Below are positions 1-64,000 of a DNA stretch of 64,000 bases, in pieces. Source of the DNA: a bacterium (lineage in GTDB: Bacteria; Patescibacteriota; Microgenomatia; Daviesbacterales; UBA10151); contig JAJYNN010000002.1 of the NCBI GenBank assembly GCA_021786315.1, positions 462,997-526,996 of the forward strand. Reading direction: 5' to 3'. The position numbers and the translations under genes are program-made. The notes under the pieces are model-generated. The model did not search any database. It saw only the letters and a program-made list of their open reading frames with translations, and was not told where the DNA came from. How positions within the stretch are numbered: position 1 is the stretch's first letter; each line of letters begins with the position of its first letter.

Positions 1-11
1 TAATCTCGATT

Positions 12-263
12 GTGAATGTTGGTAATGGAGCCAATGTTCCCCGGGTTTTTGATGCTTTGGCTAAGGCTAATTCTCCGGCTGGGGTAAAAAAAGTTACCTG
101 GCTCATTGATGGAGCCCAAAAGAATGTCCAAACAGCGGAACCTTTTGCCCAGCATGTAGAGTTTGCTGCTGGTGATAAGGGCTCACACACCATCACGGTG
201 ACTCTGGAAGATAACAATGGTCAGACATATTCCGCTTCTATTGGGGTAACGGTAGCGCTGTAG
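12..263 (+). CDS. C-terminal fragment of a protein whose start lies upstream of the window; function unknown
   Basis: ORF open to the window edge; no recognisable motif. Confidence 0.3.
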   Translation: MNVGNGANVPRVFDALAKANSPAGVKKVTWLIDGAQKNVQTAEPFAQHVEFAAGDKGSHTITVTLEDNNGQTYSASIGVTVAL

Positions 264-317
264 AATTTTTAATTTTAAATTTAAAATTTTCAATAGAAAT
301 TGAAAATTAGTAACTAC

Positions 318-2030
318 TCACACAAATTCGGTTATGTCTATTTCGAATACAGCTACTCTTTTATCTATTCCAAATCTATTGATAATTCTGGGATGGGCTT
401 CGCCCATGGCACCGGAATTCATTTTAAGGAATCGGGTTGGATGAAATACTAACCTTTCTCTCCCATCCTGGCCGTTTTCTTGCAAAGTGATGTTCAAGTT
501 TAGGGCTTTTGCTGCTTTCTGCCAGATTACATGAAGTGTTTTTAATGGGTTATCTGTTCCGTCAGACAAAGCCGCTGATAAAACATACTTTTCTTCCGGC
601 CCGCTTTCGCCGGGAATATAAACTTTGCCAATCTCAAAAATTCCCACCTCGGACATATTCTTAAGGTTTTCCGCAACCTTTTCTACTAAATTAGGCATGA
701 TACTGTTCCTTAGGTATTCGGTTTCCACTGACATCGGATTGGCAATTTTTATTAATCTCTCTGTTGGAATCTCAAAGTTCTTGAGAATCTGGGTGGGAAA
801 AAAGGAATAGGTTTGGACTTCATCAAGCCCGCTATCTGCCAGCGCTTTTTTAAGACTATAGATCAGCTCAAAAAGGCTTTGGTCAACTTTTTCCGGCATT
901 TTACCGACAAGCTCTTTGGCTTTGATATTCTCATACCCATACATCCTGGCCACTTCCTCCACCACATCAGCTTCAATCTCAATATCCAACCTCCAATATG
1001 GGGGCTTTACGTTCACGCAAGGCGTCACCTTGCCGTGTAAGGCGTCACCTTGCACAGGCTCAGCAACTTGGAAGTGAAGTTTTTCTAAGGCTGATTTGAT
1101 ATAGGCAGAATCAATGTCTGCTCCTACGAGTGAGCGAAGTTTTTCTTCAGATACCAAAATGTTCCTTGGCTCCTCTTTAAGGTTATCAATGATTGTTACT
1201 GCTGTAAGTGTTCCGCCTAGACCTTCATACATCTTTATGGCGGCTTCCAGGGCCTCAAACAACCTCTTTTTTGTTAACCCGTGTTGAAATCTCCTGCTGG
1301 CTTCTGAAGGCAGGGCTAAACGTCCGGCTGTTCTTCTGATGGAAGTCGGATCAAAGATAGCTGCTTCCAAAAAGATGGTTGTAGTCGAATCGCTAATTTC
1401 ACTATCCTTACCTCCCATAACCCCAGCCAACCCCACGGCTTTTTCGGTATCGGCAATGACTAAATCCACAGGTTCCAAAACCCTTTTCTTGTGGTCCAAA
1501 GTTTCCAGCTCTTCCCCGACCCCGGCAGTTCGAACTACCAGAGTTTGGTCTTTCACTCTGGAAGCGTCAAAAGCATGCAATGGCTGGCCATATTCCAACA
1601 TAACCAAATTGGTAACATCGGCCACATTATTAATGGCCCGCATTCCGGAACTGGCTAATTTCTTAGCCCAATCTTTTTCAGAAGGGGCAACCTTTAATCC
1701 CTCAATTTTGGCAATACAATAAAGCGGAGCCAGATCCAAAGCTTCAACCTCGACTGGGGTTTCTGACAGTTTTTGGGTAACCCAGCGATAACTTGATTCT
1801 TCTGATTCAGTAAACGAAACCTCAGAATCAGTTAAAGCTGCTACCTCATAAGCTACACCCCGAAGAGATAAAAGATCGGGTCTGTTATAACCCTTTAAAT
1901 CCAGCTCAATGTGGTCCTCAGTTACTTCCCTGACTCCGCCCTGGATCCGGGAGTTTAAAAGTTCTGCCAACTTTTCATCAGAGACACTGATTTTTACTAA
2001 TTCTTTTAACCAATTTAGGGAAACTTTCAC
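318..2030 (-). CDS. pheT: Phenylalanine--tRNA ligase beta subunit (short CPR-type form)
   Basis: MGGKDSEISDSTTTIFLEAAIFDP B3/4-like and catalytic-like core motifs; 4-nt overlap with upstream pheS. Confidence 0.9.
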   Translation of the reverse strand: MKVSLNWLKELVKISVSDEKLAELLNSRIQGGVREVTEDHIELDLKGYNRPDLLSLRGVAYEVAALTDSEVSFTESEESSYRWVTQKLSETPVEVEALDLAPLYCIAKIEGLKVAPSEKDWAKKLASSGMRAINNVADVTNLVMLEYGQPLHAFDASRVKDQTLVVRTAGVGEELETLDHKKRVLEPVDLVIADTEKAVGLAGVMGGKDSEISDSTTTIFLEAAIFDPTSIRRTAGRLALPSEASRRFQHGLTKKRLFEALEAAIKMYEGLGGTLTAVTIIDNLKEEPRNILVSEEKLRSLVGADIDSAYIKSALEKLHFQVAEPVQGDALHGKVTPCVNVKPPYWRLDIEIEADVVEEVARMYGYENIKAKELVGKMPEKVDQSLFELIYSLKKALADSGLDEVQTYSFFPTQILKNFEIPTERLIKIANPMSVETEYLRNSIMPNLVEKVAENLKNMSEVGIFEIGKVYIPGESGPEEKYVLSAALSDGTDNPLKTLHVIWQKAAKALNLNITLQENGQDGRERLVFHPTRFLKMNSGAMGEAHPRIINRFGIDKRVAVFEIDITEFV

Positions 2031-3082
2031 GATTTTTCCTCCTCATATTTTAAAAGTTTACTTAAATCCCCGCTTAAGAAAGTCCGGATATCATCAATCC
2101 CATACTTGAGCATTAAAATCCGGGAAGGTCCAAAACCCCAGGCAATTCCCGAATATTCTTCCGGATCAACGCCGCCATTTCTTAAAACTGTGGGATGGAT
2201 CATTCCGGCACCTGCCAACTCCAGCCAACCGGCAAAACCGCAAATCTTACAGCCCTTGCCCTCACAAAAGATACATTCGCCGTCTACTCCCACTCCCGGT
2301 TCAACGAAGGGATAGTACTTTGGCCGCATCCTGACCTTGATGTCTTTGCCGAAGATAGTCCTAAGGAAATATTCTGACAAATACTGCAAATTTGCCATGC
2401 TTAAGTTTTTATCCACATAAACAATTTCAAATTGCTCAAAGGTGTGTTCGTGGCGGGCATCCAAATTTTCGTAGCGGAAACAGCGGCCGATATTCATCAT
2501 CCTGATAGGCAGCTTATTTTCCCTCATAATCCTGACCTGGGAATTAGAAGTGTGAGTCCTCAGAAGCATCTTTCCCGGCTGGATCCCAAACTTTTCACTG
2601 TCTATATACATAGTGTCCCAAAGATCACGGGCCGGATGGTTTTCCGGGATGTTCAATAAACCAAAATTAAATTCGTCGGTATCTATGTGAGGTGCATCAA
2701 ATCTTTGGAAACCAAGCTTTTCAAAAAGCTCCACCACTTCTTTTTCAAAGGTAGTAAAGACGTGCAAATGGCCTTTTTTATCAAGTGGTTTGCCACCTTC
2801 AAGATCTAACTTCTCATTTTCCAGAAGCCGGTAACCTTCTTCCCGGATTCCTTCTCTTCTGGCTTCAATAACTGTTTCCAGCTCTTTCTTAATTTGGGCC
2901 AAAAGCGGGGCAACTTTGGGTAACTGGTCCTTGGGAAGATTGGGGAACTCTTTGGTGGCCAAAGTTATTTCCCCATTTTTACCAAAAAGAGCCAAAAAAA
3001 TCTCATCAAGATCTTTTAAATTTTTAGCTTTGGCAACCTTTTCTAAATAAGTATTTTTAATTTGTAATAACTTCTCTTCCAT
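2027..3082 (-). CDS. pheS: Phenylalanine--tRNA ligase alpha subunit
   Basis: Class II aaRS motifs: FRYENLDARHEHTFEQFE, RPKYYPFVEPG, GWLELAGAGMIHP. Confidence 0.9.
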   Translation of the reverse strand: MEEKLLQIKNTYLEKVAKAKNLKDLDEIFLALFGKNGEITLATKEFPNLPKDQLPKVAPLLAQIKKELETVIEARREGIREEGYRLLENEKLDLEGGKPLDKKGHLHVFTTFEKEVVELFEKLGFQRFDAPHIDTDEFNFGLLNIPENHPARDLWDTMYIDSEKFGIQPGKMLLRTHTSNSQVRIMRENKLPIRMMNIGRCFRYENLDARHEHTFEQFEIVYVDKNLSMANLQYLSEYFLRTIFGKDIKVRMRPKYYPFVEPGVGVDGECIFCEGKGCKICGFAGWLELAGAGMIHPTVLRNGGVDPEEYSGIAWGFGPSRILMLKYGIDDIRTFLSGDLSKLLKYEEEKS

Positions 3083-3121
3083 CTTGGGTTAAATTCTAAC
3101 ATAGAAGCCAGGAGTTGGAAA

Positions 3122-3562
3122 TCAGGGCCTGAATTTGGAGTTTCGTTTGACAAGTTTGGCGTTATAAACAATTTCCCTGACTTCCCCATCTTCCCCTTCA
3201 ATCTCGTTAGCCCCAGACATTCTTCTGAACTCTTGCAGGTAATCCGACAAAGCGGCTTTAAGCTCTTTGACCTCAGATCTTAAGCTTTTAACCTTTTCCG
3301 CCAGCTCAAAAACCTGGGGCTGTTTCATAATCTCTGCCCGGGTGGCAGATTTGATTTTTGCAGCTTCTTTGGCGGCCTCGGAGTGCGCCCGGTAAGTTTC
3401 ATCGTTTTCAAAGATGTCATCCAGCATCTCCTTGTGTTTTTTGGCTTCTTCGGAAATCCTATCAATACTCGAAACGTGGTTTTTAATCATCTGCTCAAGA
3501 TTGATGATAATAGCAGCCTGACTGGTGGTGTCAGCGGTTTGATTTACTTGTTCTTCGTCCAT
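3122..3562 (-). CDS. Hypothetical coiled-coil protein inserted between rplT and pheS
   Basis: ORF only; charged and helical, no motif recognised. Confidence 0.4.
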   Translation of the reverse strand: MDEEQVNQTADTTSQAAIIINLEQMIKNHVSSIDRISEEAKKHKEMLDDIFENDETYRAHSEAAKEAAKIKSATRAEIMKQPQVFELAEKVKSLRSEVKELKAALSDYLQEFRRMSGANEIEGEDGEVREIVYNAKLVKRNSKFRP

Positions 3563-3608
3563 GACAATCTAATATAGCGGAATTTTCCTGGTAAAAACAA
3601 GAGGGAAT

Positions 3609-3953
3609 TTATTTTGACTCGGAGATGACTTGCTTGAAGGCTTCGAGGTCGTGGGCGGCCAACTCAGCAAGCATTTTTCTGTTTAAGAGAATATTTTTCT
3701 CTTTCAGGGCAGCCATAAATTTGGAATAAGATAGGCCCTCGTTATTTAAGGCAATCCCCATTTGGGTAATCCAAAGTTTACGCATATCCCTTCTTCTTTG
3801 GCGGCGTCCGGCCAAGGCGTATTGACCAGCGTGCAAGCTGGCGGACTTTCCCTCTTTGATGAGCTTGCTGCGGCCACCTTGATAGCCCTTGGTAAGCTCG
3901 TGTAATTTTTTATGTTTTCTGTGTGCGGTCATGCCGCGTTTTACTCTAGCCAT
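3609..3953 (-). CDS. rplT: 50S ribosomal protein L20
   Basis: MARVKRGMTAHRKHKK...GQYALAGRRQRRR typical of L20. Confidence 0.9.
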   Translation of the reverse strand: MARVKRGMTAHRKHKKLHELTKGYQGGRSKLIKEGKSASLHAGQYALAGRRQRRRDMRKLWITQMGIALNNEGLSYSKFMAALKEKNILLNRKMLAELAAHDLEAFKQVISESK

Positions 3954-3957
3954 CTCT

Positions 3958-4026
3958 TGAATTTAGAATGCAGAATTTAGAATGCAGAATTAAATTCATA
4001 ATTCATTATTCTTAATTCCTAATTCG
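3958..4026. repeat. Imperfect tandem heptamer array (GAATTNN-type) in the rpmI-rplT intergenic region
   Basis: tgaatttagaatgcagaatttagaatgcagaattaaattcataattcattattcttaattcctaattcg. Confidence 0.6.
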
Positions 4027-4176
4027 TCTTTCCTCCTTTTCCTCTTACCTTTAACAGGTTAGTTATTTTACCATACCAGGAGCCTGATCTGTTGATTTGG
4101 GAATAAGTTTGGGCTCCCCGGTTTCCGGACATCGACCTGTTGGATTGTCGGAAATTGCGGACAGTTCTCCCCATTT

Positions 4177-4374
4177 TTACTTCCCCAGCATCCTCCTGAT
4201 ACTTTTTTCAATAGTTTTAGAAAGCTGGACAGGAACATGATGCCGTCTTAGCGCTTCGGCGCTTTTGTTTCGGCGTAAATGTCCGGAACGGAGTTGATGT
4301 GAACGCATAATCTTTCCGGTTCCGGTAATCTTAATTTTTTTCAATAATGTTTTTCTGGTTTTAATCTTTGGCAT
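4177..4374 (-). CDS. rpmI: 50S ribosomal protein L35
   Basis: MPKIKTRKTLLKKIKITGTGKIMR typical of L35. Confidence 0.9.
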   Translation of the reverse strand: MPKIKTRKTLLKKIKITGTGKIMRSHQLRSGHLRRNKSAEALRRHHVPVQLSKTIEKSIRRMLGK

Positions 4375-4441
4375 ATTTTTCTTTGGACAGATCCGGACAT
4401 ATCTTTAGGGAAATATCTAGTTTACTTCCCGGATCGTCCAT

Positions 4442-4978
4442 TCATGTCTCTTCCTTACTGCCCTGCTGGTTATTTTTTGCAGGACTTACTATTGTTGTTA
4501 AATTTCTCCCCTCAAACTTGGTTTCCCTTTCAATAACCACCTTATCCCCTAAGAAAGCCAGCGCCTGGGTAACTACCTGATGTCCGGCTTCCGGGTGGGC
4601 CATTTCCCTACCCTTAAACTTGACTGTCAGTTTTACCCTGTCACCGTCTTCCAGAAAGCCCACTGCTCTCTTTAAGCGCACTTCCAAATCGTGTTGAGCA
4701 ATCCGAGGAGAGAGCCAAATCTCTTTTAATTCCACTTCCCTGGCATGCTTTTTAGCAGCTTGCTCTTTCTTTTCTTCCTTATACCTAAACTTTTCAAACT
4801 CAACAATCCTGGCTACCGGAGGCTTTGCCTCAGGTGCAACCTCTACCAAATCCAAACCTTGTTCTTCGGCAGTTTTTATTGCTTCCTCGCGACTTAGGAT
4901 TCCAAGTTGGGTGCCGTCGGCATTAATTACCCGAAGCTCTGTCGCCTGGATTCTGTCGTTGATTCGGTAATATTTAAT
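4442..4978 (-). CDS. infC: Translation initiation factor IF-3 using a non-AUG (ATT, or the adjacent ATA at 4981) start
   Basis: ORF-track Met begins mid-protein (MDLVEVAPE). The same frame read upstream gives IKYYRINDRIQATELRVINADGTQLGILSREEAIKTAEEQGLDLVEVAPE, the IF-3 N-domain. It is preceded by the stop TAA and a GGAGGG RBS. AUU start is the known infC autoregulatory feature. Confidence 0.85.
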   Translation of the reverse strand: MKYYRINDRIQATELRVINADGTQLGILSREEAIKTAEEQGLDLVEVAPEAKPPVARIVEFEKFRYKEEKKEQAAKKHAREVELKEIWLSPRIAQHDLEVRLKRAVGFLEDGDRVKLTVKFKGREMAHPEAGHQVVTQALAFLGDKVVIERETKFEGRNLTTIVSPAKNNQQGSKEET

Positions 4979-5018
4979 TATTTATTTCCCTCCATTTCGA
5001 AAAACTCAACAAGCAATA

Positions 5019-6854
5019 TTAGCACAGGTTAGCTTTAGATTCAATCTTAGATTTTATATCCTTCAAAAATTCCTCAAAACCGACAGCGCCCAAGTCTTTG
5101 CCATCCCGGGTGCGGACGGCAACTTTACCCTCTTTTTCTTCCCGGTCTCCCACGATTAACATATAGGGAATCTTTTGCAGCTGGGCATCCCGGATCTTGG
5201 CCTGCATCTTCTCTGGCCGGGAATCGAGCTCGGCCCGGATATTTGAGGACTTTAATTGTTCGAGTAATTTTTGTGAATATTCCAGGTTCCTATCGGTAAT
5301 GGGTACAATTTGTACCTGGATTGGTGAAAGCCAGACCGGAAAAGCCCCGCCAAAATGCTCAAGCAGGAAACCGGCCATTCTTTCATGCGACCCCAAAGGA
5401 GCCCGGTGGATAATGTAAGGCATTTTTTCCTTTCCACCTTCGTCAATATAGGTTAAGTTAAATCTTTGTGGCATATAAAGGTCAAGCTGGGTGGTTCCGA
5501 TGGCGTACTCCTTGCCAATTGATGACTTAATGTAGATATCGAGCTTGGGACCATAGTGGGCAGCTCCGCCCTCTTCAATGACGAACTTAATTCCAGCCTT
5601 CTCTACAGCTTCTTTGGTGAGTTTTTCTGCTTCATCCCACATTTTGTCATCGCCATGGTACTTTTTGCGCAGATTTTTGGGATCCCTAACCCCAAGCACT
5701 GCCCACCATTCTTTAATACCCAGTTGGTCGTAGTAGTATTGGTGCATGTTCAAAACCGAGATAAACTCCTCCACTGCCTTTTCCGGTTGGACATAAATAT
5801 GGGCATCATTTTGGCAAAATCCCCTGACCCTCATTAGCCCATGGAGTGTTCCCGATCGCTCAAAACGGTACACTTGCCCGTATTCGGCGATTCTTAGGGG
5901 GAGTTCGCGGTAACTTCTGAGCTTACTTTTATAAATCATGTGGTGATGAGGGCAATTCATCGGTTTGAGGTAATACTTTTCCCCTTCGATATCAATTGGC
6001 GAATATAAATCCTCGGCATAGTATGGAAGATGCCCGGAAATTTTATAAAGGTCTTCCTTAGTGATATGCGGCGTATAAACCCTTTGGTAACCCCACTTAT
6101 TCTCGGTTTCCTTCGCCCAGTTTTCTATTTGCTCGCGGATAATTGTTCCTTTGGGAAGCCATAGTATCAAGCCTGCTCCAATCTCATCGGAAATGGTAAA
6201 GATTCCTAGTTCCTGGCCTAGTTTACGGTGGTCCCGTTTCTTGGCTTCCTCAAGCATATTCAGATATTCCTCCAGTTCTTCTTTGGTGGGAAAGACTGTT
6301 CCGTAAATCCTGGTCAACATCTTATTTTTTTCGTTCCCCCTCCAATAGGCTCCGGCAATAGAGAGAAGCTTAAACGGGCCAATTTGGGTAGTGTTTTCTA
6401 TATGTGGACCACGGCACAAGTCAGTGAAGCTGTCTAGCTTATAAAAACTGACACTTTCAACCTGGCTTACATTTGGTAGACGTTCTTCAGTGTCTAACTT
6501 TTCCAGGTCTTCTACTTCGGTATGGCCAGTTTCTTTAAGGTGCTCAATAAGTTCAGCTTTATAGAGTTGCCCCTCATTTTTCACAACATCCAAAGCCTTA
6601 TCGATTGGCATTTCCGATCTCTCAAAAGAAAGATTTTGTTTTTGGAGTTGCCTCATCTTTTCCTCGATCTTGGGAAGGTCTTCCTCAGTGATTGCCTTAG
6701 GGAGATCAAAATCGTAGTAGAAACCGTTCTCGATAACCGGGCCAACTCCAAATTTTGTACCTGGATAAAGCTCGTTGACTGCCGCAGCCAAAAGATGGGC
6801 AGTACTGTGACGCATTTTATTTAATTGTTCTTGTTTTTTATCGTCCATATGCAA
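5019..6854 (-). CDS. thrS: Threonine--tRNA ligase
   Basis: HSTAHLLAAAV editing-domain motif, class II core (FERSGTLHGLMRVRGF), C-terminal anticodon-binding domain. Confidence 0.9.
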   Translation of the reverse strand: MHMDDKKQEQLNKMRHSTAHLLAAAVNELYPGTKFGVGPVIENGFYYDFDLPKAITEEDLPKIEEKMRQLQKQNLSFERSEMPIDKALDVVKNEGQLYKAELIEHLKETGHTEVEDLEKLDTEERLPNVSQVESVSFYKLDSFTDLCRGPHIENTTQIGPFKLLSIAGAYWRGNEKNKMLTRIYGTVFPTKEELEEYLNMLEEAKKRDHRKLGQELGIFTISDEIGAGLILWLPKGTIIREQIENWAKETENKWGYQRVYTPHITKEDLYKISGHLPYYAEDLYSPIDIEGEKYYLKPMNCPHHHMIYKSKLRSYRELPLRIAEYGQVYRFERSGTLHGLMRVRGFCQNDAHIYVQPEKAVEEFISVLNMHQYYYDQLGIKEWWAVLGVRDPKNLRKKYHGDDKMWDEAEKLTKEAVEKAGIKFVIEEGGAAHYGPKLDIYIKSSIGKEYAIGTTQLDLYMPQRFNLTYIDEGGKEKMPYIIHRAPLGSHERMAGFLLEHFGGAFPVWLSPIQVQIVPITDRNLEYSQKLLEQLKSSNIRAELDSRPEKMQAKIRDAQLQKIPYMLIVGDREEKEGKVAVRTRDGKDLGAVGFEEFLKDIKSKIESKANLC

Positions 6855-7018
6855 AAAAATCCCCTCTGATCAACTTGATCATCAGGGACCCTAGATAGGA
6901 TGGTTCCACCCCGAAATTATACTTTTTGATCTGTTTCGTAGATCACCCGGGAAACTCCAAAGTTGGTGAGGCTTTTTCAACGCTTCTGAATAAATTGTAG
7001 GGCTGGCTTGAGTTCTTG

Positions 7019-7261
7019 TCAAATGATTGGCTGGTTGACTCCGGAAAATTGGCCCAAAAATGCTCCGATAGCTGCAAACACTCCGATGGTTTTTAGGAAG
7101 TAACCAATTATGGCCACGACCACCGTGGCTCCCACAACTGACCCAAAACCCCAGGCAAGGCCACCCAGGAAGTTATTTGCCATAATTTGCTTACGGCTAA
7201 GGTGAAGGTTAGTGGTTAATGGCCGTTCAAATGGCTGGGTCATATATCCATTTAACCACAA
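7019..7261 (-). CDS. Small membrane protein, unknown function
   Basis: Two hydrophobic helices with G/A-rich TM segments. Confidence 0.4.
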   Translation of the reverse strand: MWLNGYMTQPFERPLTTNLHLSRKQIMANNFLGGLAWGFGSVVGATVVVAIIGYFLKTIGVFAAIGAFLGQFSGVNQPII

Positions 7262-7435
7262 CTTGAGGTATCTGTGAAGATGGAGTAAAATGCGTGGGAT
7301 AAGGGATAAGTATTATGGAATATGGGTTCGAAAGATTTTTGTCCCGTAATACATACTACATGCCCCATTTCCCAAATAAAAAGGGCACTTTAAGTAGTTA
7401 TACACACGAAGCGTGGAACTACTGCAAGTGATCAA

Positions 7436-7511
7436 GGGCACTTAGCTCAGTTGGTAGAGCGTCTCATTGACGTTGAGAATGTCGGGGATTCGAGTTCCTC
7501 AGTGCCCACCA
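7436..7511 (+). tRNA. tRNA-Val (anticodon GAC), CCA encoded
   Basis: GGGCACT/AGTGCCC acceptor, D-arm GCTCAGTTGGTAGAGC, anticodon loop TTGACGT, T-arm GGGGATTCGAGTTCCTC, ends ACCA. Confidence 0.85.
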
Positions 7512-7514
7512 AAC

Positions 7515-8219
7515 TTAGGTAGGTTGTTGCATATTCCGGTTTTCACCGTCGCGCAGCATATCCGCTCCGGACACCGGTTTTTGAACTTCTTCTGTTTTTT
7601 GCTGTTCCTGAATCTCCTCGATTTTATCTTCTTCTGCCCTGACAGATTGGTCTAAATCAATAGCATCTTTGACTCCCAGCGCTGCCTTAAAATTGGCTTG
7701 CCTGTTGAGCCTTCTGTTTTTCTCGTCTTCCGACATAGCAGCCACCTTTTCTCCGCCTACCCGAAAAACGTCTTTCAGAAGCCTTTCGTTGGTGATCTCG
7801 ACTTTTTTGGCTTCGGTAGTAGAAAACTGCTCCCTAACCCTGGCAAAATTAACAGTTTGCTCCTGCTTTTTGGCATTATCTTCTGAGGTAGAAGGTTTTT
7901 CGGGTTTAGCACCCTTTCCTAAAACATCCTCTTTAATTAAGCTAAAGAGGTCTCCGGTTATTTCGACGGCAGCTTTACCAGTTTCTTCAGCAATTTTAAC
8001 TGTACCGGATACAATATTATCCCCCATGGGAAGTGATCCCAGGAATACACTAGGTATAGTAGTTCTAATTGGTTCATAAGCTTCTGAACTTGAGGGAATT
8101 TGGCCAAAATCCTCTTCTCTTTCGTATTGAGCCTCAAAAGAAGCAAAGCCACCTATCGGTCTGACCCGGTTTTGGTTTACCTTCTCTTTTGTCTGATTAC
8201 TAGCTGTTTGGTTTGACAT
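7515..8219 (-). CDS. Hypothetical charged (K/E-rich) protein
   Basis: ORF only. Confidence 0.4.
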   Translation of the reverse strand: MSNQTASNQTKEKVNQNRVRPIGGFASFEAQYEREEDFGQIPSSSEAYEPIRTTIPSVFLGSLPMGDNIVSGTVKIAEETGKAAVEITGDLFSLIKEDVLGKGAKPEKPSTSEDNAKKQEQTVNFARVREQFSTTEAKKVEITNERLLKDVFRVGGEKVAAMSEDEKNRRLNRQANFKAALGVKDAIDLDQSVRAEEDKIEEIQEQQKTEEVQKPVSGADMLRDGENRNMQQPT

Positions 8220-8352
8220 ATCCTAGACTTTGGGCAGTCTTTTATGTCTTTCTTAGCCTCATAGTGTATCACTTTGGAGGTGGAAGTCAAATGAGTCTTC
8301 TCACACATTAAGGAAAACTACCAGGCTTTTATCCGGTTTAGCCGATAACTAT

Positions 8353-8895
8353 CTATTGCTTAAGTTTTGTTGAAGTTTTGTAAACAGCCCAAGCTGCAAG
8401 CGATGAAGAATTCTTAAACTGGTTGTCCTTAATAAGCTGATCAATTTCCCTTTCTGACAACCAATGAGATTCTATTTCCTCCTCCTTGTCTAATTTTATT
8501 TGTCCCTTTTCTAGATCTTCTCCCAGAAAAACGTCAACTTTTGTTTCAGTCCGTCTGATATTTGAATAGAAATTTCCAAGGAGAGTTAGTTTGCCTACCT
8601 TAATTCCCGTTTCTTCCTCTAATTCACGACTAATTCCGGTTTCAATATTTTCTGATATTGGTACAAACCCTCCCGGAAATAAGTAAAACCATTCATTAGT
8701 GACATAAAAATATTCCTTAATCACTAAAATTTTGTCGTTTTTATCCCTGGCAATAACAGTTGGAGCATCTCCTCTATATTCAAATCGAAGGTAGCTAGTC
8801 TTTTCGCCATCCGGCAGCTCAACCTTGTCTTCCACAACGGTGAGTCTGGGATGATTAAGAATTTTTCTAGTTGATAAGCGCTTCCACATACACAC
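8353..8895 (-). CDS. NUDIX hydrolase
   Basis: Nudix box GGFVPISENIETGISRELEEETGI. Confidence 0.8.
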   Translation of the reverse strand: MCMWKRLSTRKILNHPRLTVVEDKVELPDGEKTSYLRFEYRGDAPTVIARDKNDKILVIKEYFYVTNEWFYLFPGGFVPISENIETGISRELEEETGIKVGKLTLLGNFYSNIRRTETKVDVFLGEDLEKGQIKLDKEEEIESHWLSEREIDQLIKDNQFKNSSSLAAWAVYKTSTKLKQ

Positions 8896-9034
8896 TAGTA
8901 TACAGAATAAGGCATTCTCAGCAAACTACGCAAAAGAATTGAGGAAAATAGTTGAAGCTAAAAGTGATCATAAAAATTTAGTTTGATCAAAAAAGGCGAT
9001 AAACTAACAAAAACCAAACTTGATTTTTCCGCGG

Positions 9035-9117
9035 TGCCCAGGAGAGGACTTGAACCTCCACGCCATTGCTGGCAATAGGTCCTAAACCTATCGTGTATAC
9101 CATTTCACCACCTGGGC
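9035..9117 (-). tRNA. tRNA-Leu (anticodon TAG), long variable arm
   Basis: RC reads GCCCAGG..GTGAAATGGTATACAC..ATAGGTTTAGGACCTAT..long arm..GGAGGTTCAAGTCCTCT..CCTGGGCA. Confidence 0.8.
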
Positions 9118-9146
9118 TTCTTTCGTATTTTATCAAAAAAGGGATA

Positions 9147-9923
9147 TTAACTAAACCTGGAGACTGCAGCCTGGTGGGCTTGGTTTTCTAAAGTATCATC
9201 CAAAGGTTCAAGTTTGATCTCTTTTCCATATTTTACTTCCAGGGCTTTTTTCAGCAACCAATCAGCAAGTTTGGGGTTTTTAGGCAGGAGTGAGCCGTGC
9301 ATGTAGGTGCCAACAGCATTCTTGTGGATACAGCCTTCGCTTTTGTCTTCCCCATTATTCCCGTGTCCTTTAACAACTGTACCTAAAGGTTTTGCCCCAT
9401 CTTTAAGATAGGTTTTTCCGGAATGGTTCTCAAAGCCTACAAGTGAATTAGGAATTAAGAATTTGGAATTATGAATTTCTTCGTTTTGCATTCTGAATTC
9501 TGCACTCTGAATTCGGATAACTATATTCCCGATCATCCGGTCAAAGCTGGCTTTGGTATAGGCCGGGAATAACCCTACTCCCGGAAGTTTTGGGCCTTCA
9601 TGCGGCTGGTAATAATCCCCCAATAGCTGATACCCCCCACAAATAGCCAGTAGCGGCACTCCTCTTTCTGCCTCTTCTTTAATAACCTTACCCTTACCAC
9701 TTTGTCCCAGATCCTTGGCTACTAATTCTTGGGCCTGGTCCTGGCCTCCTCCGAAAAAGAAAATATCCACATCCCCTTTCTTGAGCTTATCTCCTACTGA
9801 AATATGCCTGATTTCTACTTCAATCCCCCTCCACTGGGCCCGTTTCGTAAGGGTAATAATATTCCCGGTATCACCATAGATGTTCATTAAATCTGAATAA
9901 AGATAACCAAGGGTAATTTTCAA
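9147..9923 (-). CDS. gatD: Lipid II isoglutaminyl synthase glutaminase subunit GatD (CobQ-type GATase), TTG start
   Basis: GATase triad context AICGGYQLLG; adjacent to murT; carries an in-frame heptamer-repeat insert (EIHNSKFLIPNS). Confidence 0.8.
   Translation of the reverse strand: MKITLGYLYSDLMNIYGDTGNIITLTKRAQWRGIEVEIRHISVGDKLKKGDVDIFFFGGGQDQAQELVAKDLGQSGKGKVIKEEAERGVPLLAICGGYQLLGDYYQPHEGPKLPGVGLFPAYTKASFDRMIGNIVIRIQSAEFRMQNEEIHNSKFLIPNSLVGFENHSGKTYLKDGAKPLGTVVKGHGNNGEDKSEGCIHKNAVGTYMHGSLLPKNPKLADWLLKKALEVKYGKEIKLEPLDDTLENQAHQAAVSRFS
9446..9512. repeat. Heptamer array inside gatD coding sequence (in-frame)
   Basis: ggaattaagaatttggaattatgaatttc ... attctgaattctgcactctgaattcgg. Confidence 0.6.
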
Positions 9924-10001
9924 TTTTCAGTTTTTAATTTTCAATGAATTCTCAAATTCCAATTCTCAAACTTCGAAAATTGGTAGTTGGCACTTGAAAA
10001 T

Positions 10002-11291
10002 TTACTTTTCCTCCTTCCAGTAGTATTGCTTGATGCCGGATTTAGCTAAGATGGATTGCAGTTTTAGGAGGGCTGTATATGTAGGAAGGATGAATAAACG
10101 GCCTTCCAGACCCTTTACAGAGGCGTGAAAAGCCACTTGCAGGTCCTTTTCTGTCTCTAATGTTTTGGGGTCAAATCCGGCATATTTAAGTCTTAAGGCT
10201 AGATCCTCAGCCCTGATCCCCGAACAAATTATTCTTAAATCTATATTCCTAAATCCTAAATCTTCGAAGTTGGTATCCCAAATCCAGGAAACATCGGTCC
10301 CGTCAGCCAGGTTGTCATTTAAAGCTAAGAGTAACCTGTCCTCCGGTTTAATCTGGTCTTGGATTGTCCGGATAACCTGAGTGGCTCCTGTGGGGTTTTT
10401 AATTAAGAAAATATAGCCTTCCTTGTTATCTTTCAGGTTGAGTTTCTCCACCCTGCCAAAGGCTGGGGAAAAGGATTCCAGGCCACTTTTAATGTTTCCC
10501 AGGCTAACTCCCAGCTCAGAAGCTACAGCAAAAGCAGCCAAAAAGTCATAAATATGGTAGGTTCCGGGTAAAGGAAGCGTAAAATTTTGGTTTTTGACCT
10601 TAAATTTAGTTATATCTAATCCCTGAGGCTGGATATTGGTGGCTTCCAAATCAAGGTCATTCTTTTTTCTCAGTTGAGCTCTCTTTTCCCCGGCAATCTT
10701 ATAATCCGTTACCCCAAAAGTCTTAACTTCCCCTTTGAAGCTCTTTTGAAGCTCAAGCAGGTTTTCATCATCTCCATTTAAGAAGATTTTTACACTTGGA
10801 TTGACTTGGGAGAGAGTTTTCCCCCATTTTTTGACTATAGTATCCACTTCTCCGTACCTGTCCAGTTGATCCCGGAAAACGTTTAGAAAAACGATAATGT
10901 CGGGGTTAATCTTGGGGACAACAATATTGAAGGCAGCCTCATCCAATTCCCAAATGGCCAAATCGACAGAATTATGAATTATGAATTTAGAATTATGAAT
11001 CAAAGAAGACGCAATGCCTCTTTCTAAGTTAGAGCCAGTTTCGTTTCTGATAACCTTGATGCCTTGAGCCCCGGCAAACTGAGCCAGCATCCTTGAGGTG
11101 GTGGTTTTGCCGTTGGTGCCGGTAATGACCACGGTTTTTGGGATTTGCCTGCCTAGTTCCGCTACCAGGTTTGGGTAAAGCTTGAGGGCATAATAGCCTG
11201 GCGCAGCGGAACCGCCACCAATTTTTAAAACCTGGGTAGTTTTATGGATCGTTTTACCTAAAGTTATCGCTGCCGTCTTTTTAAGATTCAT
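10002..11291 (-). CDS. murT: Lipid II isoglutaminyl synthase MurT (Mur ligase domain plus DUF1727)
   Basis: Mur ligase P-loop TGTNGKTTTS; C-terminal DUF1727-like region; carries an in-frame heptamer-repeat insert (LIHNSKFIIHNS). Confidence 0.8.
   Translation of the reverse strand: MNLKKTAAITLGKTIHKTTQVLKIGGGSAAPGYYALKLYPNLVAELGRQIPKTVVITGTNGKTTTSRMLAQFAGAQGIKVIRNETGSNLERGIASSLIHNSKFIIHNSVDLAIWELDEAAFNIVVPKINPDIIVFLNVFRDQLDRYGEVDTIVKKWGKTLSQVNPSVKIFLNGDDENLLELQKSFKGEVKTFGVTDYKIAGEKRAQLRKKNDLDLEATNIQPQGLDITKFKVKNQNFTLPLPGTYHIYDFLAAFAVASELGVSLGNIKSGLESFSPAFGRVEKLNLKDNKEGYIFLIKNPTGATQVIRTIQDQIKPEDRLLLALNDNLADGTDVSWIWDTNFEDLGFRNIDLRIICSGIRAEDLALRLKYAGFDPKTLETEKDLQVAFHASVKGLEGRLFILPTYTALLKLQSILAKSGIKQYYWKEEK
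10968..11002. repeat. Heptamer array inside murT coding sequence (in-frame)
   Basis: cagaattatgaattatgaatttagaattatgaatc. Confidence 0.6.
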
Positions 11292-11320
11292 ACTTTAGGT
11301 AATTTTACCAATTTTGAGGT

Positions 11321-11914
11321 TTAGTAGTCGAGTTTTAAGGCCAAAACCCCGGATTGGCCGGCAATTTTGGGTTCGAGCTCGCGGGCATTCTCCACAGGGT
11401 TAGTTTGGGCATATTGACGCTCAAAACGGGAGATATCGTTTAGAAAGTAGTTTACATGAGTTCCCCAGGTATCTGAAGTTGAATAGATTGAATTGATGGA
11501 ATCGGGGTCGGTTAAGCCCTTATTTAAGTAATTTTGGCGCAAACCGGTAGCCACGGTATTGATACCGTCATCCCAGGAATCGAAGTAAATAGCTTGGTTT
11601 CCGTAAACACCCCATCCCCAGGCGTTGTAGCCTCCGGGGATGAATTTACCAAAGGTGGATTCCACACCGGCGATAGCCGGAAGCAGCTTCCAGTCAAGGT
11701 TGTTTTTGTCCGCAGCATCAATAAAGCTTTGGGCTTGGTATTGCATTGGAGAATCGTATTTAGCCAGGTAAGCTTGCAGGATTTCTGCACGTTTATCCAC
11801 AGGTTTAGCTTCAACATGGGCATAGGCCAAAACCGGCTTTTCCTGCTGAGTGGCGGGCATGGTGGAAAGAAATGGAATTATTAAAGCAAGGGCAAACAAT
11901 TTTTTGCTTAACAT
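11321..11914 (-). CDS. Secreted lytic-transglycosylase-like (SLT-domain-like) protein
   Basis: Signal peptide; LLPAIAGVESTFG resembles the SLT AIAxQES catalytic motif; paralogous to 12107..12754. Confidence 0.5.
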   Translation of the reverse strand: MLSKKLFALALIIPFLSTMPATQQEKPVLAYAHVEAKPVDKRAEILQAYLAKYDSPMQYQAQSFIDAADKNNLDWKLLPAIAGVESTFGKFIPGGYNAWGWGVYGNQAIYFDSWDDGINTVATGLRQNYLNKGLTDPDSINSIYSTSDTWGTHVNYFLNDISRFERQYAQTNPVENARELEPKIAGQSGVLALKLDY

Positions 11915-12106
11915 ATATTTCCCCTAGACCAAAAAATATCCTGGAATATGAGGGGACATACTCCAGGACGTGCAATATTATAAACTATAAGCTAATAAAA
12001 ATCAAATTATGTAGCTTACAGTTTGCGAGTCTTCGTGCCGAATCCTCTTAGGTTATCTAACTCTAAAAGTCAAATTAGAAAGATTACAAAAAGAGTATTT
12101 TTGAGG

Positions 12107-12754
12107 CTACATGAGCTCTTCCATGAATGAGGATACGCCAATGGCCCAGGCTCCTCCCTTTTGCAGTGATGGTGGTGTGTATTTGGGCATAATTTCTTCC
12201 GGGGTTTGCAGGCCCTGGTCGATATAATCTTTCTTCAGGCCTTGGGCTACCCTTTCAATTGCGCTTTCAAAGCTGTCAAACCTCATGACTTTACCTCCGT
12301 AAATCCCGTAGCCGAAGGGGTTGTAGGATTCATGAGGAAGAATTTTGCCTCCGTTAGACTCCTGCATCGCTATGGCAGGAAGCAGACGGTAATCCAGACC
12401 ATAGCGATCAGCAGTTGCAACGAAAGTTTCCCCAAGGCCATAAAGTGGGGATTTGCGGGATTTTAAGTAGTTGTCAATAATTAAGGCCCGGGCATCTCCT
12501 TTACCGATAGTGACTCCGAGAGTATTGTCGTCAATGTTTGCCGGGAGGGCCCGGTAAACTTGGTATGTAGTTCCCCTCGGTGTACCCATATATTGGGGGA
12601 AAGAAAGGTAAACCAGGAAAATTAAGGCAAAAGTGAGGGTGGCAACAGCTGCTAAATACCAGCTGCATGCTAAACCCATATTGGATAGCAAGAATTTCCG
12701 TCCAGTGTCCATCTGCTGGTTATCTAGATTAATGACTTGCCCATTCTTTGTCAA
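12107..12754 (-). CDS. Membrane-anchored lytic-transglycosylase-like protein (paralogue)
   Basis: N-terminal TM; LLPAIAMQESNGGK is SLT-like. Confidence 0.55.
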   Translation of the reverse strand: MTKNGQVINLDNQQMDTGRKFLLSNMGLACSWYLAAVATLTFALIFLVYLSFPQYMGTPRGTTYQVYRALPANIDDNTLGVTIGKGDARALIIDNYLKSRKSPLYGLGETFVATADRYGLDYRLLPAIAMQESNGGKILPHESYNPFGYGIYGGKVMRFDSFESAIERVAQGLKKDYIDQGLQTPEEIMPKYTPPSLQKGGAWAIGVSSFMEELM

Positions 12755-12941
12755 GGAATGCTAAAGATATCAGAATAAATCACTTGTAGAGGGGTTGAGC
12801 TTGAAGATTTTTGGAGCGGGAGACGGGATGATCACTCCTCGCTGCGTTCGGAGTTGAACCTACTTAGCTCTGCGAGATGCGTATATTCCAAATGCGGGTC
12901 TTACTCACAAAAAATCAGCCACAAGGGCCGACATTTTTATG

Positions 12942-13013
12942 AGCGGGAGACGGGATTCGAACCCGCGACATCCTCGTTGGCAACGAGGCACTCTACCACT
13001 GAGTTACTCCCGC
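12942..13013 (-). tRNA. tRNA-Gly (anticodon GCC)
   Basis: RC reads GCGGGAGTAACTCAGTGGTAGAGTGCCTCGTTGCCAACGAGGATGTCGCGGGTTCGAATCCCGTCTCCCGCT. Confidence 0.85.
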
Positions 13014-13181
13014 GAACGTTAGTGAGCGGTGAGCACTTCCGCAGCCAATTTTTGGTTGGCGAGGAGTACTCCCACATTTTGGTGCCGCAGCCTGGAATAG
13101 GGCTACTCGCTAAAGCGAGATCCTGTTCCTGTCTGCTTCAAAATTTGTCTTTGCTGACACAAGGTCAGCACGACAAACTTG

Positions 13182-13254
13182 TGCCGCAGCCTGGAATCGA
13201 ACCCGGATAAGACGCTCTTCAGGCGCCCGCCTTGACCAACTTGGCTACTGCGGC
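13182..13254 (-). tRNA. tRNA-Phe (anticodon GAA)
   Basis: RC reads GCCGCAGTAGCCAAGTTGGTCAAGGCGGGCGCCTGAAGAGCGTC..CCGGGTTCGATTCCAGGCTGCGGCA; one G-A mismatch in the T-stem. Confidence 0.8.
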
Positions 13255-13362
13255 TAGTCTACTAGACGCCAGCAAACGAGGTGTTAAACTTTGTAAACAC
13301 CGAGTTTACTGCGACGATCAAAACTAACCAATTTTATCTAATTAACCTCTGTTATGCAATTG

Positions 13363-13435
13363 TGGGCACTAAGGGACTCGAACCCCTGACATCTACAGTG
13401 TAAATGTAGCGCTCTACCAACTGAGCTAAGTGCCC
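13363..13435 (-). tRNA. tRNA-Val (anticodon TAC)
   Basis: RC reads GGGCACTTAGCTCAGTTGGTAGAGCGCTACATTTACACTGTAGATGTCAGGGGTTCGAGTCCCTTAGTGCCCA. Confidence 0.85.
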
Positions 13436-13488
13436 TCGCTTTGCTCGGTCACTTGCGATAGTTCCGCTACGCGTGTAACTATCTAAAG

Positions 13489-13582
<94 letters not shown>

Positions 13583-13593
13583 TTGGTTGCTTG

Positions 13594-13676
13594 TGCCGAG
13601 GACAGGACTTGAACCTGCACGCCTTTTGGGCACTACCACCTCAAGGTAGCGTGTATACCAGTTTCACCACCTCGGC
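13594..13676 (-). tRNA. tRNA-Leu (anticodon GAG), long variable arm
   Basis: RC reads GCCGAGGTGGTGAAACTGGTATACACGCTACCTTGAGGTGGTAGT..GCAGGTTCAAGTCCTGTCCTCGGCA. Confidence 0.8.
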
Positions 13677-13725
13677 AAGCCTGGATATTGTATCAAAAAT
13701 CACGTTCTATACCAAGTAAGATATG

Positions 13726-14607
13726 CTAGGAAAGTTTTTTGAGGTATTCTTTGAAGTCTTCCCCAAATTCCGGGTGTTTTAAGCCATATTCCACCACCGT
13801 TTTTAAGTATTCCAGCTTATTGCCTGTGTCGCGGTAAACTGCATTTTTGATTTCAATTGCGTGGACAGGCTTGCCCTGGTCAATCATGCCCTGAAGGCCC
13901 ATAAGGTAAACCAACTCTTCCCCCTCTTTAAGGTTGGGTTCGGCAGCTTCCAGGTGCTCAAAGATATCCGGAGTGGCCAAAAACCCGCTTACCACCGCTA
14001 AATCCGAAGGGGAATTTTCTCTTGTCTTGGGTTTTTCAACAACCTTACTGACCTTAATTACCCCCGGTTCGACAACTTCTCCTCCGGCAAACCCATACTT
14101 TTTATAATCCTCATCTGATTTGGCTCGGAGTGCGCCCAAGATAGGAGAATTGTATTTTTCATATGCCTCGATAAGTTGTTTGGCCCTTGAAGGCTCGGCA
14201 TCAATAAAGTCATCTCCCCAAAAGACCAAGAACGGGTCATTATCCATGATCTGTTTGGCATTTAAGATAGGGGTAGCATTTCCTTGGGGACCCTTTTGGC
14301 GGATGTAGATAAATTCCGCCATGTCGGAGATTTTTTTAACCGTTTCCAGCTCTTCCAGCTTACCTGCTTTAGCGAGTTTATCTTCCAGCTCATACTGGTT
14401 ATCAAAATGGTCCTCAATGGCTCTCTTGTAGAGCCCGGTGACAATGACAATGGTTTCAATTCCGGCATCAACAAGCTCCTCCACTACCCTTTGGATAATG
14501 GGTTTATCCACCAAAGGCATCATTTCCTTGGGCATGGCTTTTGTTTGGGGCAAGAAGCGGGTGCCAAAGCCTGCTGCAGGTATTAAAGCTTTTTTAATTT
14601 TTGACAT
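13726..14607 (-). CDS. galU: UTP--glucose-1-phosphate uridylyltransferase
   Basis: KALIPAAGFGTRFLPQTKAMPKEMMPLVDKP signature of GalU-type nucleotidyltransferases. Confidence 0.85.
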   Translation of the reverse strand: MSKIKKALIPAAGFGTRFLPQTKAMPKEMMPLVDKPIIQRVVEELVDAGIETIVIVTGLYKRAIEDHFDNQYELEDKLAKAGKLEELETVKKISDMAEFIYIRQKGPQGNATPILNAKQIMDNDPFLVFWGDDFIDAEPSRAKQLIEAYEKYNSPILGALRAKSDEDYKKYGFAGGEVVEPGVIKVSKVVEKPKTRENSPSDLAVVSGFLATPDIFEHLEAAEPNLKEGEELVYLMGLQGMIDQGKPVHAIEIKNAVYRDTGNKLEYLKTVVEYGLKHPEFGEDFKEYLKKLS

Positions 14608-14742
14608 ACTTTTTGAGTTCTCCTATGAAAACCCTCCGGTTTCCCAGAGGGTTTTGAAAAAATAATTTCTTCAAACCAAAAATTATATTACCAAATTATT
14701 TGCCAAAGGCAAACAAGATCTTTGACGTAAGTCAAAGTAGAC

Positions 14743-15036
14743 TTACTTCTTTTTTGAACCACCCCATTTTTCCCAAGCTACCAAAAGTCCGGCCAAACCA
14801 ACCAGCAAATAAACAACCTTTTCTAACATAGAGCCAGTTCCAAAAACGCTGCTTACCAAATTAAGGCCCATAAGACCTACCAAGCCTGTGTTCAAAGCGC
14901 CGATAACCACAAGAGGTAAAGTAACAGATCTAAATGACTTCAACTTTATCACCCCCTCTCTGATTAAGTATATATCCAGTATTAGATAGATTTTTTCAGT
15001 TGTCAAATTTGGCTTTGAAAATGGTTCAGGGGTCAA
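14743..15036 (-). CDS. DUF378-family small membrane protein (true start probably internal)
   Basis: IGALNTGLVGLMGLNLV motif typical of DUF378. Confidence 0.5.
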   Translation of the reverse strand: MTPEPFSKPNLTTEKIYLILDIYLIREGVIKLKSFRSVTLPLVVIGALNTGLVGLMGLNLVSSVFGTGSMLEKVVYLLVGLAGLLVAWEKWGGSKKK

Positions 15037-15150
15037 AACTTGGATAGCCGGGAGTTAATTTTGAGGGGAAAACGGTAATTTGGTATTCTCCATCATCCGC
15101 TAGCAGGATGAAAGAGAATTTATTTTAGCAACAAGGTGGTATTCTCATAA

Positions 15151-15534
15151 CTACCTCCTTTCATTGAATATTTCGCTAAAGTTATTTTTTATAAAAGCCA
15201 ACTCCGCTTTAAACTTTTTAAGCTGCTCTATTCTTTGGTCGATAGATAAAATATAGTCGGGCAGTTTGCTTTCTGCATACTCTTTGGCAGCATTACAGTC
15301 TTTGTCTGTGCATTTTTCAATCAGTCTCTTTATATCTACCAGCGGAATATCCAAGGCCCTGAGTGCTTTTATTAAACGTAATTGTCTGATATCTTCGTTC
15401 AGGAAAATTCTGTATTTATTGTCTGCCCTTTGCAGGGGTTTAAAAATCCCTTTTTCCTCATAAAACCTGATTGTCTTTGCGGACATTCCCACTATTTTTG
15501 AAACCTGCCCAATAGTAAATTGTTTATCATTCAT
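15151..15534 (-). CDS. MerR-family transcriptional regulator
   Basis: N-terminal HTH FTIGQVSKIVGMSAKTIRFYEEKGI; coiled-coil dimerisation region; a CTDKDC cysteine pair. Confidence 0.8.
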   Translation of the reverse strand: MNDKQFTIGQVSKIVGMSAKTIRFYEEKGIFKPLQRADNKYRIFLNEDIRQLRLIKALRALDIPLVDIKRLIEKCTDKDCNAAKEYAESKLPDYILSIDQRIEQLKKFKAELAFIKNNFSEIFNERR

Positions 15535-15705
15535 AATTGGAGATTACACCTTCCACTAACTGGAATGTCAAGAGGTAAAATAGTGCTGTGGGACATGGAT
15601 TAGGGCTACTTTGACTTCGTCAAAGATCCTGTCAAGCTTCGCTTGATCGAACCCGCTTCCTTGTGCCAAGAGCGCGGATTCTCGGTTCAAAAGCACCAAA
15701 TACCA

Positions 15706-15739
15706 AAAATCCAGCCACAAAAGGACTGGATTTTTGCTA
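15706..15739 (-). terminator. Hairpin plus U-tract immediately 3' of tRNA-Gln (also reads as a hairpin plus T5 on the + strand)
   Basis: AAAAATCCAG..loop..CTGGATTTTT stem followed by a T-run. Confidence 0.5.
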
Positions 15740-15810
15740 GCTGCGGGACATGGATTCGAACCATGATAGACGGATCCAAAGTCCGTCGTCCTACCATTAG
15801 ACGATCCCGC
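15740..15810 (-). tRNA. tRNA-Gln (anticodon TTG), U1-A72 first pair, discriminator G
   Basis: RC reads TGCGGGATCGTCTAATGGTAGGACGACGGACTTTGGATCCGTCTATCATGGTTCGAATCCATGTCCCGCAG. Confidence 0.8.
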
Positions 15811-15927
15811 AATATGGATTTCTAACCATGAAATTATATCTAATTGGTGAGGAATCATCAACCGGAGATGCTTTGAAAACTCCCTCCTCCTTGTTGACAG
15901 GTAATTAGATATTGTTAAGATGCTTCC

Positions 15928-16353
15928 ATGGAGGTCGACCGTTCAAAAGAAGTTCAGCTAGGTTTGACAAGGGCTGTTGTTATAGCGCTGCCCAGCTTAC
16001 CAATGTCAGAACACAGACTGGGAAGTACTCTAGTCAAAGCAGTCAATTACTTCGGCAGAACTGTCGATGGAGATACACCTGTAAAAGATCTTTGTTTGCC
16101 ATCCTGGCACCATTTTCATTCTTTGGAGGAATGGGAATCACCTCTTTATCCCCTAGCCATACAGCTTCCAGAGAGACTTGTAACTTCCTGGAATCAGGGA
16201 ATAACTATATTGGTAGTCAGATTTTTACGGACAGGATCTCAGGATGCATTTCTCCTGGATGATCTTCGGGCCAGAAGGGACTTAATACGGGGGGTGACCA
16301 GGGAATATCAAAAGTCTGCTTTAGTCAGAGCTGCTTTTCGTATTGGTTACTAA
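15928..16353 (+). CDS. Hypothetical protein; the coding status of this roughly 450-bp region is uncertain, and a second overlapping + frame is also open
   Basis: ORF only; GC-richer than its surroundings. Confidence 0.25.
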   Translation: MEVDRSKEVQLGLTRAVVIALPSLPMSEHRLGSTLVKAVNYFGRTVDGDTPVKDLCLPSWHHFHSLEEWESPLYPLAIQLPERLVTSWNQGITILVVRFLRTGSQDAFLLDDLRARRDLIRGVTREYQKSALVRAAFRIGY

Positions 16354-16408
16354 AAGTAAGGGAAATTATTTTTTCAAGAAATATCTTGTGATACTATTTT
16401 CTTATTAC

Positions 16409-16747
16409 ATGGTTAAGAAAAGAGTTAGGGGTGGCTTATCTTTCTTCTTTTTTGTCCTCATAGTTGGACTTATTTTAGCAGCCTTTAATATTGCTGCTGG
16501 CATTGGTTTTTCACTACGAATACCTGTTGTTGACCAAAATTTAATGGCTGGGGTGGCAATTGGGAAAAAAGAAGCGGTTTTGGATACATTTCCGGGCTAC
16601 CTTCGAAGGAATTTAGCTCAAAATAACACCTTTTTTAACCAAAGCAATACCATAACCATTTGGCTCGCTGAAGGAGCTTATATTATTATTTTCGGCCAGC
16701 AGCCTAATGCCCCTCTGGCTGACCTTCAGGCTAAACTTCTCCGCTAA
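16409..16747 (+). CDS. Hypothetical membrane-anchored protein (start chosen at the internal Met before the TM)
   Basis: Single TM helix; precedes the ZIP transporter. Confidence 0.35.
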   Translation: MVKKRVRGGLSFFFFVLIVGLILAAFNIAAGIGFSLRIPVVDQNLMAGVAIGKKEAVLDTFPGYLRRNLAQNNTFFNQSNTITIWLAEGAYIIIFGQQPNAPLADLQAKLLR

Positions 16748-16778
16748 TTTTTACCTAATCTGGTATCATATTAAGGAT

Positions 16779-17501
16779 ATGACAGTCCTTTTTACCTTCT
16801 TTGCCTTTGTCTCCACCTTTTTGGGCGGTTTGGTGGGGATAAAATACAAAGATAAACTACACCTTATATTGGGCTTTACTGCGGGTGTCCTACTAGCAGT
16901 TGTGTCTTTTGATATTTTCCCGGAACTGGTGGACCTTATCCGAAAAACTGGGATGGATTCCCTTTATCCGATGATTGCCTTGGTGGGGGCTTTTATGCTC
17001 TTTCACATCCTGGAGAAAGTGCTTTTATTGCATCATTCCCATGAGGATACATATGGTGACCATAAACATCCGCATGTCGGGCTGGTTTCTGCCCTGGCTT
17101 TATCTGGCCATTCGTTTCTGGATGGTGTAGGAATCGGTTTGGGGTTTCAGGTTTCTTCCCTTGCCGGGTTCTTAATTGCTTTGGCGGTTATTGCCCACGA
17201 TTTTTCCGACGGATTAAATACCGTCTCCTTAATGCTGATGCACAAAAACACTTCCAAAAGGGCAATTATTCTACTTTTTGTAGATGCTTCGGCGCCGATT
17301 TTAGGAGGCCTCTCCACCTTACTCTTTAAGGTTCCGGAGAATTTCCTGGTTTTATATTTAGGGTTTTTTGCCGGATTTTTACTTTATATCGGGGCTTCTG
17401 ATATTTTGCCCGAAGCCCACAGTCGGCATTCCTCATATAAAACTATCCTGATGACTCTTCTGGGGGTGGCCTTAATTTTTGTGGTAACCAGATTTACTTA
17501 G
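16779..17501 (+). CDS. ZIP-family divalent metal (zinc) transporter, ZupT-like
   Basis: HSHEDTYGDHKHPHV His-rich loop; HSFLDGVGIG and IAHDFSDGL ZIP signatures. Confidence 0.8.
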   Translation: MTVLFTFFAFVSTFLGGLVGIKYKDKLHLILGFTAGVLLAVVSFDIFPELVDLIRKTGMDSLYPMIALVGAFMLFHILEKVLLLHHSHEDTYGDHKHPHVGLVSALALSGHSFLDGVGIGLGFQVSSLAGFLIALAVIAHDFSDGLNTVSLMLMHKNTSKRAIILLFVDASAPILGGLSTLLFKVPENFLVLYLGFFAGFLLYIGASDILPEAHSRHSSYKTILMTLLGVALIFVVTRFT

Positions 17502-18363
17502 ACCAGCGGGAAAATATTCCGGTGGAAAGCACTCTTTCCCCGGTCTTTTCTTCCAGGCCCAGTTCCCCTGACTCAAAGCTCCCTCCTAAATTGCCCAGAT
17601 AATCCTTAAGAACGTTTTCTAACATTAAGGCGGAAGCGGAGATGGCATAAGCATTAACCAATACAAAAACTGGCTCATTTGTTAGGATCTGGCGGCAAAT
17701 TTGGACCAATTTAGGGAATGACTCATTAAAATCCCACTTCTCCCCTCCCGGTCCATGCCCGTAGATTGGAGGATCCATAATTATCCCGTCGTACCTTACC
17801 CCCCGTTTAATTTCCCTTTGGCAAAACTTGACGGCATCATCCAAAATCCATCTAATAGGTTTATCTTCTAAATTGGAGGCTTTTTGGTTCTCCTTGGCCC
17901 AGCCTATTGCGGGGTATGAGGCGTCAACGTGGGTGACTTTTGCCCCCGCGGAGGCTGCAGCTAAAGAGGCAATTCCGGTATAGGCAAATAGATTCAAGAC
18001 ACTTAGTGATTTCCCCGACTCCTCAATTTTTTCGCGGATAAAGTCCCACTGGATAGATTGCTCAGGGAATACTCCTGTATGTTTAAAAGGTGACAATTTA
18101 CAATAAAAAGTTAAATCTTTATATTTGACCAGCCACTTTTCCGGGACTTTGCTTTTAAAAATCCATTTCCCTTTATCACCGGATGTTTTTTGGAATTTGG
18201 CATCAAAGTTTTCCCAGGTTTGTTGATCAAGTTTGGGTTTCCAAATTGCTTGAGGATCGGGCCTGATTAAGAGGTATGGCCCGAATTTCTCCAGTCTTTG
18301 GCCATTGCCTGAATCGAGTAATTCGTAGTCACCCCATCCTTTAGTCTGTAGGATTTTCATCAT
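17494..18363 (-). CDS. Class I SAM-dependent (rRNA-type, RlmI/RlmK-like) methyltransferase
   Basis: Rossmann MTase motif NLFAYTGIASLAAASAGAKVTHVDAS; DPP-like IMDPPIYG motif. Confidence 0.6.
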   Translation of the reverse strand: MMKILQTKGWGDYELLDSGNGQRLEKFGPYLLIRPDPQAIWKPKLDQQTWENFDAKFQKTSGDKGKWIFKSKVPEKWLVKYKDLTFYCKLSPFKHTGVFPEQSIQWDFIREKIEESGKSLSVLNLFAYTGIASLAAASAGAKVTHVDASYPAIGWAKENQKASNLEDKPIRWILDDAVKFCQREIKRGVRYDGIIMDPPIYGHGPGGEKWDFNESFPKLVQICRQILTNEPVFVLVNAYAISASALMLENVLKDYLGNLGGSFESGELGLEEKTGERVLSTGIFSRWSK

Positions 18364-18410
18364 TCTATTTTAGCATTGTTACTTTCTTTACTGTTTTTTA
18401 TCTTGGGGAG

Positions 18411-19034
18411 TTGTATATTAATGACGTGTTTAAGCTTCCTGATTTACCATATGCCTATAATGCTTTAGAACCCTATATTGACCAAGAGACTATGCACATT
18501 CACCACGATGGGCATCATGCCACTTATGTTAAGAATTTAAACGAGATCTTAGCCGGACATGAGGATTTTTTAGGCATGGGTGTAGAAGAGTTGCTGCAAC
18601 ATTTAGACCAAGTGCCGGAAGATATCCGGATTAAGGTAAAAAATAACGCCGGAGGCCATTACCATCATTCTATTTTTTGGACAATATTAGCCCCTGAAGG
18701 AGGCGAGCCTTCCGGAAGACTTCTGGAAGCCTTAAATCAATCTTTTGGCAGTTTTGACGGTTTTAAAACCCAATTCAATAATTCCGCCTCCTCCGTCTTT
18801 GGCAGCGGCTGGACATGGTTGGTAAACGACGCCGGAAGTCTAAAAATAGTCAATTCACCCAACCAGAATTCTCCTATTTCCCTGTTGCAGGTACCAATTT
18901 TAGGAACCGACCTCTGGGAGCATGCTTATTATTTAAAATACAAAAACAAGCGAGCTGAATGGATTGAAAATTTTTGGAAAGTGGTTAACTGGAAAGAGAT
19001 TGAAAATAGATTAGGCGCCTCAGATTTTACCTGA
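18411..19034 (+). CDS. Fe/Mn superoxide dismutase
   Basis: LPDLPYAYNALEPYI, HHDGHHATYV, DLWEHAYYLKYKN metal-ligand motifs. Confidence 0.9.
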   Translation: MYINDVFKLPDLPYAYNALEPYIDQETMHIHHDGHHATYVKNLNEILAGHEDFLGMGVEELLQHLDQVPEDIRIKVKNNAGGHYHHSIFWTILAPEGGEPSGRLLEALNQSFGSFDGFKTQFNNSASSVFGSGWTWLVNDAGSLKIVNSPNQNSPISLLQVPILGTDLWEHAYYLKYKNKRAEWIENFWKVVNWKEIENRLGASDFT

Positions 19035-19048
19035 GGCGCCTTTGTCTC

Positions 19049-20038
19049 TTATTTCATTACGGAAACAAGCGGTATATGGTAAGTATAGTTTACTGATTGA
19101 AGGGTAGATGGCGGTGCTGGGTCAGCAACAATTGAAAATCGTTCATTAAGGCGGGCATAGCGGTTATTTACTATGACATAGAGCTTTCCTGACTGGGTTG
19201 GGCGGTCATTGCCAATCCGGAAGGTAATGGCTGTGTCTTCCCACATCACATCACCTGTCCGGGGGATAACCGACGCCAGAACAGCTACTCCGCCATCGTC
19301 GTGTGCCAGCCAGACCTGCAAGGAATCGACTCTGACGTCCGGAGTCAGGAAATTGTTTCCTGTAATCCGCACCGTGTCGCCCGGCCTGGCAGTAAGAGGC
19401 GTGACGCTGCTGATTGTCGGTCTGGGGTTAGTCCACCAGATGTCAGCGCACTTCTCCGCCTTATTGGTTCCTGTGTAGAGTTCGATTAATCCCTCGGCGC
19501 TGTTTTGTCCGGAATCCCACCAGTCTCCGGGTATGATTTCAACCCAGGATTGGCCGGAATCGGGTGTTAGGTATAGCGTCATGTTTGAGGTGTTACTCAC
19601 CAGGACTTTAGCTGCCTCACTGGGCGATGTTGACTTTAGTTTGAACTGTGGTCCGTTGGCGCAGACTGATGGATTCCACCTGGTTCCTGCGAACGGGTTT
19701 TCTCCGGGGTTCCCTATTTGGAATCCATATACCTGGTACATACCAGAGGACTCGGCGTCGAATTGGGCTCTCGTCCATTCCTGGTTGAGTTGCCGGGTGA
19801 CACCGCTAGGAAGACTATACCGGAAATAGGTTGTTGACTGAACCTGGGCAGCAGGATTGCTCCTGGCTTCCCATGAGGTCATCAAGTGTCCGCTGTTGTC
19901 GGGCTGGCTCCAGGTAACCGTCCAAAAGAAATAGGAAGGTCCTCCCTCTCCAACCGGAGATTCCAGGGTGGCGGCGCTGGCCCAACTTGACGAAAGCGCC
20001 ACAAGGATCGCGATGATTACTGCTGATACTCGCTTCAT
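19049..20038 (-). CDS. Secreted hypothetical protein (signal peptide, possible IPT/TIG-like C-terminus)
   Basis: N-terminal signal MKRVSAVIIAILVALSSSWASA. Confidence 0.5.
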   Translation of the reverse strand: MKRVSAVIIAILVALSSSWASAATLESPVGEGGPSYFFWTVTWSQPDNSGHLMTSWEARSNPAAQVQSTTYFRYSLPSGVTRQLNQEWTRAQFDAESSGMYQVYGFQIGNPGENPFAGTRWNPSVCANGPQFKLKSTSPSEAAKVLVSNTSNMTLYLTPDSGQSWVEIIPGDWWDSGQNSAEGLIELYTGTNKAEKCADIWWTNPRPTISSVTPLTARPGDTVRITGNNFLTPDVRVDSLQVWLAHDDGGVAVLASVIPRTGDVMWEDTAITFRIGNDRPTQSGKLYVIVNNRYARLNERFSIVADPAPPSTLQSVNYTYHIPLVSVMK

Positions 20039-20280
20039 TTTTCCTCCACGTTTGTCTCGTACCTTTTTCCCTTTTAAGATTTGAGAAAAAGCTTGTTATC
20101 TGTAATTTTAAAGAGCTATATAAAACCAAATATCGGCTAGGATTCAGACGGAAAACCGCACTGAGCTAACTTTAACTTGGAAACAATATTTTACTAAAAA
20201 AAGAGAATTAAATCAAATGCTATGAGCCTAATAAAATTAGCCTCTAACCTGAATTTAACATGATTATAGGATAAATTTAA

Positions 20281-20766
20281 TTATTCACCGGGTTTAAGCC
20301 ACTGGATATAGGCACAACCGGTAGCCTTTTTGGCTTCCTTGTCCCAGCCTGCAGTGGAACATTTCTTCATTCTTTTGCCGTTAGCTGTGGTGAATAAAAC
20401 CAAAGCTGCTCCGCAATCGGGGCACATTTCGTCTAAAGTTTCAGAAGTTCCGTTAATCCACTCAACATAGTCGCAACCTGTGGCTTGTTTGGCTTCCTTG
20501 TCCCAGCCTCCGGCGGAGCACTTTTTCATCTTCTTGCCAAAACGGGTCACTTGCATGATTAAAGCTGATCCGCATTTAGGACACTTTTCATCTAATTCCT
20601 GAGGCTCAACCTGCATCCACAAAACATAATCACAACCTTCGTTTTGCCTGGTTTGGGCATTCCAGGAACCGGCTGAACACCGGCGGAGCTTCCTGCCTGT
20701 TGGAGTTTCAATAACATCACCTAAAGCGGAGCCGCACTTTGGACAACTTTCGGAAGTATCTGACAT
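20281..20766 (-). CDS. Protein made of three tandem topoisomerase-type C4 zinc-ribbon modules
   Basis: Three repeats of CPKCGSAL..G(R/K)K..KCS.GGW....K...GCDY..W; the DNA also shows ~165-bp internal tandem repeats. Confidence 0.6.
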   Translation of the reverse strand: MSDTSESCPKCGSALGDVIETPTGRKLRRCSAGSWNAQTRQNEGCDYVLWMQVEPQELDEKCPKCGSALIMQVTRFGKKMKKCSAGGWDKEAKQATGCDYVEWINGTSETLDEMCPDCGAALVLFTTANGKRMKKCSTAGWDKEAKKATGCAYIQWLKPGE

Positions 20767-20835
20767 GAAATTTAGAATACCACAATTATTTAATAAATTA
20801 CAGATAATATTTTTGTTCTATGCTAAAAATTAGCA

Positions 20836-21159
20836 GTGATCTCCTTTTTAACAGTCTTTTTAAGGCTACTTCGGGGTCTATGGAATGGCTTTAAAATCCC
20901 TGAATTTCGGGCTTTAGCTTTGGTTTTGGCAGGCCTACTTCTTACCGGCACAATTTTTTACAGCCGGATAGAACACTGGAAACCCCTTGATGCATTGTAT
21001 TTTTGTGTAGTGATGTTAGCTACAGTTGGCTTTGGGGATTTGACGCCTAAAACGGATTTGGGGAAGGCATTTACCATTTTGTATATTTTTGTCGGAGTGG
21101 GGATTTTAGCCAGTTTTATAACTCTTTTGGCAACTTATTCCCAGAAAAAGAGGGATTAA
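20836..21159 (+). CDS. Two-TM pore-only potassium channel
   Basis: Selectivity filter TVGFGD between two TM helices. Confidence 0.75.
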   Translation: MISFLTVFLRLLRGLWNGFKIPEFRALALVLAGLLLTGTIFYSRIEHWKPLDALYFCVVMLATVGFGDLTPKTDLGKAFTILYIFVGVGILASFITLLATYSQKKRD

Positions 21160-21194
21160 TACTCCATTGAGGAAGTTAAAGCCATTCATTGTGC

Positions 21195-21395
21195 TTAAGT
21201 AATCTTGTGCCAAAGATCTTTCGCCTGGTCTTTGATATCGTCGACAACATTTCTACCCTTATCTTCGGCCTTTTTAGCCAACATATCCTGATGACTTTTA
21301 TTTTTGGCCATCTCTTTCATATGCTCTGTCTTCTCCCTTTCGTTGGCGGCGGTAAAGTCGCCTGCCGGACATCTCCAATATGCCATACCTCTCAC
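21195..21395 (-). CDS. Small charged hypothetical protein (CsbD-like character, uncertain)
   Basis: ORF only; K/D/E-rich. Confidence 0.3.
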   Translation of the reverse strand: MRGMAYWRCPAGDFTAANEREKTEHMKEMAKNKSHQDMLAKKAEDKGRNVVDDIKDQAKDLWHKIT

Positions 21396-21467
21396 CTCCT
21401 TTAAGGCTTATATCATGAAACACCCCAGTAAATTCCCTGTTATAAGGTGGCATGTAATCTGTAAGAC

Positions 21468-21845
21468 ATGGAGGTTGACTACTTATTAGAGAATGTTATT
21501 ATTAATATAGTGAAACTTCTTTTTAACTGGTTAATTTCTGCTTTGGTAATCCTCTCTGTCCCCTATATTCTTCCGGGGGTGCATGTTCAAAGCTTTACTG
21601 TGGCACTGGTTGTGGCGTTGGTTTTGGGTATAATTAATGCTTTCCTGCGGCCTCTCCTTTTATTTTTAACCTTGCCTTTAAATATCCTGACCTTTGGTTT
21701 ATTTACCCTGGTAATTAACGCCGTATTAATTATGCTTACAGGATCGCTTGTTTCCGGGTTTGTGGTGGATAACTTTTGGTGGGCTTTGCTTTTTGGACTG
21801 GCGCTTTCTGTAATTAATACATTCCTGCGTAAGATTTCCCGCTAG
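21468..21845 (+). CDS. DUF360 (putative 4-TM holin-like) membrane protein
   Basis: Four hydrophobic helices; PYILPGV..INAFLRPLL pattern. Confidence 0.6.
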   Translation: MEVDYLLENVIINIVKLLFNWLISALVILSVPYILPGVHVQSFTVALVVALVLGIINAFLRPLLLFLTLPLNILTFGLFTLVINAVLIMLTGSLVSGFVVDNFWWALLFGLALSVINTFLRKISR

Positions 21846-24490
21846 GTCACAAAGGCCGGGTTCTTAATATAGTATTTATTATCCGTAATGTAGTTTGTGA
21901 TAACGTAGTCGGCGTTCATATTGGTTGTTAAGGTAAAGTCTGCCATCTTAAAGTCATCGTTAAAGAAAATTACCGCTTTGATGTTGGGCATGGTAGGGAT
22001 GTCTTCTGACAGGGTTTGTTCAAACCAAAGGTATTTTAAGCCTCCGGCGCTTGAGGATGAGGTCTCAGCCACCATTATCGGCTTATGGTAATTGGATAAA
22101 ATAGTATAAGTATCATAAGCCAGACTCTTGAAGGAGTTCCAGTAGGTTACCCCCGGATTAGAGGTTCCCCAGTTAAACCCGGAAAAACCCACCCAGTCAA
22201 CATACTGGTCTCCCGGATAGTATTTAACAATAGAATCTCTATTGCCGTCGGCATCTGTGGCATTGGGAGCCCAAATCCACATGACATTATTGGCATGCTC
22301 TTCCTGGAAAATATTGTAAACATGTATCCACATCTTGATGTAATCATCAGGCGTATTGCCATTTATGTCTCCCCAGGGGTACCAGTTACCGTTCATCTCG
22401 TGGGCAAAACGGAGGAAGAAAGGTTTACGGTAGGCAGCTGCTTCCCTTGCCCATTGGTGGATGTAGCTGTCGTATTGGCCACTGGCTATAGCTTTGGGGG
22501 AGTATTGGGTTTGCTCGGTTGAGCCCTTAACAGGATCACCTTTTGACGGATCCCAAGGCTCCCAGGTAATTACCGGTACAACATTTTGGTTAGATAAAGC
22601 ATTCATAAAATTCAAATCAAATTGTGGTTCGCTTCCCCATTCCTGGTAAAACATGACCAATGATGGTTTTTCTCCGGAAATTACCCCCACTTCCGGATCT
22701 TTTGGGTGGGTATTTAAGCTTGGCAGGTAATAACCATAATAGGCTCCATTTTCCGGAATGACCAGCTTCTGTTGCTTAATGGTATTGGCGAGGAACAAGT
22801 TTGGCGATCCTTCTGTAGCAAAAGTATAGATACTTGTACTGTTGGTAATTAGCAGAATCACGGCTAAAGCAAATGCCGGTTTGACAAGGACTTTTCCGGA
22901 GAATTTTACCCATCTGAATAACAAATCCAGAGGTTTAAAAATAAAGTCTTCTATTGGCTGTATATGGTAATTCTCCCGAAAGATTAGATAAAACCCTAAG
23001 GCCAGGATTGTGGTATCGAAAGTTGCCCAGAAATAATTAAAAAAACCGCCCAAGTAATGAGTTAAACTATGGGTGATACTGTAATAAAGCCCGATGGCTA
23101 AAACAGCCAGGATTACAAGTTGTACTCGGTAAACATTAAACACGTTTTCCTTTTGGTATTTTTTGATTGTGACAACAAAACTCGACCTCTTACCTAAAAT
23201 ACTGGAGACAAGGGCTCTGACAAAAACCGGGAAGGAAATAACATCCAGGACGATACTTTTTAACGGTTCCCGGAAAAGCATCCCGAACATGACAAAGTTA
23301 TAAATCAAATATGGGCCGTAAATTAGAAGCAGAAAATTTATGGTGTTTGGCTTGATTGGTGAAATGCCGAAGAACAGATACGGAATTGGAGCCAAAATTA
23401 AGATTAAATCCCTGAGGCCGATAAGGTAATATGTCGCGGCCACTAAATAGTGGAATTTTTGTTTTAAGGTTAAGGGTCCGAAAAGTATGTGTTTAAAGTA
23501 AGCCCTGGTGACATCAAAGTTGCCCTTTGACCAACGCTGCTGTTGGGAAAAATATGCCTTTAGGGATTCAGGAGCCATACCGTAAGCTAATACCTTGGGC
23601 ATGAAAACTCCCCTTTTCCCTTTCATATGCAATTCCAAAGAAGTTGCATAGTCCTCAGTGATAAACCTGGTGTCCATCCCTCCGACAGAATTCAAGGCCT
23701 CACGCCTGATCATAAAATTCGTACCGCACAAAAACAGTGCGTTATTGTAACCTGTTGCCGGGCAAACATGGTCAAAGAAAAATATCTGGTGGGCGGCTGC
23801 CCCTTTAGCCACCCATGATTGCTCATTTTGGTATCTTTGCGGACTTTGGACGAAGTCGATCTTTGGGTTTTTAAACGGTTTTGTCATCTCCAGTAAAAAT
23901 TCGTCCGTTGCTTTAAAGTCCGAATCAAAAACAACGTCTAAGGTATTGTGGGGGTCAGGGGTTTCAAGGGTTTTTAATGCATTATTTATATTCCCTGCCT
24001 TAAAACCTCCCGGTATTTGACGGGTGATGCATCTTACCCCCATGTTTTCCGCCAGTTGTTCAATTTCCTGCCAGTTGTCCTTATCGGCGACATATCCGTC
24101 GTTTAAAACTACAACCTGGGGTCTGTGTACGGGTTTAATTGTTTTGGTATAGGTGTCAGCGGCATTCTTGGCTCCCTGGATAGTGTTTCTGACGATATCA
24201 GTTGGTTCCCCACAAACGCAAATCAATAGATTAATCCGCAGGTTACGGTCATAATTAATATCTTCCCATTTGTCGTAATTGCGCGGCCAGAGATTATAAA
24301 ACATGCCGAAAAGATGAAGAATTGTATGGGATTCAGCCAAAAATACAATAATGCTGAAGATGGCAATAACAGGAGTGAGATTTATATATTGGATACGGAA
24401 GTAAACATAAAACGAAAGTAAGATAACCCCTAAAATTAGAACAATTTTCTTCCCCAGCTCACGTAAACCTTCCATTGGACTGCTCTCCAA
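21842..24490 (-). CDS. Fusion of a processive GT2 glycosyltransferase (cellulose-synthase-like, N-terminal) and a GH26-like glycoside hydrolase (C-terminal)
   Basis: GT2 motifs DGY, DSDF, QSPQRYQNE, QQQRWSKGN (QxxRW) and multiple TMs; C-terminal WEPWDPSKG ... FLRFAHEMNGNWYPWG ... VAETSS, GH26/clan GH-A like. Confidence 0.75.
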   Translation of the reverse strand: MESSPMEGLRELGKKIVLILGVILLSFYVYFRIQYINLTPVIAIFSIIVFLAESHTILHLFGMFYNLWPRNYDKWEDINYDRNLRINLLICVCGEPTDIVRNTIQGAKNAADTYTKTIKPVHRPQVVVLNDGYVADKDNWQEIEQLAENMGVRCITRQIPGGFKAGNINNALKTLETPDPHNTLDVVFDSDFKATDEFLLEMTKPFKNPKIDFVQSPQRYQNEQSWVAKGAAAHQIFFFDHVCPATGYNNALFLCGTNFMIRREALNSVGGMDTRFITEDYATSLELHMKGKRGVFMPKVLAYGMAPESLKAYFSQQQRWSKGNFDVTRAYFKHILFGPLTLKQKFHYLVAATYYLIGLRDLILILAPIPYLFFGISPIKPNTINFLLLIYGPYLIYNFVMFGMLFREPLKSIVLDVISFPVFVRALVSSILGKRSSFVVTIKKYQKENVFNVYRVQLVILAVLAIGLYYSITHSLTHYLGGFFNYFWATFDTTILALGFYLIFRENYHIQPIEDFIFKPLDLLFRWVKFSGKVLVKPAFALAVILLITNSTSIYTFATEGSPNLFLANTIKQQKLVIPENGAYYGYYLPSLNTHPKDPEVGVISGEKPSLVMFYQEWGSEPQFDLNFMNALSNQNVVPVITWEPWDPSKGDPVKGSTEQTQYSPKAIASGQYDSYIHQWAREAAAYRKPFFLRFAHEMNGNWYPWGDINGNTPDDYIKMWIHVYNIFQEEHANNVMWIWAPNATDADGNRDSIVKYYPGDQYVDWVGFSGFNWGTSNPGVTYWNSFKSLAYDTYTILSNYHKPIMVAETSSSSAGGLKYLWFEQTLSEDIPTMPNIKAVIFFNDDFKMADFTLTTNMNADYVITNYITDNKYYIKNPAFVT

Positions 24491-24571
24491 GGGTTAAAAC
24501 GAAGCAAGGAGGCAAACGTAACACTAGCCTTGCGGTAAATGGAGTTAGCGGAGGATAGTTTTAGAAAAAGA

Positions 24572-25405
24572 TTATTTTTTACCGTTTCCGTTATTTCTTG
24601 TATGACCTTGGGGATTAGGTGAATCCTGTTTTGGGGACTGGTTCTCTGATGGCCGGTTTGAATTGTTGTCAGGATGAGGACTTTGGCTATTGTTTATTGG
24701 AGGTGAGATTGCAGGTGTTTGTTGTGAAGAACCGCCGCTTGGGGTAATGGCGCGGTTAGGGCTTATTTCAGGCGGCGCTTGCTCGATTATTAGGGTTGGT
24801 GCAGAAAGTGGGATTTGTTTACTGGCGCCTTCTATTTCAGGCTCACTTTTTTGTGTGTTTGGAAGGGCATCTTTTTCATCTTTTTCTATGTCTTTAACCG
24901 CTTTGCTTGCCTCCGGAAGCTTTTTATTTATCTGGTCATCGTCTAAATGGCCCACCTCTTTGACTTCTTCAATGCTTTGTTTATAACCATTAAGTCCTCT
25001 TTCTATTAAATCTGTTTTGCCTTGTTGTTCCAGCTGTCTTAATTCTTCTGCCCGTCGCTCCACTACTTTAAGCGCAAGGTCTGTCTTTAACTGTTGGGTT
25101 GGAACGGCAGCTATTGCTACTTGTTCTGTTGCTGTCTTGATGGGATAAAGGGGATCAGAAGGCAGTGAGGATTGGGAAGCAAAGGCTATACCTGCTCCGG
25201 ACACCAAAAATGCAAGTGAGGTTGCTGCGATATATCTTAATGGCTTAAAAAACCAGGATGTCTTTTTTGTAAGTATAGGTTGAGGGCTGGTAATATAGTT
25301 TAATAATCTTTTCCGGGTATTAATTTTAAATAAAGGGTCTGGTTTACTTTCATTAAGTTCTGAAAGGTTACTCAGAATTTTTTCCAAGCTTTTGCTTTTT
25401 TTCAT
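24572..25405 (-). CDS. Putative anti-sigma factor (single-pass membrane protein downstream of the ECF sigma)
   Basis: Gene context; one TM (LRYIAATSLAFLVSGAGIAFA); extracytoplasmic low-complexity tail. Confidence 0.45.
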   Translation of the reverse strand: MKKSKSLEKILSNLSELNESKPDPLFKINTRKRLLNYITSPQPILTKKTSWFFKPLRYIAATSLAFLVSGAGIAFASQSSLPSDPLYPIKTATEQVAIAAVPTQQLKTDLALKVVERRAEELRQLEQQGKTDLIERGLNGYKQSIEEVKEVGHLDDDQINKKLPEASKAVKDIEKDEKDALPNTQKSEPEIEGASKQIPLSAPTLIIEQAPPEISPNRAITPSGGSSQQTPAISPPINNSQSPHPDNNSNRPSENQSPKQDSPNPQGHTRNNGNGKK

Positions 25406-25536
25406 TTAGCTTTTTCTTGTTTCCCAATTTTAGCTATGAGCTTTTTTTTCATATTTATTTTTGTTTCCTTATCCGGGTTTACTTCCGACATGAATTTCAG
25501 ATGTTTTAAGGTATCTTCTAGTTTTATCTGAGTCAT
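25402..25536 (-). CDS. Possible 44-aa lysine-rich ORF between the sigma and anti-sigma genes; its TGA overlaps the downstream ATG (ATGA)
   Basis: Hand translation MTQIKLEDTLKHLKFMSEVNPDKETKINMKKKLIAKIGKQEKAK; not in the ORF track (<60 aa). Confidence 0.25.
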   Translation of the reverse strand: MTQIKLEDTLKHLKFMSEVNPDKETKINMKKKLIAKIGKQEKAK

Positions 25537-25539
25537 TTT

Positions 25540-26088
25540 TTAAGATTTCTGCCATTCTAACACCTTTTTTAAAGCCTTAAGCGCCCTACTTTGTAAAACC
25601 CTGACCTGCTCTACCGGTTTATCCAGGATTAACCCGATTTCCTTATTTTCCCGCTCTTCAATAAACTTAAAGATGATTATTTCCTGGTATGTGCTTGGAA
25701 GCTGCCTTATGCCTTGCAAAATCATTTGCTTTTGTATATTTTGCTCGGCGATATCCTCAGGATTTGGTTTCTTATCCTCTATTTCAGAAGTTTCATCGAG
25801 CTGGACGGATTGTTTTTTTGTGCGGTAATGGTCGACCAATTGATTGCGGGCAATCCTAAAAACCCAGGCTTCAAAAGGCAGCCCGTTATCGTGGTAGGTG
25901 CTTAACTTTTCATAAGCCTTTAAAAAGACGCTTTCGGTCAAATCCTCCGACTCCTCCTTATTTCCGGTTCTAAAATACATAAATCTGTATATGCGGTCAA
26001 TTAAGTAATCATATATTTTGCCAAATGATTCCCTATCCCCCTTTTGGGCGTTTTTTACCAATAATCGAATTTCATCCTGATCTTTCAT
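25540..26088 (-). CDS. ECF-type RNA polymerase sigma-70 family factor
   Basis: Region 2 (YRFMYFRTGNKEESEDLTESVFLKAYEK) and region 4 HTH. Confidence 0.8.
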   Translation of the reverse strand: MKDQDEIRLLVKNAQKGDRESFGKIYDYLIDRIYRFMYFRTGNKEESEDLTESVFLKAYEKLSTYHDNGLPFEAWVFRIARNQLVDHYRTKKQSVQLDETSEIEDKKPNPEDIAEQNIQKQMILQGIRQLPSTYQEIIIFKFIEERENKEIGLILDKPVEQVRVLQSRALKALKKVLEWQKS

Positions 26089-26228
26089 AAGTAGAAACGA
26101 AGAACTTGCAAAAACGTAACTTTGATGTTCCCTATATCTTGAAAGCTCCAGGGTCAGAGTAACTTATTAATGTGGAGGAAAGTACAGTAAAAGGTAATAA
26201 ACAGGAAAGAAATTAAAGCTTTACTTAC

Positions 26229-27449
26229 CTAGGGCATGTAAGTTTTAAATGCCTGCAGAGAAGTTGCCGAAGAATCGATGCGCCAGTCAGTTTCTTTATT
26301 TAAATCGAACCAGGTTATTTCAGAAACCTTAGGGAATAGGTTAGGTAGGGCGTTGGTAAACATATCTTTAACCCAAGCTGCCTTGTCTCCCCCTTGTTCA
26401 GCAGAAGCGGTTTCAGCGATATAGATTGGTTTGTTATATGTCCGGGTTAAGAAATTATAGGCGTTGGAAAAAACACCAGAGAAGCTTCTCCAACCTGAGC
26501 TGTTGGTGGTTCCGGAATTATAGCCATCAATACCGATAATATCTACGACATCATCCCCAGGGTAAAATTGGGAAGCAGTTGAGATATCCGTATAGGGCAC
26601 ATTGTCCGAGTTAATCGCCCACATCCAGGAAACGTTAGTTACGCCCTGGGCGCGGAACAGGTTTACGATATAGCGGTAAGCGGCCTTGTAATCATCCGGC
26701 CGGTTGCCCCAGGGGTACCAGTTGCCGTTCATTTCATGGCCAAAACGGATCACGACCGGACCGCCATAGCTTTTGACTGAGTTGGCAAAATTTATAAGGT
26801 AAGCATCCTGGCTTCCGGTTGGGATTGCTTTAAGGTAATCAGTTGATTGGTTCATGCCCTGAGACGGATCCCAAGGCTCCCAGGCAATAATCAGTTTCAT
26901 ATTCCTGGATTTGGCATAGGCAAGGTCGGATGAGCTTAGATCCCGGTAAGGTGAACCAAATTGCTTAAAGAAAGAAAGGTGACTGACCGGCTTACCCAGT
27001 TCTGATTCGACAGTGGTTACCCCGGTAGAAGTATTCCAGTCGTTAATAACCACTCCCATCTTAACGTTGGAAGTGACAGGCACTATTGTTGGCGCCGTGG
27101 TTGGGGTGGCAACCGGAGCGGAAGTTAGGGTAGGAGTCGCTGTACCAGATGAAGGTACTGATGTTGGAGCCACAGTGGGCTGAATGGAAGGGGCTACAGT
27201 CGGTGAACTGGATATGGTTGGGGATGGAGTTACACTGGGAGTAGACCCTGCGAACTTATCGTGGTTCTTGTTGCTATGAGTATTGGCAGCCAAAGCAACT
27301 TGGACCAAAGGGCTTAAGTTGCCAAGATTACCTTTCACGGCATAAGTATATCCTCCCAGGGCCAATAAGACTGTGGCCAGGATAACAGAGAGAAAGAGCC
27401 GTGGATTTTCCGAAAAAACTCTCCTGAGGAGAGCGGAGATTTTAGGCAT
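26229..27449 (-). CDS. Secreted/anchored GH26-like glycoside hydrolase with Pro/Thr/Ser-rich linker
   Basis: WEPWDPSQG ... IRFGHEMNGNWYPWG ... IYIAETAS; N-terminal TM; PT-rich linker. Confidence 0.7.
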   Translation of the reverse strand: MPKISALLRRVFSENPRLFLSVILATVLLALGGYTYAVKGNLGNLSPLVQVALAANTHSNKNHDKFAGSTPSVTPSPTISSSPTVAPSIQPTVAPTSVPSSGTATPTLTSAPVATPTTAPTIVPVTSNVKMGVVINDWNTSTGVTTVESELGKPVSHLSFFKQFGSPYRDLSSSDLAYAKSRNMKLIIAWEPWDPSQGMNQSTDYLKAIPTGSQDAYLINFANSVKSYGGPVVIRFGHEMNGNWYPWGNRPDDYKAAYRYIVNLFRAQGVTNVSWMWAINSDNVPYTDISTASQFYPGDDVVDIIGIDGYNSGTTNSSGWRSFSGVFSNAYNFLTRTYNKPIYIAETASAEQGGDKAAWVKDMFTNALPNLFPKVSEITWFDLNKETDWRIDSSATSLQAFKTYMP

Positions 27450-27552
27450 AACGGGTACCCATTCTATCGGGATTCTTACGCGTTTGCAACTTAATTCTTA
27501 CTCTAGTAGAAGGAGACTGACAAGATATAAAAAGCAGTTTTAAGGATTTCCC

Positions 27553-28137
27553 TTATCTAGAAACGAATGGGTTGTCTTTAATAAAAAATCTTAAAGGAAG
27601 GTCAATACTTTTAGTAATCCCTATCCTGGTAGAGGTAATAATTTCTACCTTCTGGTCTGATTCTTGAATGATTATGGGACCCCTGGTCAATTCTGCGCCG
27701 TTTAATTTGATATCTATCCCCATTGCTTGAGTTAGTTTAGCCGGACCGCTGCATAAGTTTTCAATATCCTCCACTCCCCGCCTCTTTTTCATCAATTCGA
27801 TACCTTCAAGAGGCTCTAATGATCTTATCAACACCCCTTCTCCTTTTCCTTTGGGTCCGGTAACTGTGTTGAAGCAGTAATACATACCATAGGTAAAATA
27901 AACATAAGCGCGACCCGGAGAATCAAACATCACAGCATTTCTTGGCGTTCGGCCTTTATAAGAGTGTGAAGATAAATCTCCGGCACTCAGATAAGCTTCT
28001 GTTTCGACAATTTTACCAACAGTGATTCCCTCCGGAAGATTTGTTACCAGGAAGCAACCTAAGAGCTCTTTAGCTACAGTTTCAGCTTTACGGGAATAAA
28101 AAGACCTGGGGAGTACCATTTTTACCCATTCTAACAC
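27553..28137 (-). CDS. DNA-3-methyladenine glycosylase (Mpg/AAG family)
   Basis: [45 protein letters not shown] typical of MPG. Confidence 0.8.
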
Positions 28138-28191
28138 GATTCATACCTAGCTTTTGTTTATTTTTAAACGCTAGAGGCTAACATAAAGCTT

Positions 28192-28443
28192 ATGAACATC
28201 CTTTCATGGATAGTTTTCGGACTGATTGTGGGAGTCATTGCCCACTATTTGGATCCGCGCCGGAATCAGGGGGGATTGTTGGGGACAACCCTTCTTGGGA
28301 TTTTGGGGGCTCTTCTTGGTGGGTTCCTGGGAGATTTGATCTTTGGGGTAGGAGTAACAGGTTTTAACCTCTCCTCCTTTATCGTGGCGGTCATCGGCGC
28401 GTTAGTCCTTTTATTTATCAGCCGGGCTGTCAGACAAGCATAA
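28192..28443 (+). CDS. GlsB/YeaQ/YmgE-family (transglycosylase-associated) small membrane protein
   Basis: LLGTTLLGILGALLGGFLGDLIFG glycine-zipper motif. Confidence 0.75.
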   Translation: MNILSWIVFGLIVGVIAHYLDPRRNQGGLLGTTLLGILGALLGGFLGDLIFGVGVTGFNLSSFIVAVIGALVLLFISRAVRQA

Positions 28444-28532
28444 AGAATCTAACGGAATCCTTACGGATAATTTATTGGTTTGTTACGCCCTGTCTCTAAA
28501 ATCAAGTTTGTAAGAATGTAAGATTTTTCACT

Positions 28533-29219
28533 ATGCAGCAGCTATATTCTCTGCCATCTTTGGAACTATTTTTCTCGCAATTCGACCTTCAACATTTTAA
28601 AAAGAGGGATTCGATCCTTCAGGCAGAGACTAACCCCATGTACGTATATTTTGTAAAGAGCGGGTATATCCGGGTATACCGTGTTTCTGAGGATGGCGAA
28701 GAACTTACCCTGGTCATACTTAAACCGGGCGACTTATTCCCCTTTGTCTGGTCAGAAAATGATCTCCCCAACCATTATTATTTGGAAGCATTGACTCCGG
28801 TTGATGTTCTAAAGGTCCCCAAGGAGAAGTTTTTGTCATTTTTGGAGTCACAACCAAGGCTTACTTATGAGCTCACAAGCTATCTTCTAGTCCGTTTCGG
28901 AGGACTCTTAACGAGAATGGAATATTTAATTTTTGGTAACGCCTATACCAAAGTGGCTGCTACCTTACTGGTATGTGCGAAAAGCTTTGGTGAGCAGCAA
29001 GGCAACCAGGTTATGGTTAATTTGCCCTTAACCCACAAGGATATTGCCACTATGGTGGGAATTACCCGGGAAACTACCTGCCTGGAGATGAAAAAGTTAG
29101 AACGCCAGGGGTTAATTTCCCACCAGGGCCGTTATTTCATTATTAAGGATCTTCAGGGCTTGGAACACGAATCCCTTCTGGACGAGGAGCAAGACTCCTT
29201 CTTAAACCATTCGTTGTAA
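28533..29219 (+). CDS. Crp/Fnr-family transcriptional regulator
   Basis: cNMP-binding beta-roll and C-terminal HTH THKDIATMVGITRETTCLEMKKLERQGLI. Confidence 0.75.
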   Translation: MQQLYSLPSLELFFSQFDLQHFKKRDSILQAETNPMYVYFVKSGYIRVYRVSEDGEELTLVILKPGDLFPFVWSENDLPNHYYLEALTPVDVLKVPKEKFLSFLESQPRLTYELTSYLLVRFGGLLTRMEYLIFGNAYTKVAATLLVCAKSFGEQQGNQVMVNLPLTHKDIATMVGITRETTCLEMKKLERQGLISHQGRYFIIKDLQGLEHESLLDEEQDSFLNHSL

Positions 29220-29221
29220 TT

Positions 29222-30979
29222 TTATTTAATTTCCAGTGGCTGGTTTTGTGATAAACGCGAATAGACATAGGCCGTTTGGTCGGAAGGTGATAAAAGATAA
29301 GCCTGCCGGGCGGCCATTAATGCTTCATCCGTCTTTTTCAGATTATAGTCAGCTATGGTCAAAATTAACCAAAGCTTTGCATTGTACGGAAGGAGTTTAA
29401 GTGATTCTGTAGTAAAATCGCGGGCTTTCTGGTTGTCTTTATCCTGGAAAAGCAGAATATTGGCGTAGTTTTCATAAGCCAAGTAATATTGGCCGTTATC
29501 GATAGCCTTTTTGTAGTATTCCTTAGCTTTTTGGTAATCTCCCCTTCTTTCGGCAACTACCCCTAAATTATTCCAGTTAGTCCACCATTTTGGGGCCAGC
29601 TGGGCAGATTTTTCAAAATGGATGGCCGCTTCATCCATCTGCCCGTGTCTAAATAGCTCCACCCCGTAATTGTTTTCCAAATCAAAGCTGTTTTGGGAAA
29701 CCTTAATATCGTGGCCATATAAAGTTAAGCCGTCTTTCCAGTCGAAATTACGGATAAAAGTTCGTGCTGAGAGGGCGAGAATGATTACCAGGAGACAGGC
29801 GGTAAAAATTTTCAATTTCCAGGTACCAATTTTCAATGAATTTTCAATTTTGGAATTTGCAAAGATGGTGCCAGCCATACCTAGTAGCCCCACCATGGGA
29901 AGGTAAAACCAGCGGTCAGAATAAGTTAAGTCCAAGGGAAAAATTTGCAGATGCATCCCTAAGCCTGTTGTAAACCAGACAAAGAAAAATAAATAAGCTT
30001 TAAGGTCTTCACTTTTCTTTTTCCACAAAATTGCCGCAATTGATACTAAAATAACAAACAAGGTTAGATCCACCATTAGCGGCATCGTAAAGTTATTCCA
30101 GGTTAAGGATTTCACTGCCCAGTGCTGGTTAATGGCTAGATTCTTGGGAAAAACAAAAGTTTTAAGGTAGGAAAAAATTATTTTGGGGATGCTTAAAATC
30201 CGTTCCGAAAGCGGCATGACGGTAATCGGGGACAATCCGTGTTTATTAAAGAAGATCCCGGCCACCACAAACCTCAGGAATGAATATACCCCGGCTACGG
30301 TGCAAATAGCACCGATATACCGCAAAAGTTCGTGGCGCTTAAAGAATAAAAAGTAAGCTCCAATGATTATTATAAAACCAACCCCGGTTTCTTTGGAAAG
30401 TAACGAAGCAAGCAGCAGTCCGGTCAAAATTAACCACCTCTTGAGGCTGATAATCCCTTTTGTGGCATAATTTAATCCCAAAACGCCAAAGAAAAAGAAC
30501 AGGATATCCTGCAGGTCAGAGATATAAACAACGGTTTCGGTGTTTAGAGGATGAACTAAAAAAATTAACGCCAGGAAAAAGGATAAAGTCTCCTTTTTGA
30601 GAATGCGCTTAAGAATCAGGAAAACAATTACTGAACTTGCAAGGTGTATGGATACCTGGAGAAGGTGGAAAAAGAAGGCATTGGGGCCAAAAACTGTATA
30701 AATTAAGGAAAAGAAAACGGTCATTAGCGGCTTGTAATATAATCCCCCTAACGTACCTGAGCCGCCGCTGTTAAAGGTGCTTTCAGAAAAAAACTGGAAA
30801 ATATTGCCGATGGAGTGTACCGGTAAGTTGTTTAAAACCTGTTCCTCATCATCCCAGACAAAACCATTAAAAAGACTGTTAAAATAAAGAAGTAAACCGA
30901 TTACTATTAGTAGAATCACCCATTTATTTTTCATGAAAGCAGAGTTAACCTTAACAGTATAGCTTGTTTTGATAATCAA
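29222..30979 (-). CDS. GT-C-like polytopic membrane glycosyltransferase with C-terminal TPR repeats (TMTC/PMT-like)
   Basis: ~11 TMs; FVWDDEEQV first-loop acidic motif; C-terminal TPR repeats; an in-frame heptamer repeat insert. Confidence 0.55.
   Translation of the reverse strand: MIIKTSYTVKVNSAFMKNKWVILLIVIGLLLYFNSLFNGFVWDDEEQVLNNLPVHSIGNIFQFFSESTFNSGGSGTLGGLYYKPLMTVFFSLIYTVFGPNAFFFHLLQVSIHLASSVIVFLILKRILKKETLSFFLALIFLVHPLNTETVVYISDLQDILFFFFGVLGLNYATKGIISLKRWLILTGLLLASLLSKETGVGFIIIIGAYFLFFKRHELLRYIGAICTVAGVYSFLRFVVAGIFFNKHGLSPITVMPLSERILSIPKIIFSYLKTFVFPKNLAINQHWAVKSLTWNNFTMPLMVDLTLFVILVSIAAILWKKKSEDLKAYLFFFVWFTTGLGMHLQIFPLDLTYSDRWFYLPMVGLLGMAGTIFANSKIENSLKIGTWKLKIFTACLLVIILALSARTFIRNFDWKDGLTLYGHDIKVSQNSFDLENNYGVELFRHGQMDEAAIHFEKSAQLAPKWWTNWNNLGVVAERRGDYQKAKEYYKKAIDNGQYYLAYENYANILLFQDKDNQKARDFTTESLKLLPYNAKLWLILTIADYNLKKTDEALMAARQAYLLSPSDQTAYVYSRLSQNQPLEIK
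29806..29860. repeat. AATTTTC-type heptamer array inside the 29222..30979 coding sequence (in-frame)
   Basis: aaaattttcaatttccaggtaccaattttcaatgaattttcaattttggaatttgc. Confidence 0.5.
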
Positions 30980-30982
30980 TGT

Positions 30983-31735
30983 ATGAAGTATTTGAACGAA
31001 TATATCAAAGTTGCTCCCATGTCTCTCGCCTTCTGGCGGGTTCTTGAGGCTAATGCGCTTGGTAAAGTTAAACTCTCCCGTCCAATTCTAGATATCGGCT
31101 GTGGCTTTGGAGAGTTTTCCGGTGTCTTTTTTAAAAGTTTCGTTGAAGTGGGTGTTGATATTTCAGAGAGGGATTTATTGCTGGCGAAGGAAAAACAAAA
31201 ATATAAAAAATTAATTTTAGCAGATGCCCGGCAGCTACCTTTTCCTAACAATAAATTTAAAAGCGTAATCTCTATTAGCGTTCTGGAACATATCCCGGAA
31301 GTCGAAACGGTTTTTCCTGAAATCTTTCGAGTTTTACAGCCGGGAGGAATCTTTACTTTTACCGTTCCCACCTCAGTCCTCAATGACGCATTGATCTTGC
31401 CCCCGCCCCGCGGGTGGTGGTTAAAGGTTTACCACTGGTCTTTTAAACATAAAGTTATTTTACCGAAAAATACCTGGATTAACTGGTGTAAAAAAGCTGG
31501 ATTTGAAATCAAAGAGTCCTCAGGGACGATTTCCCGAAAACAATTACTTGCTTTTCAAGCAGGTCTCCCTTTGGCTTTACCATCGCAAATACATAGGTTG
31601 TTTTTTACCAAGAGATTAATAGTTTTAACTTCTTTCCGAAGATGGTTGCTAAGAAAAGTCATTTACATTTTAGGAGAGACTTCAACTCCATCAGATGCCA
31701 ACATCATTATTATCGCCCAAAAACCAAAATCATGA
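30983..31735 (+). CDS. Class I SAM-dependent methyltransferase
   Basis: ILDIGCGFGEF motif I and LQPGGIFTFTVP post-II motif. Confidence 0.7.
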   Translation: MKYLNEYIKVAPMSLAFWRVLEANALGKVKLSRPILDIGCGFGEFSGVFFKSFVEVGVDISERDLLLAKEKQKYKKLILADARQLPFPNNKFKSVISISVLEHIPEVETVFPEIFRVLQPGGIFTFTVPTSVLNDALILPPPRGWWLKVYHWSFKHKVILPKNTWINWCKKAGFEIKESSGTISRKQLLAFQAGLPLALPSQIHRLFFTKRLIVLTSFRRWLLRKVIYILGETSTPSDANIIIIAQKPKS

Positions 31736-32559
31736 CCCGTTGCCCTATTTGTTTATCCTCTAAATTTAAAAATATTTTCTCGACGAGAGCCTCTGCACGA
31801 AATAAAGGTAAATATCAAATTACCCAGTGTTGTAAATGCCATCTGGGGGTTTTGACACCCTCACTAAATGAAGAAGAATTAAAGCAAATTTACCAGGAGA
31901 ATTATTTTAAAGATGAGGCCCCGGTAGAAAATTCGGATGCGGCAGTTAAATTTCAGTTTGTTAGGAGACATCTACCGGCTGATTTTAAACTGCTTGATTT
32001 TGGGTGTGGGGTGGGGAACTTTTTGGGTATTTGCCAAAAAGAAGGTTTTTTTTGCCAAGGGTTTGATATGTCTGAATTTGCGGCAAAATATGTATCACAA
32101 AAATATAAGATACCTGTAAAGACTGGTAAACTACAAAAAGGATTGTTTCCTGCTAACTTTTTTGATGCAATAGTTGTCTTTGACGTTATTGAACATATCT
32201 CGGATTTTTCAGAAGCAATTCGATTATGGAACCTGTGGTTAAAAAAAGGAGGAACATTATTTATTACAACTCCAAACTTAGAAAGTTTAGATGCAAAAAT
32301 ATTAGGAAGATTTTGGTATGGTTATCAAAAAATACCACAACATCTTAATTATTTTAATCCTGATTCCATTAAAATTTTGTTAAATAGATATCATTTTGCC
32401 AATATCAAAATTAGGGGTTGGGGATTTAGCCGGAATTTAGAATTTTTTGCCCAAAAATTATTTCGCCGAAGTCATATACCTATACTTGGTGTACTTCTTA
32501 GAAGGATAAATGTTTTTTTCCCTATAGTTGATATGATGGTTATAGCCCAAAAAGACTAA
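31732..32559 (+). CDS. Class I SAM-dependent methyltransferase with N-terminal zinc ribbon; start reassigned to the ATG overlapping the upstream stop (ATGA)
   Basis: CPICLSSKF..CCKCHLGVL ribbon; LLDFGCGVGNFLG motif I; LKKGGTLFITTPN. Confidence 0.65.
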   Translation: MTRCPICLSSKFKNIFSTRASARNKGKYQITQCCKCHLGVLTPSLNEEELKQIYQENYFKDEAPVENSDAAVKFQFVRRHLPADFKLLDFGCGVGNFLGICQKEGFFCQGFDMSEFAAKYVSQKYKIPVKTGKLQKGLFPANFFDAIVVFDVIEHISDFSEAIRLWNLWLKKGGTLFITTPNLESLDAKILGRFWYGYQKIPQHLNYFNPDSIKILLNRYHFANIKIRGWGFSRNLEFFAQKLFRRSHIPILGVLLRRINVFFPIVDMMVIAQKD

Positions 32560-32560
32560 T

Positions 32561-34075
32561 ATGAAGTTCCTCGCACTTTTTCTGCTTATCGCTATAGCAA
32601 CTTCGTTCTCCTTAAGTTGGCTTTTAAACGATCCGCCTGTTTGGCCTGATGAAGCAATTTATGCGGATATAGCGGCAAATGTTTTAAACGAAAATAGATT
32701 AGGTACGAACCTTTGGCAAGGAACGATCCCGAATGTTGAACAGCATGCCTTCTGGTATCCTCCGGCTTTTTTCTATACGCTTTCTCTCTGGTTTAAAGTT
32801 ACAGGTTTCTCAATCGTTAGCCAGAGAACTCTGTCGGTTATTGTGGGGATTGGTTTTATATTGTTCTTCTACTTTGCGGGGAGAAATATTCTTGCCGGAA
32901 TGGGAAAGTATTCAAAAGTTTCTGATAGTTGGTTATTAATTTTCGTGATCGGGGCAATGATGGTAGATTTTATTTTCCAAAAAGCTAATCGAATCAGCCG
33001 TCCGGAGATTTTTGTGCTGTTTTGGGGGAGCTTGGCAACTCTATTTATGAGCAAATTATGGTTGGGTAAATCAACCAGGCTTAAGGAATACTTTTGGCTT
33101 GTACTTAGCGGTCTCTGTAGCGCTATGGCTTTTTTAAACCACACTATTGGAGCCTTCTTTTTTATTTTCTTACTAACCTCCCTTTTTATATATAACTCTT
33201 GGAGAGTCATTAAGTCATTTAAATTGTATTTATTTATACTCTCTTTCATACTTCCTCTGGTAATTTGGCTTATCAGCATTTTCCCTGATATTGCTATTCT
33301 TAAAGAACAGCTTTTTTTAGCAACGGTCAGGAAAAATCTGGAGGAGCCTTGGCTTTGGTCAGAGCTACTTAATCAAGGCTGGCTCCACCGGTTGATCTTA
33401 GCCAGTTATCTTACAATTACCTTTCTTTTCTTCCTGCTGTCTTTTAATCGCAGAAAGGAGCAACTACTCGTTTCAATAGGGCTAATTTTGTCTTGGGGCT
33501 TTTCCCTCTACGGCAAAATGGGATGGTACCTCGTTTTTCCTATCCCCTTTGTTTATTTGTCACTCCTGTTATTTTTAAAAAGAACATCTGCCAGATGGGA
33601 AGAAGGTAGATCGATCGGTAAAGAGTTATTTTTGTTTGCTGTTGCTGTAACTATAATCATCAGTGTACTAAACATAAACGTCAGTTATATCTCCAATATG
33701 AAATTTTTAGAGGATGACGAATACTCTTATGAAAGTTTTACTAAAGAGATACTGGAAAAAATCCCTGATCAAAAAACAGTATTTCTTTCAGCTATTCCTG
33801 ACCCTTACTTTGAATTTAAAAATCTCAAAAGATCAAACAGACTCTACGAGTTTCCTGTCTTACAAACTTCAAAAAAGAATTACCTTGATGTTTTAAATAA
33901 CACTGATTATATAATTTACAACGGCTCGTACGATTACTTGGTATTTGGAAATTTTTTACAAAGATATATTCTAAAAAATCAGTTACGGATCGAGAGAGTC
34001 GGGCATGCGAACCAATATGAGTTTTTAATTATTGAACTGAAGCCAAGAGACCAAAGGGATCAGTTACTTCAATGA
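32561..34075 (+). CDS. GT-C-like membrane glycosyltransferase (ArnT/PMT, GT39/GT83-like)
   Basis: PVWPDEAIYADIAANV resembles the ArnT/PMT first-loop DE..Y.EI motif; >10 TMs. Confidence 0.6.
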   Translation: MKFLALFLLIAIATSFSLSWLLNDPPVWPDEAIYADIAANVLNENRLGTNLWQGTIPNVEQHAFWYPPAFFYTLSLWFKVTGFSIVSQRTLSVIVGIGFILFFYFAGRNILAGMGKYSKVSDSWLLIFVIGAMMVDFIFQKANRISRPEIFVLFWGSLATLFMSKLWLGKSTRLKEYFWLVLSGLCSAMAFLNHTIGAFFFIFLLTSLFIYNSWRVIKSFKLYLFILSFILPLVIWLISIFPDIAILKEQLFLATVRKNLEEPWLWSELLNQGWLHRLILASYLTITFLFFLLSFNRRKEQLLVSIGLILSWGFSLYGKMGWYLVFPIPFVYLSLLLFLKRTSARWEEGRSIGKELFLFAVAVTIIISVLNINVSYISNMKFLEDDEYSYESFTKEILEKIPDQKTVFLSAIPDPYFEFKNLKRSNRLYEFPVLQTSKKNYLDVLNNTDYIIYNGSYDYLVFGNFLQRYILKNQLRIERVGHANQYEFLIIELKPRDQRDQLLQ

Positions 34076-35622
34076 CAATTTTTAAAAAACCATTATTAGG
34101 ATTAATTATAATTTGTTTGACGGCCGCTATATTCCGCTTGTTCTTTTTTAATCTAATTGAATTTAAGTATGACGAAGCATATACGGTTTTCCAAATGGAG
34201 CAGTTTTACATGCATCCTTACTTAATGCAGGTCGGTCCTCCCCAAAGCACGGGTGTTTACAACCCGCCTTTATTTAACTTCCTGATGATTATTTTATCTT
34301 TATTCTCCAGGAGCCCGCAGTATTTAAGCTTTTTGATTGCATTCATCAACGTAATCTTTGCAGGCATTTTTTATCTTGTGGTCAGGAAGTTTTATGGAAA
34401 ATTTACAGGGGTTATTGCCGGATTGCTTTTAGCCACTTCCCCCTGGAATATAGTCTTTTCCCGTAAAATTTGGATTCCTGACCTTTTAGGGCCGATGATG
34501 GTTATTGTTTTCTACTATCTCCATCAGGTGGTTTTGGCAAGGAAAGAAAAAGCCGTACTACCGCTGTTTATATTTTTAACTTTAATTCCCCAGATGCATG
34601 CTTCCGGGTTATTTTTTACCGCCGCTACTTTATTAATCTTTTTAATAACAAAAACAAAGCTTAATTTCAGGAAAGCTTTAATCGGAGTTGGTATCGGGTT
34701 AATTCCGGCAACGCCCTATATTATCCGCCAGCTTACATCTACCCCATTTTGTGTGGATTGCGTGGCATTTTTTACCTATCAGGGAGGAGCAAGGCCTTTT
34801 GACTTGGAAAACTTTCTCCGGCCGTTTAATTTCCTGGGTGGCTTTAATTTCCAAATTTTACTCGGTGAAAGCTACCCTGAATTTTTAAACGTACTTCCCT
34901 TCGGCAAAATTTTGTCTGTCCTATTTGTCGGTGAGATCTTATCTGTAATTGCCGCGGCATTTTGGATAGTTAAATCCCAAATAAAGTATCTGTTTCTTGT
35001 TTTGTATCTAGTTATCATCCCCATCCTCTACCTGGCAACTAAAACTCCAGCCTACATGCACTACTTTGTGGTTTTAAGCTTAATGGTTATCCTACTGCAG
35101 TCTCTCTTCTTTAAATCTATCCTAGAAGTCAAGAAGAACCAAACTACAATAGTTCTTATAGCAGCACTAATAGGCATTGTTCTGGCCGCTAACGTCATTT
35201 TTGAAATCTCATTGATCAAGTTCTTGTCATCAAAACAAAAAATTAACGGTGATTACGGTCCGGTTTTTTCTGTGACTCAAAATTACATTAAGGACCAAAC
35301 CGAAAGTTACCAAACTCTTCCTGATTATGGATTACTAAAAAGTTATTCCTATATGTTTGCCCAAACAAAGTTTTTACACCAAAAGTTAGGTGATTATTTT
35401 GCCCAAACCGGAAGAGCGGATTTGGCAATTTCAGAATTTCAAGAAGCATTGAATGAAAACAACAACGATAAATATTCCCGGGCCAACCTTGCCTATATTG
35501 ATATGCAGACAGGTAAACTTGATGATGCCAAAAAAGAGATCAACCTATTATCTGCCCAGGATTCGACCTTGTCTGCCAGGCTGCAAAATATACTGGATAA
35601 TATCAACAATAAAACCAAATGA
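34072..35622 (+). CDS. GT-C-like membrane glycosyltransferase with C-terminal TPR-like region
   Basis: Polytopic; KYDEAYTVFQM loop motif; TPR-like C-terminus; 4-nt overlap with the upstream gene. Confidence 0.5.
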   Translation: MTIFKKPLLGLIIICLTAAIFRLFFFNLIEFKYDEAYTVFQMEQFYMHPYLMQVGPPQSTGVYNPPLFNFLMIILSLFSRSPQYLSFLIAFINVIFAGIFYLVVRKFYGKFTGVIAGLLLATSPWNIVFSRKIWIPDLLGPMMVIVFYYLHQVVLARKEKAVLPLFIFLTLIPQMHASGLFFTAATLLIFLITKTKLNFRKALIGVGIGLIPATPYIIRQLTSTPFCVDCVAFFTYQGGARPFDLENFLRPFNFLGGFNFQILLGESYPEFLNVLPFGKILSVLFVGEILSVIAAAFWIVKSQIKYLFLVLYLVIIPILYLATKTPAYMHYFVVLSLMVILLQSLFFKSILEVKKNQTTIVLIAALIGIVLAANVIFEISLIKFLSSKQKINGDYGPVFSVTQNYIKDQTESYQTLPDYGLLKSYSYMFAQTKFLHQKLGDYFAQTGRADLAISEFQEALNENNNDKYSRANLAYIDMQTGKLDDAKKEINLLSAQDSTLSARLQNILDNINNKTK

Positions 35623-37640
35623 AAGATAAAATTTTAATCGTAATTTTGGGCTTCATTTTTACTGCCGTTTTTAGCTGGCCGTTTATTACTAAACTGCCGG
35701 CTTTCTCTTACGATCGGGGGGATTACCAGCTAACCGGCGGGGCGCTGTCTTATAACGAATATAGTATCCGCACCGGAAGGATTTTTAACCGCCAAGAATA
35801 CTTTAATGGTTACCAGTTTTATCCGCAGCCTGATACCTTAGTATATTCTGACCTGCGACTGGTTCCTTCCTTGATTTATTCTCCCATCTATTGGCTTACC
35901 CACAACTTTATTTTTTCCGTCAATACAACTACTTTTTTGACTTTTGTCCTAAGTTTTATTTCCGGTTTCTACTTTCTTTACTTTTTTACCAAACACAAAT
36001 TGGCCAGCATTGTTGGTGCCTTAGTTTTTACCTTCAACCCTTTAACCTACTCCCGTTTCCCGGAACACTTTGAGCTTCTGAATAAATACTTCCTGCCCCT
36101 GGTATTTCTCTTTGCCTTTAAATTTTTCACTAAGCCGAACTTTAAAAATGCCGTCTTTTTCTTTTTATTCCTGACCCTTAATGCTTTTTCGGCCACTTAC
36201 TTTCAGCTTTTTTCTTTCTTGATTCTGCCCGTTTTTGCCTTACCTTTTGTGGTCCAAAATTTCCGGCAAAAGCATTTTGAATATTTTGGCAATCTAATTA
36301 AGTTTAGTTTGGTTTTTATTATATTTATTCCGGTCTTTTGGTACTTTGACAGCGCTTATACCAACTTTTCCAGCCTGGAAAACTCCAGGAGAACAATTAC
36401 TGAAACCTCCTTTCTCTCTGCCCGACTGATCGATTACTTTGCCTCAACGCCAAATAATTTCTTATACGGGCCGTTTGTTAAAAGCATTGAGGAATTCCGC
36501 GCTCCCTTGGATCTGCAGGGGATCTACGGCAATTTTAATTACCAGGAACATACATTGTTCCTCAATATTATTCCGATGGTTTTGTTTATTCTTGGGGCAG
36601 GTGCGTGGTATCAAAGATTTAAGAGAAAAGAACTTCCTAAAACAGAGAAAACCTTATTTGTAAGTTTTTCTGTTGTTTTGGTTTCCACCTTTCTTCTTAG
36701 TTTCGGGCCTTATTTTGAGGGCTGGAACCTGAACGAGAGCAGCTTTCCTCTGCCCTACTATCTTCTCTATAAATTCATTCCTTTCCTGGAAGGCATCAGA
36801 GCTCCTACTAGAATCCTCTTTGTTTTTTACCTCCCCTTCTCCTTATTTACCGCCTATGGGGCCATCAAACTGTTAAGAAGCGGGAAAAGGAAAACAATGA
36901 TTATTTTTGGTGTAATCCTCGCCCTTTTATGGCTGGAAAATTTTACACCCGAACCTCAGGGTAAGTCATATGATACTCAATCCGCGGTTACTCCCCAGAT
37001 AGAATCGAGAATCGCTAAATTGGAGTTTTTACAAGACAAGAATACCCTGCATTTGCCTGTTATAGCACCTTCGGGGGATATAGAGAGTATCTATCTCCCT
37101 TGGGCTGCCGAAACCCACGAGAGGATTGTTAACGGCAACCGGGGCAGTTTCTTATCGGGCGAGCAGGGAGCGTTTTTAAAGGAGCTCAGTGAGAAACTGG
37201 ATGAAGATGAAATAAAAAAACTCCTCGCTTTAAAGGTCAATTATATTGTTTTCCATAAGGATCTTCTCGGAAAAGACTTTGGGGTTTACGGAAAATGGCA
37301 AAACCTGTACCAAAAAGGGGAAATTTATGAAGACAAGGAGATAATGGTGGTGGACTTATCGAAATACAATCTGGCTTTTACTATCTGTGATTTTAATAAG
37401 GATTTTGATGTCAGTGCAAAACAAGCCCAAATAAGAGAGGGCGGGCAAACTTTTTATGTTGTAGAGCTGAAGAATAAATCTGATTGTTACTACCCGGCAA
37501 TTTACCGCGATAAGTATAAAGAGGTTGATTTTTATATTAACCTGATTAAGCATATGGCTTTGATTAAACTCCCGCCGGTAATAGAACCAAACCAGACACT
37601 AACCTTTGCTGAAGTTTATAATAACTTAAGATGGAAATAG
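35619..37640 (+). CDS. Large polytopic membrane protein (YfhO/GT-C-like), putative glycosyltransferase
   Basis: ~13 TMs then a soluble C-terminal domain; operon overlap. Confidence 0.45.
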   Translation: MKDKILIVILGFIFTAVFSWPFITKLPAFSYDRGDYQLTGGALSYNEYSIRTGRIFNRQEYFNGYQFYPQPDTLVYSDLRLVPSLIYSPIYWLTHNFIFSVNTTTFLTFVLSFISGFYFLYFFTKHKLASIVGALVFTFNPLTYSRFPEHFELLNKYFLPLVFLFAFKFFTKPNFKNAVFFFLFLTLNAFSATYFQLFSFLILPVFALPFVVQNFRQKHFEYFGNLIKFSLVFIIFIPVFWYFDSAYTNFSSLENSRRTITETSFLSARLIDYFASTPNNFLYGPFVKSIEEFRAPLDLQGIYGNFNYQEHTLFLNIIPMVLFILGAGAWYQRFKRKELPKTEKTLFVSFSVVLVSTFLLSFGPYFEGWNLNESSFPLPYYLLYKFIPFLEGIRAPTRILFVFYLPFSLFTAYGAIKLLRSGKRKTMIIFGVILALLWLENFTPEPQGKSYDTQSAVTPQIESRIAKLEFLQDKNTLHLPVIAPSGDIESIYLPWAAETHERIVNGNRGSFLSGEQGAFLKELSEKLDEDEIKKLLALKVNYIVFHKDLLGKDFGVYGKWQNLYQKGEIYEDKEIMVVDLSKYNLAFTICDFNKDFDVSAKQAQIREGGQTFYVVELKNKSDCYYPAIYRDKYKEVDFYINLIKHMALIKLPPVIEPNQTLTFAEVYNNLRWK

Positions 37641-37647
37641 ACAAATT

Positions 37648-39138
37648 ATGAATTTAGAATTCAGAATTAAGAATTGGAATTGGTTATATTGGACTATACC
37701 GGTCTTTCTTTTTTTTGCTCAATGGATATTTACAGCTAACTCTATGTCTCAAATCCGCTACGAAGAACTGGCAGAATCTGTCCGTAACCCTTTTTGGCTC
37801 CAAAACCACACAATATATGACGGCGTTTCCAGTAATGTGGGGTGGTACGGAACTTTGCTGGTTATATATAAAATATTGGGGTTTACCTTAAATACAGCCA
37901 AGATCTACCGGTTAGTACTATCTTTAATATCGCTGTTTTCTTTAGCAGCATTGCTTAAAAAATTCCTTGGGGAGAAGTATGCCTGGATTCCACTTGTGAC
38001 AATTGGGTTGTCCCCCACTCTTTTGTATTTTAATACCTTACAAACTTCTTATGGCCTTGACCTGCAGTATTTCCCGATAACTTTATACCTTCTATCGACC
38101 ATAGACTTTAAGAAACTTTGGAATTCATTGTTCAAACAATCCTTAGTTTTTACAATTGCCATGATAGCCTGGATGTCCTATCCGACGTTCGTTTTCTATC
38201 TGCCGATTTTAGGGTTGGTATACCTTTATCAAATAAAAACACAGAAAGTCTATAGAAATTTCCTGCTCCTTGCCGGCGGTATCCTTGTTTCGTTTATATC
38301 ATTTGCCGCCCCTGTTGTTTTGGCTTTCCTTTACGTTAAGGATAAAAATCTATTGTTTTATGACCCCAAGGTCCAAAGCGGAATTTTCCGGGGAGCAGGA
38401 ACCCTGTATTTGAACTGGGGTAACTTTTGGCAAAACTTCTCAGGGACTTTGGGTGATCTCTTTAACTCGGCAGGAAGTTATTACTTTGAGGTATCTGTAG
38501 TGGATTTTTCCCACCTTCTTCCGCTTTTGGCAGTATTCTTCGTGGTTATTTTAGGAATTGTTTTAACGTTTCACCAGAAGAAAGCCCGCTTTCCGCTAAT
38601 CCTTATCTGGTTGGTGTTTATCACCAGTTTGATATTGGCAAACTTAACTTTTGATCCCAGCGGTAAGCCCGGTATCCGCCGCAGTACCAGTCTTCTGGCT
38701 AGCGTCTATGCCCTGTTTACAGTTTGCTGGTACTATACTGCGAAATGGAAAACTGAAAATTCCTCACTTAAAGTATTTGTTGTTGCCCTGCTCCTTATAA
38801 TCCCATTTCATCACCTATTGGCAATACCTTTTAACTTAGGAAACTTAACAGTGTCCAGCCCTTACCGGTACTCACTGCTCTTTGATGCAGCGGATACTCC
38901 GGCAAAGTCCTTAGATTTATTTATAGATGCCGCCCGGAAGCAAGACCTAAAACTGGGATGTAAAGACAAGGACGGGAAAGAAGCCACTTGCCGCTACGTC
39001 GAAGGCTATGCGGCAGTTGCTGGGTCTTGCCTGTGGAATAACTTAAACTGCCGTCCTATTTTAGGTTATGACGATAAAAAACAAGAGTTTATCCCCCTCA
39101 AGGTAGACCTTTGGGAAACCTACTACTGGAACCATTAA
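37648..39138 (+). CDS. Polytopic membrane protein, putative GT-C glycosyltransferase
   Basis: Polytopic; its N-terminus is encoded by a heptamer repeat (MNLEFRIKNWNW). Confidence 0.45.
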   Translation: MNLEFRIKNWNWLYWTIPVFLFFAQWIFTANSMSQIRYEELAESVRNPFWLQNHTIYDGVSSNVGWYGTLLVIYKILGFTLNTAKIYRLVLSLISLFSLAALLKKFLGEKYAWIPLVTIGLSPTLLYFNTLQTSYGLDLQYFPITLYLLSTIDFKKLWNSLFKQSLVFTIAMIAWMSYPTFVFYLPILGLVYLYQIKTQKVYRNFLLLAGGILVSFISFAAPVVLAFLYVKDKNLLFYDPKVQSGIFRGAGTLYLNWGNFWQNFSGTLGDLFNSAGSYYFEVSVVDFSHLLPLLAVFFVVILGIVLTFHQKKARFPLILIWLVFITSLILANLTFDPSGKPGIRRSTSLLASVYALFTVCWYYTAKWKTENSSLKVFVVALLLIIPFHHLLAIPFNLGNLTVSSPYRYSLLFDAADTPAKSLDLFIDAARKQDLKLGCKDKDGKEATCRYVEGYAAVAGSCLWNNLNCRPILGYDDKKQEFIPLKVDLWETYYWNH

Positions 39139-39140
39139 AG

Positions 39141-40634
39141 TTATTTTCTTTCCGACAGTGGCTTTAGTTTGGCAACGACAACCGAATATCCGTTTTGCTG
39201 GCCAACTAACACCTTCTCGGTGACATTCTTATTAATATAATCAGCCAGGATTTGATGTGGAATCCAGGTAAAAATTATATAGTCAGTTGAGTCTAAAACC
39301 TTCTTATATTTCACCGGATCAATGGGGAAATAGGGATCAGCAGTTTCATAAAACCTTAAGTTGGGATTATTTTTTAAATCAAAATATGGATCCGGTGTGG
39401 CTGATATAAATATCCCGGCCTTTTTATCCGGAGGGATCTCTTTCATCAGGTAATTTTCAATTGCGGCAGTATACTGATGATAGCTGTAACTACTTGTGCT
39501 CCAAAGAGACCTTTTACCGGAATCGGTTATTGCCAAATTGTCGTTGTTAAAAAACTGAATATTTAGATTAGCGATAACCAAAAGCAGGGGAACAATAAAT
39601 ATAACATTGGGAAGGTCATTTTTTATAAACCCGGCAGTTGCTAAAACTGATACCAACGCCAAAATTAGGAATGGCTGAAAGTAAAGCATATATCCCCCCT
39701 CTTTGGCCAGAAGTGAAAAAACAGCTGATACGGTTAAAGCAATGAACAAGGTCCGCAGCTTTTCATCAGCGCGGTTTTGAACAAAGCGGAACAAAAAGAT
39801 TAGGGCAATTGCAAACTCCATGGTTAGAAGAAAACGCCAGGATAAATCAGAGCTCCAGAGGACAAAAGCGAAAGGAGGCTTCAGACTTTTATCATGAAAG
39901 TGAGTCAGGAGGCTTTGGGCAAGCGGGAGGATTTGCTGCTGGTTGGTAAGAAACCATAGGAATATTCCTCCGGCAACAGGCAATCCGGCAAAGATTAAGC
40001 GGTAAAACTTCTTTTTTACGGAAGTATTCTGGAAAATAATTATCAGGAGAAGTATCAGCGGGACCATTGTTCCGGTGGGGTGAGTGAGTGCTGCCAGGGC
40101 AGCGAAGGTCCCCGGTATCAGGTAAAAAGAGAGCCTCTTTTTTGACTGGGCCAAAATAGCAGTCCAAAAACAGAGCATCATAAACAAAAGCATCTGCATT
40201 TCCATCCTCCCTAAGTGAGATGCCCGGGTAAAATTAATATTTAAAGAAAGAAGTAATGTTCCCAGAAAGGCCCAAGAGTGCCGTTTGAATATACGTTTGG
40301 CAGTGAGATAAAACACCGCTAAGGTGATGATGGCCAGAAATAAAGAAAAAGCCCGCAAAACTTCAATGCTTTGTCCAAAGAGGCCAATCCACCCGGACAT
40401 AAGATAAAAGTAAAGCGGCGGGTATCCAAGTTGGGTTTTTTCCAGGTCGGGGAAGATACCTCCGTAGATATTGGTAGAGATAGCTCCATGGATTAAGAGG
40501 TTGTCCGCCATCTGGTAAAAGACCGGTTCATCCGGCCAGACCGGCGGGTCTTTGAGGAAGAAAAGGTGGTTGACAAAAAGGAAAGGCAGAAGGGCCAGGG
40601 AGATGAAGATGAAGTACCGCCAGAAAACTTTCAT
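39141..40634 (-). CDS. GT-C-like membrane glycosyltransferase (paralogue of 32561..34075)
   Basis: PVWPDEPVFYQMADNLL, the same loop motif as the paralogue. Confidence 0.6.
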   Translation of the reverse strand: MKVFWRYFIFISLALLPFLFVNHLFFLKDPPVWPDEPVFYQMADNLLIHGAISTNIYGGIFPDLEKTQLGYPPLYFYLMSGWIGLFGQSIEVLRAFSLFLAIITLAVFYLTAKRIFKRHSWAFLGTLLLSLNINFTRASHLGRMEMQMLLFMMLCFWTAILAQSKKRLSFYLIPGTFAALAALTHPTGTMVPLILLLIIIFQNTSVKKKFYRLIFAGLPVAGGIFLWFLTNQQQILPLAQSLLTHFHDKSLKPPFAFVLWSSDLSWRFLLTMEFAIALIFLFRFVQNRADEKLRTLFIALTVSAVFSLLAKEGGYMLYFQPFLILALVSVLATAGFIKNDLPNVIFIVPLLLVIANLNIQFFNNDNLAITDSGKRSLWSTSSYSYHQYTAAIENYLMKEIPPDKKAGIFISATPDPYFDLKNNPNLRFYETADPYFPIDPVKYKKVLDSTDYIIFTWIPHQILADYINKNVTEKVLVGQQNGYSVVVAKLKPLSERK

Positions 40635-40641
40635 TTCCTCT

Positions 40642-42450
40642 TCATTTTACCTGATAAAGGGCATCAAAAAACATCCGCTGAATCGGGTGTCGTTTGTGGA
40701 GTTTTAAAAGCTTCCAAACATTCGGAATAGGATACTCATTTCTTTTAATATTGGAGTTGTCAGTAGTACGGGATTTTCGCCACTGTTTGGTATAAAACAT
40801 GCCGCGAGTTAGCCGGTCAATTTGCCTTAAATAGTTATCTATCTGTGGGCGGGTCATCTCATGAAGGGAGCTGATATTCAAAAACAGGTCAAAACTTTTA
40901 TCCGGCAGATATTCCATTTGTTGCGGCATTAAAAACCTAATACGGGCCGATTCAAATTCCCTTTTGATCTCCTTATAGGAAGCAAAAGGCCGGAAGCGGA
41001 AAATTTTTTCCCGGGGGTAAAGTTGGCTTAAATACTCCTGGGAGATAAACAATGCCGGGGGAATATCGATGATTGTGTATTTTGCCTTTGGTTTCGCCTG
41101 CAGAAAAGCATAACTAAGCCTACCGTAACCTGCTCCCAGCTCGGCAATATTTTTAGCCCCTCCTCTGCCTTTGGCAGAGTAGAATTCATAAACGGAGTTG
41201 CAAAGATCCTGGGAGATAACTTTTCCTTTATATCTGATAGCATACGGGTCTCCCAGCAGTGGTTCCTCTAATTTGTGCAGAAGTTTTAATTTATCGATGC
41301 GGGAAACATAATCGTAAAGATAAGCAACGGAGATGCGGTAGATGAAGCTGCTTACCAGGTTAAATCTTTGGATACCTGTTTGCGCCGTCGGTTTAATATT
41401 GTGACTTCTGAAAATGGGTGACAAGCTGCCTCTTACAAGCTCGCTAAAAATAGGTAATAGCTGCTGGGCTAAGATTTCCCAGGTTACCCAGTTAAAATAC
41501 TGGGTGTTTACCGAGCGCTTAAAGCCGATAAGACCCGAGGTTATCAGGTTGCGCGTGTGGCTGCGGTTTAGCTTTTTCCAAAAAGCTGAGGGTTGGTAGA
41601 TAGGAGGAGCTTGTTTAAGATGTTCTGCCATCGTTTTTAGCTCCTGCTGTTTGTCTTTGGACAACCCCAAAGAAGCACGCTCTTTGGCAGTTGTTTGATC
41701 TTTCCTTAGATATATCTTTCGGGTTTGGGCGACAAACCAAATTTTCCAGATGTAGAAAAAGATCAACACCGCCCATTTGGCTTGATCCAGAAAAGTCTCA
41801 GTAATGGATGACTTTCCTACCCGTCTGCGAAAATTGACCGGGATTTCAATAAACTTTACATTATTTTTTGCCGCCACAAGAACCCACTCAGTAATAAAGA
41901 TAGCTCCGTCGGACTGACATTCCTTAACAACTTTGTCCCAACCCCGGCGGTTAGTAAGCCTGAGGATACACCCAACATCGGTCAACCGGCTGCATAAGAA
42001 AAGGGTATTGATCAACCTGCCAAACAAAAAATCGAGCATCCGGCGGATAAAATGCATTGAGGCTCCCTTCTCAATCATTGAATAGTGGGTGCGGGTGGCA
42101 AAAACGGTATCAAAATCCTCACTGTAGGATAGAAGTTTGGCGACATCCTTACCGGAAAAGGTGCCGTCCGGCTCGGCAATAATCAGAAGTTCTGCTTTAG
42201 TAGAGGCAATACCTTTACGGATAGCGCTGCCTACTCCCTGGCGTGCTTCTTTGACCAGTTTTGCCCGGGTCTTCTGCACCTCTTTTTCAGTGCCTGTTTC
42301 GGCATTGTTATCAACTACAATGATCTCGTCGATGTATCCAGAGGCATCAAATTCGCGGATAGCTTTGTAGATTGAGCCTTTTTCTCTAAAGGTGGGGAAA
42401 ATTACAGCTACCTTTTTACCTTTCCACATAATATGCCCCGATTCTACCAT
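40642..42450 (-). CDS. GT2 polyprenyl-phospho-sugar synthase-like glycosyltransferase fused to a C-terminal SAM-methyltransferase-like domain
   Basis: N-terminus VAVIFPTFREKGSIYKAI..VVDNNAETG..AEPDG (DPM1/GtrB-like) plus TM anchor; C-terminus has AELGAGYGRLSYAF (E.G.G.G motif I). Confidence 0.7.
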   Translation of the reverse strand: MVESGHIMWKGKKVAVIFPTFREKGSIYKAIREFDASGYIDEIIVVDNNAETGTEKEVQKTRAKLVKEARQGVGSAIRKGIASTKAELLIIAEPDGTFSGKDVAKLLSYSEDFDTVFATRTHYSMIEKGASMHFIRRMLDFLFGRLINTLFLCSRLTDVGCILRLTNRRGWDKVVKECQSDGAIFITEWVLVAAKNNVKFIEIPVNFRRRVGKSSITETFLDQAKWAVLIFFYIWKIWFVAQTRKIYLRKDQTTAKERASLGLSKDKQQELKTMAEHLKQAPPIYQPSAFWKKLNRSHTRNLITSGLIGFKRSVNTQYFNWVTWEILAQQLLPIFSELVRGSLSPIFRSHNIKPTAQTGIQRFNLVSSFIYRISVAYLYDYVSRIDKLKLLHKLEEPLLGDPYAIRYKGKVISQDLCNSVYEFYSAKGRGGAKNIAELGAGYGRLSYAFLQAKPKAKYTIIDIPPALFISQEYLSQLYPREKIFRFRPFASYKEIKREFESARIRFLMPQQMEYLPDKSFDLFLNISSLHEMTRPQIDNYLRQIDRLTRGMFYTKQWRKSRTTDNSNIKRNEYPIPNVWKLLKLHKRHPIQRMFFDALYQVK

Positions 42451-42473
42451 ATGTATTTCTTATTTTTAGACAT

Positions 42474-43394
42474 TTGTGTAAGATCAGTGATATGAAAAGC
42501 GCTTGTAGACTTTGCGGAAGTGGAAACATTGCCAGTTTAAGCAAAAGCATGGATTATTCCCAATGCGGTGATTGTCAATTTGTCTGGAGTAAAAAAAGCC
42601 AAAATGTACACTACAATGCGGACTATTACCAAGGACGATCTTCACTTCTTTCAGCTGTCTTTTGCCTCATCTTTAACTTCTTCTATTGGCTCAGACGACA
42701 GTATGTAGGTGATAAGAAATATAAACTGTGGATTGATGTTGGGGCTGGTGACGGAGCTTTTCTAAAAACTGTAAAAGCAGACAAGCGAATTGGAGTGGAG
42801 ATCTCTTCCTCAGGAAGACAGATGATGCAGGATTTAGGACTAGATGTCCTCTCAGATAAGGAATTTCTAAAAAAATCCTGCTTTAAAGCCGATGTGATCT
42901 CTTTTTGGCATGTGTTGGAACATACCTCGGATCCGGAGAGTTATATCCAAGCCGCCAAACAAAACTTAGCCCCAACAGGCAAACTTGTTATTGGTGTTCC
43001 CAATATCAGCAGTTGGGAGTTTAAGCTGTTTGGCAAAAAGTGGTTTCACTATGCCCACCCTTACCATCAAAGGCACTTTTCTCCCAGTTCTCTTGGTTTT
43101 CTGCTGCAAAAAAATGGATTTCGAGTTAAGAAGAAGGATTACTTTTCTCCTGAGCATCATTTTTCCGGATTGTTGCAGTCATTTATTAACTGGCGGTCCG
43201 ACTCCAAGGATGTGTTGCATAAGCTAACCAAAAGAAGTTCGGAACAGTTTACGGGGATGAGTTTTGCCAACTGGCTTTGGGTATTATTTTGGATAAGTTT
43301 AGGACTTCCTTTAGTAGCTGCCTTCTGGGTTTTTGCTTCTTTGACTGGGCGCCCCGGAGCATTTGTGGTGGTAGCTACCCTTAAAAAACGTTAA
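42474..43394 (+). CDS. Class I SAM-dependent methyltransferase with N-terminal zinc ribbon and C-terminal TM
   Basis: CRLCGSGN..CGDCQFVW; WIDVGAGDGAFL motif I; LAPTGKLVIGVPN. Confidence 0.65.
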   Translation: MCKISDMKSACRLCGSGNIASLSKSMDYSQCGDCQFVWSKKSQNVHYNADYYQGRSSLLSAVFCLIFNFFYWLRRQYVGDKKYKLWIDVGAGDGAFLKTVKADKRIGVEISSSGRQMMQDLGLDVLSDKEFLKKSCFKADVISFWHVLEHTSDPESYIQAAKQNLAPTGKLVIGVPNISSWEFKLFGKKWFHYAHPYHQRHFSPSSLGFLLQKNGFRVKKKDYFSPEHHFSGLLQSFINWRSDSKDVLHKLTKRSSEQFTGMSFANWLWVLFWISLGLPLVAAFWVFASLTGRPGAFVVVATLKKR

Positions 43395-44944
43395 TCTTTG
43401 GAATAGATAATTAGATCTTTGCTTTGGAAAACCGGTTTTAAGAAAGAATACCCTAAGACCTTTGCTTGTGGGTTTTGGCCCAATTGTTTTTCTTCTTCGC
43501 CCCAAACTATGTAGGTAATATCTGCCTGATCCAAAAATCTTTTCGCGCTTTCCGTAGAAACTTTTTGAGAATAAAAAGCTGCCAGATTTTGAATTTTTTC
43601 TGAAGCATGGGGAGTCTGTAATAAATGGCCAAAATACACTCTTGCTTTTGTATTAGCAGGTATATAGTTTCCTAAAGTATATCCGCTTAAAACCCCGGCA
43701 TTGTCTTTATCGGCCAGATAGTCTAGAGCGTTTTTTTCGTCAATACTTAAATAAAACCAATGGTTGTCCTTTTTAACCTCCTGAATCCGTTCACTAAACA
43801 TAAAAAAGCTGGAAATAGATGTTAACACCAGAAACAATCCTATCAATATTTTTAAAGGCAATTTGGAAGTTTTAGAAATCTGGTCTAAAGCGAAGACAGA
43901 GAGAATAATTCCCGGGAAAAATAACCCTCTCAAATAAAATCGGGCAAATCCCAGGGGAATAAAGGCTAAAATTATACTTGTTATGAACCAAACATTCAGG
44001 AACATAACCCCCTCCCCTTTTGGCTTTTTTATGAACTGATAGATTAACAACGGGGTTAATACTCCATAGCCCGAGATAATCTGAAAGATATTAGGTGTGG
44101 TTAGATTTTGGGAAAGTACGCCGGAAAAACCATTATTCCCTTTTAAACTGAGGAAATAAGCCCAAAAGACAATTACTGCTGGTGTAAAGATAAGTAAAAA
44201 ATTGAAGAAAGGCTTTTTTTCTCCATCACGGAAATACAGGATTAGGGAATAAAGACCGGCTATAATGGCAAAACTCGCCAGGTAATAGGGGTAAAAAATG
44301 ACCAGAAAGCCAAGAGAAATAAGAGAAAAAACAAGCCATTTTCTTGTCTCCTCTTTTGTCGCTAAATAGAAGCTAACTAAAGATAGAAGATAAAAAATGA
44401 TTCCAAAGGCTTCATGGGGACGCTGGAATTGGCTGGCAAAAGTAAATCCGGTGATATAAAGGTCCGAGGATTGGAAATTAGGAAAAAATAACCATCCCAC
44501 TCCTCCACCCAGGGCAATGGCGATAGTTGCCATCAGTGAAATAAAACGGGCTTTTAAAAAGATCCTGCACAAAAACCAAAGTGTAACAAGCAGGATAAAA
44601 CCTGAGATAATTGCTGCCAGGTGAAAAAGTAACTGCGGTGAAGTTTGGGGAAACGCAAATCCTGTCAGTGTATAGACAGGATACATCAGCACTGAAGGAT
44701 GCGTTTGGGCAGTGTAGGTATTTTGCAGCAGTAGTCCGTGTCCTTGCCCCCACCTGATTGCTGCCACGTAAACATTGATATCCCAGGGGTCAAACCAGGA
44801 AGCCTGACCGGAAAAACTCTTTCCGGAAGGAGTGTTTTGCCAAGCGTAATAATCAGGAAAATGATAAACAAAAAGTATGGAGATGGATAATAGGAGAAGG
44901 GCAATAATTGTAAATATCTGTTTTTGTTTCATAACTACCACCAA
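43391..44944 (-). CDS. Polytopic membrane protein, putative GT-C glycosyltransferase
   Basis: ~12 TMs; part of the same island. Confidence 0.45.
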   Translation of the reverse strand: MVVVMKQKQIFTIIALLLLSISILFVYHFPDYYAWQNTPSGKSFSGQASWFDPWDINVYVAAIRWGQGHGLLLQNTYTAQTHPSVLMYPVYTLTGFAFPQTSPQLLFHLAAIISGFILLVTLWFLCRIFLKARFISLMATIAIALGGGVGWLFFPNFQSSDLYITGFTFASQFQRPHEAFGIIFYLLSLVSFYLATKEETRKWLVFSLISLGFLVIFYPYYLASFAIIAGLYSLILYFRDGEKKPFFNFLLIFTPAVIVFWAYFLSLKGNNGFSGVLSQNLTTPNIFQIISGYGVLTPLLIYQFIKKPKGEGVMFLNVWFITSIILAFIPLGFARFYLRGLFFPGIILSVFALDQISKTSKLPLKILIGLFLVLTSISSFFMFSERIQEVKKDNHWFYLSIDEKNALDYLADKDNAGVLSGYTLGNYIPANTKARVYFGHLLQTPHASEKIQNLAAFYSQKVSTESAKRFLDQADITYIVWGEEEKQLGQNPQAKVLGYSFLKPVFQSKDLIIYSKD

Positions 44945-46683
44945 TAAGGATTTTTCGATTTTTCCAGGTATTTTTGGATAGTTGGCGGGACAAAAATACT
45001 GTTTTGGGTATTAGCTAAGTTAGCCATTACCAGGTTTCCAACCGGAGAATCAGGAAAAAGGCTTAAGGCTTTTTCATCGAAAGCTTTAGCGCTGTTTAGA
45101 TTTTCCGTATTAAAGAGAAAGATGCTTGTTCTAAGGTATGACAAGTGGTTATCAAAAGAATAATCATCAGGTTTAATTTGGTCGAGGTCGATTGCTTTTA
45201 ACCCCAGTCTTTGGGCCGCCTCATCTTTTACTAAAATAATCATAAAATCATCCAGATAGACAACTTTCCACCTCGGATCTTTGGTGATAAAACTAAAGAA
45301 GGTTTTGGCCCAGGGAGTTTGGTCGGTGTGAGAGAAGATGATGGTTTGGAAATTATAATGTTTGTCCGCCTCGGCAAAATTTTCCGGAGACTCCTGCATG
45401 GGTATATAAATTTTTTGGAAAAAGCTGGCAGGATAGGCTTCCGGACGGCCGTCAACAAAGACTTTATACCGGGGGAATCCCCGGTAAATAATATAACTCC
45501 CAATATCAAAATTATTAAAAATTGGTTGGGGCAAGTTGTGGTCTAAAACAAAGTCCATCGCTTTCTGAACTTGGGCGCGATATTCAATTTTAGGTAAAGT
45601 GTTTTTATCACTATACCTATAGTAATCGCCGTCCAGGTAAATGAAGCTTTCAAAAAGCAAGATTGCAATAGTCAGCCCTGCTATGGATATAGTAATCCAT
45701 GATTTTTTAATGGTACCAAAATTTAAAACTGCGGCGGGTAAAGTAATTAAAGCTAAGTAGGGAAAACTACGGACATTAGCTAAGGCTAGTATTATTCCGG
45801 CAGAAACAAGTAAAGAATTTTTAAGGGAAAAGTTACGGCGGACTAAAGAAACTGCCAAAGAGATTACGGCGATTAAAATTGAGAGTTTGACGAATAAATA
45901 ATCCGGATCCTTAAAATTTAAGCTTTCCAGAAGGAACATACTCTGGTTCTCGGCAATGGTATAACCATAATTCCCAAACACCTGTAACGGATAAATGAGT
46001 CCCTTAAATGTATTTGGGTTGAGTAAACTTACAAGCGGCGACAGTAAACAAACACCAAGCAGGATTTTAAAACGGGAAAAATCTTTTTTGGAAAGAAAAT
46101 GGACAAGGAAAATCCCCTGCAAAATAAACCCAACCGGGAAATAAATATGAGTATTGACCCAGAGAAATTGGATTACCGGCAAAATATAGACTAATTTCGA
46201 CTTGGTATTTTCAAATCTTGTAAGAATAAAGTATGTAAGTGCTGTAAAAAGGAAACTTAATATTTCCGGCCTGAGCTCTACCCTATCCCTTAACGTGTGC
46301 AAAAAGATAAATCCAATAGGCAACACCAAAAGGTAACTTGACCTGGGGATAACAGACAAAACCAACCCTAAAGAAACAAGCAAAAGGGCAATTTTTATCC
46401 ACAGGATTGCACCTAGCCCAATTGATTGTTTTCCGTAAAATAATAAAATCTCAAATAAATAATGGTGGTTGATAAAAGGAAAATCCGGATTTGTATAGGA
46501 AAAAAGATTTGTTTTGGGGACTTGTCCGGTGGTGGCAATTATTTCACCAAGTTTAATGTGCCTGCCTAAATCCTGGTCAAAAGAAAAATCGGTCCGGAAG
46601 GAAAAAGAGAAAACAAAAAAGAGTAACAGGATTATTGCTAAAGGGATCCTTTTAAGGGAAGCTGCCATACAACGATTGTACAA
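44935..46683 (-). CDS. Polytopic membrane protein, putative GT-C glycosyltransferase
   Basis: ~12 TMs plus a soluble C-terminal domain. Confidence 0.45.
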   Translation of the reverse strand: MYNRCMAASLKRIPLAIILLLFFVFSFSFRTDFSFDQDLGRHIKLGEIIATTGQVPKTNLFSYTNPDFPFINHHYLFEILLFYGKQSIGLGAILWIKIALLLVSLGLVLSVIPRSSYLLVLPIGFIFLHTLRDRVELRPEILSFLFTALTYFILTRFENTKSKLVYILPVIQFLWVNTHIYFPVGFILQGIFLVHFLSKKDFSRFKILLGVCLLSPLVSLLNPNTFKGLIYPLQVFGNYGYTIAENQSMFLLESLNFKDPDYLFVKLSILIAVISLAVSLVRRNFSLKNSLLVSAGIILALANVRSFPYLALITLPAAVLNFGTIKKSWITISIAGLTIAILLFESFIYLDGDYYRYSDKNTLPKIEYRAQVQKAMDFVLDHNLPQPIFNNFDIGSYIIYRGFPRYKVFVDGRPEAYPASFFQKIYIPMQESPENFAEADKHYNFQTIIFSHTDQTPWAKTFFSFITKDPRWKVVYLDDFMIILVKDEAAQRLGLKAIDLDQIKPDDYSFDNHLSYLRTSIFLFNTENLNSAKAFDEKALSLFPDSPVGNLVMANLANTQNSIFVPPTIQKYLEKSKNPYWW

Positions 46684-46758
46684 CGCGGATCTCTGGTTTG
46701 TCTTGACGATATCCTATTGTGAAGGTACTATAAATCTAGAGAGGAGGTGATAATAAGT

Positions 46759-47019
46759 TTGAAAAAATTATACGTAGGTAATTTACCGTGGTCGGTAGAC
46801 AGCAATAAACTAAAAGAATTATTTGGCAAATATGCATCTGTAACTTCCGCCTCAGTGCTTACCGACCGAGAAACAGGAAGAAGCCGTGGTTTTGGTTTTG
46901 TAGAGTTTTCCGATGACAATGAAGCAAATCAAGCTATCCAAGAGATGAATGGTGCTGATATTGAAGGAAGAAAATTAGTTGTTAATGAAGCAAGGCCCAG
47001 GGAAGACCGCCGACCTTAA
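46759..47019 (+). CDS. RRM-domain RNA-binding protein (TTG start 9 nt after GGAGG)
   Basis: RNP2 LYVGNL and RNP1 RGFGFVEF motifs. Confidence 0.8.
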   Translation: MKKLYVGNLPWSVDSNKLKELFGKYASVTSASVLTDRETGRSRGFGFVEFSDDNEANQAIQEMNGADIEGRKLVVNEARPREDRRP

Positions 47020-47026
47020 TTTATTT

Positions 47027-47947
47027 TTAAAGTAAGTTAGCAAAAGCTGCTAAATCTATACTCCCACTTACCTTGATACGAGGCATGTTGTAAATTGTGC
47101 CCTCAGACTGCATCTTAGAAGCCCAAGTCCCTACAGCTCCCAAATATCCCGCCTTTTGAACCTCTGCAACTACCAGGTTGCTGCTGGCTCCTCCAGGGTA
47201 AGCCATAAAGTTGATCGGTACCCCCAGCTCATCCTGAAGGACTTTTTTGCTTTCAGTTAACTCACTATCCAGGGAAGAAATGGATAATGAAGGCAGATTG
47301 TAGTGGTGCACTGAATGGGCTCCATAGGTTATTAATCCCGATCCCGCCATCTCTTTAATTTGAGCCCAGGTTAGGTAATACCCCTGATTCATTAGTCCTG
47401 TGGGAATAAATACTGTTGCGTGGATACCATATTGTCGCAAAATTTGATAGGCATTGTAATAAAAGTCTTCATACCCGTCATCAACTGTTACAATAACCGG
47501 TTTAGGGGGCAAGCTTCCTCCGTTCATTAAAGCCGGATAAAGACTATCTAGCGTAATAGTGTTGTAACCGTTGTCATGAAGATACTTCATCTGTGCAGTA
47601 AACTTATCCGGAGAGATAGACAAGGCATCACGGGCTATGTCTTTAGGATTGGGGTTATTGCCGATATAGTGGTACAAAAGGATCGGTACCCTCAGCTCTC
47701 TTCCATTTATTTGCGGTGTATATATTTCGGCCTTTTGGGATTCCTTGGCCGGGGTGGCTGATGTGGTCGCCAGAGATGCGGATGAACTGGAATTTTTTAC
47801 TGTGTTGGTAAGCAGGGATTTTTTTATTGCAAAATTTAAAGGCGTTGAAGTTTTTTGCAAAGACAGAAGCGCAAGAAGAAATATAGAAATCCCTGAAAGA
47901 AGAAGTACGGACAAGGGAACCTTAAACCCAAAGAACTTTATCCTCAT
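47027..47947 (-). CDS. Polysaccharide deacetylase (NodB-homology) family protein, secreted/anchored
   Basis: VTVDDGYEDFY and His-rich HSVHHYN motifs; N-terminal TM. Confidence 0.75.
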   Translation of the reverse strand: MRIKFFGFKVPLSVLLLSGISIFLLALLSLQKTSTPLNFAIKKSLLTNTVKNSSSSASLATTSATPAKESQKAEIYTPQINGRELRVPILLYHYIGNNPNPKDIARDALSISPDKFTAQMKYLHDNGYNTITLDSLYPALMNGGSLPPKPVIVTVDDGYEDFYYNAYQILRQYGIHATVFIPTGLMNQGYYLTWAQIKEMAGSGLITYGAHSVHHYNLPSLSISSLDSELTESKKVLQDELGVPINFMAYPGGASSNLVVAEVQKAGYLGAVGTWASKMQSEGTIYNMPRIKVSGSIDLAAFANLL

Positions 47948-47994
47948 TAAACCATTTTAACAGTGGTCAAATTTAATGACTAGAGTTGGGTTAG

Positions 47995-48076
47995 TGCCGC
48001 GGGTGGGACTCGAACCCACAAGACCAAAGGCCAAAGGATTTTAAGTCCTTCGTGTATACCATTCCACCACCGCGGC
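47995..48076 (-). tRNA. tRNA-Leu (anticodon TAA), long variable arm
   Basis: RC reads GCCGCGGTGGTGGAATGGTATACACGAAGGACTTAAAATCCTT..GTGGGTTCGAGTCCCACCCGCGGCA. Confidence 0.8.
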
Positions 48077-48105
48077 GTGATCCTGTACTTATACCTTTTT
48101 TGCAG

Positions 48106-48177
48106 TCGGGGTGAGAGGAATTGAACCTCCTGCTTCTCGCTCCCAAAGCGAGCGTTCTGCCGATGAACTACACCCCG
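48106..48177 (-). tRNA. tRNA-Pro (anticodon TGG)
   Basis: RC reads CGGGGTGTAGTTCATCGGCAGAACGCTCGCTTTGGGAGCGAGAAGCAGGAGGTTCAATTCCTCTCACCCCGA. Confidence 0.85.
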
Positions 48178-48267
48178 TAGTTCTCCCCCAAACGCACCTG
48201 TAATTGTACCCTGAATTAGTTATTTTGTACACAGATTGAGCTTTCCTTTCTTGATATAATATTTGGT

Positions 48268-48675
48268 ATGGAAGATTGTATTTTTTGCAAAATTATCAGA
48301 GGCGAGATCCCTTCATACAAAGTCTATGAGGATGAGGATCATCTGGCTTTTTTGACCATCCAACCCATTAACCCCGGTCATACACTTGTTATTCCTAAAA
48401 AACATATATCTTATATTTTTGATATGGATGATAAGGATTTATGCCAACTTATGGTTGTCAGTAAAAAGGTTGCCCGGGTCTTGAAAAAGGCTTTTAGTCC
48501 CCGAACGGGCAAGATTGGGGTGATGGTTGCCGGAGGAGAAGTCCCCCATGTCCATATTCACCTTGTCCCTATGGACGATGAAAGCGACCTCACTTTTGCC
48601 AGACAAAGATCTAATGTCCCCTTGGAAGAGTTCGAGCAGACCCTGAAAAAGATAAAATCAGTATCCTTTGACTAG
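48268..48675 (+). CDS. HIT-family (histidine triad) hydrolase
   Basis: HVHIHLVP histidine triad; CIFCKII N-terminus. Confidence 0.85.
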   Translation: MEDCIFCKIIRGEIPSYKVYEDEDHLAFLTIQPINPGHTLVIPKKHISYIFDMDDKDLCQLMVVSKKVARVLKKAFSPRTGKIGVMVAGGEVPHVHIHLVPMDDESDLTFARQRSNVPLEEFEQTLKKIKSVSFD

Positions 48676-48705
48676 GGAAGTTTATTGGCCTATAATTAGT
48701 AAACT

Positions 48706-48978
48706 ATGGCAATTGAAACAGCTTCATCGCTTCCTCAACCAATTGAAGATTGGATAGTGAAAGATATCAACAGGCCTTCAAAGGGAATTATGGACCGTAC
48801 TGATAACGGGAAGCCTTTGACCCCGGAACAGCAGCTCGAACTCACACGTCAACAATGGCGGGAGTTTGCCAAAGCTTTACTGGAGATCGGAGACCCTGTT
48901 CTGGATATTTTGACCAGGTTTAGCAGTGCCCGGGAAAAAGCCCGGAAGCATGATCTTCAGCAAGATTTTGAAGTATAA
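48706..48978 (+). CDS. Hypothetical protein
   Basis: ORF only. Confidence 0.35.
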   Translation: MAIETASSLPQPIEDWIVKDINRPSKGIMDRTDNGKPLTPEQQLELTRQQWREFAKALLEIGDPVLDILTRFSSAREKARKHDLQQDFEV

Positions 48979-49060
48979 GACAATGTAATCAGACACAGCA
49001 AACCCGCTTATAATACCTTTAAGTAGTTACCAGGATCAGAATTTGATAAAATACCCATAT

Positions 49061-49133
49061 GCGCCCGTAGCTCAGTGGATAGAGCGCGACGGTTCTAACG
49101 TCAGGGTCGGGGGTTCGAATCCCTCCGGGCGCG
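49061..49133 (+). tRNA. tRNA-Arg (anticodon TCT)
   Basis: GCGCCCGTAGCTCAGTGGATAGAGCGCGACGGTTCTAACGTCAGGGTCGGGGGTTCGAATCCCTCCGGGCGCG. Confidence 0.75.
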
Positions 49134-49230
49134 CAAATTCAAAATTTGGGGTTTGCCTCCTAATTTTGAATTTACTCCTGGGTAGTCAGAATCCTCTTTG
49201 GGGTTTACATAATTTTCGCAGAAAATTACA

Positions 49231-49312
49231 GGATCGTTTTGACGAAGTCAAAAGGTAGCCCATTAGACAATGCGTTGTCGCAGGATCGTTTTGACGAAGT
49301 CAAAAGGTAGCC
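49231..49312 (+). repeat. Two direct copies of a 32-nt palindrome-containing unit (CAGGATCGTTTTGACGAAGTCAAAAGGTAGCCC) separated by 18 nt, immediately followed by a mature-like copy of the tRNA-Arg 3' end
   Basis: The two copies are identical; the unit is the same motif family as those downstream of tRNA-Phe and tRNA-Gln. Confidence 0.7.
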
Positions 49313-49382
49313 CTAATCCCTCCGGGCGCGCCACCCTATCTCCTTGCTTCCCAATCCAAAGATAGATTACTATTAAACTGAT

Positions 49383-50024
49383 ATGCGGAAAAAAGTTGTG
49401 CCCTTAATTTTTCTGGGGTTAGGTGTTTTTTTGATAGTTCAGGTAGTTATGCCTTTAGTGGCTTATAAATACTGGGAGTTTACTGCTTATAATGAAAACC
49501 AGGCACTTTTAAGCCCCAATCCGGGGGCAGGTGATGTTTTGGGAGTTTCCGTCAAAAACATTGATAACTTTCCCGCCTTTGTTTCTAATTCGGAAAGAAG
49601 AAGCTCTTTGCCTTATGAAGACTTTACCCTATCCATTCCCAGTATTAACCTTGGAGCTACCAGGGTTGAAGTTGAATCAAACAGCTTTGAACAGAGTTTA
49701 GCCCAAATGCCGGGAACCGCGTTGCCGGGAGAAAAAGGCAATGTTTTTATCACCGGCCACTCTTCCCTGCCTCAATTTTACCGGCCGGGAAATTTTAAGG
49801 CCATCTTTTCTCACTTACCGGAGGTGAAAAAGGGCGATGAGGTTATTATTGAAGCCGGCGGCCAGCGGTTTGTCTATACTATTAAAGGCATGAAGGTAGT
49901 TGATCCTTCGGAAACCTGGGTTATTAATCCTCCGGACAACAACGGCAGATATTTATCACTTATGACTTGTGTCCCCCCGGGATTATATCTAAAGAGGCTG
50001 ATAGTTTTAGCTGAACTTAATTAG
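49383..50024 (+). CDS. Sortase-family transpeptidase
   Basis: His motif FITGHSS, Cys motif LMTCVPP, N-terminal TM. Confidence 0.7.
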   Translation: MRKKVVPLIFLGLGVFLIVQVVMPLVAYKYWEFTAYNENQALLSPNPGAGDVLGVSVKNIDNFPAFVSNSERRSSLPYEDFTLSIPSINLGATRVEVESNSFEQSLAQMPGTALPGEKGNVFITGHSSLPQFYRPGNFKAIFSHLPEVKKGDEVIIEAGGQRFVYTIKGMKVVDPSETWVINPPDNNGRYLSLMTCVPPGLYLKRLIVLAELN

Positions 50025-50490
50025 AAGAAAATATTCGGTCAATTTCTATGGCGACACTTCCTTGGATTCGTTTGAGAGCTTGCTCAAAAGTAATACCAGA
50101 AATTGACGCTAAACGGACAATACGGTTACGACCTACTTCGTTTATGCCATAGCCTAAAACTGCCACCGGGAGATGGAACCTTACAGCTTCAGCTTCTAAC
50201 CGCTTTGCCTCGTCACTATTTTTTGTATCTTCGATGTTTCTTATCTCCGGACGAAGTGTGAATTTTAAGACCTCATTGTAAAGCTCAACGACATTGTACG
50301 GGTCAATTTCGTGCCGGCAGACAAAAAGATCCCTGCCATCTTCGGTGGGAAAAACACCCATAATGGTTTTAAAATCTACCCTATTCTCGTAATGGCCATA
50401 GAGGTTGTACGTATTCACATCCTCTTTTGGGGTAAGCTGGGCAAAACGTGACATTATGTTTTTATAAGAAATACTCTTATCGACTTCCAT
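50017..50490 (-). CDS. Hypothetical protein (start moved to the internal Met so as not to overlap tRNA-Gly)
   Basis: ORF only. Confidence 0.4.
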   Translation of the reverse strand: MEVDKSISYKNIMSRFAQLTPKEDVNTYNLYGHYENRVDFKTIMGVFPTEDGRDLFVCRHEIDPYNVVELYNEVLKFTLRPEIRNIEDTKNSDEAKRLEAEAVRFHLPVAVLGYGINEVGRNRIVRLASISGITFEQALKRIQGSVAIEIDRIFSSN

Positions 50491-50525
50491 ATTAAAAAAT
50501 CCAGCCAGTAAAGGCTGGGTTGGAT

Positions 50526-50597
50526 GAGCGGGATAGGGGGATCGAACCCCTGACATTCTGCTTGGAAAGCAGACGTTCTACCGCTGAACTAATCCCG
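50526..50597 (-). tRNA. tRNA-Gly (anticodon TCC)
   Basis: RC reads GCGGGATTAGTTCAGCGGTAGAACGTCTGCTTTCCAAGCAGAATGTCAGGGGTTCGATCCCCCTATCCCGCT. Confidence 0.85.
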
Positions 50598-50705
50598 CGA
50601 GTGTTACGAGCGAGGTTAGTGAAGTGGCAGGACCAGTCTGAAAGACTAGCCTACCGCCGAACTAATCCCGCAATAGGAAGTATTTTACCAAATTTTACTT
50701 AAAAT

Positions 50706-51017
50706 CTACAATCCCGGTTTCATTAAACAATAATTAAGTCTCGTCTTTGTGGTGGTAATTTGTAAATCATCTGACATGGTGCTAAGGGGGTCCTGTAATT
50801 TTTCTTTCACAAGTTCCAACATAGGCCGCTCCATCTCATCTATAGTAAAATCCATAGCTGAAATTACCCATATCTGTTTATTTAGACGGCATTTCGAACA
50901 GGTATAAATAACATCCAATAATAAAAATTGTCGGGAATTTCCTCCGCGTGCTTGACCTACCGTAGAAATTGAATCTATTTCATGTTTAAGCTCACAGGCA
51001 TGTTCTGCCTTCGTCAT
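50706..51017 (-). CDS. Hypothetical protein downstream of dinB
   Basis: ORF only. Confidence 0.35.
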   Translation of the reverse strand: MTKAEHACELKHEIDSISTVGQARGGNSRQFLLLDVIYTCSKCRLNKQIWVISAMDFTIDEMERPMLELVKEKLQDPLSTMSDDLQITTTKTRLNYCLMKPGL

Positions 51018-51065
51018 GCGGGAAATTATATAGGGGTTTAAGGCTAAAGTCTATTAAATTTACCA

Positions 51066-52307
51066 CTATATCTTGAATCTTCGGTCAGAAAGAAACGGAT
51101 TTGGCTTGCGTTTCATTGAACAGGAGTCTAATAGAATTCCTCTCATTAAGGTAAAGTCACCAAACTTACCATTCACTTTATCCAGAGTCTGCAGGATCTT
51201 TTCCTGCCTATTTACCTCGGGAAGCCAGGATAAATTCGCTGGTTTGAATGGTTTGAGGTTGGAAATGGCTACCCCAATCATCCTAATTTTCTCTCCATCC
51301 CAAATCTGGTGAAATATCTCCCAACCTCCTTGAAAGATTTCTAAACCATCAGTAGTGTAATTTTTCAAAGTTTTTTGCATCCCATCCCCATGAAATACCA
51401 TTTCTGCACCAGGTTGAAAAGCTGATCTATACCAGCAATGGATTGTCTTACCCGTCATTCTCTTCTTCCTTAGCCTCGCAGCCACCATCTCACTCATTTT
51501 AAGGAGGATTTGCCTGATCTCAGCCGGATCTTTTGTGTCGTGGTCAATTGTGTAGCGGTGGCCGATGGATTTGACCTCCTCTTTTTCATAAAAAGGTTTA
51601 ATGGGAGTATGATCTATCCCACGAGCCATGTTGTATAAAACTTCTCCGTAGGATTTGAAGGAGGCTAAAAGATATTCTTTAGGGGTTTTACGTAAAGTTT
51701 TAAAATCCCGGATCCCTAAGTTAAAAAGCCTCTTTTTCATCCTCGGGCCAATACCGCAAACATCATCAAGCTCTGCCTGGTCTAATACTCTTAAGGCAGT
51801 CTCCTGATCAGGTATAACCACTAACCCATCTGGCTTTTGCAAAGATCCGGCAAGTTTTGCCATTAACTTGTTATAAGAAATTCCAATAGAACAGGTAATC
51901 CTTTCCCCAAGCTCGACTCGGAGCCGCTGTTTGATCTCATGAGCTATTCTGATACTCTGACATTCCGATACTCCGTCACACTGGAGGAAACATTCATCAA
52001 TGGAAAACACTTCCAAGTAGGGTGTGTAATCCTTAAAAATGTTCAAAAACTTGGTGGTGCAGGTTAGGTATTTATCGGAATCTCCGGGAACAATGATAAT
52101 TTCCGGACAGACCTTTCTGGCTTCCCAAACCTGCATTCCGGTTTTTACTCCCCTTTTTTTGGCTTCAATAGAGGCCGTACAGAGGACAGTTCTTACTTCA
52201 CGGTCTCCTCCGGTTACCCCAACAGGTTTACCCCGAAGTCTGGGATTAGCTTGCTGCTCCACACTCGCGAAGTATGAATTCATGTCTATATGGAGGATTG
52301 TTTTCAT
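51066..52307 (-). CDS. dinB: Y-family DNA polymerase IV (DinB-like); start placed at the Met preceding the conserved ILHIDMNSYFASVE
   Basis: Y-family N-terminal motif and DE catalytic region (VFSIDECFL); the longer upstream extension is probably not coding. Confidence 0.8.
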   Translation of the reverse strand: MKTILHIDMNSYFASVEQQANPRLRGKPVGVTGGDREVRTVLCTASIEAKKRGVKTGMQVWEARKVCPEIIIVPGDSDKYLTCTTKFLNIFKDYTPYLEVFSIDECFLQCDGVSECQSIRIAHEIKQRLRVELGERITCSIGISYNKLMAKLAGSLQKPDGLVVIPDQETALRVLDQAELDDVCGIGPRMKKRLFNLGIRDFKTLRKTPKEYLLASFKSYGEVLYNMARGIDHTPIKPFYEKEEVKSIGHRYTIDHDTKDPAEIRQILLKMSEMVAARLRKKRMTGKTIHCWYRSAFQPGAEMVFHGDGMQKTLKNYTTDGLEIFQGGWEIFHQIWDGEKIRMIGVAISNLKPFKPANLSWLPEVNRQEKILQTLDKVNGKFGDFTLMRGILLDSCSMKRKPNPFLSDRRFKI

Positions 52308-52358
52308 GGTTTTAAAGGCGACCTCCTTGTCCGTATGGCAAAGTGTTGCCTTGTGCGT

Positions 52359-52401
52359 TTTTTCAAGGTGACGCCTGCCTTCGGACGAGGCGTCACCTTT
52401 T
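52359..52401 (+). terminator. Strong GC hairpin (GGTGACGCCT..loop..AGGCGTCACC) followed by T6 on the + strand, lying in the 5' leader region of dinB
   Basis: 10-bp perfect stem plus T6 read directly; the minus-strand reading has A-runs on both sides, so it terminates + strand transcription only. Confidence 0.5.
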
Positions 52402-52411
52402 TTAAGAGTCT

Positions 52412-52693
52412 CTAATTCTCTTCCTCTACCATTTCCAGAAACCACTTGAGCTTCCCGGTATCAAATTTTAGGCGGTAAAAATTACTGTTTGCCGAGACGG
52501 AGAAATGATAGAATATGGAAGCACCTGAGTGGGAGTTGTGAACGAGGTTAACAGCGTCGATTTTAATAGCCCGGCCTTTCCAGAAAAACAGGTATGGCTG
52601 TACCTGGGCGTTTTTAAAAAATACCCAAACGTTTACAGGTTCTAAAATCTCTACCATACAATGAATATATACCAAATAAAACCCGAAATACAA
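52412..52693 (-). CDS. Hypothetical small protein immediately upstream of dinB (a possible accessory factor of the Y-family polymerase)
   Basis: ORF only; context. Confidence 0.35.
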   Translation of the reverse strand: MYFGFYLVYIHCMVEILEPVNVWVFFKNAQVQPYLFFWKGRAIKIDAVNLVHNSHSGASIFYHFSVSANSNFYRLKFDTGKLKWFLEMVEEEN

Positions 52694-52694
52694 T

Positions 52695-54434
52695 ATGACA
52701 AATTACATTAAACTTATCTTTTTAATCTCATTCTTAATTCTGAATTCTATATTCTTAATTCGGCCTGCACAGGCTGTTGTTGATCCCCTATCCACCCCTA
52801 ACAATAAATTTGGGGTCCACATTATTACCGGCAGCCCCGACGAGGCTTCCCCTGCCGCCCAGATGGTAAACTCCTCCGGCGGAGACTGGGGCTATATTAC
52901 GGTTTTAATTGAAAGTAAAAATAGGAATCACGATCAATGGCAAGCCTTTTTTAATGATTTAAGACGCCGACACTTAATCCCTCTGGTAAGAATTGCTACC
53001 GAGCCTGAGGGAAATTATTGGAAAATTCCTTATAACGGTGAAGAACAAGCCTGGGCAGACTTCCTGGACAGCCTGGTTTGGCCCACCAAGAACCGTTATG
53101 TCATTATCTATAACGAGCCCAACCAGGGCCAGGAATGGGCTGGTAAAGTGGATCCGGCCTCTTATGCCCAGGTTTTAGATAAAACAATCACCGCTTTAAA
53201 GAATAAAAATCCCGATTTTTTTGTCCTCAATGCCGGACTTGATGCATCTGCCCCCGATAAATACCCCAGCTACGCTGATGAGACCACATTCTTAAGCCAA
53301 ATGGAGGCTGCAGTCCCGGGGATTTTTAATAAGCTGGATGGCTGGGTTTCCCATTCCTACCCCAACCCCGGCTTTGCCGGTTCCCCTGATGCCTCCGGAC
53401 GCGGGACAGTCAGGACTTGGGCTTGGGAGTTAAATTACCTGAAAAATTTAGGTGTAAATAAAACTCTCCCGGTGTTTATTACCGAAACAGGCTGGAAACA
53501 TGCTGAGGGGCTGGATTACGATAAATCCTTACCCAATGCCGATACAGTCGCCGATTATCTTAAGGATGCTTTTACCAATGCCTGGAATAGCAGCCAAATC
53601 GTGGCTGTTACCCCATTCCTGCTCAACTACCAACAGGCTCCTTTTGACCATTTCTCTTTTAAGAAGCTGACAGGAGAGCCGCAAAACCTGAAGATCCTTG
53701 GCGCTTCCTACCCGGATTATTACCCGCCATACCAAGCTATGATGGATCTGCCGAAGGTAGCCGGCCACCCTTTTCAGGAAAACAAAGCTGCTCTAGTAAA
53801 AGGCACTATTTACCCCTCAATTGTGGCCGGGGAAAGCTACACCATTCCCTTAACCTTTAAAAATACAGGGCAATCAATTTGGGAGGATGGTGAACCACTT
53901 GAGCTCAGGGTATTATCCGGAGGTGATGATTTTGGAATTCAATCCATTCAGCCTGCCATTGCCCAAAAAGTAGAACCCGGACAAAACGCTATCTTTAATG
54001 TAAATCTTAAAGCTCCCCAAGGCGGAGATTATCAAATTACCCTACAGCTATTTCACGGAGGCAAAGCTTTTGACCAAAACCCGTTTGTTTTCAATACCAA
54101 GGTTAAATCCCCGGTGATTTTACAGGTTAAAACTTCCCTTTGGGGCAAGAAAAATTCTGCCGGAAGTTATCTTTTAACCATCCTCAATAACGCTTTTAAG
54201 AGCAGTGTCGAGGTAACCATAGATGACCAGGGAATATCCAAACCTTTGGAATCACGCTATCTTTTGCCGGATTATCCTTTTACCTTTACCCTCCACAAAC
54301 CCTTCTATAAACCTAAGTCGATCAATGTTCAGGTTGTTTCCGGTATCAACCAGTTAAATTTTGGGACTTTAGAGCCTGACTTCTTATCAGCGATTTTAAA
54401 TCCCAAAGAGTTTTGGGATTTGCTTCCGTTTTAG
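52695..54434 (+). CDS. Secreted clan GH-A (GH5-like) glycoside hydrolase with C-terminal beta-sandwich domains
   Basis: Signal peptide; IIYNEPNQG (NEP acid/base) and VFITETGW (nucleophile) motifs; its signal-peptide region is encoded by a heptamer repeat. Confidence 0.55.
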   Translation: MTNYIKLIFLISFLILNSIFLIRPAQAVVDPLSTPNNKFGVHIITGSPDEASPAAQMVNSSGGDWGYITVLIESKNRNHDQWQAFFNDLRRRHLIPLVRIATEPEGNYWKIPYNGEEQAWADFLDSLVWPTKNRYVIIYNEPNQGQEWAGKVDPASYAQVLDKTITALKNKNPDFFVLNAGLDASAPDKYPSYADETTFLSQMEAAVPGIFNKLDGWVSHSYPNPGFAGSPDASGRGTVRTWAWELNYLKNLGVNKTLPVFITETGWKHAEGLDYDKSLPNADTVADYLKDAFTNAWNSSQIVAVTPFLLNYQQAPFDHFSFKKLTGEPQNLKILGASYPDYYPPYQAMMDLPKVAGHPFQENKAALVKGTIYPSIVAGESYTIPLTFKNTGQSIWEDGEPLELRVLSGGDDFGIQSIQPAIAQKVEPGQNAIFNVNLKAPQGGDYQITLQLFHGGKAFDQNPFVFNTKVKSPVILQVKTSLWGKKNSAGSYLLTILNNAFKSSVEVTIDDQGISKPLESRYLLPDYPFTFTLHKPFYKPKSINVQVVSGINQLNFGTLEPDFLSAILNPKEFWDLLPF

Positions 54435-54638
54435 AATTTACGCACAAATTGGTCTATTTTGATATAGTTGACAAGATTCAAATAATAGTGTATTATTACT
54501 TCACTTATTAACCGTAAGGCTAATAAGTATTTACTTACAAGCCGCAAGGCGAGTGAGTTCTCGAAAAAGGTCCCGCAAGGGACTTTTTTCGTGGAAAACA
54601 ATAGCCTTTTACCTTATAAACTGATAAAATACTCATTA

Positions 54639-54698
54639 TCGTGGTGGCTGTAGCTCAGCGGTAGGCTAGTCTTTCAGACTGGTCCTGCCACTTCACTA
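54639..54698 (+). repeat. 26-nt copy of the tRNA-His 5' end (tcG-1 plus acceptor plus D-arm to GCGGTAG) fused to a 34-nt element GCTAGTCTTTCAGACTGGTCCTGCCACTTCACTA, 14 nt upstream of the real tRNA-His
   Basis: Exact identity of 54639..54664 with 54709..54734; the 34-nt element recurs in inverted orientation next to tRNA-Gly(TCC). Confidence 0.7.
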
Positions 54699-54712
54699 CA
54701 TTCCCACTTCGT

Positions 54713-54788
54713 GGTGGCTGTAGCTCAGCGGTAGAGCGCCTGCCTGTGGAGCAGGATGTCGAGGGTTCAACTCCCTTCAGCCACCCCA
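54713..54788 (+). tRNA. tRNA-His (anticodon GTG) with encoded G-1 and encoded CCA
   Basis: G GTGGCTGTAGCTCAGCGGTAGAGCGCCTGCCTGTGGAGCAGGATGTCGAGGGTTCAACTCCCTTCAGCCACCCCA. Confidence 0.85.
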
Positions 54789-54789
54789 A

Positions 54790-55710
54790 CTATCGACAGC
54801 TATCCGGCAAGACAGTATAAAACCCATTGGTAACCGACCTTAAGATATCCGACAGCTCGTTTTGTTTTAAGGTGTTTGAATCGGTAATTTTTGTCGGGTT
54901 GTTGGGATCAAAATCAAATTTAACCTCCAAATTGTTTTGTGCCGAATCATTAACTTTAAAATTAATTACCGCTAAAGTATTTTTACTGTTAAACATGCCT
55001 ATTCCATCAGCATCCGCCAAATTTAGTTCAATCCTGCCCTTTAAATTGTCGTAATTATCCGCAGGAAAGTTATATTGGGAATAAGTCCCAACTTGACCCA
55101 CAATTGAGGTCACTTTTAGCTTTGTCGGATCAAAACTCAGCAAGATGTCCACCACATCGATCTTATTGCTATTGGGGTCAATATTTACTTTTAGGCTCAA
55201 GGTGCTGCCCTTTTTATAAGCTCCATTAGCCGGATATAGGGAAAGGGCGGCTCCGGAAGAATTGGCAGACACTACCGTATTCACGCTGGTAGTACCACAG
55301 GAAGGAGTCGGGGTTGGAGCTGCAGTAGGTTTTACAGTTGGTTTTGGGGTAACTGTTGGAACCCGGGTAGGAGCTGGGGTTGGATTTGAACCAAGCAGCC
55401 TTTGTTTTAATATCTCAATTGCCAAGAGAAGACCGTTTGAGCTTGAAGTGGTTGGAGTAGGTGCAACGGAAGAAGTGGCGGCAGTGGCCTCAGACTTGGT
55501 TAAATTGAGGATCCCGGAGGAGGTAGCAGCCAAACGCGAAGCTTCAACAATGGGAATTTTTGTGGGTCCGGGGGTAAGATTAGAAGTAATTATCGGTTTG
55601 GGATTATTTTGTTTGGGAGCGGTCAAAAAGTATGTCCCCCCAGCTCCTATCAAAGCGGTTAATAAAACCCCCAAAAGTATTAATACCGGAGCGAATCCCC
55701 TCTCTTTCAC
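54790..55710 (-). CDS. Secreted Pro/Thr-rich protein with C-terminal cohesin-like domain
   Basis: N-terminal TM/signal, PT-rich linker, beta-rich C-terminal domain. Confidence 0.45.
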   Translation of the reverse strand: MKERGFAPVLILLGVLLTALIGAGGTYFLTAPKQNNPKPIITSNLTPGPTKIPIVEASRLAATSSGILNLTKSEATAATSSVAPTPTTSSSNGLLLAIEILKQRLLGSNPTPAPTRVPTVTPKPTVKPTAAPTPTPSCGTTSVNTVVSANSSGAALSLYPANGAYKKGSTLSLKVNIDPNSNKIDVVDILLSFDPTKLKVTSIVGQVGTYSQYNFPADNYDNLKGRIELNLADADGIGMFNSKNTLAVINFKVNDSAQNNLEVKFDFDPNNPTKITDSNTLKQNELSDILRSVTNGFYTVLPDSCR

Positions 55711-55830
55711 TACAATTTATCATCTGACACTCAGGATATAAAAGCAATAAGATTATATTATCTCTTTCCATTGCCTTACTTTTTTAAGTCTTTTATTTAA
55801 AACAATTGCCCTAATATTGTTTTTACTCTC

Positions 55831-56316
55831 ATGGATTGGGTAAAGAAGCTAGCCTTTATTGTCTTTATTCTTTTAAGCCAACTGCCAATGGCTTTAATTC
55901 CTGCCCAACCCGCTTATGCCCAAACAATCCCCCAAAAAAGGATAGAGGTGGATTTAACCAACCAAAGGCTTTATGCCTACCAAGGCAATACGCTAGTCTA
56001 TAACTTCCCTATTTCTTCCGGAACCTTAATCCATCCCACCGTTACCGGAACTTATAAACCTTGGGGTAAGTATAGATATTACGAAATGATCGGGGGAAGC
56101 ACGGCAAACGGTGATTATTATGATCTCCCCAATGTTCCATATGTTGTGTATTTTTACCAGGGATACGCTATCCATGGAACCTATTGGCACAACAACTTTG
56201 GCCATCCCATGAGCCACGGATGTGTTAATGTCTCCATTCCCAATATGGCCCTGCTTTATCCCTGGATTGACTACTCCACCTCTATTACCATCTACGGCAC
56301 TACCCCCTCATACTAA
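55831..56316 (+). CDS. L,D-transpeptidase (YkuD domain)
   Basis: HGTYWHNNFGHPMSHGCVNV catalytic His/Cys motif; signal peptide. Confidence 0.75.
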   Translation: MDWVKKLAFIVFILLSQLPMALIPAQPAYAQTIPQKRIEVDLTNQRLYAYQGNTLVYNFPISSGTLIHPTVTGTYKPWGKYRYYEMIGGSTANGDYYDLPNVPYVVYFYQGYAIHGTYWHNNFGHPMSHGCVNVSIPNMALLYPWIDYSTSITIYGTTPSY

Positions 56317-56329
56317 ATATAAATATCTT

Positions 56330-56575
56330 ATAGTATTTGACTTTTAGAGATGGAAATGGTATTATTCAAGATACATTTAGGATCTGGTTGGGTTAATTTG
56401 CAACCTAAACCTGGTTTTACTTGTAAAAATTGCACTTTAATTTAATTGCGTTTGCTGGTAGCAAATTGGGAGTATCTACTTCCAGCTTGTTACCAGTAAA
56501 CAGGTGGGGTTTATTGAGTAGCTCGGGACCGACGGGGACCCGAAAATTTTAAAGAGTGACCTTAAAGGAGGACAC
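56330..56575 (+). promoter_or_regulatory. Long structured 5' leader of the 56576 gene (inverted repeats with G-U-compatible substitutions, RBS AAGGAGG)
   Basis: GTTTGCTGGTAGCAA ... TTGTTACCAGTAAAC arms; CGGGACCGACGGGGACCCG hairpin. Confidence 0.4.
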
Positions 56576-56995
56576 ATGGCTACTTTCTATCAAGATTCCA
56601 ACAATAGTGTTGTCGCCATCATGACAGAAGGCGATTATAAGCGAATGCTCGAGCGACGTGCCCTAGTTGACGAGACAGTCAAAAAAGGTTTGCCGCGACC
56701 ACAGTTGCCGCCGGTTACACCAATCTTTACTTTCTCATCTCCCGACCACCCTTCGTTCTTGTTTATGACTGGTAGTATCAACCTGATGAGAAAGCTACTG
56801 CACGGTCATAGCGTTATCCGAAGTGGTATCTGGGTGCCGTTTAGTAACGGCAGTGAGTGGAGCCTCAACGAGGAAGAAGCACGCTACGAGCGACAGTTTA
56901 GGACAAGTCTTGACCAAGCAATCGAAGCATTTGGACTGATGAAGTCCCAAGATTCAGCCGACAAGGTTGAGTCGACCATCGGTAGTCGTAGCTAG
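56576..56995 (+). CDS. Hypothetical protein (cassette gene 1)
   Basis: ORF with strong RBS; GC-richer than the genome background. Confidence 0.4.
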   Translation: MATFYQDSNNSVVAIMTEGDYKRMLERRALVDETVKKGLPRPQLPPVTPIFTFSSPDHPSFLFMTGSINLMRKLLHGHSVIRSGIWVPFSNGSEWSLNEEEARYERQFRTSLDQAIEAFGLMKSQDSADKVESTIGSRS

Positions 56996-57135
56996 ATCTG
57001 CTCAGTAAGCGAGCCCCACCCTCGCAATCAGCACCGGTAAGGTGAAGGGATAATGGATATGGATGTCGACGAGAGAAGCGAAAGCTTCAAATCAGAGATA
57101 ATTATATCTACCTAACACCCCCGGTGCTTTTCCGT

Positions 57136-57365
57136 TTATATCCTATAGAATTTGATTTTCACCCTCAAAAGTATTAAACTTTCATTTAACATTTAAGGCT
57201 AAATCAGGCTTTTTGCTGCCTGAGTTTGGCTTTAATTGTAATGTTTTTTGCACATTAACAGCTAAAAAGTTGCGAAAAAAAGCATGGCTCTTTTTAACCA
57301 TGAAGTATCGTGATTAGAAAGAGCTATGCTCAAATTACACGGATAACGCGAGGAGGAGGTTTTCA
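57136..57365 (+). promoter_or_regulatory. Conserved promoter-like block (TTATCCTATAGAATTTGATTT..AAAGTATTAAACTTT) plus ~200-nt leader with a 50-nt hairpin, upstream of 57366
   Basis: Block conserved with 57890..58113 and 59140..59229; hairpin arms GCATGGCTCTTT / AAAGAGCTATGC. Confidence 0.5.
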
Positions 57366-57791
57366 ATGATCGGCACAACTGGGTTTATGGATGAAGAAAA
57401 CTTTCAGGAGGTGGCGGACCGGATCGAGTTGATGTTTAGGGGAAAAAGATTAGCTTTTATGCAAACAAATGACAAGTATTTTCCCCCGGATTTAGAACCC
57501 GGCTGTACCTTGGAAAGCGTCTCAGCATTGAGATCGCTGAAAAGGATGGCAGTTCAGGTAACCTTGGTCATTACCTTGCCAAATGGCAGGAGACAGGGGT
57601 TATTTATCGAATCATCAACCGATACAAATGAGTGTGCTCATACGCGTTTCTCGTTCAGGGATGGAGCCCTATTTACCCTTCCCCGGACAGTCCCAGGATA
57701 TGGACCCCAACGGTACATCTGGATCAAGCTGGATGAACAGGCTGAGGAGAAAAAAGACAATTTATTACTAGCGATGGGGAGTAGAAGATAA
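57366..57791 (+). CDS. Hypothetical protein (cassette gene 2)
   Basis: ORF with RBS AGGAGGAGG. Confidence 0.4.
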   Translation: MIGTTGFMDEENFQEVADRIELMFRGKRLAFMQTNDKYFPPDLEPGCTLESVSALRSLKRMAVQVTLVITLPNGRRQGLFIESSTDTNECAHTRFSFRDGALFTLPRTVPGYGPQRYIWIKLDEQAEEKKDNLLLAMGSRR

Positions 57792-57827
57792 CAGAAAACC
57801 AGTTCGCAACTTAAGACTGTAACCGTG

Positions 57828-57872
57828 CATTGGGCGCTGTGGATTAAAACCCCAGCGCCCAATTGCGTTCTA
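57828..57872 (+). terminator. Intrinsic terminator (TGGGCGCTG..CAGCGCCCA plus TTGCGTTCT)
   Basis: Hairpin plus T-rich tail; the same design repeats at 59101..59143. Confidence 0.5.
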
Positions 57873-57889
57873 TACGCATATTACCTATA

Positions 57890-58113
57890 TCTTATCCTAT
57901 AGCATTTGATTTTTATTTCCCAAAGTATTAAACTTTACTTACACCTAAGGCTAAATTAAGCTAATTGCTGCTTAAATTTAGTTTTATGCGTAATCTTTTG
58001 CACATTAACAGTCCAATAGTCGCAAGAGAGCATAGCTCTTTTAGCCATAACTTAGGTTGTGGTTTGAAAGCGCTATGCTCTAAAAAAATAAAAACGTAGA
58101 GGAGAATAAGGCA
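57890..58113 (+). promoter_or_regulatory. Second copy of the conserved promoter-like block plus structured leader, upstream of 58114
   Basis: TTATCCTATAGCATTTGATTT..AAAGTATTAAACTTT..TTTGCACATTAACAG; hairpin GAGCATAGCTCTTT / AAAGCGCTATGCTC. Confidence 0.5.
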
Positions 58114-58587
58114 ATGACCCAAAGCCAAGGAGGACAGGTGTTAATTGGAGGACCATTCGATTACAGGCTAAATATGATAGCCGAACAGGAGAAAAGGACA
58201 AAGTCTTTTTGGGTGAATCCGCGTCATAAAATAGTGATCAAATACGGCGGATACAGGAAGGTCGAAATTTCGGAAGAACAGTCTATGGGTTTAGGTGAGG
58301 TCAGTTTTGAGCTGTCCGAAGGTACTATACCAACCACATTCCTGTTAGTTCCTGCAAAGCTTAACCATGCGGCCGAACACCAATGGATGTGGGGACACGG
58401 ACCGGTTATGCAAATGGCGGGATTACCCCCGCTGGACTATCAAATACCCGTGGAATGCTTCCGGAAAGAGATTAAGACTGTTGTGATCAAGTGTTATGAA
58501 GGAGTCACTCCTCAAAAAGTGGTATCTTGGCCTATTAACGGGCAAGAATGCACCGCCGCTTGCTACATCGTACTGAATTTAACCTAA
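58114..58587 (+). CDS. Hypothetical protein, paralogue A (CYEG-motif family)
   Basis: Paralogous to 58613..59086 (TVVIKCYEGVTPQKVV vs TVVVQCYEGIFPKDVV). Confidence 0.45.
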   Translation: MTQSQGGQVLIGGPFDYRLNMIAEQEKRTKSFWVNPRHKIVIKYGGYRKVEISEEQSMGLGEVSFELSEGTIPTTFLLVPAKLNHAAEHQWMWGHGPVMQMAGLPPLDYQIPVECFRKEIKTVVIKCYEGVTPQKVVSWPINGQECTAACYIVLNLT

Positions 58588-58612
58588 AAACCAAAACAAT
58601 AAGGGAGAGGTT

Positions 58613-59086
58613 ATGCTAGGAGGAATCTTCAGGCGCAGAGGTATGGCAAAGCTGGATTACCCGGCAACAGTCGAAGATCAGATCAATGAGAGGACAAAGG
58701 TTCTTAACGTTAACACAAAACAGGAAGTAGTAATTGTCTACTCCAAGGAAGGTCCTACTTTTTTCCAAGCTCCGTTTTCCGGCCGGGGACCGTTGGGCAT
58801 TTATGTCTTGCCCGGAACGAAGCCTACTTCGTTCTTTTTCGTAGTACCTGAATCTGATCCGGCGAAGGATCTTGTTCAGGGGATTGATAACTCCCCGGTG
58901 ATTCACGAGCCTGGTTTGCCGGCAGTGTATTCTCCGGTCTTAGTGGAGTATCTAAAACATGGTGTGAGGACAGTAGTTGTCCAGTGCTATGAGGGAATTT
59001 TCCCAAAAGATGTTGTTGAGCGTCACCCCCCTTACCAAACAACCTTTTTGGCCACTCATTACCTACAGTTACATTTTTGCGACTAG
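58613..59086 (+). CDS. Hypothetical protein, paralogue B (CYEG-motif family)
   Basis: Tandem paralogue, 25-nt spacing with RBS. Confidence 0.45.
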   Translation: MLGGIFRRRGMAKLDYPATVEDQINERTKVLNVNTKQEVVIVYSKEGPTFFQAPFSGRGPLGIYVLPGTKPTSFFFVVPESDPAKDLVQGIDNSPVIHEPGLPAVYSPVLVEYLKHGVRTVVVQCYEGIFPKDVVERHPPYQTTFLATHYLQLHFCD

Positions 59087-59100
59087 GACTAGTTTCGTGC

Positions 59101-59143
59101 ACTGGGCGCTATGGTTTTATACTGTAGCGCCCATTTGCGTTCT
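59101..59143 (+). terminator. Intrinsic terminator (TGGGCGCTA..TAGCGCCCA plus TTTGCGTTCTT)
   Basis: Same hairpin family as 57828..57872. Confidence 0.5.
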
Positions 59144-59229
59144 TATCTCATAGCTTTGATTTCAATTTTTCTTCCTCTTCCCTTACACACCTTTAGAGAT
59201 ACTTTAAACATTAAAAGTTAGGATGGGAG

Positions 59230-59616
59230 TTGAGAATGGATAGACATTCAGACCACAAACAACTAATTGCCGGTTGCTATAAACATCTTGAATCTATCTT
59301 TGCTGGTTCAAAAGAGGCTGTCTGCCTTTACCTGGATGACAGCAATAAAATCTGCAATAAAAAATTTGCCCAGCTTTTGGGTTATAACTCCCCCGATGAG
59401 TGGGCCAAAGTTGAACCGTTCTTAGAATCTTTTGTAGCTTATGACAGCCAGGCTTCGCTTACTACTTCTTATCTCTTGGCAATTGATAAGATGTTAGGCT
59501 CAAAACTCCGTGTTTTGTGGAGAGCCAAAACAGGGAAAATAATCCCGACAGACGTCATTATTATCCCGGTCATATTTAAGGATCATCTCTTCGCTTTGCA
59601 TCTTGTCTCGCCTTAA
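59230..59616 (+). CDS. Hypothetical protein (cassette gene 5)
   Basis: ORF preceded by a third copy of the TCATAGCTTTGATTT block. Confidence 0.35.
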   Translation: MRMDRHSDHKQLIAGCYKHLESIFAGSKEAVCLYLDDSNKICNKKFAQLLGYNSPDEWAKVEPFLESFVAYDSQASLTTSYLLAIDKMLGSKLRVLWRAKTGKIIPTDVIIIPVIFKDHLFALHLVSP

Positions 59617-60104
59617 TCCTCATTTGGGTTTTCCCGGTGGATATATTCCTGGATCACCGTAGGTAAGGTTTTATCCAAAGTTTTGGCGATATTTTTCTCC
59701 TGGTCTAAAAATTTTTTGCAAACGCTCACTGTTTCCTGGTCCCCAAAGTGTAAAGCCAAAGAGATTAATGTTTTATATGAGGCAATCTCCAAACAACCAA
59801 GTCCAAAGTCCACCACCATATCTCTTACTATTTGATCGCCTTTCGCTTTCTCAGCACTTGCCAAAAGCTCGGCTGATTTACCTAAGCCATCACCTTCCTT
59901 TTTAACAGGATTTTCCAGCCGTTTAATACACCCTTCCAGCCTTCCGGCTTGGGCATTTGCCATCTCTAAGTGTTTCTTGATACCAAGCTGAATAGCTGGA
60001 TAACCCCTGGCTTTTTTCAGGTGTTCTGTTAAGGTCTCAATAACCACCAGCTCCAAAGAGTAGGTGTTTTTGAGCCAGCGGATAAGCAGTTCCTGGTGGG
60101 TCAT
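59613..60104 (-). CDS. DUF892 (YciE/YciF-like) ferritin-like protein
   Basis: EIASYKTLISLA and HLEMANAQAGRLE match the YciE/YciF pattern. Confidence 0.65.
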   Translation of the reverse strand: MTHQELLIRWLKNTYSLELVVIETLTEHLKKARGYPAIQLGIKKHLEMANAQAGRLEGCIKRLENPVKKEGDGLGKSAELLASAEKAKGDQIVRDMVVDFGLGCLEIASYKTLISLALHFGDQETVSVCKKFLDQEKNIAKTLDKTLPTVIQEYIHRENPNED

Positions 60105-60105
60105 A

Positions 60106-60300
60106 TTACTCCATCTTGCCTATCTCTTCACTAATACCAACCGGGCCTCCGTATTCGCGTTCAGGAAGATTTCCCAAAGTGTTCATAACATTTTGGTCTG
60201 CTCCATTCCTTTTGGCGGTTTCCATGATGGTATTCTTATCAGCTGGATAGTTAATTCCTTTCAGGAATTTTTGTAGCTGTATGGGATTAATTAATGCCAT
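60106..60300 (-). CDS. DUF2795 small protein (start at MALINP)
   Basis: IQLQKFLKGINYPADKNTIMETAKRNGADQNVMNTLGNLPEREY typical of DUF2795. Confidence 0.6.
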   Translation of the reverse strand: MALINPIQLQKFLKGINYPADKNTIMETAKRNGADQNVMNTLGNLPEREYGGPVGISEEIGKME

Positions 60301-60420
60301 ATTCTCACCCCCTGAATACCAATATAACCAGGAAGCATTAGGATCAAACAATAGAGAGGTAATAATTTTGTTAAGCTTCAAATGCTGGACAAATAGCCAC
60401 AAACATATTAGAATCCGGGC

Positions 60421-61389
60421 GTGCTGCCTTTTAAAATATTGATTCCTGTCATCATCCTTATCGTTTTACCTCTCTCATTTTGGCAACCAAATGTTTTAAA
60501 CAATATCCGTCAGGCCGCTACATCAGTTGTTATTCCTCCAACCCCTGCTGCAAAGCCTGCTCCGGTGTCCACTCCTACCCCAACACTTACCCCAACTCCA
60601 TCTCCAACCCCCCGCCCTTTACCAACTTGGACTCCAACACCAAAGGCAATCAAACCTACCCAAGCCCCTCCTGTAGCGATAAACACGGCACCTCCGGGGG
60701 CAGGACATGAAAGACGGAGTGTGGTAACCAATGTCGGTGCCTTTAATGTTGACGTTATCGGGGCAGATTTAGGATCTACCCGGGTCATCGTGGATACGGC
60801 TTCAGACTCAACTTGCACCAATAATTGCCCCGTCCTTCCTCTTGCCACTTATGCGGCCAGAAACGGCGCCTATGCCGCCGTTAACGGTTCCTTCTTTTGC
60901 CCCGACACCTATCCCCAATGTGCCGGAAAAACTAACTCTTTTGATACCTTATTAATGAATAAAAATAAGGTCTATTTTAACTCTGACAACAATGTTTACA
61001 GCGTTGTCCCGGCTGTCATTTTCTCCAGCGGCAGTATCAGATTTGTTGGCCGATCCCTGGAATGGGGCCGGGATACCAGCCCTGATTCGGTTATTGCCAA
61101 TTACCCATTGCTTATTTCCGGTGGACAGGACATCTATTCCGGATCGGGAGATCCTAAATTTACCAATAAAGGCACACGGGATTTTGTGGCCAATAAAGGG
61201 AATATGGTTTATATCGGGACAATCTGGGGAGCAACTATGGATGATGCAGCCAAAGTATTAAAAGCTATGGGTATGGATAATGCCTTAAACTTGGACGAAG
61301 GCGGTTCTACAGCTCTGTGGTATGGAGGAAGTTACCTGGCCGGCCCCGGCCGCAATCTTCCCAACGCCGTCCTCTTTGTCCGTAAGTAG
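60421..61389 (+). CDS. Phosphodiester glycosidase (DUF2233/NAGPA-like) family protein with Pro/Thr-rich linker
   Basis: C-terminal NLDEGGSTALWYGG motif; N-terminal TM and PT-rich linker. Confidence 0.6.
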   Translation: MLPFKILIPVIILIVLPLSFWQPNVLNNIRQAATSVVIPPTPAAKPAPVSTPTPTLTPTPSPTPRPLPTWTPTPKAIKPTQAPPVAINTAPPGAGHERRSVVTNVGAFNVDVIGADLGSTRVIVDTASDSTCTNNCPVLPLATYAARNGAYAAVNGSFFCPDTYPQCAGKTNSFDTLLMNKNKVYFNSDNNVYSVVPAVIFSSGSIRFVGRSLEWGRDTSPDSVIANYPLLISGGQDIYSGSGDPKFTNKGTRDFVANKGNMVYIGTIWGATMDDAAKVLKAMGMDNALNLDEGGSTALWYGGSYLAGPGRNLPNAVLFVRK

Positions 61390-61436
61390 CCCTGCGCAAG
61401 AACTGCCCTTTCTGGGCAAGGCGTACCCTTGAAGCT

Positions 61437-62042
61437 TCAGGAAACTAGTTCGGAATATACAACCTGGCGGTTGGAATAGTTTCTGTCCGCCTGGTCCCAA
61501 ATTCCCACACAAGTAATTAGGTTCAACATCGGCTTATCAGCTGGCCCAAAAACCCTGTTTAGAGGGACCCGGTCAAAAGGATAGGAAATATTATCCGTGA
61601 CCACAAAAGTCAAAGTTTTGCCTTGATCGTTAGTCACCATAATTTGATCACCTTTTTGCAAATTAGCCAGGTAATAAAAAACCGCCGGGGCTCCGGTAAC
61701 AGTATCTAAATGTCCGTCAATCACCGCTCCGCCTTTTTCCCCCGGCTTATAGCCTAACTTATACCAAGCGACATCCACATTATTACTGGGAATATCCATC
61801 CTTCCCTGACTGTCTAAACCCACCTGTTCAACAGCAGTATCTATACCCAGTTTTGGGATAATCAATCTTCTAGGTATTCCCGCCTGAGTTTGTTGATGGG
61901 GAGCAGATGTTGGTACGGAAACACTTACGGCCGGAGTTGAGGAAGTAGTAGAAGTGTTTTTGGTTAACCTGCCAAGAAGCAGCCATCCGAAAACACCAAT
62001 AACTATTATTACCGGCCATATCCAGAGTTTAGAATTTACCAT
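61437..62042 (-). CDS. Sortase-family transpeptidase
   Basis: IDGHLD His motif, NLITCVG Cys motif, N-terminal TM. Confidence 0.7.
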   Translation of the reverse strand: MVNSKLWIWPVIIVIGVFGWLLLGRLTKNTSTTSSTPAVSVSVPTSAPHQQTQAGIPRRLIIPKLGIDTAVEQVGLDSQGRMDIPSNNVDVAWYKLGYKPGEKGGAVIDGHLDTVTGAPAVFYYLANLQKGDQIMVTNDQGKTLTFVVTDNISYPFDRVPLNRVFGPADKPMLNLITCVGIWDQADRNYSNRQVVYSELVS

Positions 62043-62062
62043 ACCGTGCGTATTTTAACGCA

Positions 62063-62311
62063 TTATCCCCTACCTGTCGCAGGTGCCCCAGCAGGAATTG
62101 TTACTCGGGTTGTAGGGGTAGGAGTCACTGTTGTAGTTGATGTTGGACTCGGTGAAACCGTAGTCGTTGGAGACAATGTTGCTGTCGGCGATACGGTCAT
62201 AGTTGGCGTTGTAGTAATTGTGGTGGTCTGGCCTAATGCCCCTGAAACCCAGGCCAAAAAGATCATCCCGGATGTAATCAAGGCTATCATTTCCGTCTTC
62301 ACAAACATCAC
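62063..62311 (-). CDS. Small secreted Thr/Pro-rich protein upstream of the sortase
   Basis: Signal peptide then TP-rich low complexity; the antisense + ORF is V/G-rich and judged spurious. Confidence 0.35.
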   Translation of the reverse strand: MMFVKTEMIALITSGMIFLAWVSGALGQTTTITTTPTMTVSPTATLSPTTTVSPSPTSTTTVTPTPTTRVTIPAGAPATGRG

Positions 62312-62919
62312 CTCCTTTATCTAAAAGACATTCTAGAGCTTATAGTTAAAAAAGGAGTGAGCTACATGTAAGAAAAGATTATGATTGCAAAGTAATCTCA
62401 AGTTTTGACCATAACTGCTTCAAATTGGATTTGTTATTTGGGGTGAACTATTATCCGGTTTGACTATGGATGAAGCCAAAGTCGGCAGAGCAAAGAAAAC
62501 CAAAAAAGTAATAATCATAAAAATTAAGAGTCCAACTAAAAACCCAATTTCAAATCCTTGTGTATCAGCCGCTATCATTGGTGGAAATCCGGGGTCGGTT
62601 TTTACATCTGGTGTATCATCTTGAAGCGGGGCGTCCATACAAATTTGTGAAAATTGTCAAACTGCCCCTTTTCACGGCTGTGCCTGTAACAGCGTTAAAA
62701 AGTATGAGTTGTGGAGTTATAGGGCTACCTTCGGCTTCGCCGAACGATCCTGTAATTTCTCTCCGCCAAAAGCGGATCGAAATTATTGACCTATTGCCTA
62801 TAATCCCCGCAGCTCTAACCTTTTGTGGCAGTAACTTTTTGAGAGTCATCTTCGTTCCTTTCAACCGCAATATTAGTCCTTTTTGTTGAAAGAATTACGA
62901 GGGGTGTGTAATAAAAATG

Positions 62920-63258
62920 TTAGAGACAAAGAGTGCAGTGGGTAGCAACCGGCAAAACGGCTAGTCTCTCCGGTTCAATTAGTTTTCCGCATCCTTCACA
63001 TTTTCCGTATGTGCCTTGTTGAAGTTTAGTTAAAGACTCTTTGATTTTTTGATAAAGGCTGTTTAAGCGGTCACTGGCAACAACCGCCTTTTCGTGGACC
63101 TCCTCTTCCCAACAACCGGTTCCTAATTCAAAAGGCACATCCACCGTTCCCAACATCATAGGGTCATTTTTTTGCAAAGACTTTAGCTGATTTTCCAGCT
63201 GTTGTTTTTGGTCCAGAAGATTCTTTTCTATATCCCTCAAAGTTTCAACGGGTAACAT
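62920..63258 (-). CDS. DksA/TraR-family C4 zinc-finger protein (start at internal Met)
   Basis: CEGCGKLIEPERL..ATHCTLC C4 finger after a coiled-coil region. Confidence 0.65.
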   Translation of the reverse strand: MLPVETLRDIEKNLLDQKQQLENQLKSLQKNDPMMLGTVDVPFELGTGCWEEEVHEKAVVASDRLNSLYQKIKESLTKLQQGTYGKCEGCGKLIEPERLAVLPVATHCTLCL

Positions 63259-63359
63259 ACAATCTTTATCTTGGCCTGAGGGGTTAAGAAAACAAATATA
63301 GTTCGGTAAGAAATCTGTAAGAAGCAAATAAGGAGGGAAGCTTATGGTAAAATTTGTTT

Positions 63360-64000
63360 ATGCGGTCTAAAAAGTTACTCTTTTTATTGTCTTTTGGACT
63401 ATTTGCAGCATTTGTATTTTTCTCCTATTTGGTAAGCAAAGAGAAGTTCGTCCAATTGGATTTTGACTTAACAGTTAAACTCCAAGACCACCTTTCCCGG
63501 CGGTTTGATTTGCCATTCTCCTTACTATCTCTTTTGGGATCAGCCGAAGTCACCGGAATAATTTGGGCAGGATTTCTCCTGTATTCCCTTCTAAGGCGCT
63601 ACTGGCTCGCCGCCGCCGCTTTATTTACTTTTTGGGGAGGGTTATTTTTAGAAATCTTTGGCAAGCTTTTTGTGTACCACCCAGGCCCTCCGTTTTTATT
63701 TTACCGGGGGGTTATAGACTTCAATTTCCCTTCCAGCTATGCCCATACAAATTACTCGTATCCATCCGGGCACTTAACCAGAACCAGCTTCCTTGTGTCT
63801 GCCTTGGTAGTCTATCTTTTATTGAAAGCACCTAAGAAATTTGGGATTCTGCCCCAACTTGGAGCTTTAGGATTTCTGGTAGCGATGATGGTTTCCCGGG
63901 TTTATTTGGGTGAACACTGGACCACCGACGTTATCGGCGGAACGCTTCTGGGAACTTCCCTTGGGATTTTTACAGCCATGACAGTACCACTCAAGAAAAA
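63360..64000 (+). CDS. PAP2-family phosphatase, 5' portion; continues beyond the window and is absent from the ORF track
   Basis: Hand translation gives YPSGHLTRT and SRVYLGEHWTTDVIGG PAP2 motifs plus TM helices; no stop before the window end. Confidence 0.65.
   Translation, partial: MRSKKLLFLLSFGLFAAFVFFSYLVSKEKFVQLDFDLTVKLQDHLSRRFDLPFSLLSLLGSAEVTGIIWAGFLLYSLLRRYWLAAAALFTFWGGLFLEIFGKLFVYHPGPPFLFYRGVIDFNFPSSYAHTNYSYPSGHLTRTSFLVSALVVYLLLKAPKKFGILPQLGALGFLVAMMVSRVYLGEHWTTDVIGGTLLGTSLGIFTAMTVPLKK

Follow-up and report, generated by a model that had tools for sequence, protein, structure and literature searches.

How does the same kind of repeat DNA come to lie in frame within two neighbouring genes for conserved cell-wall enzymes? 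The window analysed here, a 64,000-nucleotide stretch of a contig from a Candidatus Daviesbacteria genome of the Candidate Phyla Radiation (CPR), carries on its minus strand apparently intact copies of murT (10002-11291), encoding a Mur-ligase-like subunit, and gatD (9147-9923), encoding the glutaminase subunit of lipid II isoglutaminyl synthase. The MurT product, which includes SSLIHNSKFIIHNSVDLA, matches solved MurT chains (E = 9e-57) along with PF08245 and PF08353, and the GatD product, which includes RIQSAEFRMQNEEIHNSKFLIPNSLVGF, matches solved GatD chains with E values from 1.5e-51 to 3.7e-47. The first-pass annotation of this DNA held that one heptamer-repeat sequence had been inserted into both genes, adding IHNSKFIIHNS to MurT and IHNSKFLIPNS to GatD. 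The peptides and their positions are correct, and related heptamer DNA does lie in frame in both genes, but murT shows no net lineage-specific insertion, its loop being of ordinary length.

In GatD the heptamer block encoding IHNSKFLIPNS, at first taken for the insert, is present but accounts for only part of it. The whole insert is a 70-nt, two-armed element (9445-9514, minus strand; ~23-24 codons) that encodes about (R)IQSAEFRMQNEEIHNSKFLIPNS and replaces ESMFGK, the 6-residue turn of uninserted GatD orthologues. Its architecture is a GAATKCA array, an A-rich loop and an inverted ATTCNNA array: on the coding strand the left arm reads GAATTCA GAGTGCA GAATTCA GAATGCA (9487-9514), the loop reads AAACGAAG (9479-9486), and the right arm is made of ATTCNNA units (9445-9478). 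The element is predicted to fold into a periodic hairpin (-12 kcal/mol, z -1.9). The intact reading frames suggest that the insert is translated as part of GatD. In an AlphaFold2 model (pTM 0.85) the core fold appears to be retained despite the insert, with TM scores of 0.82-0.89 to 6GS2, 5N9M and 9SQ9 and of 0.84-0.88 to 6GS2/6H5E, and residues 144-156 fall below a pLDDT of 50, predicting an unstructured insert between two strands. An extended beta-hairpin encoded by the two arms and the loop was also considered; the model gives an unstructured, low-confidence loop instead.

An intergenic array reported in the first-pass annotation is confirmed at 3959-4025 (plus strand), between rplT (3609-3953, minus strand) and a conserved 51-codon ORF (4019-4174, minus strand), and it proves to be a second copy of the two-armed element. 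Its units GAATTTA GAATGCA GAATTTA GAATGCA GAATTAA are followed by five inverted ATTCNNA-type units, with a predicted hairpin of -16.1 kcal/mol (z -2.7, folded over 3955-4030). With respect to transcription the intergenic copy runs opposite to that in gatD, and the two are ~88% identical from end to end, including the arrangement of variant units. This identity stops sharply at both ends, where the flanks are unrelated, and no target-site duplication is visible at either full copy. Read in the frame used in gatD, the intergenic copy has a TAG and a TAA; the gatD copy differs from it exactly at these stops (GAATTTA to GAATTCA, and a loop 3 nt longer). Stop codons are avoided in the gatD copy, which we count as support for the explanation favored below. 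In the relatives L082, L327 and L328 the site of 3959-4025 is empty, and the small ORF runs up to the rplT ATG or overlaps it. An intergenic element of L001 and the gatD element of L081 are 85-90% identical over ~75 nt, loop included, at non-orthologous sites of two genomes, and both the L001 hairpins (z -3.8 and -3.9) and the L081 hairpin (z -1.9) again consist of two inverted repeats around a spacer, as do those at 3955-4030 and in gatD of the window. Units match with at most one mismatch in 19% of different-locus pairs within a genome versus 6% between genomes (permutation p ~5e-4).

The murT array (10968-11000, minus strand) encodes IHNSKFIIHNS from a single arm, ATTCATA ATTCTAA ATTCATA ATTCATA ATTCT on the coding strand, and lacks a hairpin partner (fold z +1.5). 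The loop that carries it has 11 residues in the window, compared with a median of 12 (range 6-22) among the 120 best-matching MurT orthologues, and is only 4 residues longer than in S. aureus. No close strain was found in the protein collection searched, where the nearest MurT is 65% identical. L327 and L328, with MurT ~60% identical, hold the same ATTCATN array in the same register, and the pattern IHNS-x-F-x-x-H-x-S is kept in three MurT lineages.

Among tandem-repeat classes, only that of period 7 is enriched in the window: a period scan returned 8 arrays of period 7 and 4 of period 14, with 0-1 at each other period from 4 to 13. Tandem Repeats Finder located period 7 at 9445-9477, 9490-9514, 9915-9945, 10969-11000, 3965-4025, 37644-37675, 52730-52761 and 264-294, with 3.6-4.7 copies per array at no fewer than 8 places, so that each holds at least three tandem 7-nt units. 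The sequence GAATTNNGAATT, allowing at most one mismatch, occurs 39 times versus 12.7 +/- 3.8 in shuffled sequence, a count reached in 0 of 100 shuffles. Within the 64 kb, GAATTNN units recur at 5 loci and GAAAATT units at 3-4, unlinked to one another. Five of the 8 window arrays are inside long ORFs, and wherever an array falls within a long ORF, in the window or in relatives' fragments, that ORF is intact. A start or stop codon lies at or within ~50 nt of 3959-4025, 9913-9946, 37641, 52727 and 259. The periodic hairpins are weak overall (z -1.0 to -3.9, several not significant), and Rfam returned no family match, only sub-threshold, microRNA-like hairpin matches.

The 78-bp murT-gatD spacer (9924-10001, minus strand) is made up of GAAAATT-type heptamers and a local hairpin, and the TTG start of gatD (9921-9923) falls within a heptamer array that extends from it; L084 has no such spacer, its murT and gatD overlapping by 4 nt, and its rpmI-rplT gap is 1 nt. 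Three further coding arrays named in the first-pass annotation are confirmed: at the start of the 37648 ORF, in the signal peptide of the 52695 protein and within the 29222 protein. At the first of these, a GAATTNN array (37644-37675, plus strand) provides ORF 37648-39138 with its ATG and its first ~10 codons (MNLEFRIKNW...). In L329, a closer relative, the protein begins MKKIYW and 27 nt (9 codons) are missing at this point, which makes the array a lineage-specific insertion. In ORF 52695-54434 an ATTCTNA array (52727-52761, plus strand) encodes SFLILNSIFLI, which forms the hydrophobic core of the predicted signal peptide. A GAAAATT-type segment (29804-29851, minus strand) encodes KIENSLKIGTWKLKIF in the membrane/TPR protein 29222-30979, which is ~5 residues longer there than most orthologues and keeps KIENxLKIGTWKLKIF in two lineages. 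A non-coding AATTTTA/GAAAATT-type array with a small hairpin (259-310, plus strand) lies just past the stop end of ORF 318-2030 (minus strand).

The phenomenon is clade-wide, with insertion hot spots filled by different heptamer families in different genomes. Of the 120 best-matching GatD orthologues, most of the named ones from Daviesbacteria, 44 show the basal turn of 6 residues and another 73 have 9-38 residues at this site. The insert lengths are bimodal (~11-13 and 22-26 residues), fitting one arm versus two arms plus a loop, and the inserts are built from different heptamer families, with peptides unrelated between genomes. Occupation by different families in different genomes is seen at the GatD turn and at three MurT sites, and gatD holds copies in the window as well as in L001, L081, L083 and L086. 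Ten Daviesbacteria-like fragments totalling 185 kb contain 37 period-7 arrays versus 0-2 at other periods; 31 of the 37 lie inside long ORFs, a share inflated because most fragments were fetched around murT-gatD. Each Daviesbacteria genome examined carries several heptamer families, at gene junctions and inside genes. The relatives' loci were obtained through exact-protein look-ups, a contig scan having given ~5 Daviesbacteria-like loci among 80 listed, and the best relative for comparison was L329 (~69% nucleotide identity). A neighbor-joining GatD tree (234 columns), built to compare insert type with phylogeny, was star-like and uninformative. The unit is also common to distant taxa: the GAATTYAGARTGCAGAATTYAGAATGC pattern occurs in at least 120 metagenome contigs of 30-70% GC, the GAATKCA unit in many environments, and GAATTNN hairpin arrays in named Chloroflexia genomes. 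A scan of viral sequences gave 0 matches to the GAATKCA 27-mer and at least 120 to the looser GAATTNN x4 pattern.

Array DNA is more conserved than the synonymous sites of its host genes. Compared with L329, 45 of 48 nt are identical at 29804-29851, the most conserved 48-nt stretch of a gene that is 69% identical overall, and identical codons make up 13/14 in the array versus 175/372 elsewhere in the 29222 gene (Fisher p = 5.5e-4). The murT array is identical to that of L327/L328 at 28/33 nt, compared with 61% for the rest of the gene, with identical codons at 7/8 versus 99/249 (p = 0.009). This excess could reflect concerted evolution or function, and it leaves the label "selfish", which the first-pass annotation attached to the repeats, unsupported.

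We favor the explanation, at a probability of roughly 0.6, that the arrays represent a dispersed, copy-pasted and slippage-prone heptamer element that is translated where it lands in tolerant loops. On this view gatD holds a complete copy, and murT a half-sized one, of a dispersed class of non-coding repeats. This class appears to consist of short arrays of 4-5 imperfect tandem heptamers, often two of them inverted around a short loop to give a weak periodic hairpin of ~70 nt. Replication slippage would lengthen, shorten and homogenize the arrays; slippage is also what Mrazek (2007) proposed as the cause of the surplus of 7-nt repeats in bacteria, according to the summary in PMC4679880. Templated copy-paste would move whole elements to new places or overwrite older arrays, and candidate processes are gene conversion between hairpin-forming arrays or a trans-acting enzyme. 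Selection would then retain in-frame, stop-free copies in tolerant spots such as surface turns, N-termini, signal peptides and operon junctions, where the insert may be translated as a disordered loop in enzymes that probably remain functional. Besides stop avoidance, support comes from the specificity for period 7, the sharp ends of the element and its recurrence at non-orthologous sites, the sharing of units within genomes, the empty sites of relatives, the bimodal insert lengths and the retained GatD fold. No transposase, RAYT, IS200-type or HUH gene was found in ~40 of 70 window ORFs scanned with Pfam, in a window that is ~7% of a 942-kb contig. Because no transposase, RAYT or IS200-type gene was found there and no target-site duplication was seen, we infer the copying step rather than demonstrate it. 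The occupation of the same loops by different families calls for very frequent insertion, targeting of existing arrays or turnover in place. The excess conservation of the arrays counts against this explanation, since a purely neutral "junk" insert does not predict it.

A second explanation is that selection preserves the arrays at every location, genes included, because they act as nucleic-acid motifs, with the peptide as a by-product. We consider this unlikely overall, although several results fit it well: array DNA exceeds the synonymous background in three independent comparisons, many copies lie at or within ~50 nt of start or stop codons, much like the TAACTGA repeats that MacGregor suggested as regulator binding sites (PMC4679880), and contigs of 30-70% GC from many environments share the GAATKCA unit. 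However, many orthologues do without arrays at the same sites, and in L084 the junctions overlap or nearly abut. The same site also carries different units in different genomes, the hairpins are weak, several of them not significant, with none in the murT copy, and Rfam gave no match. Concerted evolution among copies would likewise produce the excess conservation.

A rather improbable reading is that a sequence-specific trans-acting system, conserved across phyla, writes or maintains the heptamer arrays, which would then not be passive products of slippage. If true, such a system would explain why GAATKCA and TCAGYTA/TAACTGA recur in CPR, Chloroflexia, GC-rich soil bacteria, cyanobacteria and Beggiatoaceae, and also the above-synonymous conservation of genic copies and the re-occupation of loops by different families. 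In that case Daviesbacteria would offer a natural experiment, with the system at work inside coding sequence, and orthologous, dated insertion sites could identify the factor by phylogenetic profiling.

Microsatellite evolution in place would require no copying between loci: local sequence would slip, and the likeness of units would follow from composition and chance. In many bacteria no long simple repeats are commoner than heptamers, for which polymerase slippage is the proposed cause (PMC4679880, PMC4692102). Hot-spot loops retain arrays over long divergence while the unit changes, and in murT there is only one arm, in a loop whose length is ordinary. Yet slippage alone does not produce an inverted second arm, and it does not predict two 67-70-nt copies in the window that are ~88% identical with sharp ends and unrelated flanks, a ~75-nt element 85-90% identical at non-orthologous sites of L001 and L081, or significant sharing of units within genomes. 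For the two-armed elements this explanation is already contradicted, and as a general account we regard it as doubtful.

The reading in which the loops are adaptive or ancestral protein features, selected for their amino acids with the DNA periodicity incidental, draws on the retention of IHNS-x-F-x-x-H-x-S in three MurT lineages and of KIENxLKIGTWKLKIF in two. It is essentially refuted and very improbable: the DNA is identical at synonymous positions and occurs in non-coding sequence as well, the segment is absent from 44/120 GatD orthologues and from all solved GatD structures compared, peptides at the site are unrelated between genomes, and AlphaFold2 gives the insert no confident structure. 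The original view that this is repeat DNA and not an ancestral feature is borne out by the ~88% match to the intergenic copy and by the 44/120 orthologues with the turn only; the aligned orthologues do not all share one peptide encoded by unrelated DNA. Finally, a collapsed or chimeric low-complexity sequence arising in assembly or binning has a negligible probability even though the contig was assembled from a metagenome and repeats are prone to assembly errors, because identical MurT, GatD and 29222 proteins are recorded in three sources (NCBI, ENA and an independent Logan assembly), and moreover the reading frames are intact and at least 10 independent assemblies of relatives have the same architecture.

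Copies embedded in coding sequence offer what intergenic ones lack: exact orthologous sites, empty-site controls and a clock from the synonymous divergence of the host gene, so rates of gain, loss and homogenization become measurable. They also carry a warning for CPR genomes: many annotated "hypervariable loops", odd N-termini or signal peptides are repeat DNA, and start and stop codons can come from heptamer elements.

STRR tandem heptamers have been known in bacteria since about 1990, reportedly from the work of Mazel in 1990 and Vioque in 1997 on heterocystous cyanobacteria, and they are known from inside a functional gene, that for RNase P RNA. Like the Daviesbacteria arrays, they are dispersed tandem 7-nt units of several families per genome with unexplained origin and function. 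The STRR and GGGNATC repeats are reported to lie mainly between genes, with fewer than expected in coding regions (PMC4692102), whereas 5/8 window arrays and most of those in relatives' fragments lie inside protein-coding genes, at odds with the mostly intergenic habit of dispersed heptanucleotide repeats.

The TAACTGA direct repeats of Beggiatoaceae, Cyanobacteria and Bacteroidetes (MacGregor 2015, PMC4679880) are similar: they form short arrays (2-6 or more units) of one heptamer at many loci, they are concentrated at gene starts and ends, ribosomal-protein operons also contain them, a number of arrays that overlap ORFs are translated (LSVISYQ for TAACTGA), and the unit is common to distant phyla without a known transfer mechanism. 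The first-pass annotation knew of no description of such in-frame insertions for this repeat type; overlaps of TAACTGA with ORFs are on record (PMC4679880), but almost only at protein ends, and one orientation of that unit has stops in all frames. A single indirect TAACTGA repeat was found in that study, whereas inverted two-arm elements are frequent in Daviesbacteria. TCAGCTA (SAISYQL), which makes up one Daviesbacteria GatD arm, differs at a single base from the reverse complement of TAACTGA, TCAGTTA. Unlike the TAACTGA repeats, the Daviesbacteria arrays comprise several families per genome and lie in frame in internal loops of conserved enzymes, at clade-wide hot spots.

Rickettsia palindromic elements, said to have been described in frame in protein genes by Ogata et al. 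in Science in 2000, were invoked in the first-pass annotation, and as a matter of behavior the likeness is apt. Both are dispersed, palindromic and hairpin-capable, occur in frame in housekeeping genes and in non-coding DNA, and add a peptide at a place compatible with the fold; the gatD copy behaves as such a dispersed palindrome in a conserved protein gene. The Rickettsia elements are 100-150 bp long, have a fixed family consensus without internal 7-nt periodicity and are restricted to Rickettsia, whereas the Daviesbacteria elements are set apart by their description as ~35-75 nt of tandem heptamers whose unit varies between families. Size, heptamer periodicity and host phylum make family membership implausible, a relation in sequence would not be expected, and the relationship would be a functional analogy only. 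REPINs and the REP elements with RAYT transposases, reportedly the subject of Bertels and Rainey in 2011, also pair two inverted short repeats around a spacer in a hairpin (~70-110 nt), with many copies per genome, no target-site duplication and concerted sequence conservation. REP elements are extragenic by definition, individually palindromic rather than built of heptamer arrays and tied to a RAYT gene; the Daviesbacteria element lies inside gatD in the window and in L001, L081, L083 and L086. A MITE was rejected: despite the inverted arms, neither full copy is flanked by a duplication, and no transposase was found in the ~40 window ORFs scanned. Contingency loci of Haemophilus and Neisseria share short tandem repeats in or near ORFs with a unit that is not a multiple of three. 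Those repeats are perfect, long, found in surface or virulence genes and act by frameshifting, whereas the Daviesbacteria arrays are imperfect, of ~4-5 units and fixed in frame in housekeeping enzymes, which argues against a phase-variable role.

Literature searches covering CPR, Patescibacteria or Daviesbacteria, and the repeat sequence itself, gave no relevant report of heptamer, tandem, MITE, REP or palindromic elements. We conclude that the closest precedents are the TAACTGA and STRR heptamers by kind and the Rickettsia palindromic elements by behavior, and that the coding-region habit is unusual for a known but unexplained class of bacterial repeats. New in the Daviesbacteria clade are repeats that lie routinely in frame inside conserved, normally essential enzymes, in the same few loops clade-wide, and that are more conserved than the silent sites around them, together with their occurrence as discrete two-armed hairpins for which matching intergenic copies exist.

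The gatD (9147-9923, minus strand) and murT (10002-11291, minus strand) genes, whose products have their nearest named relatives among Candidatus Daviesbacteria proteins (Microgenomates, Candidate Phyla Radiation), each carry a period-7 array and encode the IHNSKF(I/L)I(H/P)NS peptide as quoted in the first-pass annotation. Tandem Repeats Finder detected the arrays in both genes and further period-7 arrays at 264-294, 3965-4025, 9490-9514, 9915-9945, 37644-37675 and 52730-52761; the related arrays previously listed elsewhere in the window were also correct. A scan at periods 4-14 found eight arrays at period 7, four at period 14 and zero or one at each of the others, and GAATTNNGAATT occurs 39 times in the window (42% GC) compared with 12.7 +/- 3.8 in shuffles. 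The period-7 arrays are beyond chance, and the original observation is confirmed. A DinB-like Y-family DNA polymerase gene (51066-52445, minus) adjoins the array-bearing 52695 gene (52695-54434, plus). The window also holds 13 tRNA genes, six of them within about 750 bp (12942-13676, minus), and a 161-residue protein (20281-20766, minus) that resembles many zinc-ribbon families only weakly and mostly below threshold.

The gatD insert is repeat DNA, as described initially, but it is larger than described: a complete two-armed element of 70 nt (9445-9514, minus), in which two inverted heptamer arrays surround a short loop. Its coding strand reads GAATTCA GAGTGCA GAATTCA GAATGCA, an A-rich loop and five ATTCNNA units. 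The element is about 88% identical to an intergenic copy (3959-4025, plus), with abrupt ends at both edges and unrelated flanks, and the two copies have opposite orientations relative to transcription. Read in the gatD frame, the intergenic copy contains the stops TAG and TAA; the gatD copy differs from it at exactly those points. Two-armed elements of the window and its relatives fold into periodic hairpins, in which 2-3-nt internal loops interrupt helices of 4-6 bp (z -1.9 to -3.9); the murT array (10968-11000, minus) is a single arm without a hairpin (z +1.5). No Rfam family covers these heptamer elements.

Wherever an array was found within a long ORF, the host reading frame stays open. 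Since a heptamer array is read in each of the three frames in turn, an open frame depends on variant units free of stop codons, and such units are present in the arrays seen here. In an AlphaFold2 model of GatD (pTM 0.85; TM 0.82-0.89 when superposed on 6GS2, 6H5E, 5N9M and 9SQ9), the insert is unstructured between strands 132-138 and 160-165, with pLDDT <50 at residues 144-156, and in the alignment it takes the place of a turn at S. aureus residues 136-142. Solved GatD structures have 14-17 residues fewer at this point. Among the 120 best-matching GatD orthologues, 73 have 9-38 residues here, and insert lengths group at about 11-13 and 22-26 residues, as one arm and two arms plus loop would give. 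The central reading, that in-frame repeat DNA is tolerated inside enzymes, holds: the GatD insert matches the intergenic copy, and 44 of the 120 orthologues have an empty six-residue turn (ESMFGK-like). At the DNA level, the expanded versions in twelve relatives are heptamer arrays of differing families, for example TCAGCTA with GACGACT, GTTAATC with CGATAAA, AATTTCA, and GAATKCA in L083 and L086. The insert of L082 (10385-10507) consists of an inverted repeat (GTCATTCTGAG / CTCAGGATGAC) in which no 7-nt periodicity is detectable; it may be a decayed hairpin element.

An insertion had been claimed for both enzymes; for murT it does not stand as a net insertion. S. aureus MurT has four residues fewer at the array loop, but the best-matching MurT orthologues have 6-22 (median 12), making the 11 of the window ordinary, and the ATTCATN array recurs, register included, in relatives L327 and L328, whose MurT is only about 60% identical. 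We conclude that murT carries an old half-element, in a loop usually occupied across these orthologues. Relatives have at least two more MurT array hot spots, one around residue 230 and another some 72 residues before the C-terminus. The latter (about 215 nt before the stop) is filled in L002, L003, L082, L084, L085 and L086, and arrays at the other lie at L081 9320, L003 9381 and L084 9408; at both, each genome has a different heptamer family, and the window MurT has no array.

Elements also occupy gene junctions and termini. The 78-bp murT-gatD spacer is made up of a second heptamer family, GAAAATT, whose units extend over the gatD TTG start (9921-9923); in L084, murT and gatD overlap and the rpmI-rplT gap is 1 nt. 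Several Daviesbacteria have a conserved 48-51-codon ORF (MG.NT.NFRQS...YSQINRSG.W...) between rpmI (L35) and rplT (L20), with no Pfam match on record (window 4019-4174, minus; L327 14800-14946; L328 11229-11375; L082 15098-15253). In L082, L327 and L328 its stop codon adjoins the start of rplT or overlaps with it; in the window, the 67-nt element lies precisely between the two genes and gives the small ORF its stop, a TAG belonging to a GAATTAG unit. ORF 37648 (37648-39138, plus) likewise has its ATG (37648-37650) within heptamers, and the 27-nt array encoding its N-terminus is missing from L329, a closer relative at about 69% nucleotide identity. With the gatD and ORF 37648 starts and the small-ORF stop inside arrays, the elements therefore provide translation signals.

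Unexpectedly, array DNA shows higher conservation than the surrounding genes. A 48-nt GAAAATT segment of the 29222 membrane/TPR gene (29222-30979, minus) is identical to L329 at 45 of 48 positions, the best-conserved window of a gene 69% identical overall, and identical amino acids use identical codons at 13/14 positions in the segment vs 175/372 elsewhere (p = 5.5e-4). Likewise, the murT array matches L327/L328 at 28/33 positions vs 61% for the remainder of the gene, with identical codons at 7/8 vs 99/249 (p = 0.009). The gatD element shares 67-68% nucleotide identity with L083/L086, the same as the enzyme core, and its peptide only 43-52%. This excess suggests either concerted evolution among the copies or selection acting at the nucleic-acid level.

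Among long simple repeats, heptanucleotides are reported to be the commonest in most genomes, and polymerase slippage is their proposed cause (Mrazek 2007, as cited in PMC4679880 and PMC4692102). Slippage in place cannot account for the 85-90% identity, loop included, between an L001 two-armed element lying directly upstream of gatD and one inside gatD in L081, nor for the window's own pair; whole elements would have to be copied from site to site. Unit matches with at most one mismatch make up 19% between loci of one genome vs 6% across genomes (permutation p about 5e-4). Neither full copy in the window shows a visible target-site duplication, and about 40 window ORFs yielded no transposase-like gene; both the route of spread and any role of the elements are inferred. 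Ten Daviesbacteria-like fragments (185 kb) contain 37 period-7 arrays vs 0-2 at other periods, and we conclude that this is a clade-wide phenomenon with insertion hot spots.

Beyond the clade, 68 loci from other phyla (1.08 Mb) hold 37 period-7 arrays, with a concentration in Chloroflexia. GAATTNN hairpin arrays are present in named Chloroflexia genomes, one encoding IIHNSKFII at the N-terminus of a putative lipoprotein. Chloroflexia and Sphaerobacter have heptamer hairpin arrays around murT-gatD (L006, L046, L058, L016): L058 has nine in 20.7 kb, and L006 (859-899, 1156-1198, 1848-1893) has a GAATTAT array from which a putative lipoprotein gets KLIIHNSKFII at its N-terminus, with CCTCAAA units lying over the gatD start region. 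An exact-pattern scan found the GAATKCA left arm in at least 120 metagenome contigs (GC 30-70%, mostly 60-67%), with an inverted right arm within 120 nt in 28 of 80 among the matches listed. In these contigs (L087-L166 among them), mostly from soil or rhizosphere, the AT-rich GAATTCA/GAATGCA array is often followed by an inverted TGCATTC/TGAATTC arm. Five contigs among the matches listed share the identical loop AGAAGCGGAGC with different flanks, and L088 (64% GC) has two tandem ~190-nt units at 4554-4843, each with a GAATKCA hairpin. Runs of four GAATTNN units are present in 120 or more IMG/VR viral contigs (L207-L286 among the matches listed); the specific GAATKCA 27-mer occurs in none.

Rickettsia palindromic elements, which are in-frame selfish repeats, are the behavioural precedent for the elements of the window, as the first-pass annotation suggested. 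REPINs are the architectural precedent for two-armed elements (PMC3116915). A search on CPR taxa and repeat elements, with most subscription journals outside its coverage, returned no relevant description. In Beggiatoaceae, cyanobacteria and Bacteroidetes, most TAACTGA repeats are found immediately upstream of start codons; their overlaps with ORFs are chiefly at protein ends, the reverse orientation encodes LSVISYQ, and the repeats are apparently shared horizontally without a known mechanism (PMC4679880); the Daviesbacteria arm TCAGCTA is one base off this unit (as its reverse complement TCAGTTA). We place the present elements among the dispersed heptamer repeats, set apart by residence in coding regions, hairpin pairing and supra-synonymous conservation.

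Follow-up and report, generated by a model that had tools for sequence, protein, structure and literature searches.

The 111 nucleotides that separate the tRNA-Gly(GCC) gene from a second copy of its 3' end are best read as a small non-autonomous mobile insertion into that gene, at its T-loop and 3' end, belonging to a family of such elements in Microgenomates/Daviesbacteria; we put the probability of this reading at about 0.6. The window, by which we mean the whole 64,000-nt stretch of DNA that was analysed, comes from Candidatus Daviesbacteria (Microgenomates, CPR), has a GC content of 42% and carries housekeeping genes; the nearest named homologues of the ORF at 12107-12754 are Daviesbacteria proteins. 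ARAGORN identified 13 tRNA genes in these 64 kb, and partial duplications with small structured inserts are found at six of them. By itself the Gly locus, a decayed copy, is of modest interest; more interesting is the family, with its likely link to GIY-YIG nucleases. Sequences from other genomes are given below by L numbers.

The 16-mer ATCCCGTCTCCCGCTC, which represents tRNA positions 59-74, occurs twice on the minus strand, at 12941-12956 within the gene and again at 12814-12829, and the two copies are identical at all 16 positions. The first-pass annotation had correctly noticed that the tRNA-Gly(GCC) 3' end recurs, but placed the copy at 12823-12838, nine nucleotides too high, and gave the spacer as 103 nt, where we measure 111 nt (12830-12940, minus strand). 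Its description of the surrounding sequence is borne out: the distal 16-mer is followed by CA (12812-12813) and so reads ...GCTCCA where the gene copy reads ...GCTCAT (TCCA against TCAT), and the spacer holds both a terminator-like hairpin with a T-run and a CTCGC...GCGAG inverted repeat (12838-12876). A chance origin of the repeat is excluded: the real sequence has 41 positions at which a 16-mer recurs within 400 nt on its own strand, almost all at tRNA loci, and 20 shuffled versions of the window have none. Nor is the arrangement an assembly artefact, as it is present in identical form in two independent assemblies of the same organism (L032 and L033). The features of the locus are as follows.

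12941-13013, minus strand: intact tRNA-Gly(GCC) gene (ARAGORN), ending at C74, with CA no longer encoded
12941-12956, minus strand: proximal direct repeat, tRNA positions 59-74, ATCCCGTCTCCCGCTC (sequence, shuffle test)
12830-12940, minus strand: inserted element between the repeats, 111 nt, of which ~85 nt are homologous to the L012 element 3' of tRNA-Phe
12909-12940, minus strand: left end of the element, consisting of an A-tract, the hairpin GTCGGCC-CTTGT-GGCTGAT and a T-run (terminator scan)
12854-12889, minus strand: degraded tRNA-like body, with a GGAATATAC...GTAGGTTC stem, a CTC-GCA-GAG hairpin and GGTTCAA (5' half of a T-loop)
12830-12853, minus strand: right end of the element, with hairpin CTCC-GAACGCAGCGA-GGAG (12835-12853) and TGATC (12830-12834), which abuts the distal repeat
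12812-12829, minus strand: distal repeat and CA, the displaced native 3' end, tRNA positions 59-76, ATCCCGTCTCCCGCTCCA (compare the uninterrupted L041 gene)

The gene itself is well formed, with an Rfam tRNA match of 72 bits over 12942-13013. Immediately after C74 comes ATAAAAAT, ahead of the GTCGGCC-CTTGT-GGCTGAT hairpin and its T-run; the consensus scan recognizes these as an intrinsic terminator directly behind tRNA-Gly, with a stem of seven pairs (12932-12914) followed by TTTTTGTGAG. Similar hairpins with a CTTGT loop form the left ends of the elements at tRNA-Phe and tRNA-Gln in the window, of the first element (E1) at tRNA-Gly in L038, and of the element at tRNA-Phe in L063. A linker of ~20 nt leads from the terminator to the tRNA-like block GGAATATACGCATCTCGCAGAGCTAAGTAGGTTCAA (12854-12889), in which GAAUAUAC can pair with GUAGGUUC around the small CUC-GCA-GAG hairpin; the core of the element, CGCATCTCGCAGAGCTAAGYAGGTTCRA, is common, almost exactly, to the L012 element. 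The termini of the element, ATAAAAATG... and ...GGAGTGATC, are unrelated to each other. The CTCGC...GCGAG inverted repeat is probably incidental, because it is not kept in the homologous L012 element. A promoter/terminator consensus scan found no promoter inside the element; against the curated RNA families of Rfam 15, only tRNAs pass the gathering score in the window, and a search at E ≤ 10 of the region 12760-13180 gave nothing but noise far below threshold.

Comparison with relatives shows that the spacer was inserted and does not belong to a fixed tRNA operon structure. In L041 the genes are ordered as in the window (GalU, tRNA cluster, homologue of the 215-aa gene), and the near-identical tRNA-Gly(GCC) gene has an encoded CCA end and no element; it therefore represents an empty site, the uninterrupted configuration for which the first-pass annotation had proposed to search. 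The same annotation had reasoned that a spacer conserved as it stands in distant relatives would be a structural part of the operon. What relatives have instead is the uninterrupted gene (L041), two different elements in series after tRNA-Gly(GCC), each followed by its own copy ending in CCA (L038/L040), or a different arrangement consisting of a partial copy, a GIY-YIG ORF, a variant tRNA-Gly, a 2'-5' RNA ligase-like ORF and then an old remnant (L063/L064). The serial inserts fit a model in which every new insertion enters the intact gene and moves the older ones outward. The 2'-5' RNA ligase-like ORF (2H phosphoesterase; L063 1083-1646), which lies between the variant tRNA-Gly and the old tRNA-Gly remnant, is apparent cargo.

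Two further loci allow interrupted and uninterrupted states to be set side by side. The tRNA-Gln flank CCA|AGTAGGGCA directly follows the gene in L041 and follows the distal copy in L025. At the other end of a gene, in L034/L035, a module variant separates the intact tRNA-Leu gene from a partial copy of 16 nt. The conserved promoter region GGATATTGTAYCAAAAAT, which in the window stands directly before an uninterrupted tRNA-Leu(GAG), here adjoins the partial copy instead of the intact gene. The CCA after the distal copy, which the first-pass annotation treated as a pattern shared with the other loci, is correspondingly the native gene end and fails as a sign of the family, as it is missing at tRNA-Gln in the window and in L004, L012 and L038-Leu, members whose target genes lack an encoded CCA.

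These flanks also bear on a retro-copy origin, in which a reverse transcriptase (RT), using the mature tRNA as primer or template-switch acceptor, would have copied it into cDNA as far as the modified A58; this product, positions 59-76 with CCA, would then have been incorporated beside the gene as the distal 18 nt. Such an origin would suit the distal copies that run exactly from 59 to 76 including CCA at Gly, Phe and Arg in the window and in L025, a length equal to that of retroviral primer-binding sites, as well as the tRNA-derived body of the element. However, CCA is already encoded in the uninterrupted L041 gene and the sequence beyond the distal CCA is the native flank (L041, L025), CCA is missing after the copy in about half of the family members, the copy of L038 E1 reads through A58 to T54, the partial copy at tRNA-His runs 5 nt past the mature 5' end, and there is no RT among the 30 largest ORFs of the window. 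We consider a retro-copy very improbable and, given the L041 and L025 flanks, close to refuted.

The Gly spacer is one of several in the window. Behind tRNA-Phe, tRNA-Arg and tRNA-Gln, the gene runs to C74 and is followed by a terminator-like hairpin, a variable middle, a structured right part and a tRNA copy that starts at position 59:

13080-13180, minus strand: tRNA-Phe locus, with element at 13098-13180 and distal copy of positions 59-74 at 13082-13097, then CA
15585-15739, minus strand: tRNA-Gln(TTG) locus, with full type-A element at 15601-15739
49135-49333, plus strand: tRNA-Arg(TCT) locus, with distal copy at 49316-49331, then CA

At all three loci the right part ends in (A)CAGGATC, a hairpin and GTAGCCCTA, and the order of a full right part is GGTTCRA, hairpin 1, ACAGGATC, hairpin 2 and GTAGCCCTA. 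A pattern search found five CAGGATC-hairpin-GTAGCCCTA modules (type A) in the window, against 0.01 expected. The tRNA-Phe element consists of the terminator and a truncated body ahead of this module; the distal copy at tRNA-Gln(TTG) (15585-15600) has one mismatch and no CCA; and the tRNA-Arg element (49229-49313, plus strand) carries two identical tandem CAGGATC-GTTTTGACGAAGTCAAAAG-GTAGCCC modules 19 nt apart. The tRNA-Arg hairpin GTTTTGACGAAGTCAAAAG is also present in L012, a different genome. An orphan module at 62722-62752 (minus strand), which has its hairpin 1 as well as the motif GGTCAA, is located downstream of a DksA/TraR-like ORF and adjoins no detected tRNA; its flank ATAACTCCACAACTCATAC has no match to any tRNA in the window.

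Further members, all from Microgenomates, were found at tRNA-Glu (L004), tRNA-Trp (L006), tRNA-Leu (L012, identical to L024) and tRNA-Gln (L025), with one more in L029. As strict motif scans of genome and metagenome collections returned only three genome and three metagenome loci beyond chance, the family size is a lower bound. The 3'-side junctions lie in every case between T-loop positions 58 and 59 and after C74, and the same 59-74 repeat junctions are found at Gly, Phe, Arg and Gln in the window and in L004 and L025; the duplication is 16 nt at Gly and ranges from 9 to about 26 nt across the family. In L006, the module lies inside the T-loop of a partial tRNA copy, and the sequence to its left represents the anticodon loop to A58 of its own tRNA. 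Two type-A members, L006 (a GT2 gene) and L029, have cargo ORFs between the terminator and the module. Several members of the family are visibly decayed (L041-Phe, L038-Phe and L029).

The stems of the hairpins covary while the junction motifs are fixed. When pairs were counted by script from the outside inwards, the pairs at levels 2-7 of hairpin 1 were intact in all eight sequences, with two to four types of pair; RNAalifold on a MAFFT alignment recovered only part of hairpin 2, because alignment gaps fell inside stems. Folded as RNA, full right parts reach z-scores of -2.6 to -4.2, and the right part of the Gly element (z = -1.0) folds no better than shuffled sequence.

This pattern of covariation raises the question of a functional structured RNA, in which the region from the body to the CCA tail would be transcribed as an anticodon-less tRNA-like molecule (a decoy, or a processing or regulatory RNA) with the tail kept by selection. 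The invariant junction motifs between covarying hairpins and the folding of full type-A right halves are compatible with it, as are the distal tails, each of which still matches its own tRNA exactly despite acceptor stems that vary from species to species (tRNA-Phe of the window, L012 and L063), and the repeated occurrence of pseudo-tRNA copies with a mini-hairpin instead of the anticodon arm. However, this region is separated from the tRNA promoter by a terminator and the element itself gave no promoter in the scan, the fold of the Gly copy is not significant, the region is absent at tRNA-Gly(GCC) in L041, several members are decayed as noted above, and no Rfam family matches even at E ≤ 10. 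We therefore regard a functional RNA as improbable.

A multiple alignment of the spacers (A2) supports the suggestion of the first-pass annotation that the Gly spacer is an insertion scar and a degraded or different member of the same family, an interpretation that proved largely right. The Gly spacer is collinear with the other spacers up to ...GAGTGATC, which aligns to ...GACAGGATC of the Gln element; the shared parts are the terminator with its CCTTGTG-type loop, the GAAU...GGUUC stem, the triloop hairpin, GGTTCRA, hairpin 1 and GATC. The body at 12835-12889 is collinear with the elements at tRNA-Gln in the window and at tRNA-Phe in L012 and L063. The Gly right end corresponds to hairpin 1 and the ...GATC of the CAGGATC motif, and the element stops where hairpin 2 and GTAGCCCTA would start, both of which are missing. 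Consistent with this, the pattern search found no CAGGATC-hairpin-GTAGCCCTA at the Gly locus, all five window copies being elsewhere, and GAGTGATC stands in place of ACAGGATC. The earlier statement that the CAGGATC/GTAGCCC motif is absent is thus accurate for GTAGCCC only, since GAGTGATC aligns to the ACAGGATC half of the module at the Gln locus.

The closest relative of the Gly element lies behind tRNA-Phe in L012, a syntenic Microgenomates genome (local alignment score 65, equalled in none of 500 shuffles), and related right ends (GGTTCRA, hairpin, GCAAGC-NNN-GCTT) follow tRNA-Phe in L063, tRNA-Leu(GAG) in L038 and tRNA-Gly(CCC) in L069. To judge from these alignments, the Gly element is a true member of a distinct, partly decayed sublineage; the copy is, on the same comparison, either such a sublineage or a deletion derivative without hairpin 2 and GTAGCCCTA. 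Over its full length, the L012 interior aligns with the tRNA-Phe of its own locus (GCCATGATA... to ...GGTTCGA; 0 of 500 shuffles), which makes the body of the Gly/L012 sublineage a decayed copy of tRNA-Phe. For the Gly element, the match to the D-arm of tRNA-Phe is marginal (P about 0.04). As a general rule, the idea that each interior is a decayed copy of its own tRNA was rejected: across 12 loci the rank of the own tRNA was no better than expected, and the relationship is clear only for L012-Phe. This lack of overall similarity between interiors and their own tRNAs, together with the absence of a significant fold in the Gly right part, counts against the insertion model.

Under the insertion model, the ancestral gene would have read ...GCTCCA followed by the present downstream flank, with tRNA-Gly...GCTCCAAAAATCTTCAAGC as the predicted empty site. 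Insertion would have proceeded by cuts, or by a recombination, after C74 and, within the T-loop, between positions 58 and 59. C74 would have been joined to the element's left end, with its intrinsic terminator, and position 59 of the resident gene to its right end, so that 59-74 was duplicated. The enzyme would have been supplied in trans, the best candidate being a small GIY-YIG nuclease of sister genomes. The intact tRNA would now end at C74, its transcript would terminate at the element's own terminator, and the original 18-nt tail with CCA would have been left 111 nt downstream as a fossil. Because the gene lacks an encoded CA, the tRNA would depend on the CCA-adding enzyme for its last two nucleotides.

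The origin of the repeats is the point on which this model and its most serious rival differ. The Gly element carries an L012-type, tRNA-Phe-derived body and yet is flanked by Gly 59-74 repeats, and one and the same 34-mer, GCTAGTCTTTCAGACTGGTCCTGCCACTTCACTA, lies between His repeats in one place and between Gly(TCC) repeats in another. These mismatches between body and repeat favour a target-derived duplication: they suggest that the repeats were made at insertion and that the element moved between tRNA species. Other findings weigh against it. A fixed staggered cut alone is insufficient for duplications of 9 to about 26 nt that often end exactly at the gene terminus, and selection for an intact tRNA must be invoked. 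Whole-gene replacement is implied at some loci at least: the remnant after tRNA-Leu(TAG) in L012 differs from the intact gene at 5 of 17 positions, and the allele whose 3' end this remnant (L012 7144-7236, ATTCCTCTCATCCGCAC) does match is the tRNA-Leu(TAG) of L066 (11659-11742), not the adjacent gene.

The alternative is that the repeats are attL and attR of an integrase- or Campbell-type mini-element, a circle with its own tRNA 59-74 and terminator having recombined with the resident gene within the T-loop or beside it. On this view the element would have brought the proximal 3' end with it, the distal end would be that of the native gene, and the hairpin module would be an arm or core site for a recombinase. 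A direct repeat from the T-loop to the gene end is a classic mark of tRNA-integrating elements, a signature that Williams reportedly described for them in 2002. Identity stops at C74, the last nucleotide that the tRNA needs, as selection on an element-borne copy predicts, and the cargo ORFs of L006 and L029 would also fit. Terminator left ends group by tRNA species across genomes (those at Gln in the window and L038 are near identical, those at Phe in the window and L063 homologous), which is better explained by an element-borne tRNA 3' end or by old, vertically inherited insertions. A large serine recombinase gene also abuts tRNA-Leu(CAG) in L065/L066. However, the Gly element is only 111 nt, no recombinase is found among the 30 largest ORFs of the 64-kb window (Pfam), nothing was found in the viral collection (IMG/VR), and a body with Phe repeats in L012 and Gly repeats in the window, like the 34-mer with two kinds of repeat, is hard to square with an element-borne tRNA segment. 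We judge the integrase-type origin unlikely, and retain it as a serious rival.

The recombinase gene in question encodes 512 aa, overlaps the tRNA-Leu(CAG) 3' end (L065 7277-8879, L066 3586-5188) and lies beside TraG-like genes; it probably belongs to a conventional integrative element of the sister genome.

As to machinery for the insertion model, the window's 30 largest ORFs gave no Pfam match to a recombinase, transposase, RT or GIY-YIG nuclease, for which reason the window copies are considered non-autonomous, and no ORF in the window matches a GIY-YIG sequence motif. In sister genomes, a GIY-YIG ORF has a broken partial tRNA copy on one side and an intact tRNA on the other at five of the seven distinct loci examined (L038/L039, L041, L063/L064, L067 and L069), and a sixth (L068) has a variant arrangement. 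These ORFs are at tRNA-Gly or tRNA-Gln genes, with L038, L063, L067 and L069 at tRNA-Gly:

L038 6160-6490: GIY-YIG ORF locus
L041 7660-8010: GIY-YIG ORF locus
L063 1730-2030: GIY-YIG ORF locus
L067 2400-2810: GIY-YIG ORF locus
L069 2400-2810: GIY-YIG ORF locus
L068 335-640: GIY-YIG ORF locus, variant arrangement

The proteins have 80-84 aa, with 84 aa in L038/L039, and consist of the catalytic domain only, with no recognisable DNA-binding domain; their family comprises at least 503 proteins, the named ones being from Microgenomates lineages. The partial copy is broken in the D-loop in L041 and in the T-loop in L038, L063, L067 and L069, and the stop codon of the ORF is often within the first nucleotides of the intact tRNA 5' end. 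In the partial copies, the anticodon arm is swapped for a GC mini-hairpin (CCCGCC-NNN-GGCGGG), at the position where ORF-less elements have their small triloop hairpin. Judged by this architecture, the GIY-YIG nuclease is the best candidate for the cutting enzyme, its cleavage being putative, and it is plausible that the ORF-less elements are derivatives of GIY-YIG cassettes. More broadly, Microgenomates may host undescribed invaders of tRNA genes, GIY-YIG cassettes and their ORF-less miniatures, which enter D- and T-loops, duplicate the gene end and leave anticodon-less pseudo-tRNA scaffolds with a GC mini-hairpin, the Gly element being a decayed ORF-less member; we offer this wider proposal tentatively and at somewhat below even odds.

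Two loci in the window have a comparable arrangement at the 5' end. tRNA-His (54644-54713, plus strand) and tRNA-Gly(TCC) (50599-50671, minus strand) each have a copy of their first 21 nt (...GGTAG) in front of them, followed by the identical 34-mer GCTAGTCTTTCAGACTGGTCCTGCCACTTCACTA and then ~15 variable nt up to the intact gene. At tRNA-His the copy also takes in 5 nt ahead of the mature 5' end, so that upstream sequence is duplicated as well. Both look like an ORF-less version of the GIY-YIG arrangement of relatives.

Several other explanations were considered and rejected. A guide-RNA or CRISPR-like reading (a scaffold with a 17-nt tRNA-matching spacer) has no associated protein gene, and the copy is contiguous with native flank (L041 against L025); an apparent array in the viral contig L046 is a coding repeat without hairpins. 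Insertion of IS200/IS605 type 3' of TTCRA predicts no duplication and like hairpins at both ends, neither of which is seen, and for IS91 or rolling-circle insertion at GTTC the junction is 2 nt off. A T-loop intron or split tRNA is at odds with the intact upstream gene, and removal of the module yields no full tRNA at the orphan 62722-62752 or in L006. Known ribozymes or RNA families are excluded by the lack of an Rfam match, and a phage origin by IMG/VR scans that gave nothing real.

Each of the known systems with which we compared the family shares features with it and fails at least one defining feature. tRNA-targeting integrative elements, and integrase-less att-flanked (CIME-like) remnants, likewise occupy the 3' side of a tRNA gene between direct repeats from the T-loop to the end, keep the gene intact with the displaced native end as a remnant, and have cargo ORFs, here in some relatives. 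In contrast to them, the present family measures only 80-180 nt, lacks an integrase, combines one body with different tRNA repeats, includes 5'-end duplications (D-loop to position 1) and has a hairpin-rich right end with covarying stems. Miniature elements of the MITE type and PATEs of IS200/IS605 are similarly small, non-coding and present in many, diverged copies per genome with hairpins near both ends; unlike these, our elements have no terminal inverted repeats, are confined strictly to tRNA gene ends, make a long variable duplication instead of one of 2-10 bp or none, and have hairpins that differ between ends and between copies. tRNA-derived SINEs, which insert by target-primed reverse transcription, likewise have a body derived from a tRNA, a 3' end that is precise and structured, a 5' part that varies or is truncated, and target duplications of variable length (9-26 nt), but differ in that the host here is bacterial, an A-tail is lacking, the left end is a terminator and no RT is found among the 30 largest ORFs of the window.

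GIY-YIG homing cassettes resemble the family in using tRNA genes as conserved targets, and the sister-genome ORFs of 80-84 aa sit in tRNA genes at D- and T-loop breaks with an intact tRNA beside a partial copy. The displacement of a gene end is known from homing endonuclease genes of fungal mitochondria. The differences are that the Gly element has no ORF, the sister proteins consist of the catalytic domain only, and partial target duplication replaces the usual intron or intein solution. One free-standing GIY-YIG homing endonuclease, SegB of phage T4, is located in a tRNA cluster (PMC2330249).

CPR genomes are ~1 Mb in size and are thought to be poor in mobile DNA. Full-text literature searching turned up no account of elements of this kind in CPR bacteria. 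Should the family prove real and active, it would show that a selfish element needs no intron to persist within single-copy, essential tRNA genes, since it restores the end of the gene and brings a terminator with it. The family would then also account for the ending of most tRNA genes here at C74 without CCA: position 74 is C in all 13 tRNA genes of the window, a full CCA is encoded only by Val(GAC) and His, and C74 in 10 of 10 CCA-less genes is far from chance (~0.21^10), a pattern that would be explained if many of these genes had been hit by like insertions. If true, the model would further provide a candidate DNA nuclease with tRNA-gene specificity and account for assembly breaks and tRNA-cluster rearrangements in such genomes. 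For annotation, fossil tails should not be taken for tRNA fragments, guides or CRISPR-like spacers.

Some minor observations concern other tRNA genes. The 10-mer ACAGGATCAC is found at 48077-48086 (minus strand), immediately 5' of tRNA-Leu(TAA) in the 28-nt spacer after tRNA-Pro, and once elsewhere in the window; it may be a module remnant or a chance match. The contigs of many relatives end inside the Leu-Leu-Val-Phe-Gly tRNA cluster, and in some relatives this cluster is inverted relative to the 215-aa gene (L034/L036 compared with window positions 12107-13700).

Follow-up and report, generated by a model that had tools for sequence, protein, structure and literature searches.

Displaced copies of tRNA gene ends joined to a conserved hairpin module in a Microgenomates genome

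Introduction

T-loop sublocation classes of integrases were reportedly described by Williams in 2002, and in the case of the Neurospora Mauriceville plasmid, hybrid tRNA-plasmid cDNAs integrate at a tRNA gene. At islands integrated into tRNA genes, a regenerated target gene together with a displaced fragment of it marks the island ends (PMC4383910). CRISPR-associated transposons (CASTs) home to tRNA genes as well, and do so through delocalized crRNAs (PMC11656645).

Here we describe probable small insertions at tRNA genes within a 64-kb stretch of DNA of a small uncultured, Daviesbacteria-like bacterium, which we call the window, and at related loci, designated by L numbers. Like tRNA-integrated islands, they combine an intact tRNA gene with a directly oriented, displaced piece of its terminus, the repeat can run from the T-loop to the 3' end with the gene end replaced by insert-side sequence, and there are empty sites in relatives, toxin-antitoxin cargo and tandem accretion. 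Unlike such islands, they have no integrase in or near the inserts, the inserts of the window are non-coding and only 82-180 bp long, a single structured end-module serves at least seven tRNA species, and mirror-image events at 5' ends carry a module of their own.

Results

We began from a preliminary description of this DNA that had reported a second copy of the tRNA-Phe 3' end, with CCA, downstream of the gene. The features of this locus are the following.

13181 to 13254, minus strand: tRNA-Phe(GAA) gene with no encoded CCA, ending ...GCGGCAC and followed by AAG (ARAGORN; Rfam tRNA model, 58.2 bits)
13140 to 13177, minus strand: spacer hairpin TTTGTCGTGCTGAC-CTTG-TGTCAGCAAAGACAAA, then TTTT (sequence reading)
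13098 to 13126, minus strand: module M (hairpin P3 of the longer module X1), ACAGGATC-TCGC-TTTA-GCGA-GTAGCCCTA (27.9 bits, E 1.7e-5)
13080 to 13098, minus strand: distal tRNA-Phe copy, or tail, 17 nt plus CA completing CCA (sequence match)
13034 to 13046, minus strand: third, partial copy of the tRNA-Phe end with gene-proximal flank, GGCTGCGG(-CAC)AAGTG (sequence reading)

The reported copy is present. The last 17 nt of the gene, ATTCCAGGCTGCGGCAC (13181-13197), form the proximal repeat and occur again downstream at 13082-13098 with 17/17 matches (E 2.4e-4 in 64 kb). This second occurrence is 83 nt away from the gene, and ACAGGATC-hairpin-GTAGCCCTA immediately precedes it; the motif ACAGGATCTCGCTTTAGCGAGTAGCCCTA occupies 13098-13126, immediately 5' of the copy. 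After the repeat the gene reads AAG, whereas the copy reads CA and thereby gains a CCA at 13080-13082, also as first reported. Read as tRNA nt 59-76, the tail is TTCCAGGCTGCGGCACCA (13080-13097). X1 is truncated on its 5' side here (GAAGCAGACAGGA at about 13127-13139). The spacer hairpin looks like a weak terminator by its sequence, and a terminator scan made no call at it. The third, partial copy points to what may be a nested or older event; the tRNA-Phe gene of relative L128 has an analogous third copy, GGCACAAATTCTT.

Three further tRNA genes of the window have a 3' copy.

12812 to 12889, minus strand: module X2 (GGAATATACGCATCTCGCAGAGCTAAGTAGGTTCAAC-hairpin-GTGATC, 12830-12889), then the tRNA-Gly-gcc copy (sequence match)
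15583 to 15683, minus strand: full X1 (15601-15683, 43.6 bits), then the tRNA-Gln tail
49187 to 49333, plus strand: X1 at tRNA-Arg(TCT), with tandem M copies and then the tail (covariance model and repeat match)

The tRNA-Gly-gcc copy consists of nt 59-74 plus CA, giving CCA (12812-12829), and stands behind X2 rather than X1, downstream of an operon terminator (12914-12932). A 111-bp insert separates the gene (CTC, then ATAAAA) from this copy (CTC, then CAAAAA), and the 5' motif of X2 is found also at the tRNA-Phe of L128. The recurrence of the tRNA-Phe module at the tRNA-Gln and tRNA-Arg loci, as originally claimed, holds with one correction: the tRNA-Gln tail, ATCCATGTCCCACAGCAC (15583-15600), matches nt 59-74 with one mismatch and reads CAC, not CCA. 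The X1 that precedes it runs GAGAAT, hairpin P1, GGTTCGAT-P2-ACAGGATC-P3-GTAGCCCTA, and is placed after the tRNA-Gln terminator (15704-15736). At tRNA-Arg(TCT), M occurs at 49228-49261 and 49280-49315 with the 19-nt ATTAGACAATGCGTTGTCG between, and the tail ATCCCTCCGGGCGCGCCA (49316-49333) equals nt 59-76 with CCA; M at this locus is identical to that of L128 at 33/33 positions.

Altogether, a terminal duplicate lies near 6 of the 13 tRNA genes in the window, 20-181 nt away and always in direct orientation. Four of these duplicates are the 3' copies; they begin at nt 59 or the neighbouring nucleotide, and their match with the gene reaches C74. The other two are copies of nt 1-22, from the 5' end to the D-loop, and are joined to a different module, A.

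54639 to 54698, plus strand: 5'-type junction at tRNA-His, copy then module A (26/26 match)
50617 to 50671, minus strand: 5'-type junction at tRNA-Gly(TCC), copy then module A (20/21 match)

The tRNA-His copy extends from leader nt -5 to tRNA nt 22 (54639-54664) and thus includes five leader nucleotides. Module A at this locus, GCTAGTCTTTCAGACTGGTCCTGCCACTTCACTA (54665-54698), ends 15 nt before the duplicated stretch and 20 nt before the tRNA-His gene (at 54714). The tRNA-Gly(TCC) copy comprises nt 1-21/22 (50651-50671) and lies upstream of its gene; its module A (50617-50650) is identical to the one at tRNA-His and lies 18 nt before the gene. Within the window, 5'- and 3'-type fragments never come from the same tRNA. 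Modules A and M appear partly complementary by eye.

An intact tRNA gene with a displaced, direct-orientation fragment is found at six window loci and at six or more in relatives, and the duplications are fixed by position on the tRNA rather than by length. The 3' copies start at nt 59 in nine loci, or at nt 58, the two being ambiguous where the last A of M could belong to either; the match ends at C74, or a few nucleotides beyond in two of the nine. Repeats measure 16-19 nt at M/X loci and 13 and 22 nt elsewhere. In four of the nine loci (Phe, Arg and Gly-gcc of the window and Gln-ctg of L131), the tail is exactly nt 59-76 with a CCA that is not gene-encoded. The remaining tails read CAC (window Gln, L124 Glu) or CTAA (L137 Gln), or continue with the flanking sequence of the gene itself (L128 Phe, CAAA; L132 Gly-ccc, 10 nt more). 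Between gene and copy lie 82 bp to about 1 kb of DNA, which is different at each locus. Where it meets the displaced fragment there is often a conserved, structured module: X1, X2 or, at 5' ends, A. In the window, these inserts (82-180 bp, non-coding) have nothing in common except the module, and the left parts of inserts are mutually unrelated. Some loci are nested, with two or three copies (tRNA-Phe in the window and L128; the tandem M at tRNA-Arg). A complete canonical gene is present at every locus, unlike in split or permuted tRNA genes of the archaeal type, whose halves are needed for the only functional copy and are joined through complementary leader and trailer sequences.

The precise span of the tails bears on the suggestion, also made at the outset, that they are retro-type copies of mature tRNA 3' ends. 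A reverse transcriptase that stops at modified A58 would produce nt 59-76; it would then change templates and continue from the 3' terminus of an X1 RNA (...GGUAGCCCUA), and the hybrid cDNA would be recombined beside the cognate gene. This would account for the four loci with exactly nt 59-76 and a CCA that their own genes lack (given a fixed C74, CA is expected by chance at 1/16 per locus), a span shared with retroviral primer-binding sites, tRF-3a and Mauriceville cDNAs. A template switch onto a fixed RNA 3' end would agree with the constant joining of ...CCCTA to nt 59, and the 5' copies stop in the D-loop, as 5' tRNA fragments do. However, a primer-binding site is complementary to the tRNA and the copies here are in tRNA sense, and there is no reverse transcriptase in the window or related loci. 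The retro reading is weakened further by the leader nucleotides of the tRNA-His copy, by the tails with CAC, CTAA or the gene's own flank, and by the position of CCA on the distal copy, since a single crossover of a circular cDNA would place it on the proximal one. At Gly-gcc, where relatives encode CCA natively, no RNA origin is required. The nt 59-76 span, the segment that a reverse transcriptase would copy from a mature tRNA, remains in its favour; we rank a retro origin last among the readings discussed here, as improbable.

We also characterized the module that accompanies the 3' copies. The unit first described, CAGGATC-hairpin-GTAGCCC, is real and enriched but is only part of a longer element. 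CAGGAT-N8-24-TAGCCC occurs five times in the window against 0.17 expected (about 30-fold; 0/100 shuffles reach five), namely at the Phe, Gln and Arg (twice) loci and at an orphan site, 62722-62752. Each is M, the last (3') hairpin of X1, which is about 60-110 nt long and consists of hairpin P1, GGTTCRAT-P2-ACAGGATC, P3 and then GGTAGCCCTA. In an alignment of 10 M copies from five sources, which was fitted to the model and so favours the structure, 99/99 cells are standard pairs, and in 5 of the 10 pairs both partners have changed. The covariation score was reached by 0/500 shuffles, and slid controls fall to 25-64% paired, bearing out the compensatory change noted earlier. G.U pairs are absent from all 99 cells. 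Two copies of the module in the window stand apart from matching tRNA genes.

62720 to 62820, minus strand: orphan X1 (covariance model, 64 bits)
14699 to 14745, plus strand: diverged sixth copy, hairpin TTTGCCAAAGGCAAA, CAAGATC-TTTGAC-GTAA-GTCAAA-GTAGACTTA (covariance model, 23.7 bits, E 2.7e-4)

The orphan lies downstream of a dksA-like gene, and its tail, TATAACTCCACAACTCATAC, has no other match in the window and pairs with the 5' part of its own module. The diverged copy (model match at 14710-14749) has no adjoining tRNA and supplies the sole compensatory change in the outer AGG:CCU helix. Overall, 3 of the 10 M copies have no matching tRNA beside them, and one module type adjoins at least seven different tRNA species. 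The original view is supported: the module is small, conserved and associated with tRNA genes, and coding genes do not account for it. Chance as an explanation is ruled out by the shuffles, the 16-26-nt repeats at 6/13 tRNAs and the covariation. Most X1 copies have a conserved -10-like RAGAAT 5-9 nt upstream of P1; a promoter scan made no call at the three window loci scanned.

X1 recurs in four other Microgenomates assemblies, and pattern scans of genomes and metagenomes found M only in Microgenomates genomes and contigs. These scans yielded two true loci in genomes and four in metagenomes, counts that are lower bounds since each scan was run with stringent patterns. Scans of viral contigs for M, X2 and A gave none or chance-like matches only, and a phage or plasmid attP was rejected on this result. 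With Rfam 15, only the 13 tRNAs of the window reach the gathering score and X1 has no match; permissive searches returned nothing but terminator-like stems for the Gln and L124 modules and no match for the orphan copy, so that a known RNA family was also rejected. The Rfam tRNA model does not match X1 plus tail. The idea that X1 is part of a tRNA interrupted by an insertion in its T-loop was rejected: in a manual count of the 5 nt before TTCRAT against the T-stem strand of the tail, pairing is at chance level, with 12/24 variable positions against about 9 expected, and only the Leu-tag loci fit. Pairing of the tail back onto the insert as a minihelix gave no consistent signal. A self-cleaving ribozyme, group II intron domain V, Xer/dif and attC were excluded by the lack of conserved cores (by eye) and of Rfam matches, and an IS200/IS605-like miniature element after TTCRAT by junction positions that misfit at tRNA-Phe. 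Comparison of the left end with the reverse complement of the right end in eight inserts gave no significant match and thus no terminal inverted repeats of the MITE kind; a transposon with inverted ends was rejected on this result.

Comparison with relatives revealed empty as well as occupied sites. The tRNA-Gly-gcc gene is uninterrupted and encodes CCA in L119 and L137 (...CCCGCTCCA, no insert), and tRNA-Leu-tag is empty in the window and occupied in L119 and L128. The proposal that an element replaced an ancestral CCA-encoding flank therefore works for Gly-gcc. It is doubtful for Phe, since the tRNA-Phe genes of three relatives are likewise without CCA and the gene-proximal flank AAGTTT is common to the window and L137. 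Exact insertion boundaries are not alignable, as the nearest relatives share only about 80% protein identity.

Occupants of the same site differ. The tRNA-Gln gene has X1 behind it in the window; in L137 a 212-aa ORF and a 16-nt repeat take that place, and in L119 a HEPN gene does. Segments between gene and copy in relatives can measure 0.76-1 kb and contain one or two ORFs. In L132, an AbiEii/AbiEi toxin-antitoxin cassette at tRNA-Gly-ccc is bracketed by a 22-nt repeat, and a DUF1653 ORF plus X1 follows tRNA-Asp. At cargo-bearing loci, X1 and the tail are at the end distal to the tRNA; the duplications at L137 Gln and L132 Gly-ccc have no module. The Leu-tag tail is identical at 15/15 positions in L119 and L128 although gene acceptor stems and inserts differ, suggesting that the tail is element-borne or itself under selection. 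In L128, the acceptor of the tRNA-Leu-tag gene is GCCGGGA, versus a tail allele CATCCGC that is closest to the L119 gene. The L119 Phe tail has decayed to 11/17 matches with the tRNA, and its module is retained. Also in L119, the tRNA cluster has the opposite orientation with respect to the UTP-glucose-1-phosphate uridylyltransferase gene next to it.

Given this arrangement, X1 and its tail might together be a guide-type RNA, with a structured scaffold of about 60-110 nt and, 3' of it, an 18-nt guide that has the sequence of tRNA nt 59-76. By analogy with delocalized CAST crRNAs and TnpB omega RNAs, an RNA-guided protein would home cassettes beside tRNA genes or act on tRNA gene DNA, and the T-loop TTCR 5' of the target would be the PAM/TAM. 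The homing crRNA of type V-K CASTs occupies the same distal position that X1 and the tail have at cargo-bearing loci. In common with CAST crRNAs and omega RNAs, X1 has a conserved hairpin scaffold and then a short 3' segment of about 17-19 nt identical to a tRNA gene end, and it is sited close to the tRNA gene concerned, in the distal part of the inserted DNA. Conserved flanks, a covarying hairpin, 9-10 nt and a variable 17-19-nt segment constitute a repeat/scaffold architecture, and the Arg locus, the sole one with two repeats, reads repeat, 19 nt, repeat, 18 nt. Each tail begins directly after TTCG, TTCA or TCCG plus A58. The tails have no consistent pairing with the insert and are described as single-stranded; the -10-like RAGAAT and the persistence of the Leu-tag tail in diverged surroundings would fit as well.

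Several observations speak against a guide. Pfam searches of about 70 window ORFs, and inspection of related loci, revealed no cas, tnpB, iscB or Tn7-like gene, and specifically no Cas12k, Cascade, TnsABC, TniQ or TnpB. Transposon ends and a 5-bp target duplication, as in CASTs, are both lacking. The same duplications also accompany inserts of the X2 type and inserts that have no module (L137 Gln, L132 Gly-ccc), which indicates that duplication can do without the scaffold M. Some tails, such as that of L119 Phe, have decayed though the module persists, the complete lack of G.U pairs is unusual for RNA, and the promoter scan made no call. We consider a guide of this kind rather unlikely. A broader version, in which X1 (and A) would be scaffolds of a new CPR RNA-guided or fragment-capturing system, is a shade less probable again; there, 18-22-nt address tags acquired from tRNA fragments (nt 59-76 with CCA; nt 1-22) would serve cassette homing or action on tRNA genes or tRNAs.

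The lack of a recombinase also raises the possibility that none is dedicated to these events. Homology-anchored illegitimate joining is a mechanism inferred from other bacteria; by analogy, incoming or ectopic DNA would be anchored by homology on the conserved tRNA gene and joined illegitimately at microhomologies in the T-loop (A-A/T-T-C-C) or D-loop (GGTAG), and M/X would be a dispersed REP-like palindrome that ends in ...CCCTA beside such a microhomology and is therefore re-joined to the local tRNA end. The junctions do fall within the two parts of tRNA genes that are most conserved, repeat lengths vary (13, 16-19 and 22 nt) and sometimes run into the flank, and orphan M copies occur away from tRNAs. 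The mismatch between gene and tail alleles at L128 Leu-tag fits whole-gene replacement by donor DNA, all-Watson-Crick stems fit a DNA-level palindrome, and the inverted L119 cluster is in keeping with the idea. Microhomology alone, however, would hardly give a start at nt 59 (or 58) in nine loci and an end at C74 in most, and it leaves the CCA enrichment of tails and the strong conservation of M unexplained. We judge this mechanism unlikely, though the strongest of the alternatives.

The search for an enzyme was otherwise negative as well. No integrase, transposase, reverse transcriptase or Cas gene was found in the 64-kb window, and no integrase in the ORFs in or near inserts of L124, L128, L132 and L137 (Pfam in each case); the neighbourhood of the module in L124 and L128 contained neither an integrase nor a reverse transcriptase. 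The preliminary description had proposed an att-type scar of an integrative element. The geometry of intact gene and displaced fragment agrees with this proposal; the lack of an integrase or reverse transcriptase in 64 kb and inserts of only 82-180 bp do not.

Discussion

The reading that we favour, although we hold it at somewhat less than an even chance, is that non-autonomous cassettes have inserted repeatedly at tRNA termini in an att-like manner, with nesting of events, and that X1 is the conserved distal end of these cassettes. At tRNA-Phe, a small non-coding insertion at the 3' end of the gene, one among many such events in the lineage, would have left a direct repeat whose distal member is the copy. 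Cassettes would enter tRNA genes by att-type recombination in a T-loop-to-3'-end or D-loop-to-5'-end sublocation, using a recombinase encoded elsewhere, and each would bring a replacement tRNA end (up to C74) and usually also a terminator. X1/M may be the cassette-side junction arm, either a folded recombination site or a protein-binding hairpin under selection. Nested fragments would result from repeated integration and decay, as would the disappearance of a gene-encoded CCA from tRNA-Gly-gcc at least. Against this reading, one module adjoins at least seven tRNA species, so that many cassette lineages with matching cores would be required if the integrase were sequence-specific. Also against cassettes, the CCA of the distal tRNA-Phe copy does not appear, from the sequences compared, to be explained by an ancestral CCA.

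Integron attC cassettes and Xer pdif modules resemble the proposed cassettes: they are small and recombinase-less, some have toxin-antitoxin genes, each ends in a folded site whose flanks are conserved and whose palindromic centre varies, and they build up at a fixed platform. The platform here, however, is a tRNA gene end rather than attI or dif, and there are no recognisable R/L core boxes or XerC/D arms. Moreover, attC/Xer recombination makes no target duplication, whereas 16-22 nt are duplicated here.

If the cassette reading is true, recombinase-less mini-cassettes would be a compact means of gene gain for the very small genomes of Candidate Phyla Radiation (CPR) bacteria; toxin-antitoxin pairs, HEPN genes and other small ORFs occur at the same tRNA sites. 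Repeated end replacement could explain both the loss of encoded CCA and tRNA-cluster rearrangement. If the tails are instead functional guides or captured tRNA fragments, they would represent a new RNA-addressed mechanism. X1, being covarying, lineage-restricted and absent from Rfam, provides a searchable marker toward the responsible enzyme.

REP/BIME elements and MITEs share with X1 short dispersed palindromes with invariant flanks that include GTAG, compensating stem changes and a position after genes or terminators. Unlike them, the elements described here have no terminal inverted repeats around the inserts and carry GTAG 3' of the hairpin, and their strict joining to tRNA nt 59 is foreign to REPs; a RAYT transposase was not found either. 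A further likeness is that short-read assemblies break inside such elements, as that of L138 does inside the module. Logan contigs of the same species are about 1 kb long, and one of them breaks within M.

The tRNA-Phe 3' end is repeated beside a covarying hairpin

The window is a gene-dense segment (GC ~42%) of a bacterial chromosome and carries 13 tRNA genes. Its UTP-glucose-1-phosphate uridylyltransferase has its nearest homologues under the names Candidatus Daviesbacteria or Microgenomates, which places the organism in the Candidate Phyla Radiation (CPR). The tRNA-Phe gene lies on the minus strand from 13254 to 13181, ends in ...GGGTTCGATTCCAGGCTGCGGCAC and is followed by AAGTTTG. We observed a second copy of the 17-mer ATTCCAGGCTGCGGCAC from this end at 13098 to 13082. 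The copy continues CAAAATG, which gives a CCA as the preliminary description stated, whereas the gene continues AAG. Directly 5' of the copy lies a hairpin motif, ACAGGATC-TCGC-TTTA-GCGA-GTAGCCCTA (13126 to 13098), hereafter called M or P3, in the position claimed for it.

The recurrence of this motif with compensatory stem changes was confirmed. The pattern CAGGAT-N8-24-TAGCCC occurs five times in the window against 0.17 expected, a count reached in 0/100 shuffles. A covariance model built on three M copies recovers all five, a diverged sixth at 14710-14749, and one copy each in the related sequences L124, L128/L130, L131 and L132. When ten M sequences are aligned by fitting them to the covariance model, standard pairs fill 99/99 cells and 5/10 pairs have changed on both sides; the covariation score is reached by no shuffle, and sliding the partners lowers pairing to 25-64%. 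The differing stems can also be read straight from the sequences (TCGC/GCGA, TTTGAC/GTCAAA, TTCGGC/GCCGAA, TTCACC/GGTGAA and TTTTGC/GCAAAA). Since P3 stems contain no G.U pair, they carry no information on strand or on whether the fold forms in RNA or DNA.

Terminal duplicates lie beside six of the 13 tRNA genes

Each tRNA was compared with the window by short-word BLAST. For six of the 13, this located a duplicated terminus close to the gene, in direct orientation in every case.

Terminal duplicates of tRNA genes in the window
tRNA-Phe: 3' copy, downstream, 17/17 matching
tRNA-Arg-tct: 3' copy, downstream, 17/17
tRNA-Gln-ttg: 3' copy, downstream, 16/17
tRNA-Gly-gcc: 3' copy, downstream, 16/16
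54639-54698, plus strand: 5' copy of tRNA-His nt -5 to 22, just upstream of the gene, then module A; 26/26, 5 leader nt included
50617-50671, minus strand: 5' copy of tRNA-Gly-tcc nt 1-21/22, just upstream of the gene, then module A; 20/21

After M, the displaced 3' copy (the tail) starts at T-loop position nt 59, with ATCC (Gln, Arg, Glu), TTCC (Phe) or GTCC (Asp). The same start is found in tails that follow another module, X2, and in a module-less tail of the relative L137. Identity between tail and gene stops at C74, the first C of CCA, at most loci, and runs 1-3 nt longer in L124 Glu and L128 Phe. A CA after C74, completing CCA, is seen in the tails of window Phe, Arg and Gly-gcc and of L131 Gln-ctg; the window Gln tail continues with AC and that of L124 Glu with ACAC, of which the first A still matches the gene. 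All 13 window genes have C74, and a full CCA is encoded only by Val-gac and His; seven have N73-CA (five CAA, two CAT), with or without an insert.

Three modules mark the junctions

Copies from the window and the other genomes show that M closes a longer unit, X1, on the 3' side. This unit consists, in order, of a -10-like RAGAAT, a variable hairpin P1 (...AGGAAGC), GGTTCRAT-variable hairpin-ACAGGATC, P3 and GGTAGCCCTA; the 3' end of M is ...CCCTA in every copy. A long P2 could have GGUUC of X1 paired with GGAUC at its base; with two G.U, this pairing would be possible only in the sense RNA. X2 (...ATCTCGCAGAGCTAAGTAGGTTCAAC-hairpin-GTGATC; ATCTCGCAGAGCTAAGYAGGTTC...) lacks CAGGATC and GTAGCCC and precedes 3' copies of tRNA-Gly-gcc in the window and tRNA-Phe in L128. 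Both 5' copies are followed by an identical 34-nt module A, GCTAGTCTTTCAGACTGGTCCTGCCACTTCACTA, with the hairpin AGGCUAGUC-UUUCA-GACUGGUCCU. By eye, A looks like a roughly inverted M (GGCTAG-hairpin-GGTCCTG versus CAGGATC-hairpin-GTAGCC).

Further module copies
12812-12889, minus strand: X2 and tail (window)
777-850, minus strand: X2 and tail (L128)
62720-62820, minus strand: M/X1 after a dksA-like gene; following sequence matches no window tRNA
14699-14745, plus strand: M at the 3' end of a DUF378-like ORF; following sequence matches no window tRNA
49228-49280, plus strand: first of a tandem M pair at tRNA-Arg, then the 19-nt ATTAGACAATGCGTTGTCG, matching no window tRNA

In L138, a same-species Logan contig from an independent short-read assembly, the contig breaks inside the M hairpin (1-30), after the GGATC flank and upstream of a MerR gene, which is consistent with M being a multi-copy genomic repeat.

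Several other properties were rejected. The two ends of the inserts are not inverted repeats, their left parts share no kinship beyond generic terminator features, and the tail does not pair back on the insert in any consistent way. By count, a T-arm with GGTTCRAT of X1 as its 5' half and the tail as its completion is unsupported beyond an invariant GG:CC.

tRNA ends are empty or differently filled in relatives

The proteins of L119 and L137 are ~80% identical to those of the window. In both, tRNA-Gly-gcc reads ...CCCGCTCCA and is insert-free; the window has CCCGCTC|ATAAAA, a 111-bp insert ending in X2, and then ATCCCGTCTCCCGCTC|CAAAAA. Conversely, the tRNA-Leu-tag site is empty in the window and occupied in L119 and L128, whose inserts and gene acceptor stems differ. 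Downstream of this gene (L119 15084-15214; L128 7144-7240), GGAGGTTCRA and the identical tail TCCTCTCATCCGCAC are kept in both around the different inserts, and these flanks could form a T-arm-like helix and a short acceptor-like helix, GGAU(G):(C)AUCC.

The site after tRNA-Gln is filled by X1 in the window. In L137 it is taken up by an ORF of 212 aa that matches no Pfam family and then a 16-nt repeat, with M absent, and in L119 by a HEPN gene without a repeat. At tRNA-Phe, the window has a truncated X1, M and tail; in L119, X1 is degenerate with a variant P3 and the tail has decayed (11/17); L128 has X2 and a tail of 19 nt, with the AAA flank of the gene itself included; and L137 shares only the proximal flank AAGTTT with the window, followed by a pseudo-tRNA-Gly 5' part, a GIY-YIG ORF overlapping the tRNA-Gly 5' end, and the real tRNA-Gly. 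L137 also has an HNH ORF between tRNA-Val and tRNA-Phe. Cargo is likewise present in L132, where an AbiEii/AbiEi toxin-antitoxin cassette lies between 22-nt repeats (tRNA-Gly-ccc nt 65-76 and 10 nt of flank), and downstream of tRNA-Asp come first a DUF1653 ORF and then an X1 whose Asp tail is shortened. Nested copies are seen in the tandem M pair at tRNA-Arg and in a third partial tRNA-Phe copy at 13034-13046 (GGCTGCGG..AAGTG), with an analogous GGCACAAATTCTT in L128. These empty, refilled, cargo-bearing and nested sites indicate that tRNA ends are hot spots of repeated insertion in this lineage; X1/M, X2 and A are conserved junction modules in many of the inserts.

Small free-standing endonuclease genes lie in or beside the tRNA cluster of relatives (L137 8489-9590; L119 8597-9557), and tRNA-Gln of L119 is flanked by GIY-YIG and HEPN genes. 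The Leu-Leu-Val-Phe-Gly cluster is inverted relative to the adjacent uridylyltransferase gene in L119 (10894-11530) compared with the window (12941-13676), with a breakpoint 5 nt from the tRNA-Gly CCA end.

Proposed mechanism of insertion

Repeats running from the T-loop to the 3' end are reportedly a known sublocation class of tRNA-gene integration, attributed to Williams in 2002. A regenerated gene with a displaced fragment is an accepted hallmark of such integration (PMC4383910). The best-supported reading of our data is att-type insertion of non-autonomous cassettes at fixed tRNA sublocations, in which a recombinase would act in trans, the module would be the cassette-side arm, and the tRNA gene end, with CCA in tRNA-Gly-gcc, would be replaced by cassette sequence. 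We observed duplications, fixed boundaries, polymorphism among relatives, cargo-bearing versions, nesting and structural conservation of the modules. The att-type scar of the preliminary description keeps its structural support but lacks an enzyme: no integrase or reverse transcriptase, for which it had proposed a search of the contig, and no transposase, Cas, TnpB or homing-endonuclease domain was found by Pfam among the ~70 window ORFs, and the neighbourhood of the module in L124 and L128 holds no recombinase. In addition, at least seven different tRNA species share one module, and the Leu-tag tail is conserved in two genomes while all surroundings have changed. Replacement of an ancestral CCA flank, also proposed earlier, may hold for tRNA-Gly-gcc but not readily for tRNA-Phe, since the CCA of the Phe tail is absent from the window's gene and from those of three relatives.

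Given these weak points, three rivals stay alive, and specific evidence stands against each. In the first, reverse transcription of mature tRNA would start at the CCA, be blocked at A58 and switch template to X1 RNA; nt 59-76 is the same tRNA segment as the retroviral primer-binding site. In the second, recombinase-free, homology-anchored illegitimate joining would occur at T-loop/D-loop microhomology, with M a REP-like palindrome. In the third, the module might be a guide-type RNA with a scaffold and an 18-nt 3' guide, the T-loop TTCR serving as PAM; this would resemble the delocalized crRNAs that direct CRISPR-associated transposons to tRNA genes (PMC11656645). A categorically new RNA-addressed or fragment-capturing system is, in our judgment, unlikely. 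Displaced tRNA fragments marking insertions are of a well-known general kind. What appears new is that the inserts are miniature and lack a recombinase, that their end-modules (X1/M, X2, A) are conserved, covary and are absent from Rfam, that the junction holds strictly to nt 59 across many tRNA species, and that 5' events occur as mirror images.

Distribution and genomic context

Rfam has no family matching the module. A stringent scan of one genome per species placed it in only two genomes, both Microgenomates-type; the remaining five matches lack the hairpin. A metagenome scan gave three distinct M loci and L130, a duplicate of L128, and in viral contigs the matches to M were all chance-like and there were none to X2 or A.

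A promoter and a terminator of its own are predicted for tRNA-Gln, with X1 located past the terminator. The Leu-Leu-Val-Phe-Gly cluster has a single predicted promoter (13715-13687) and a single terminator (12932-12914), which places the Phe module and its tail in the polycistronic spacer that separates tRNA-Phe from tRNA-Gly; X2 and the tRNA-Gly tail follow the cluster terminator. A consensus scan called no promoter for X1.

Pfam-assigned window genes are housekeeping (PheRS alpha and beta, ThrRS, IF3, L20, MurT/GatD, the uridylyltransferase, SodA, a sigma factor, sortases, DinB and many glycosyltransferases). The AT-rich motif GAATTTAGAAT(G/T)CAGAAT is repeated at several gene boundaries (3947-3993, 9433-9479, 10977-11003 and 37638-37674; also 9481-9516 and 52728-52763). 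Five consecutive plus-strand ORFs of ~130-160 aa at 56576-59616 have no Pfam match, and their upstream/intergenic segments are repeated (57139/57893 and 57246/57996; 82-84% identical), which suggests a tandemly duplicated small-protein family. The minus-strand genes at 21842-24490 and 26229-27449 share near-identical stretches in their GH26 glycosyl-hydrolase domains (22371-22413 with 26707-26749; 22545-22577 with 26863-26895), and the pair is the product of a recent paralogous duplication or gene conversion.
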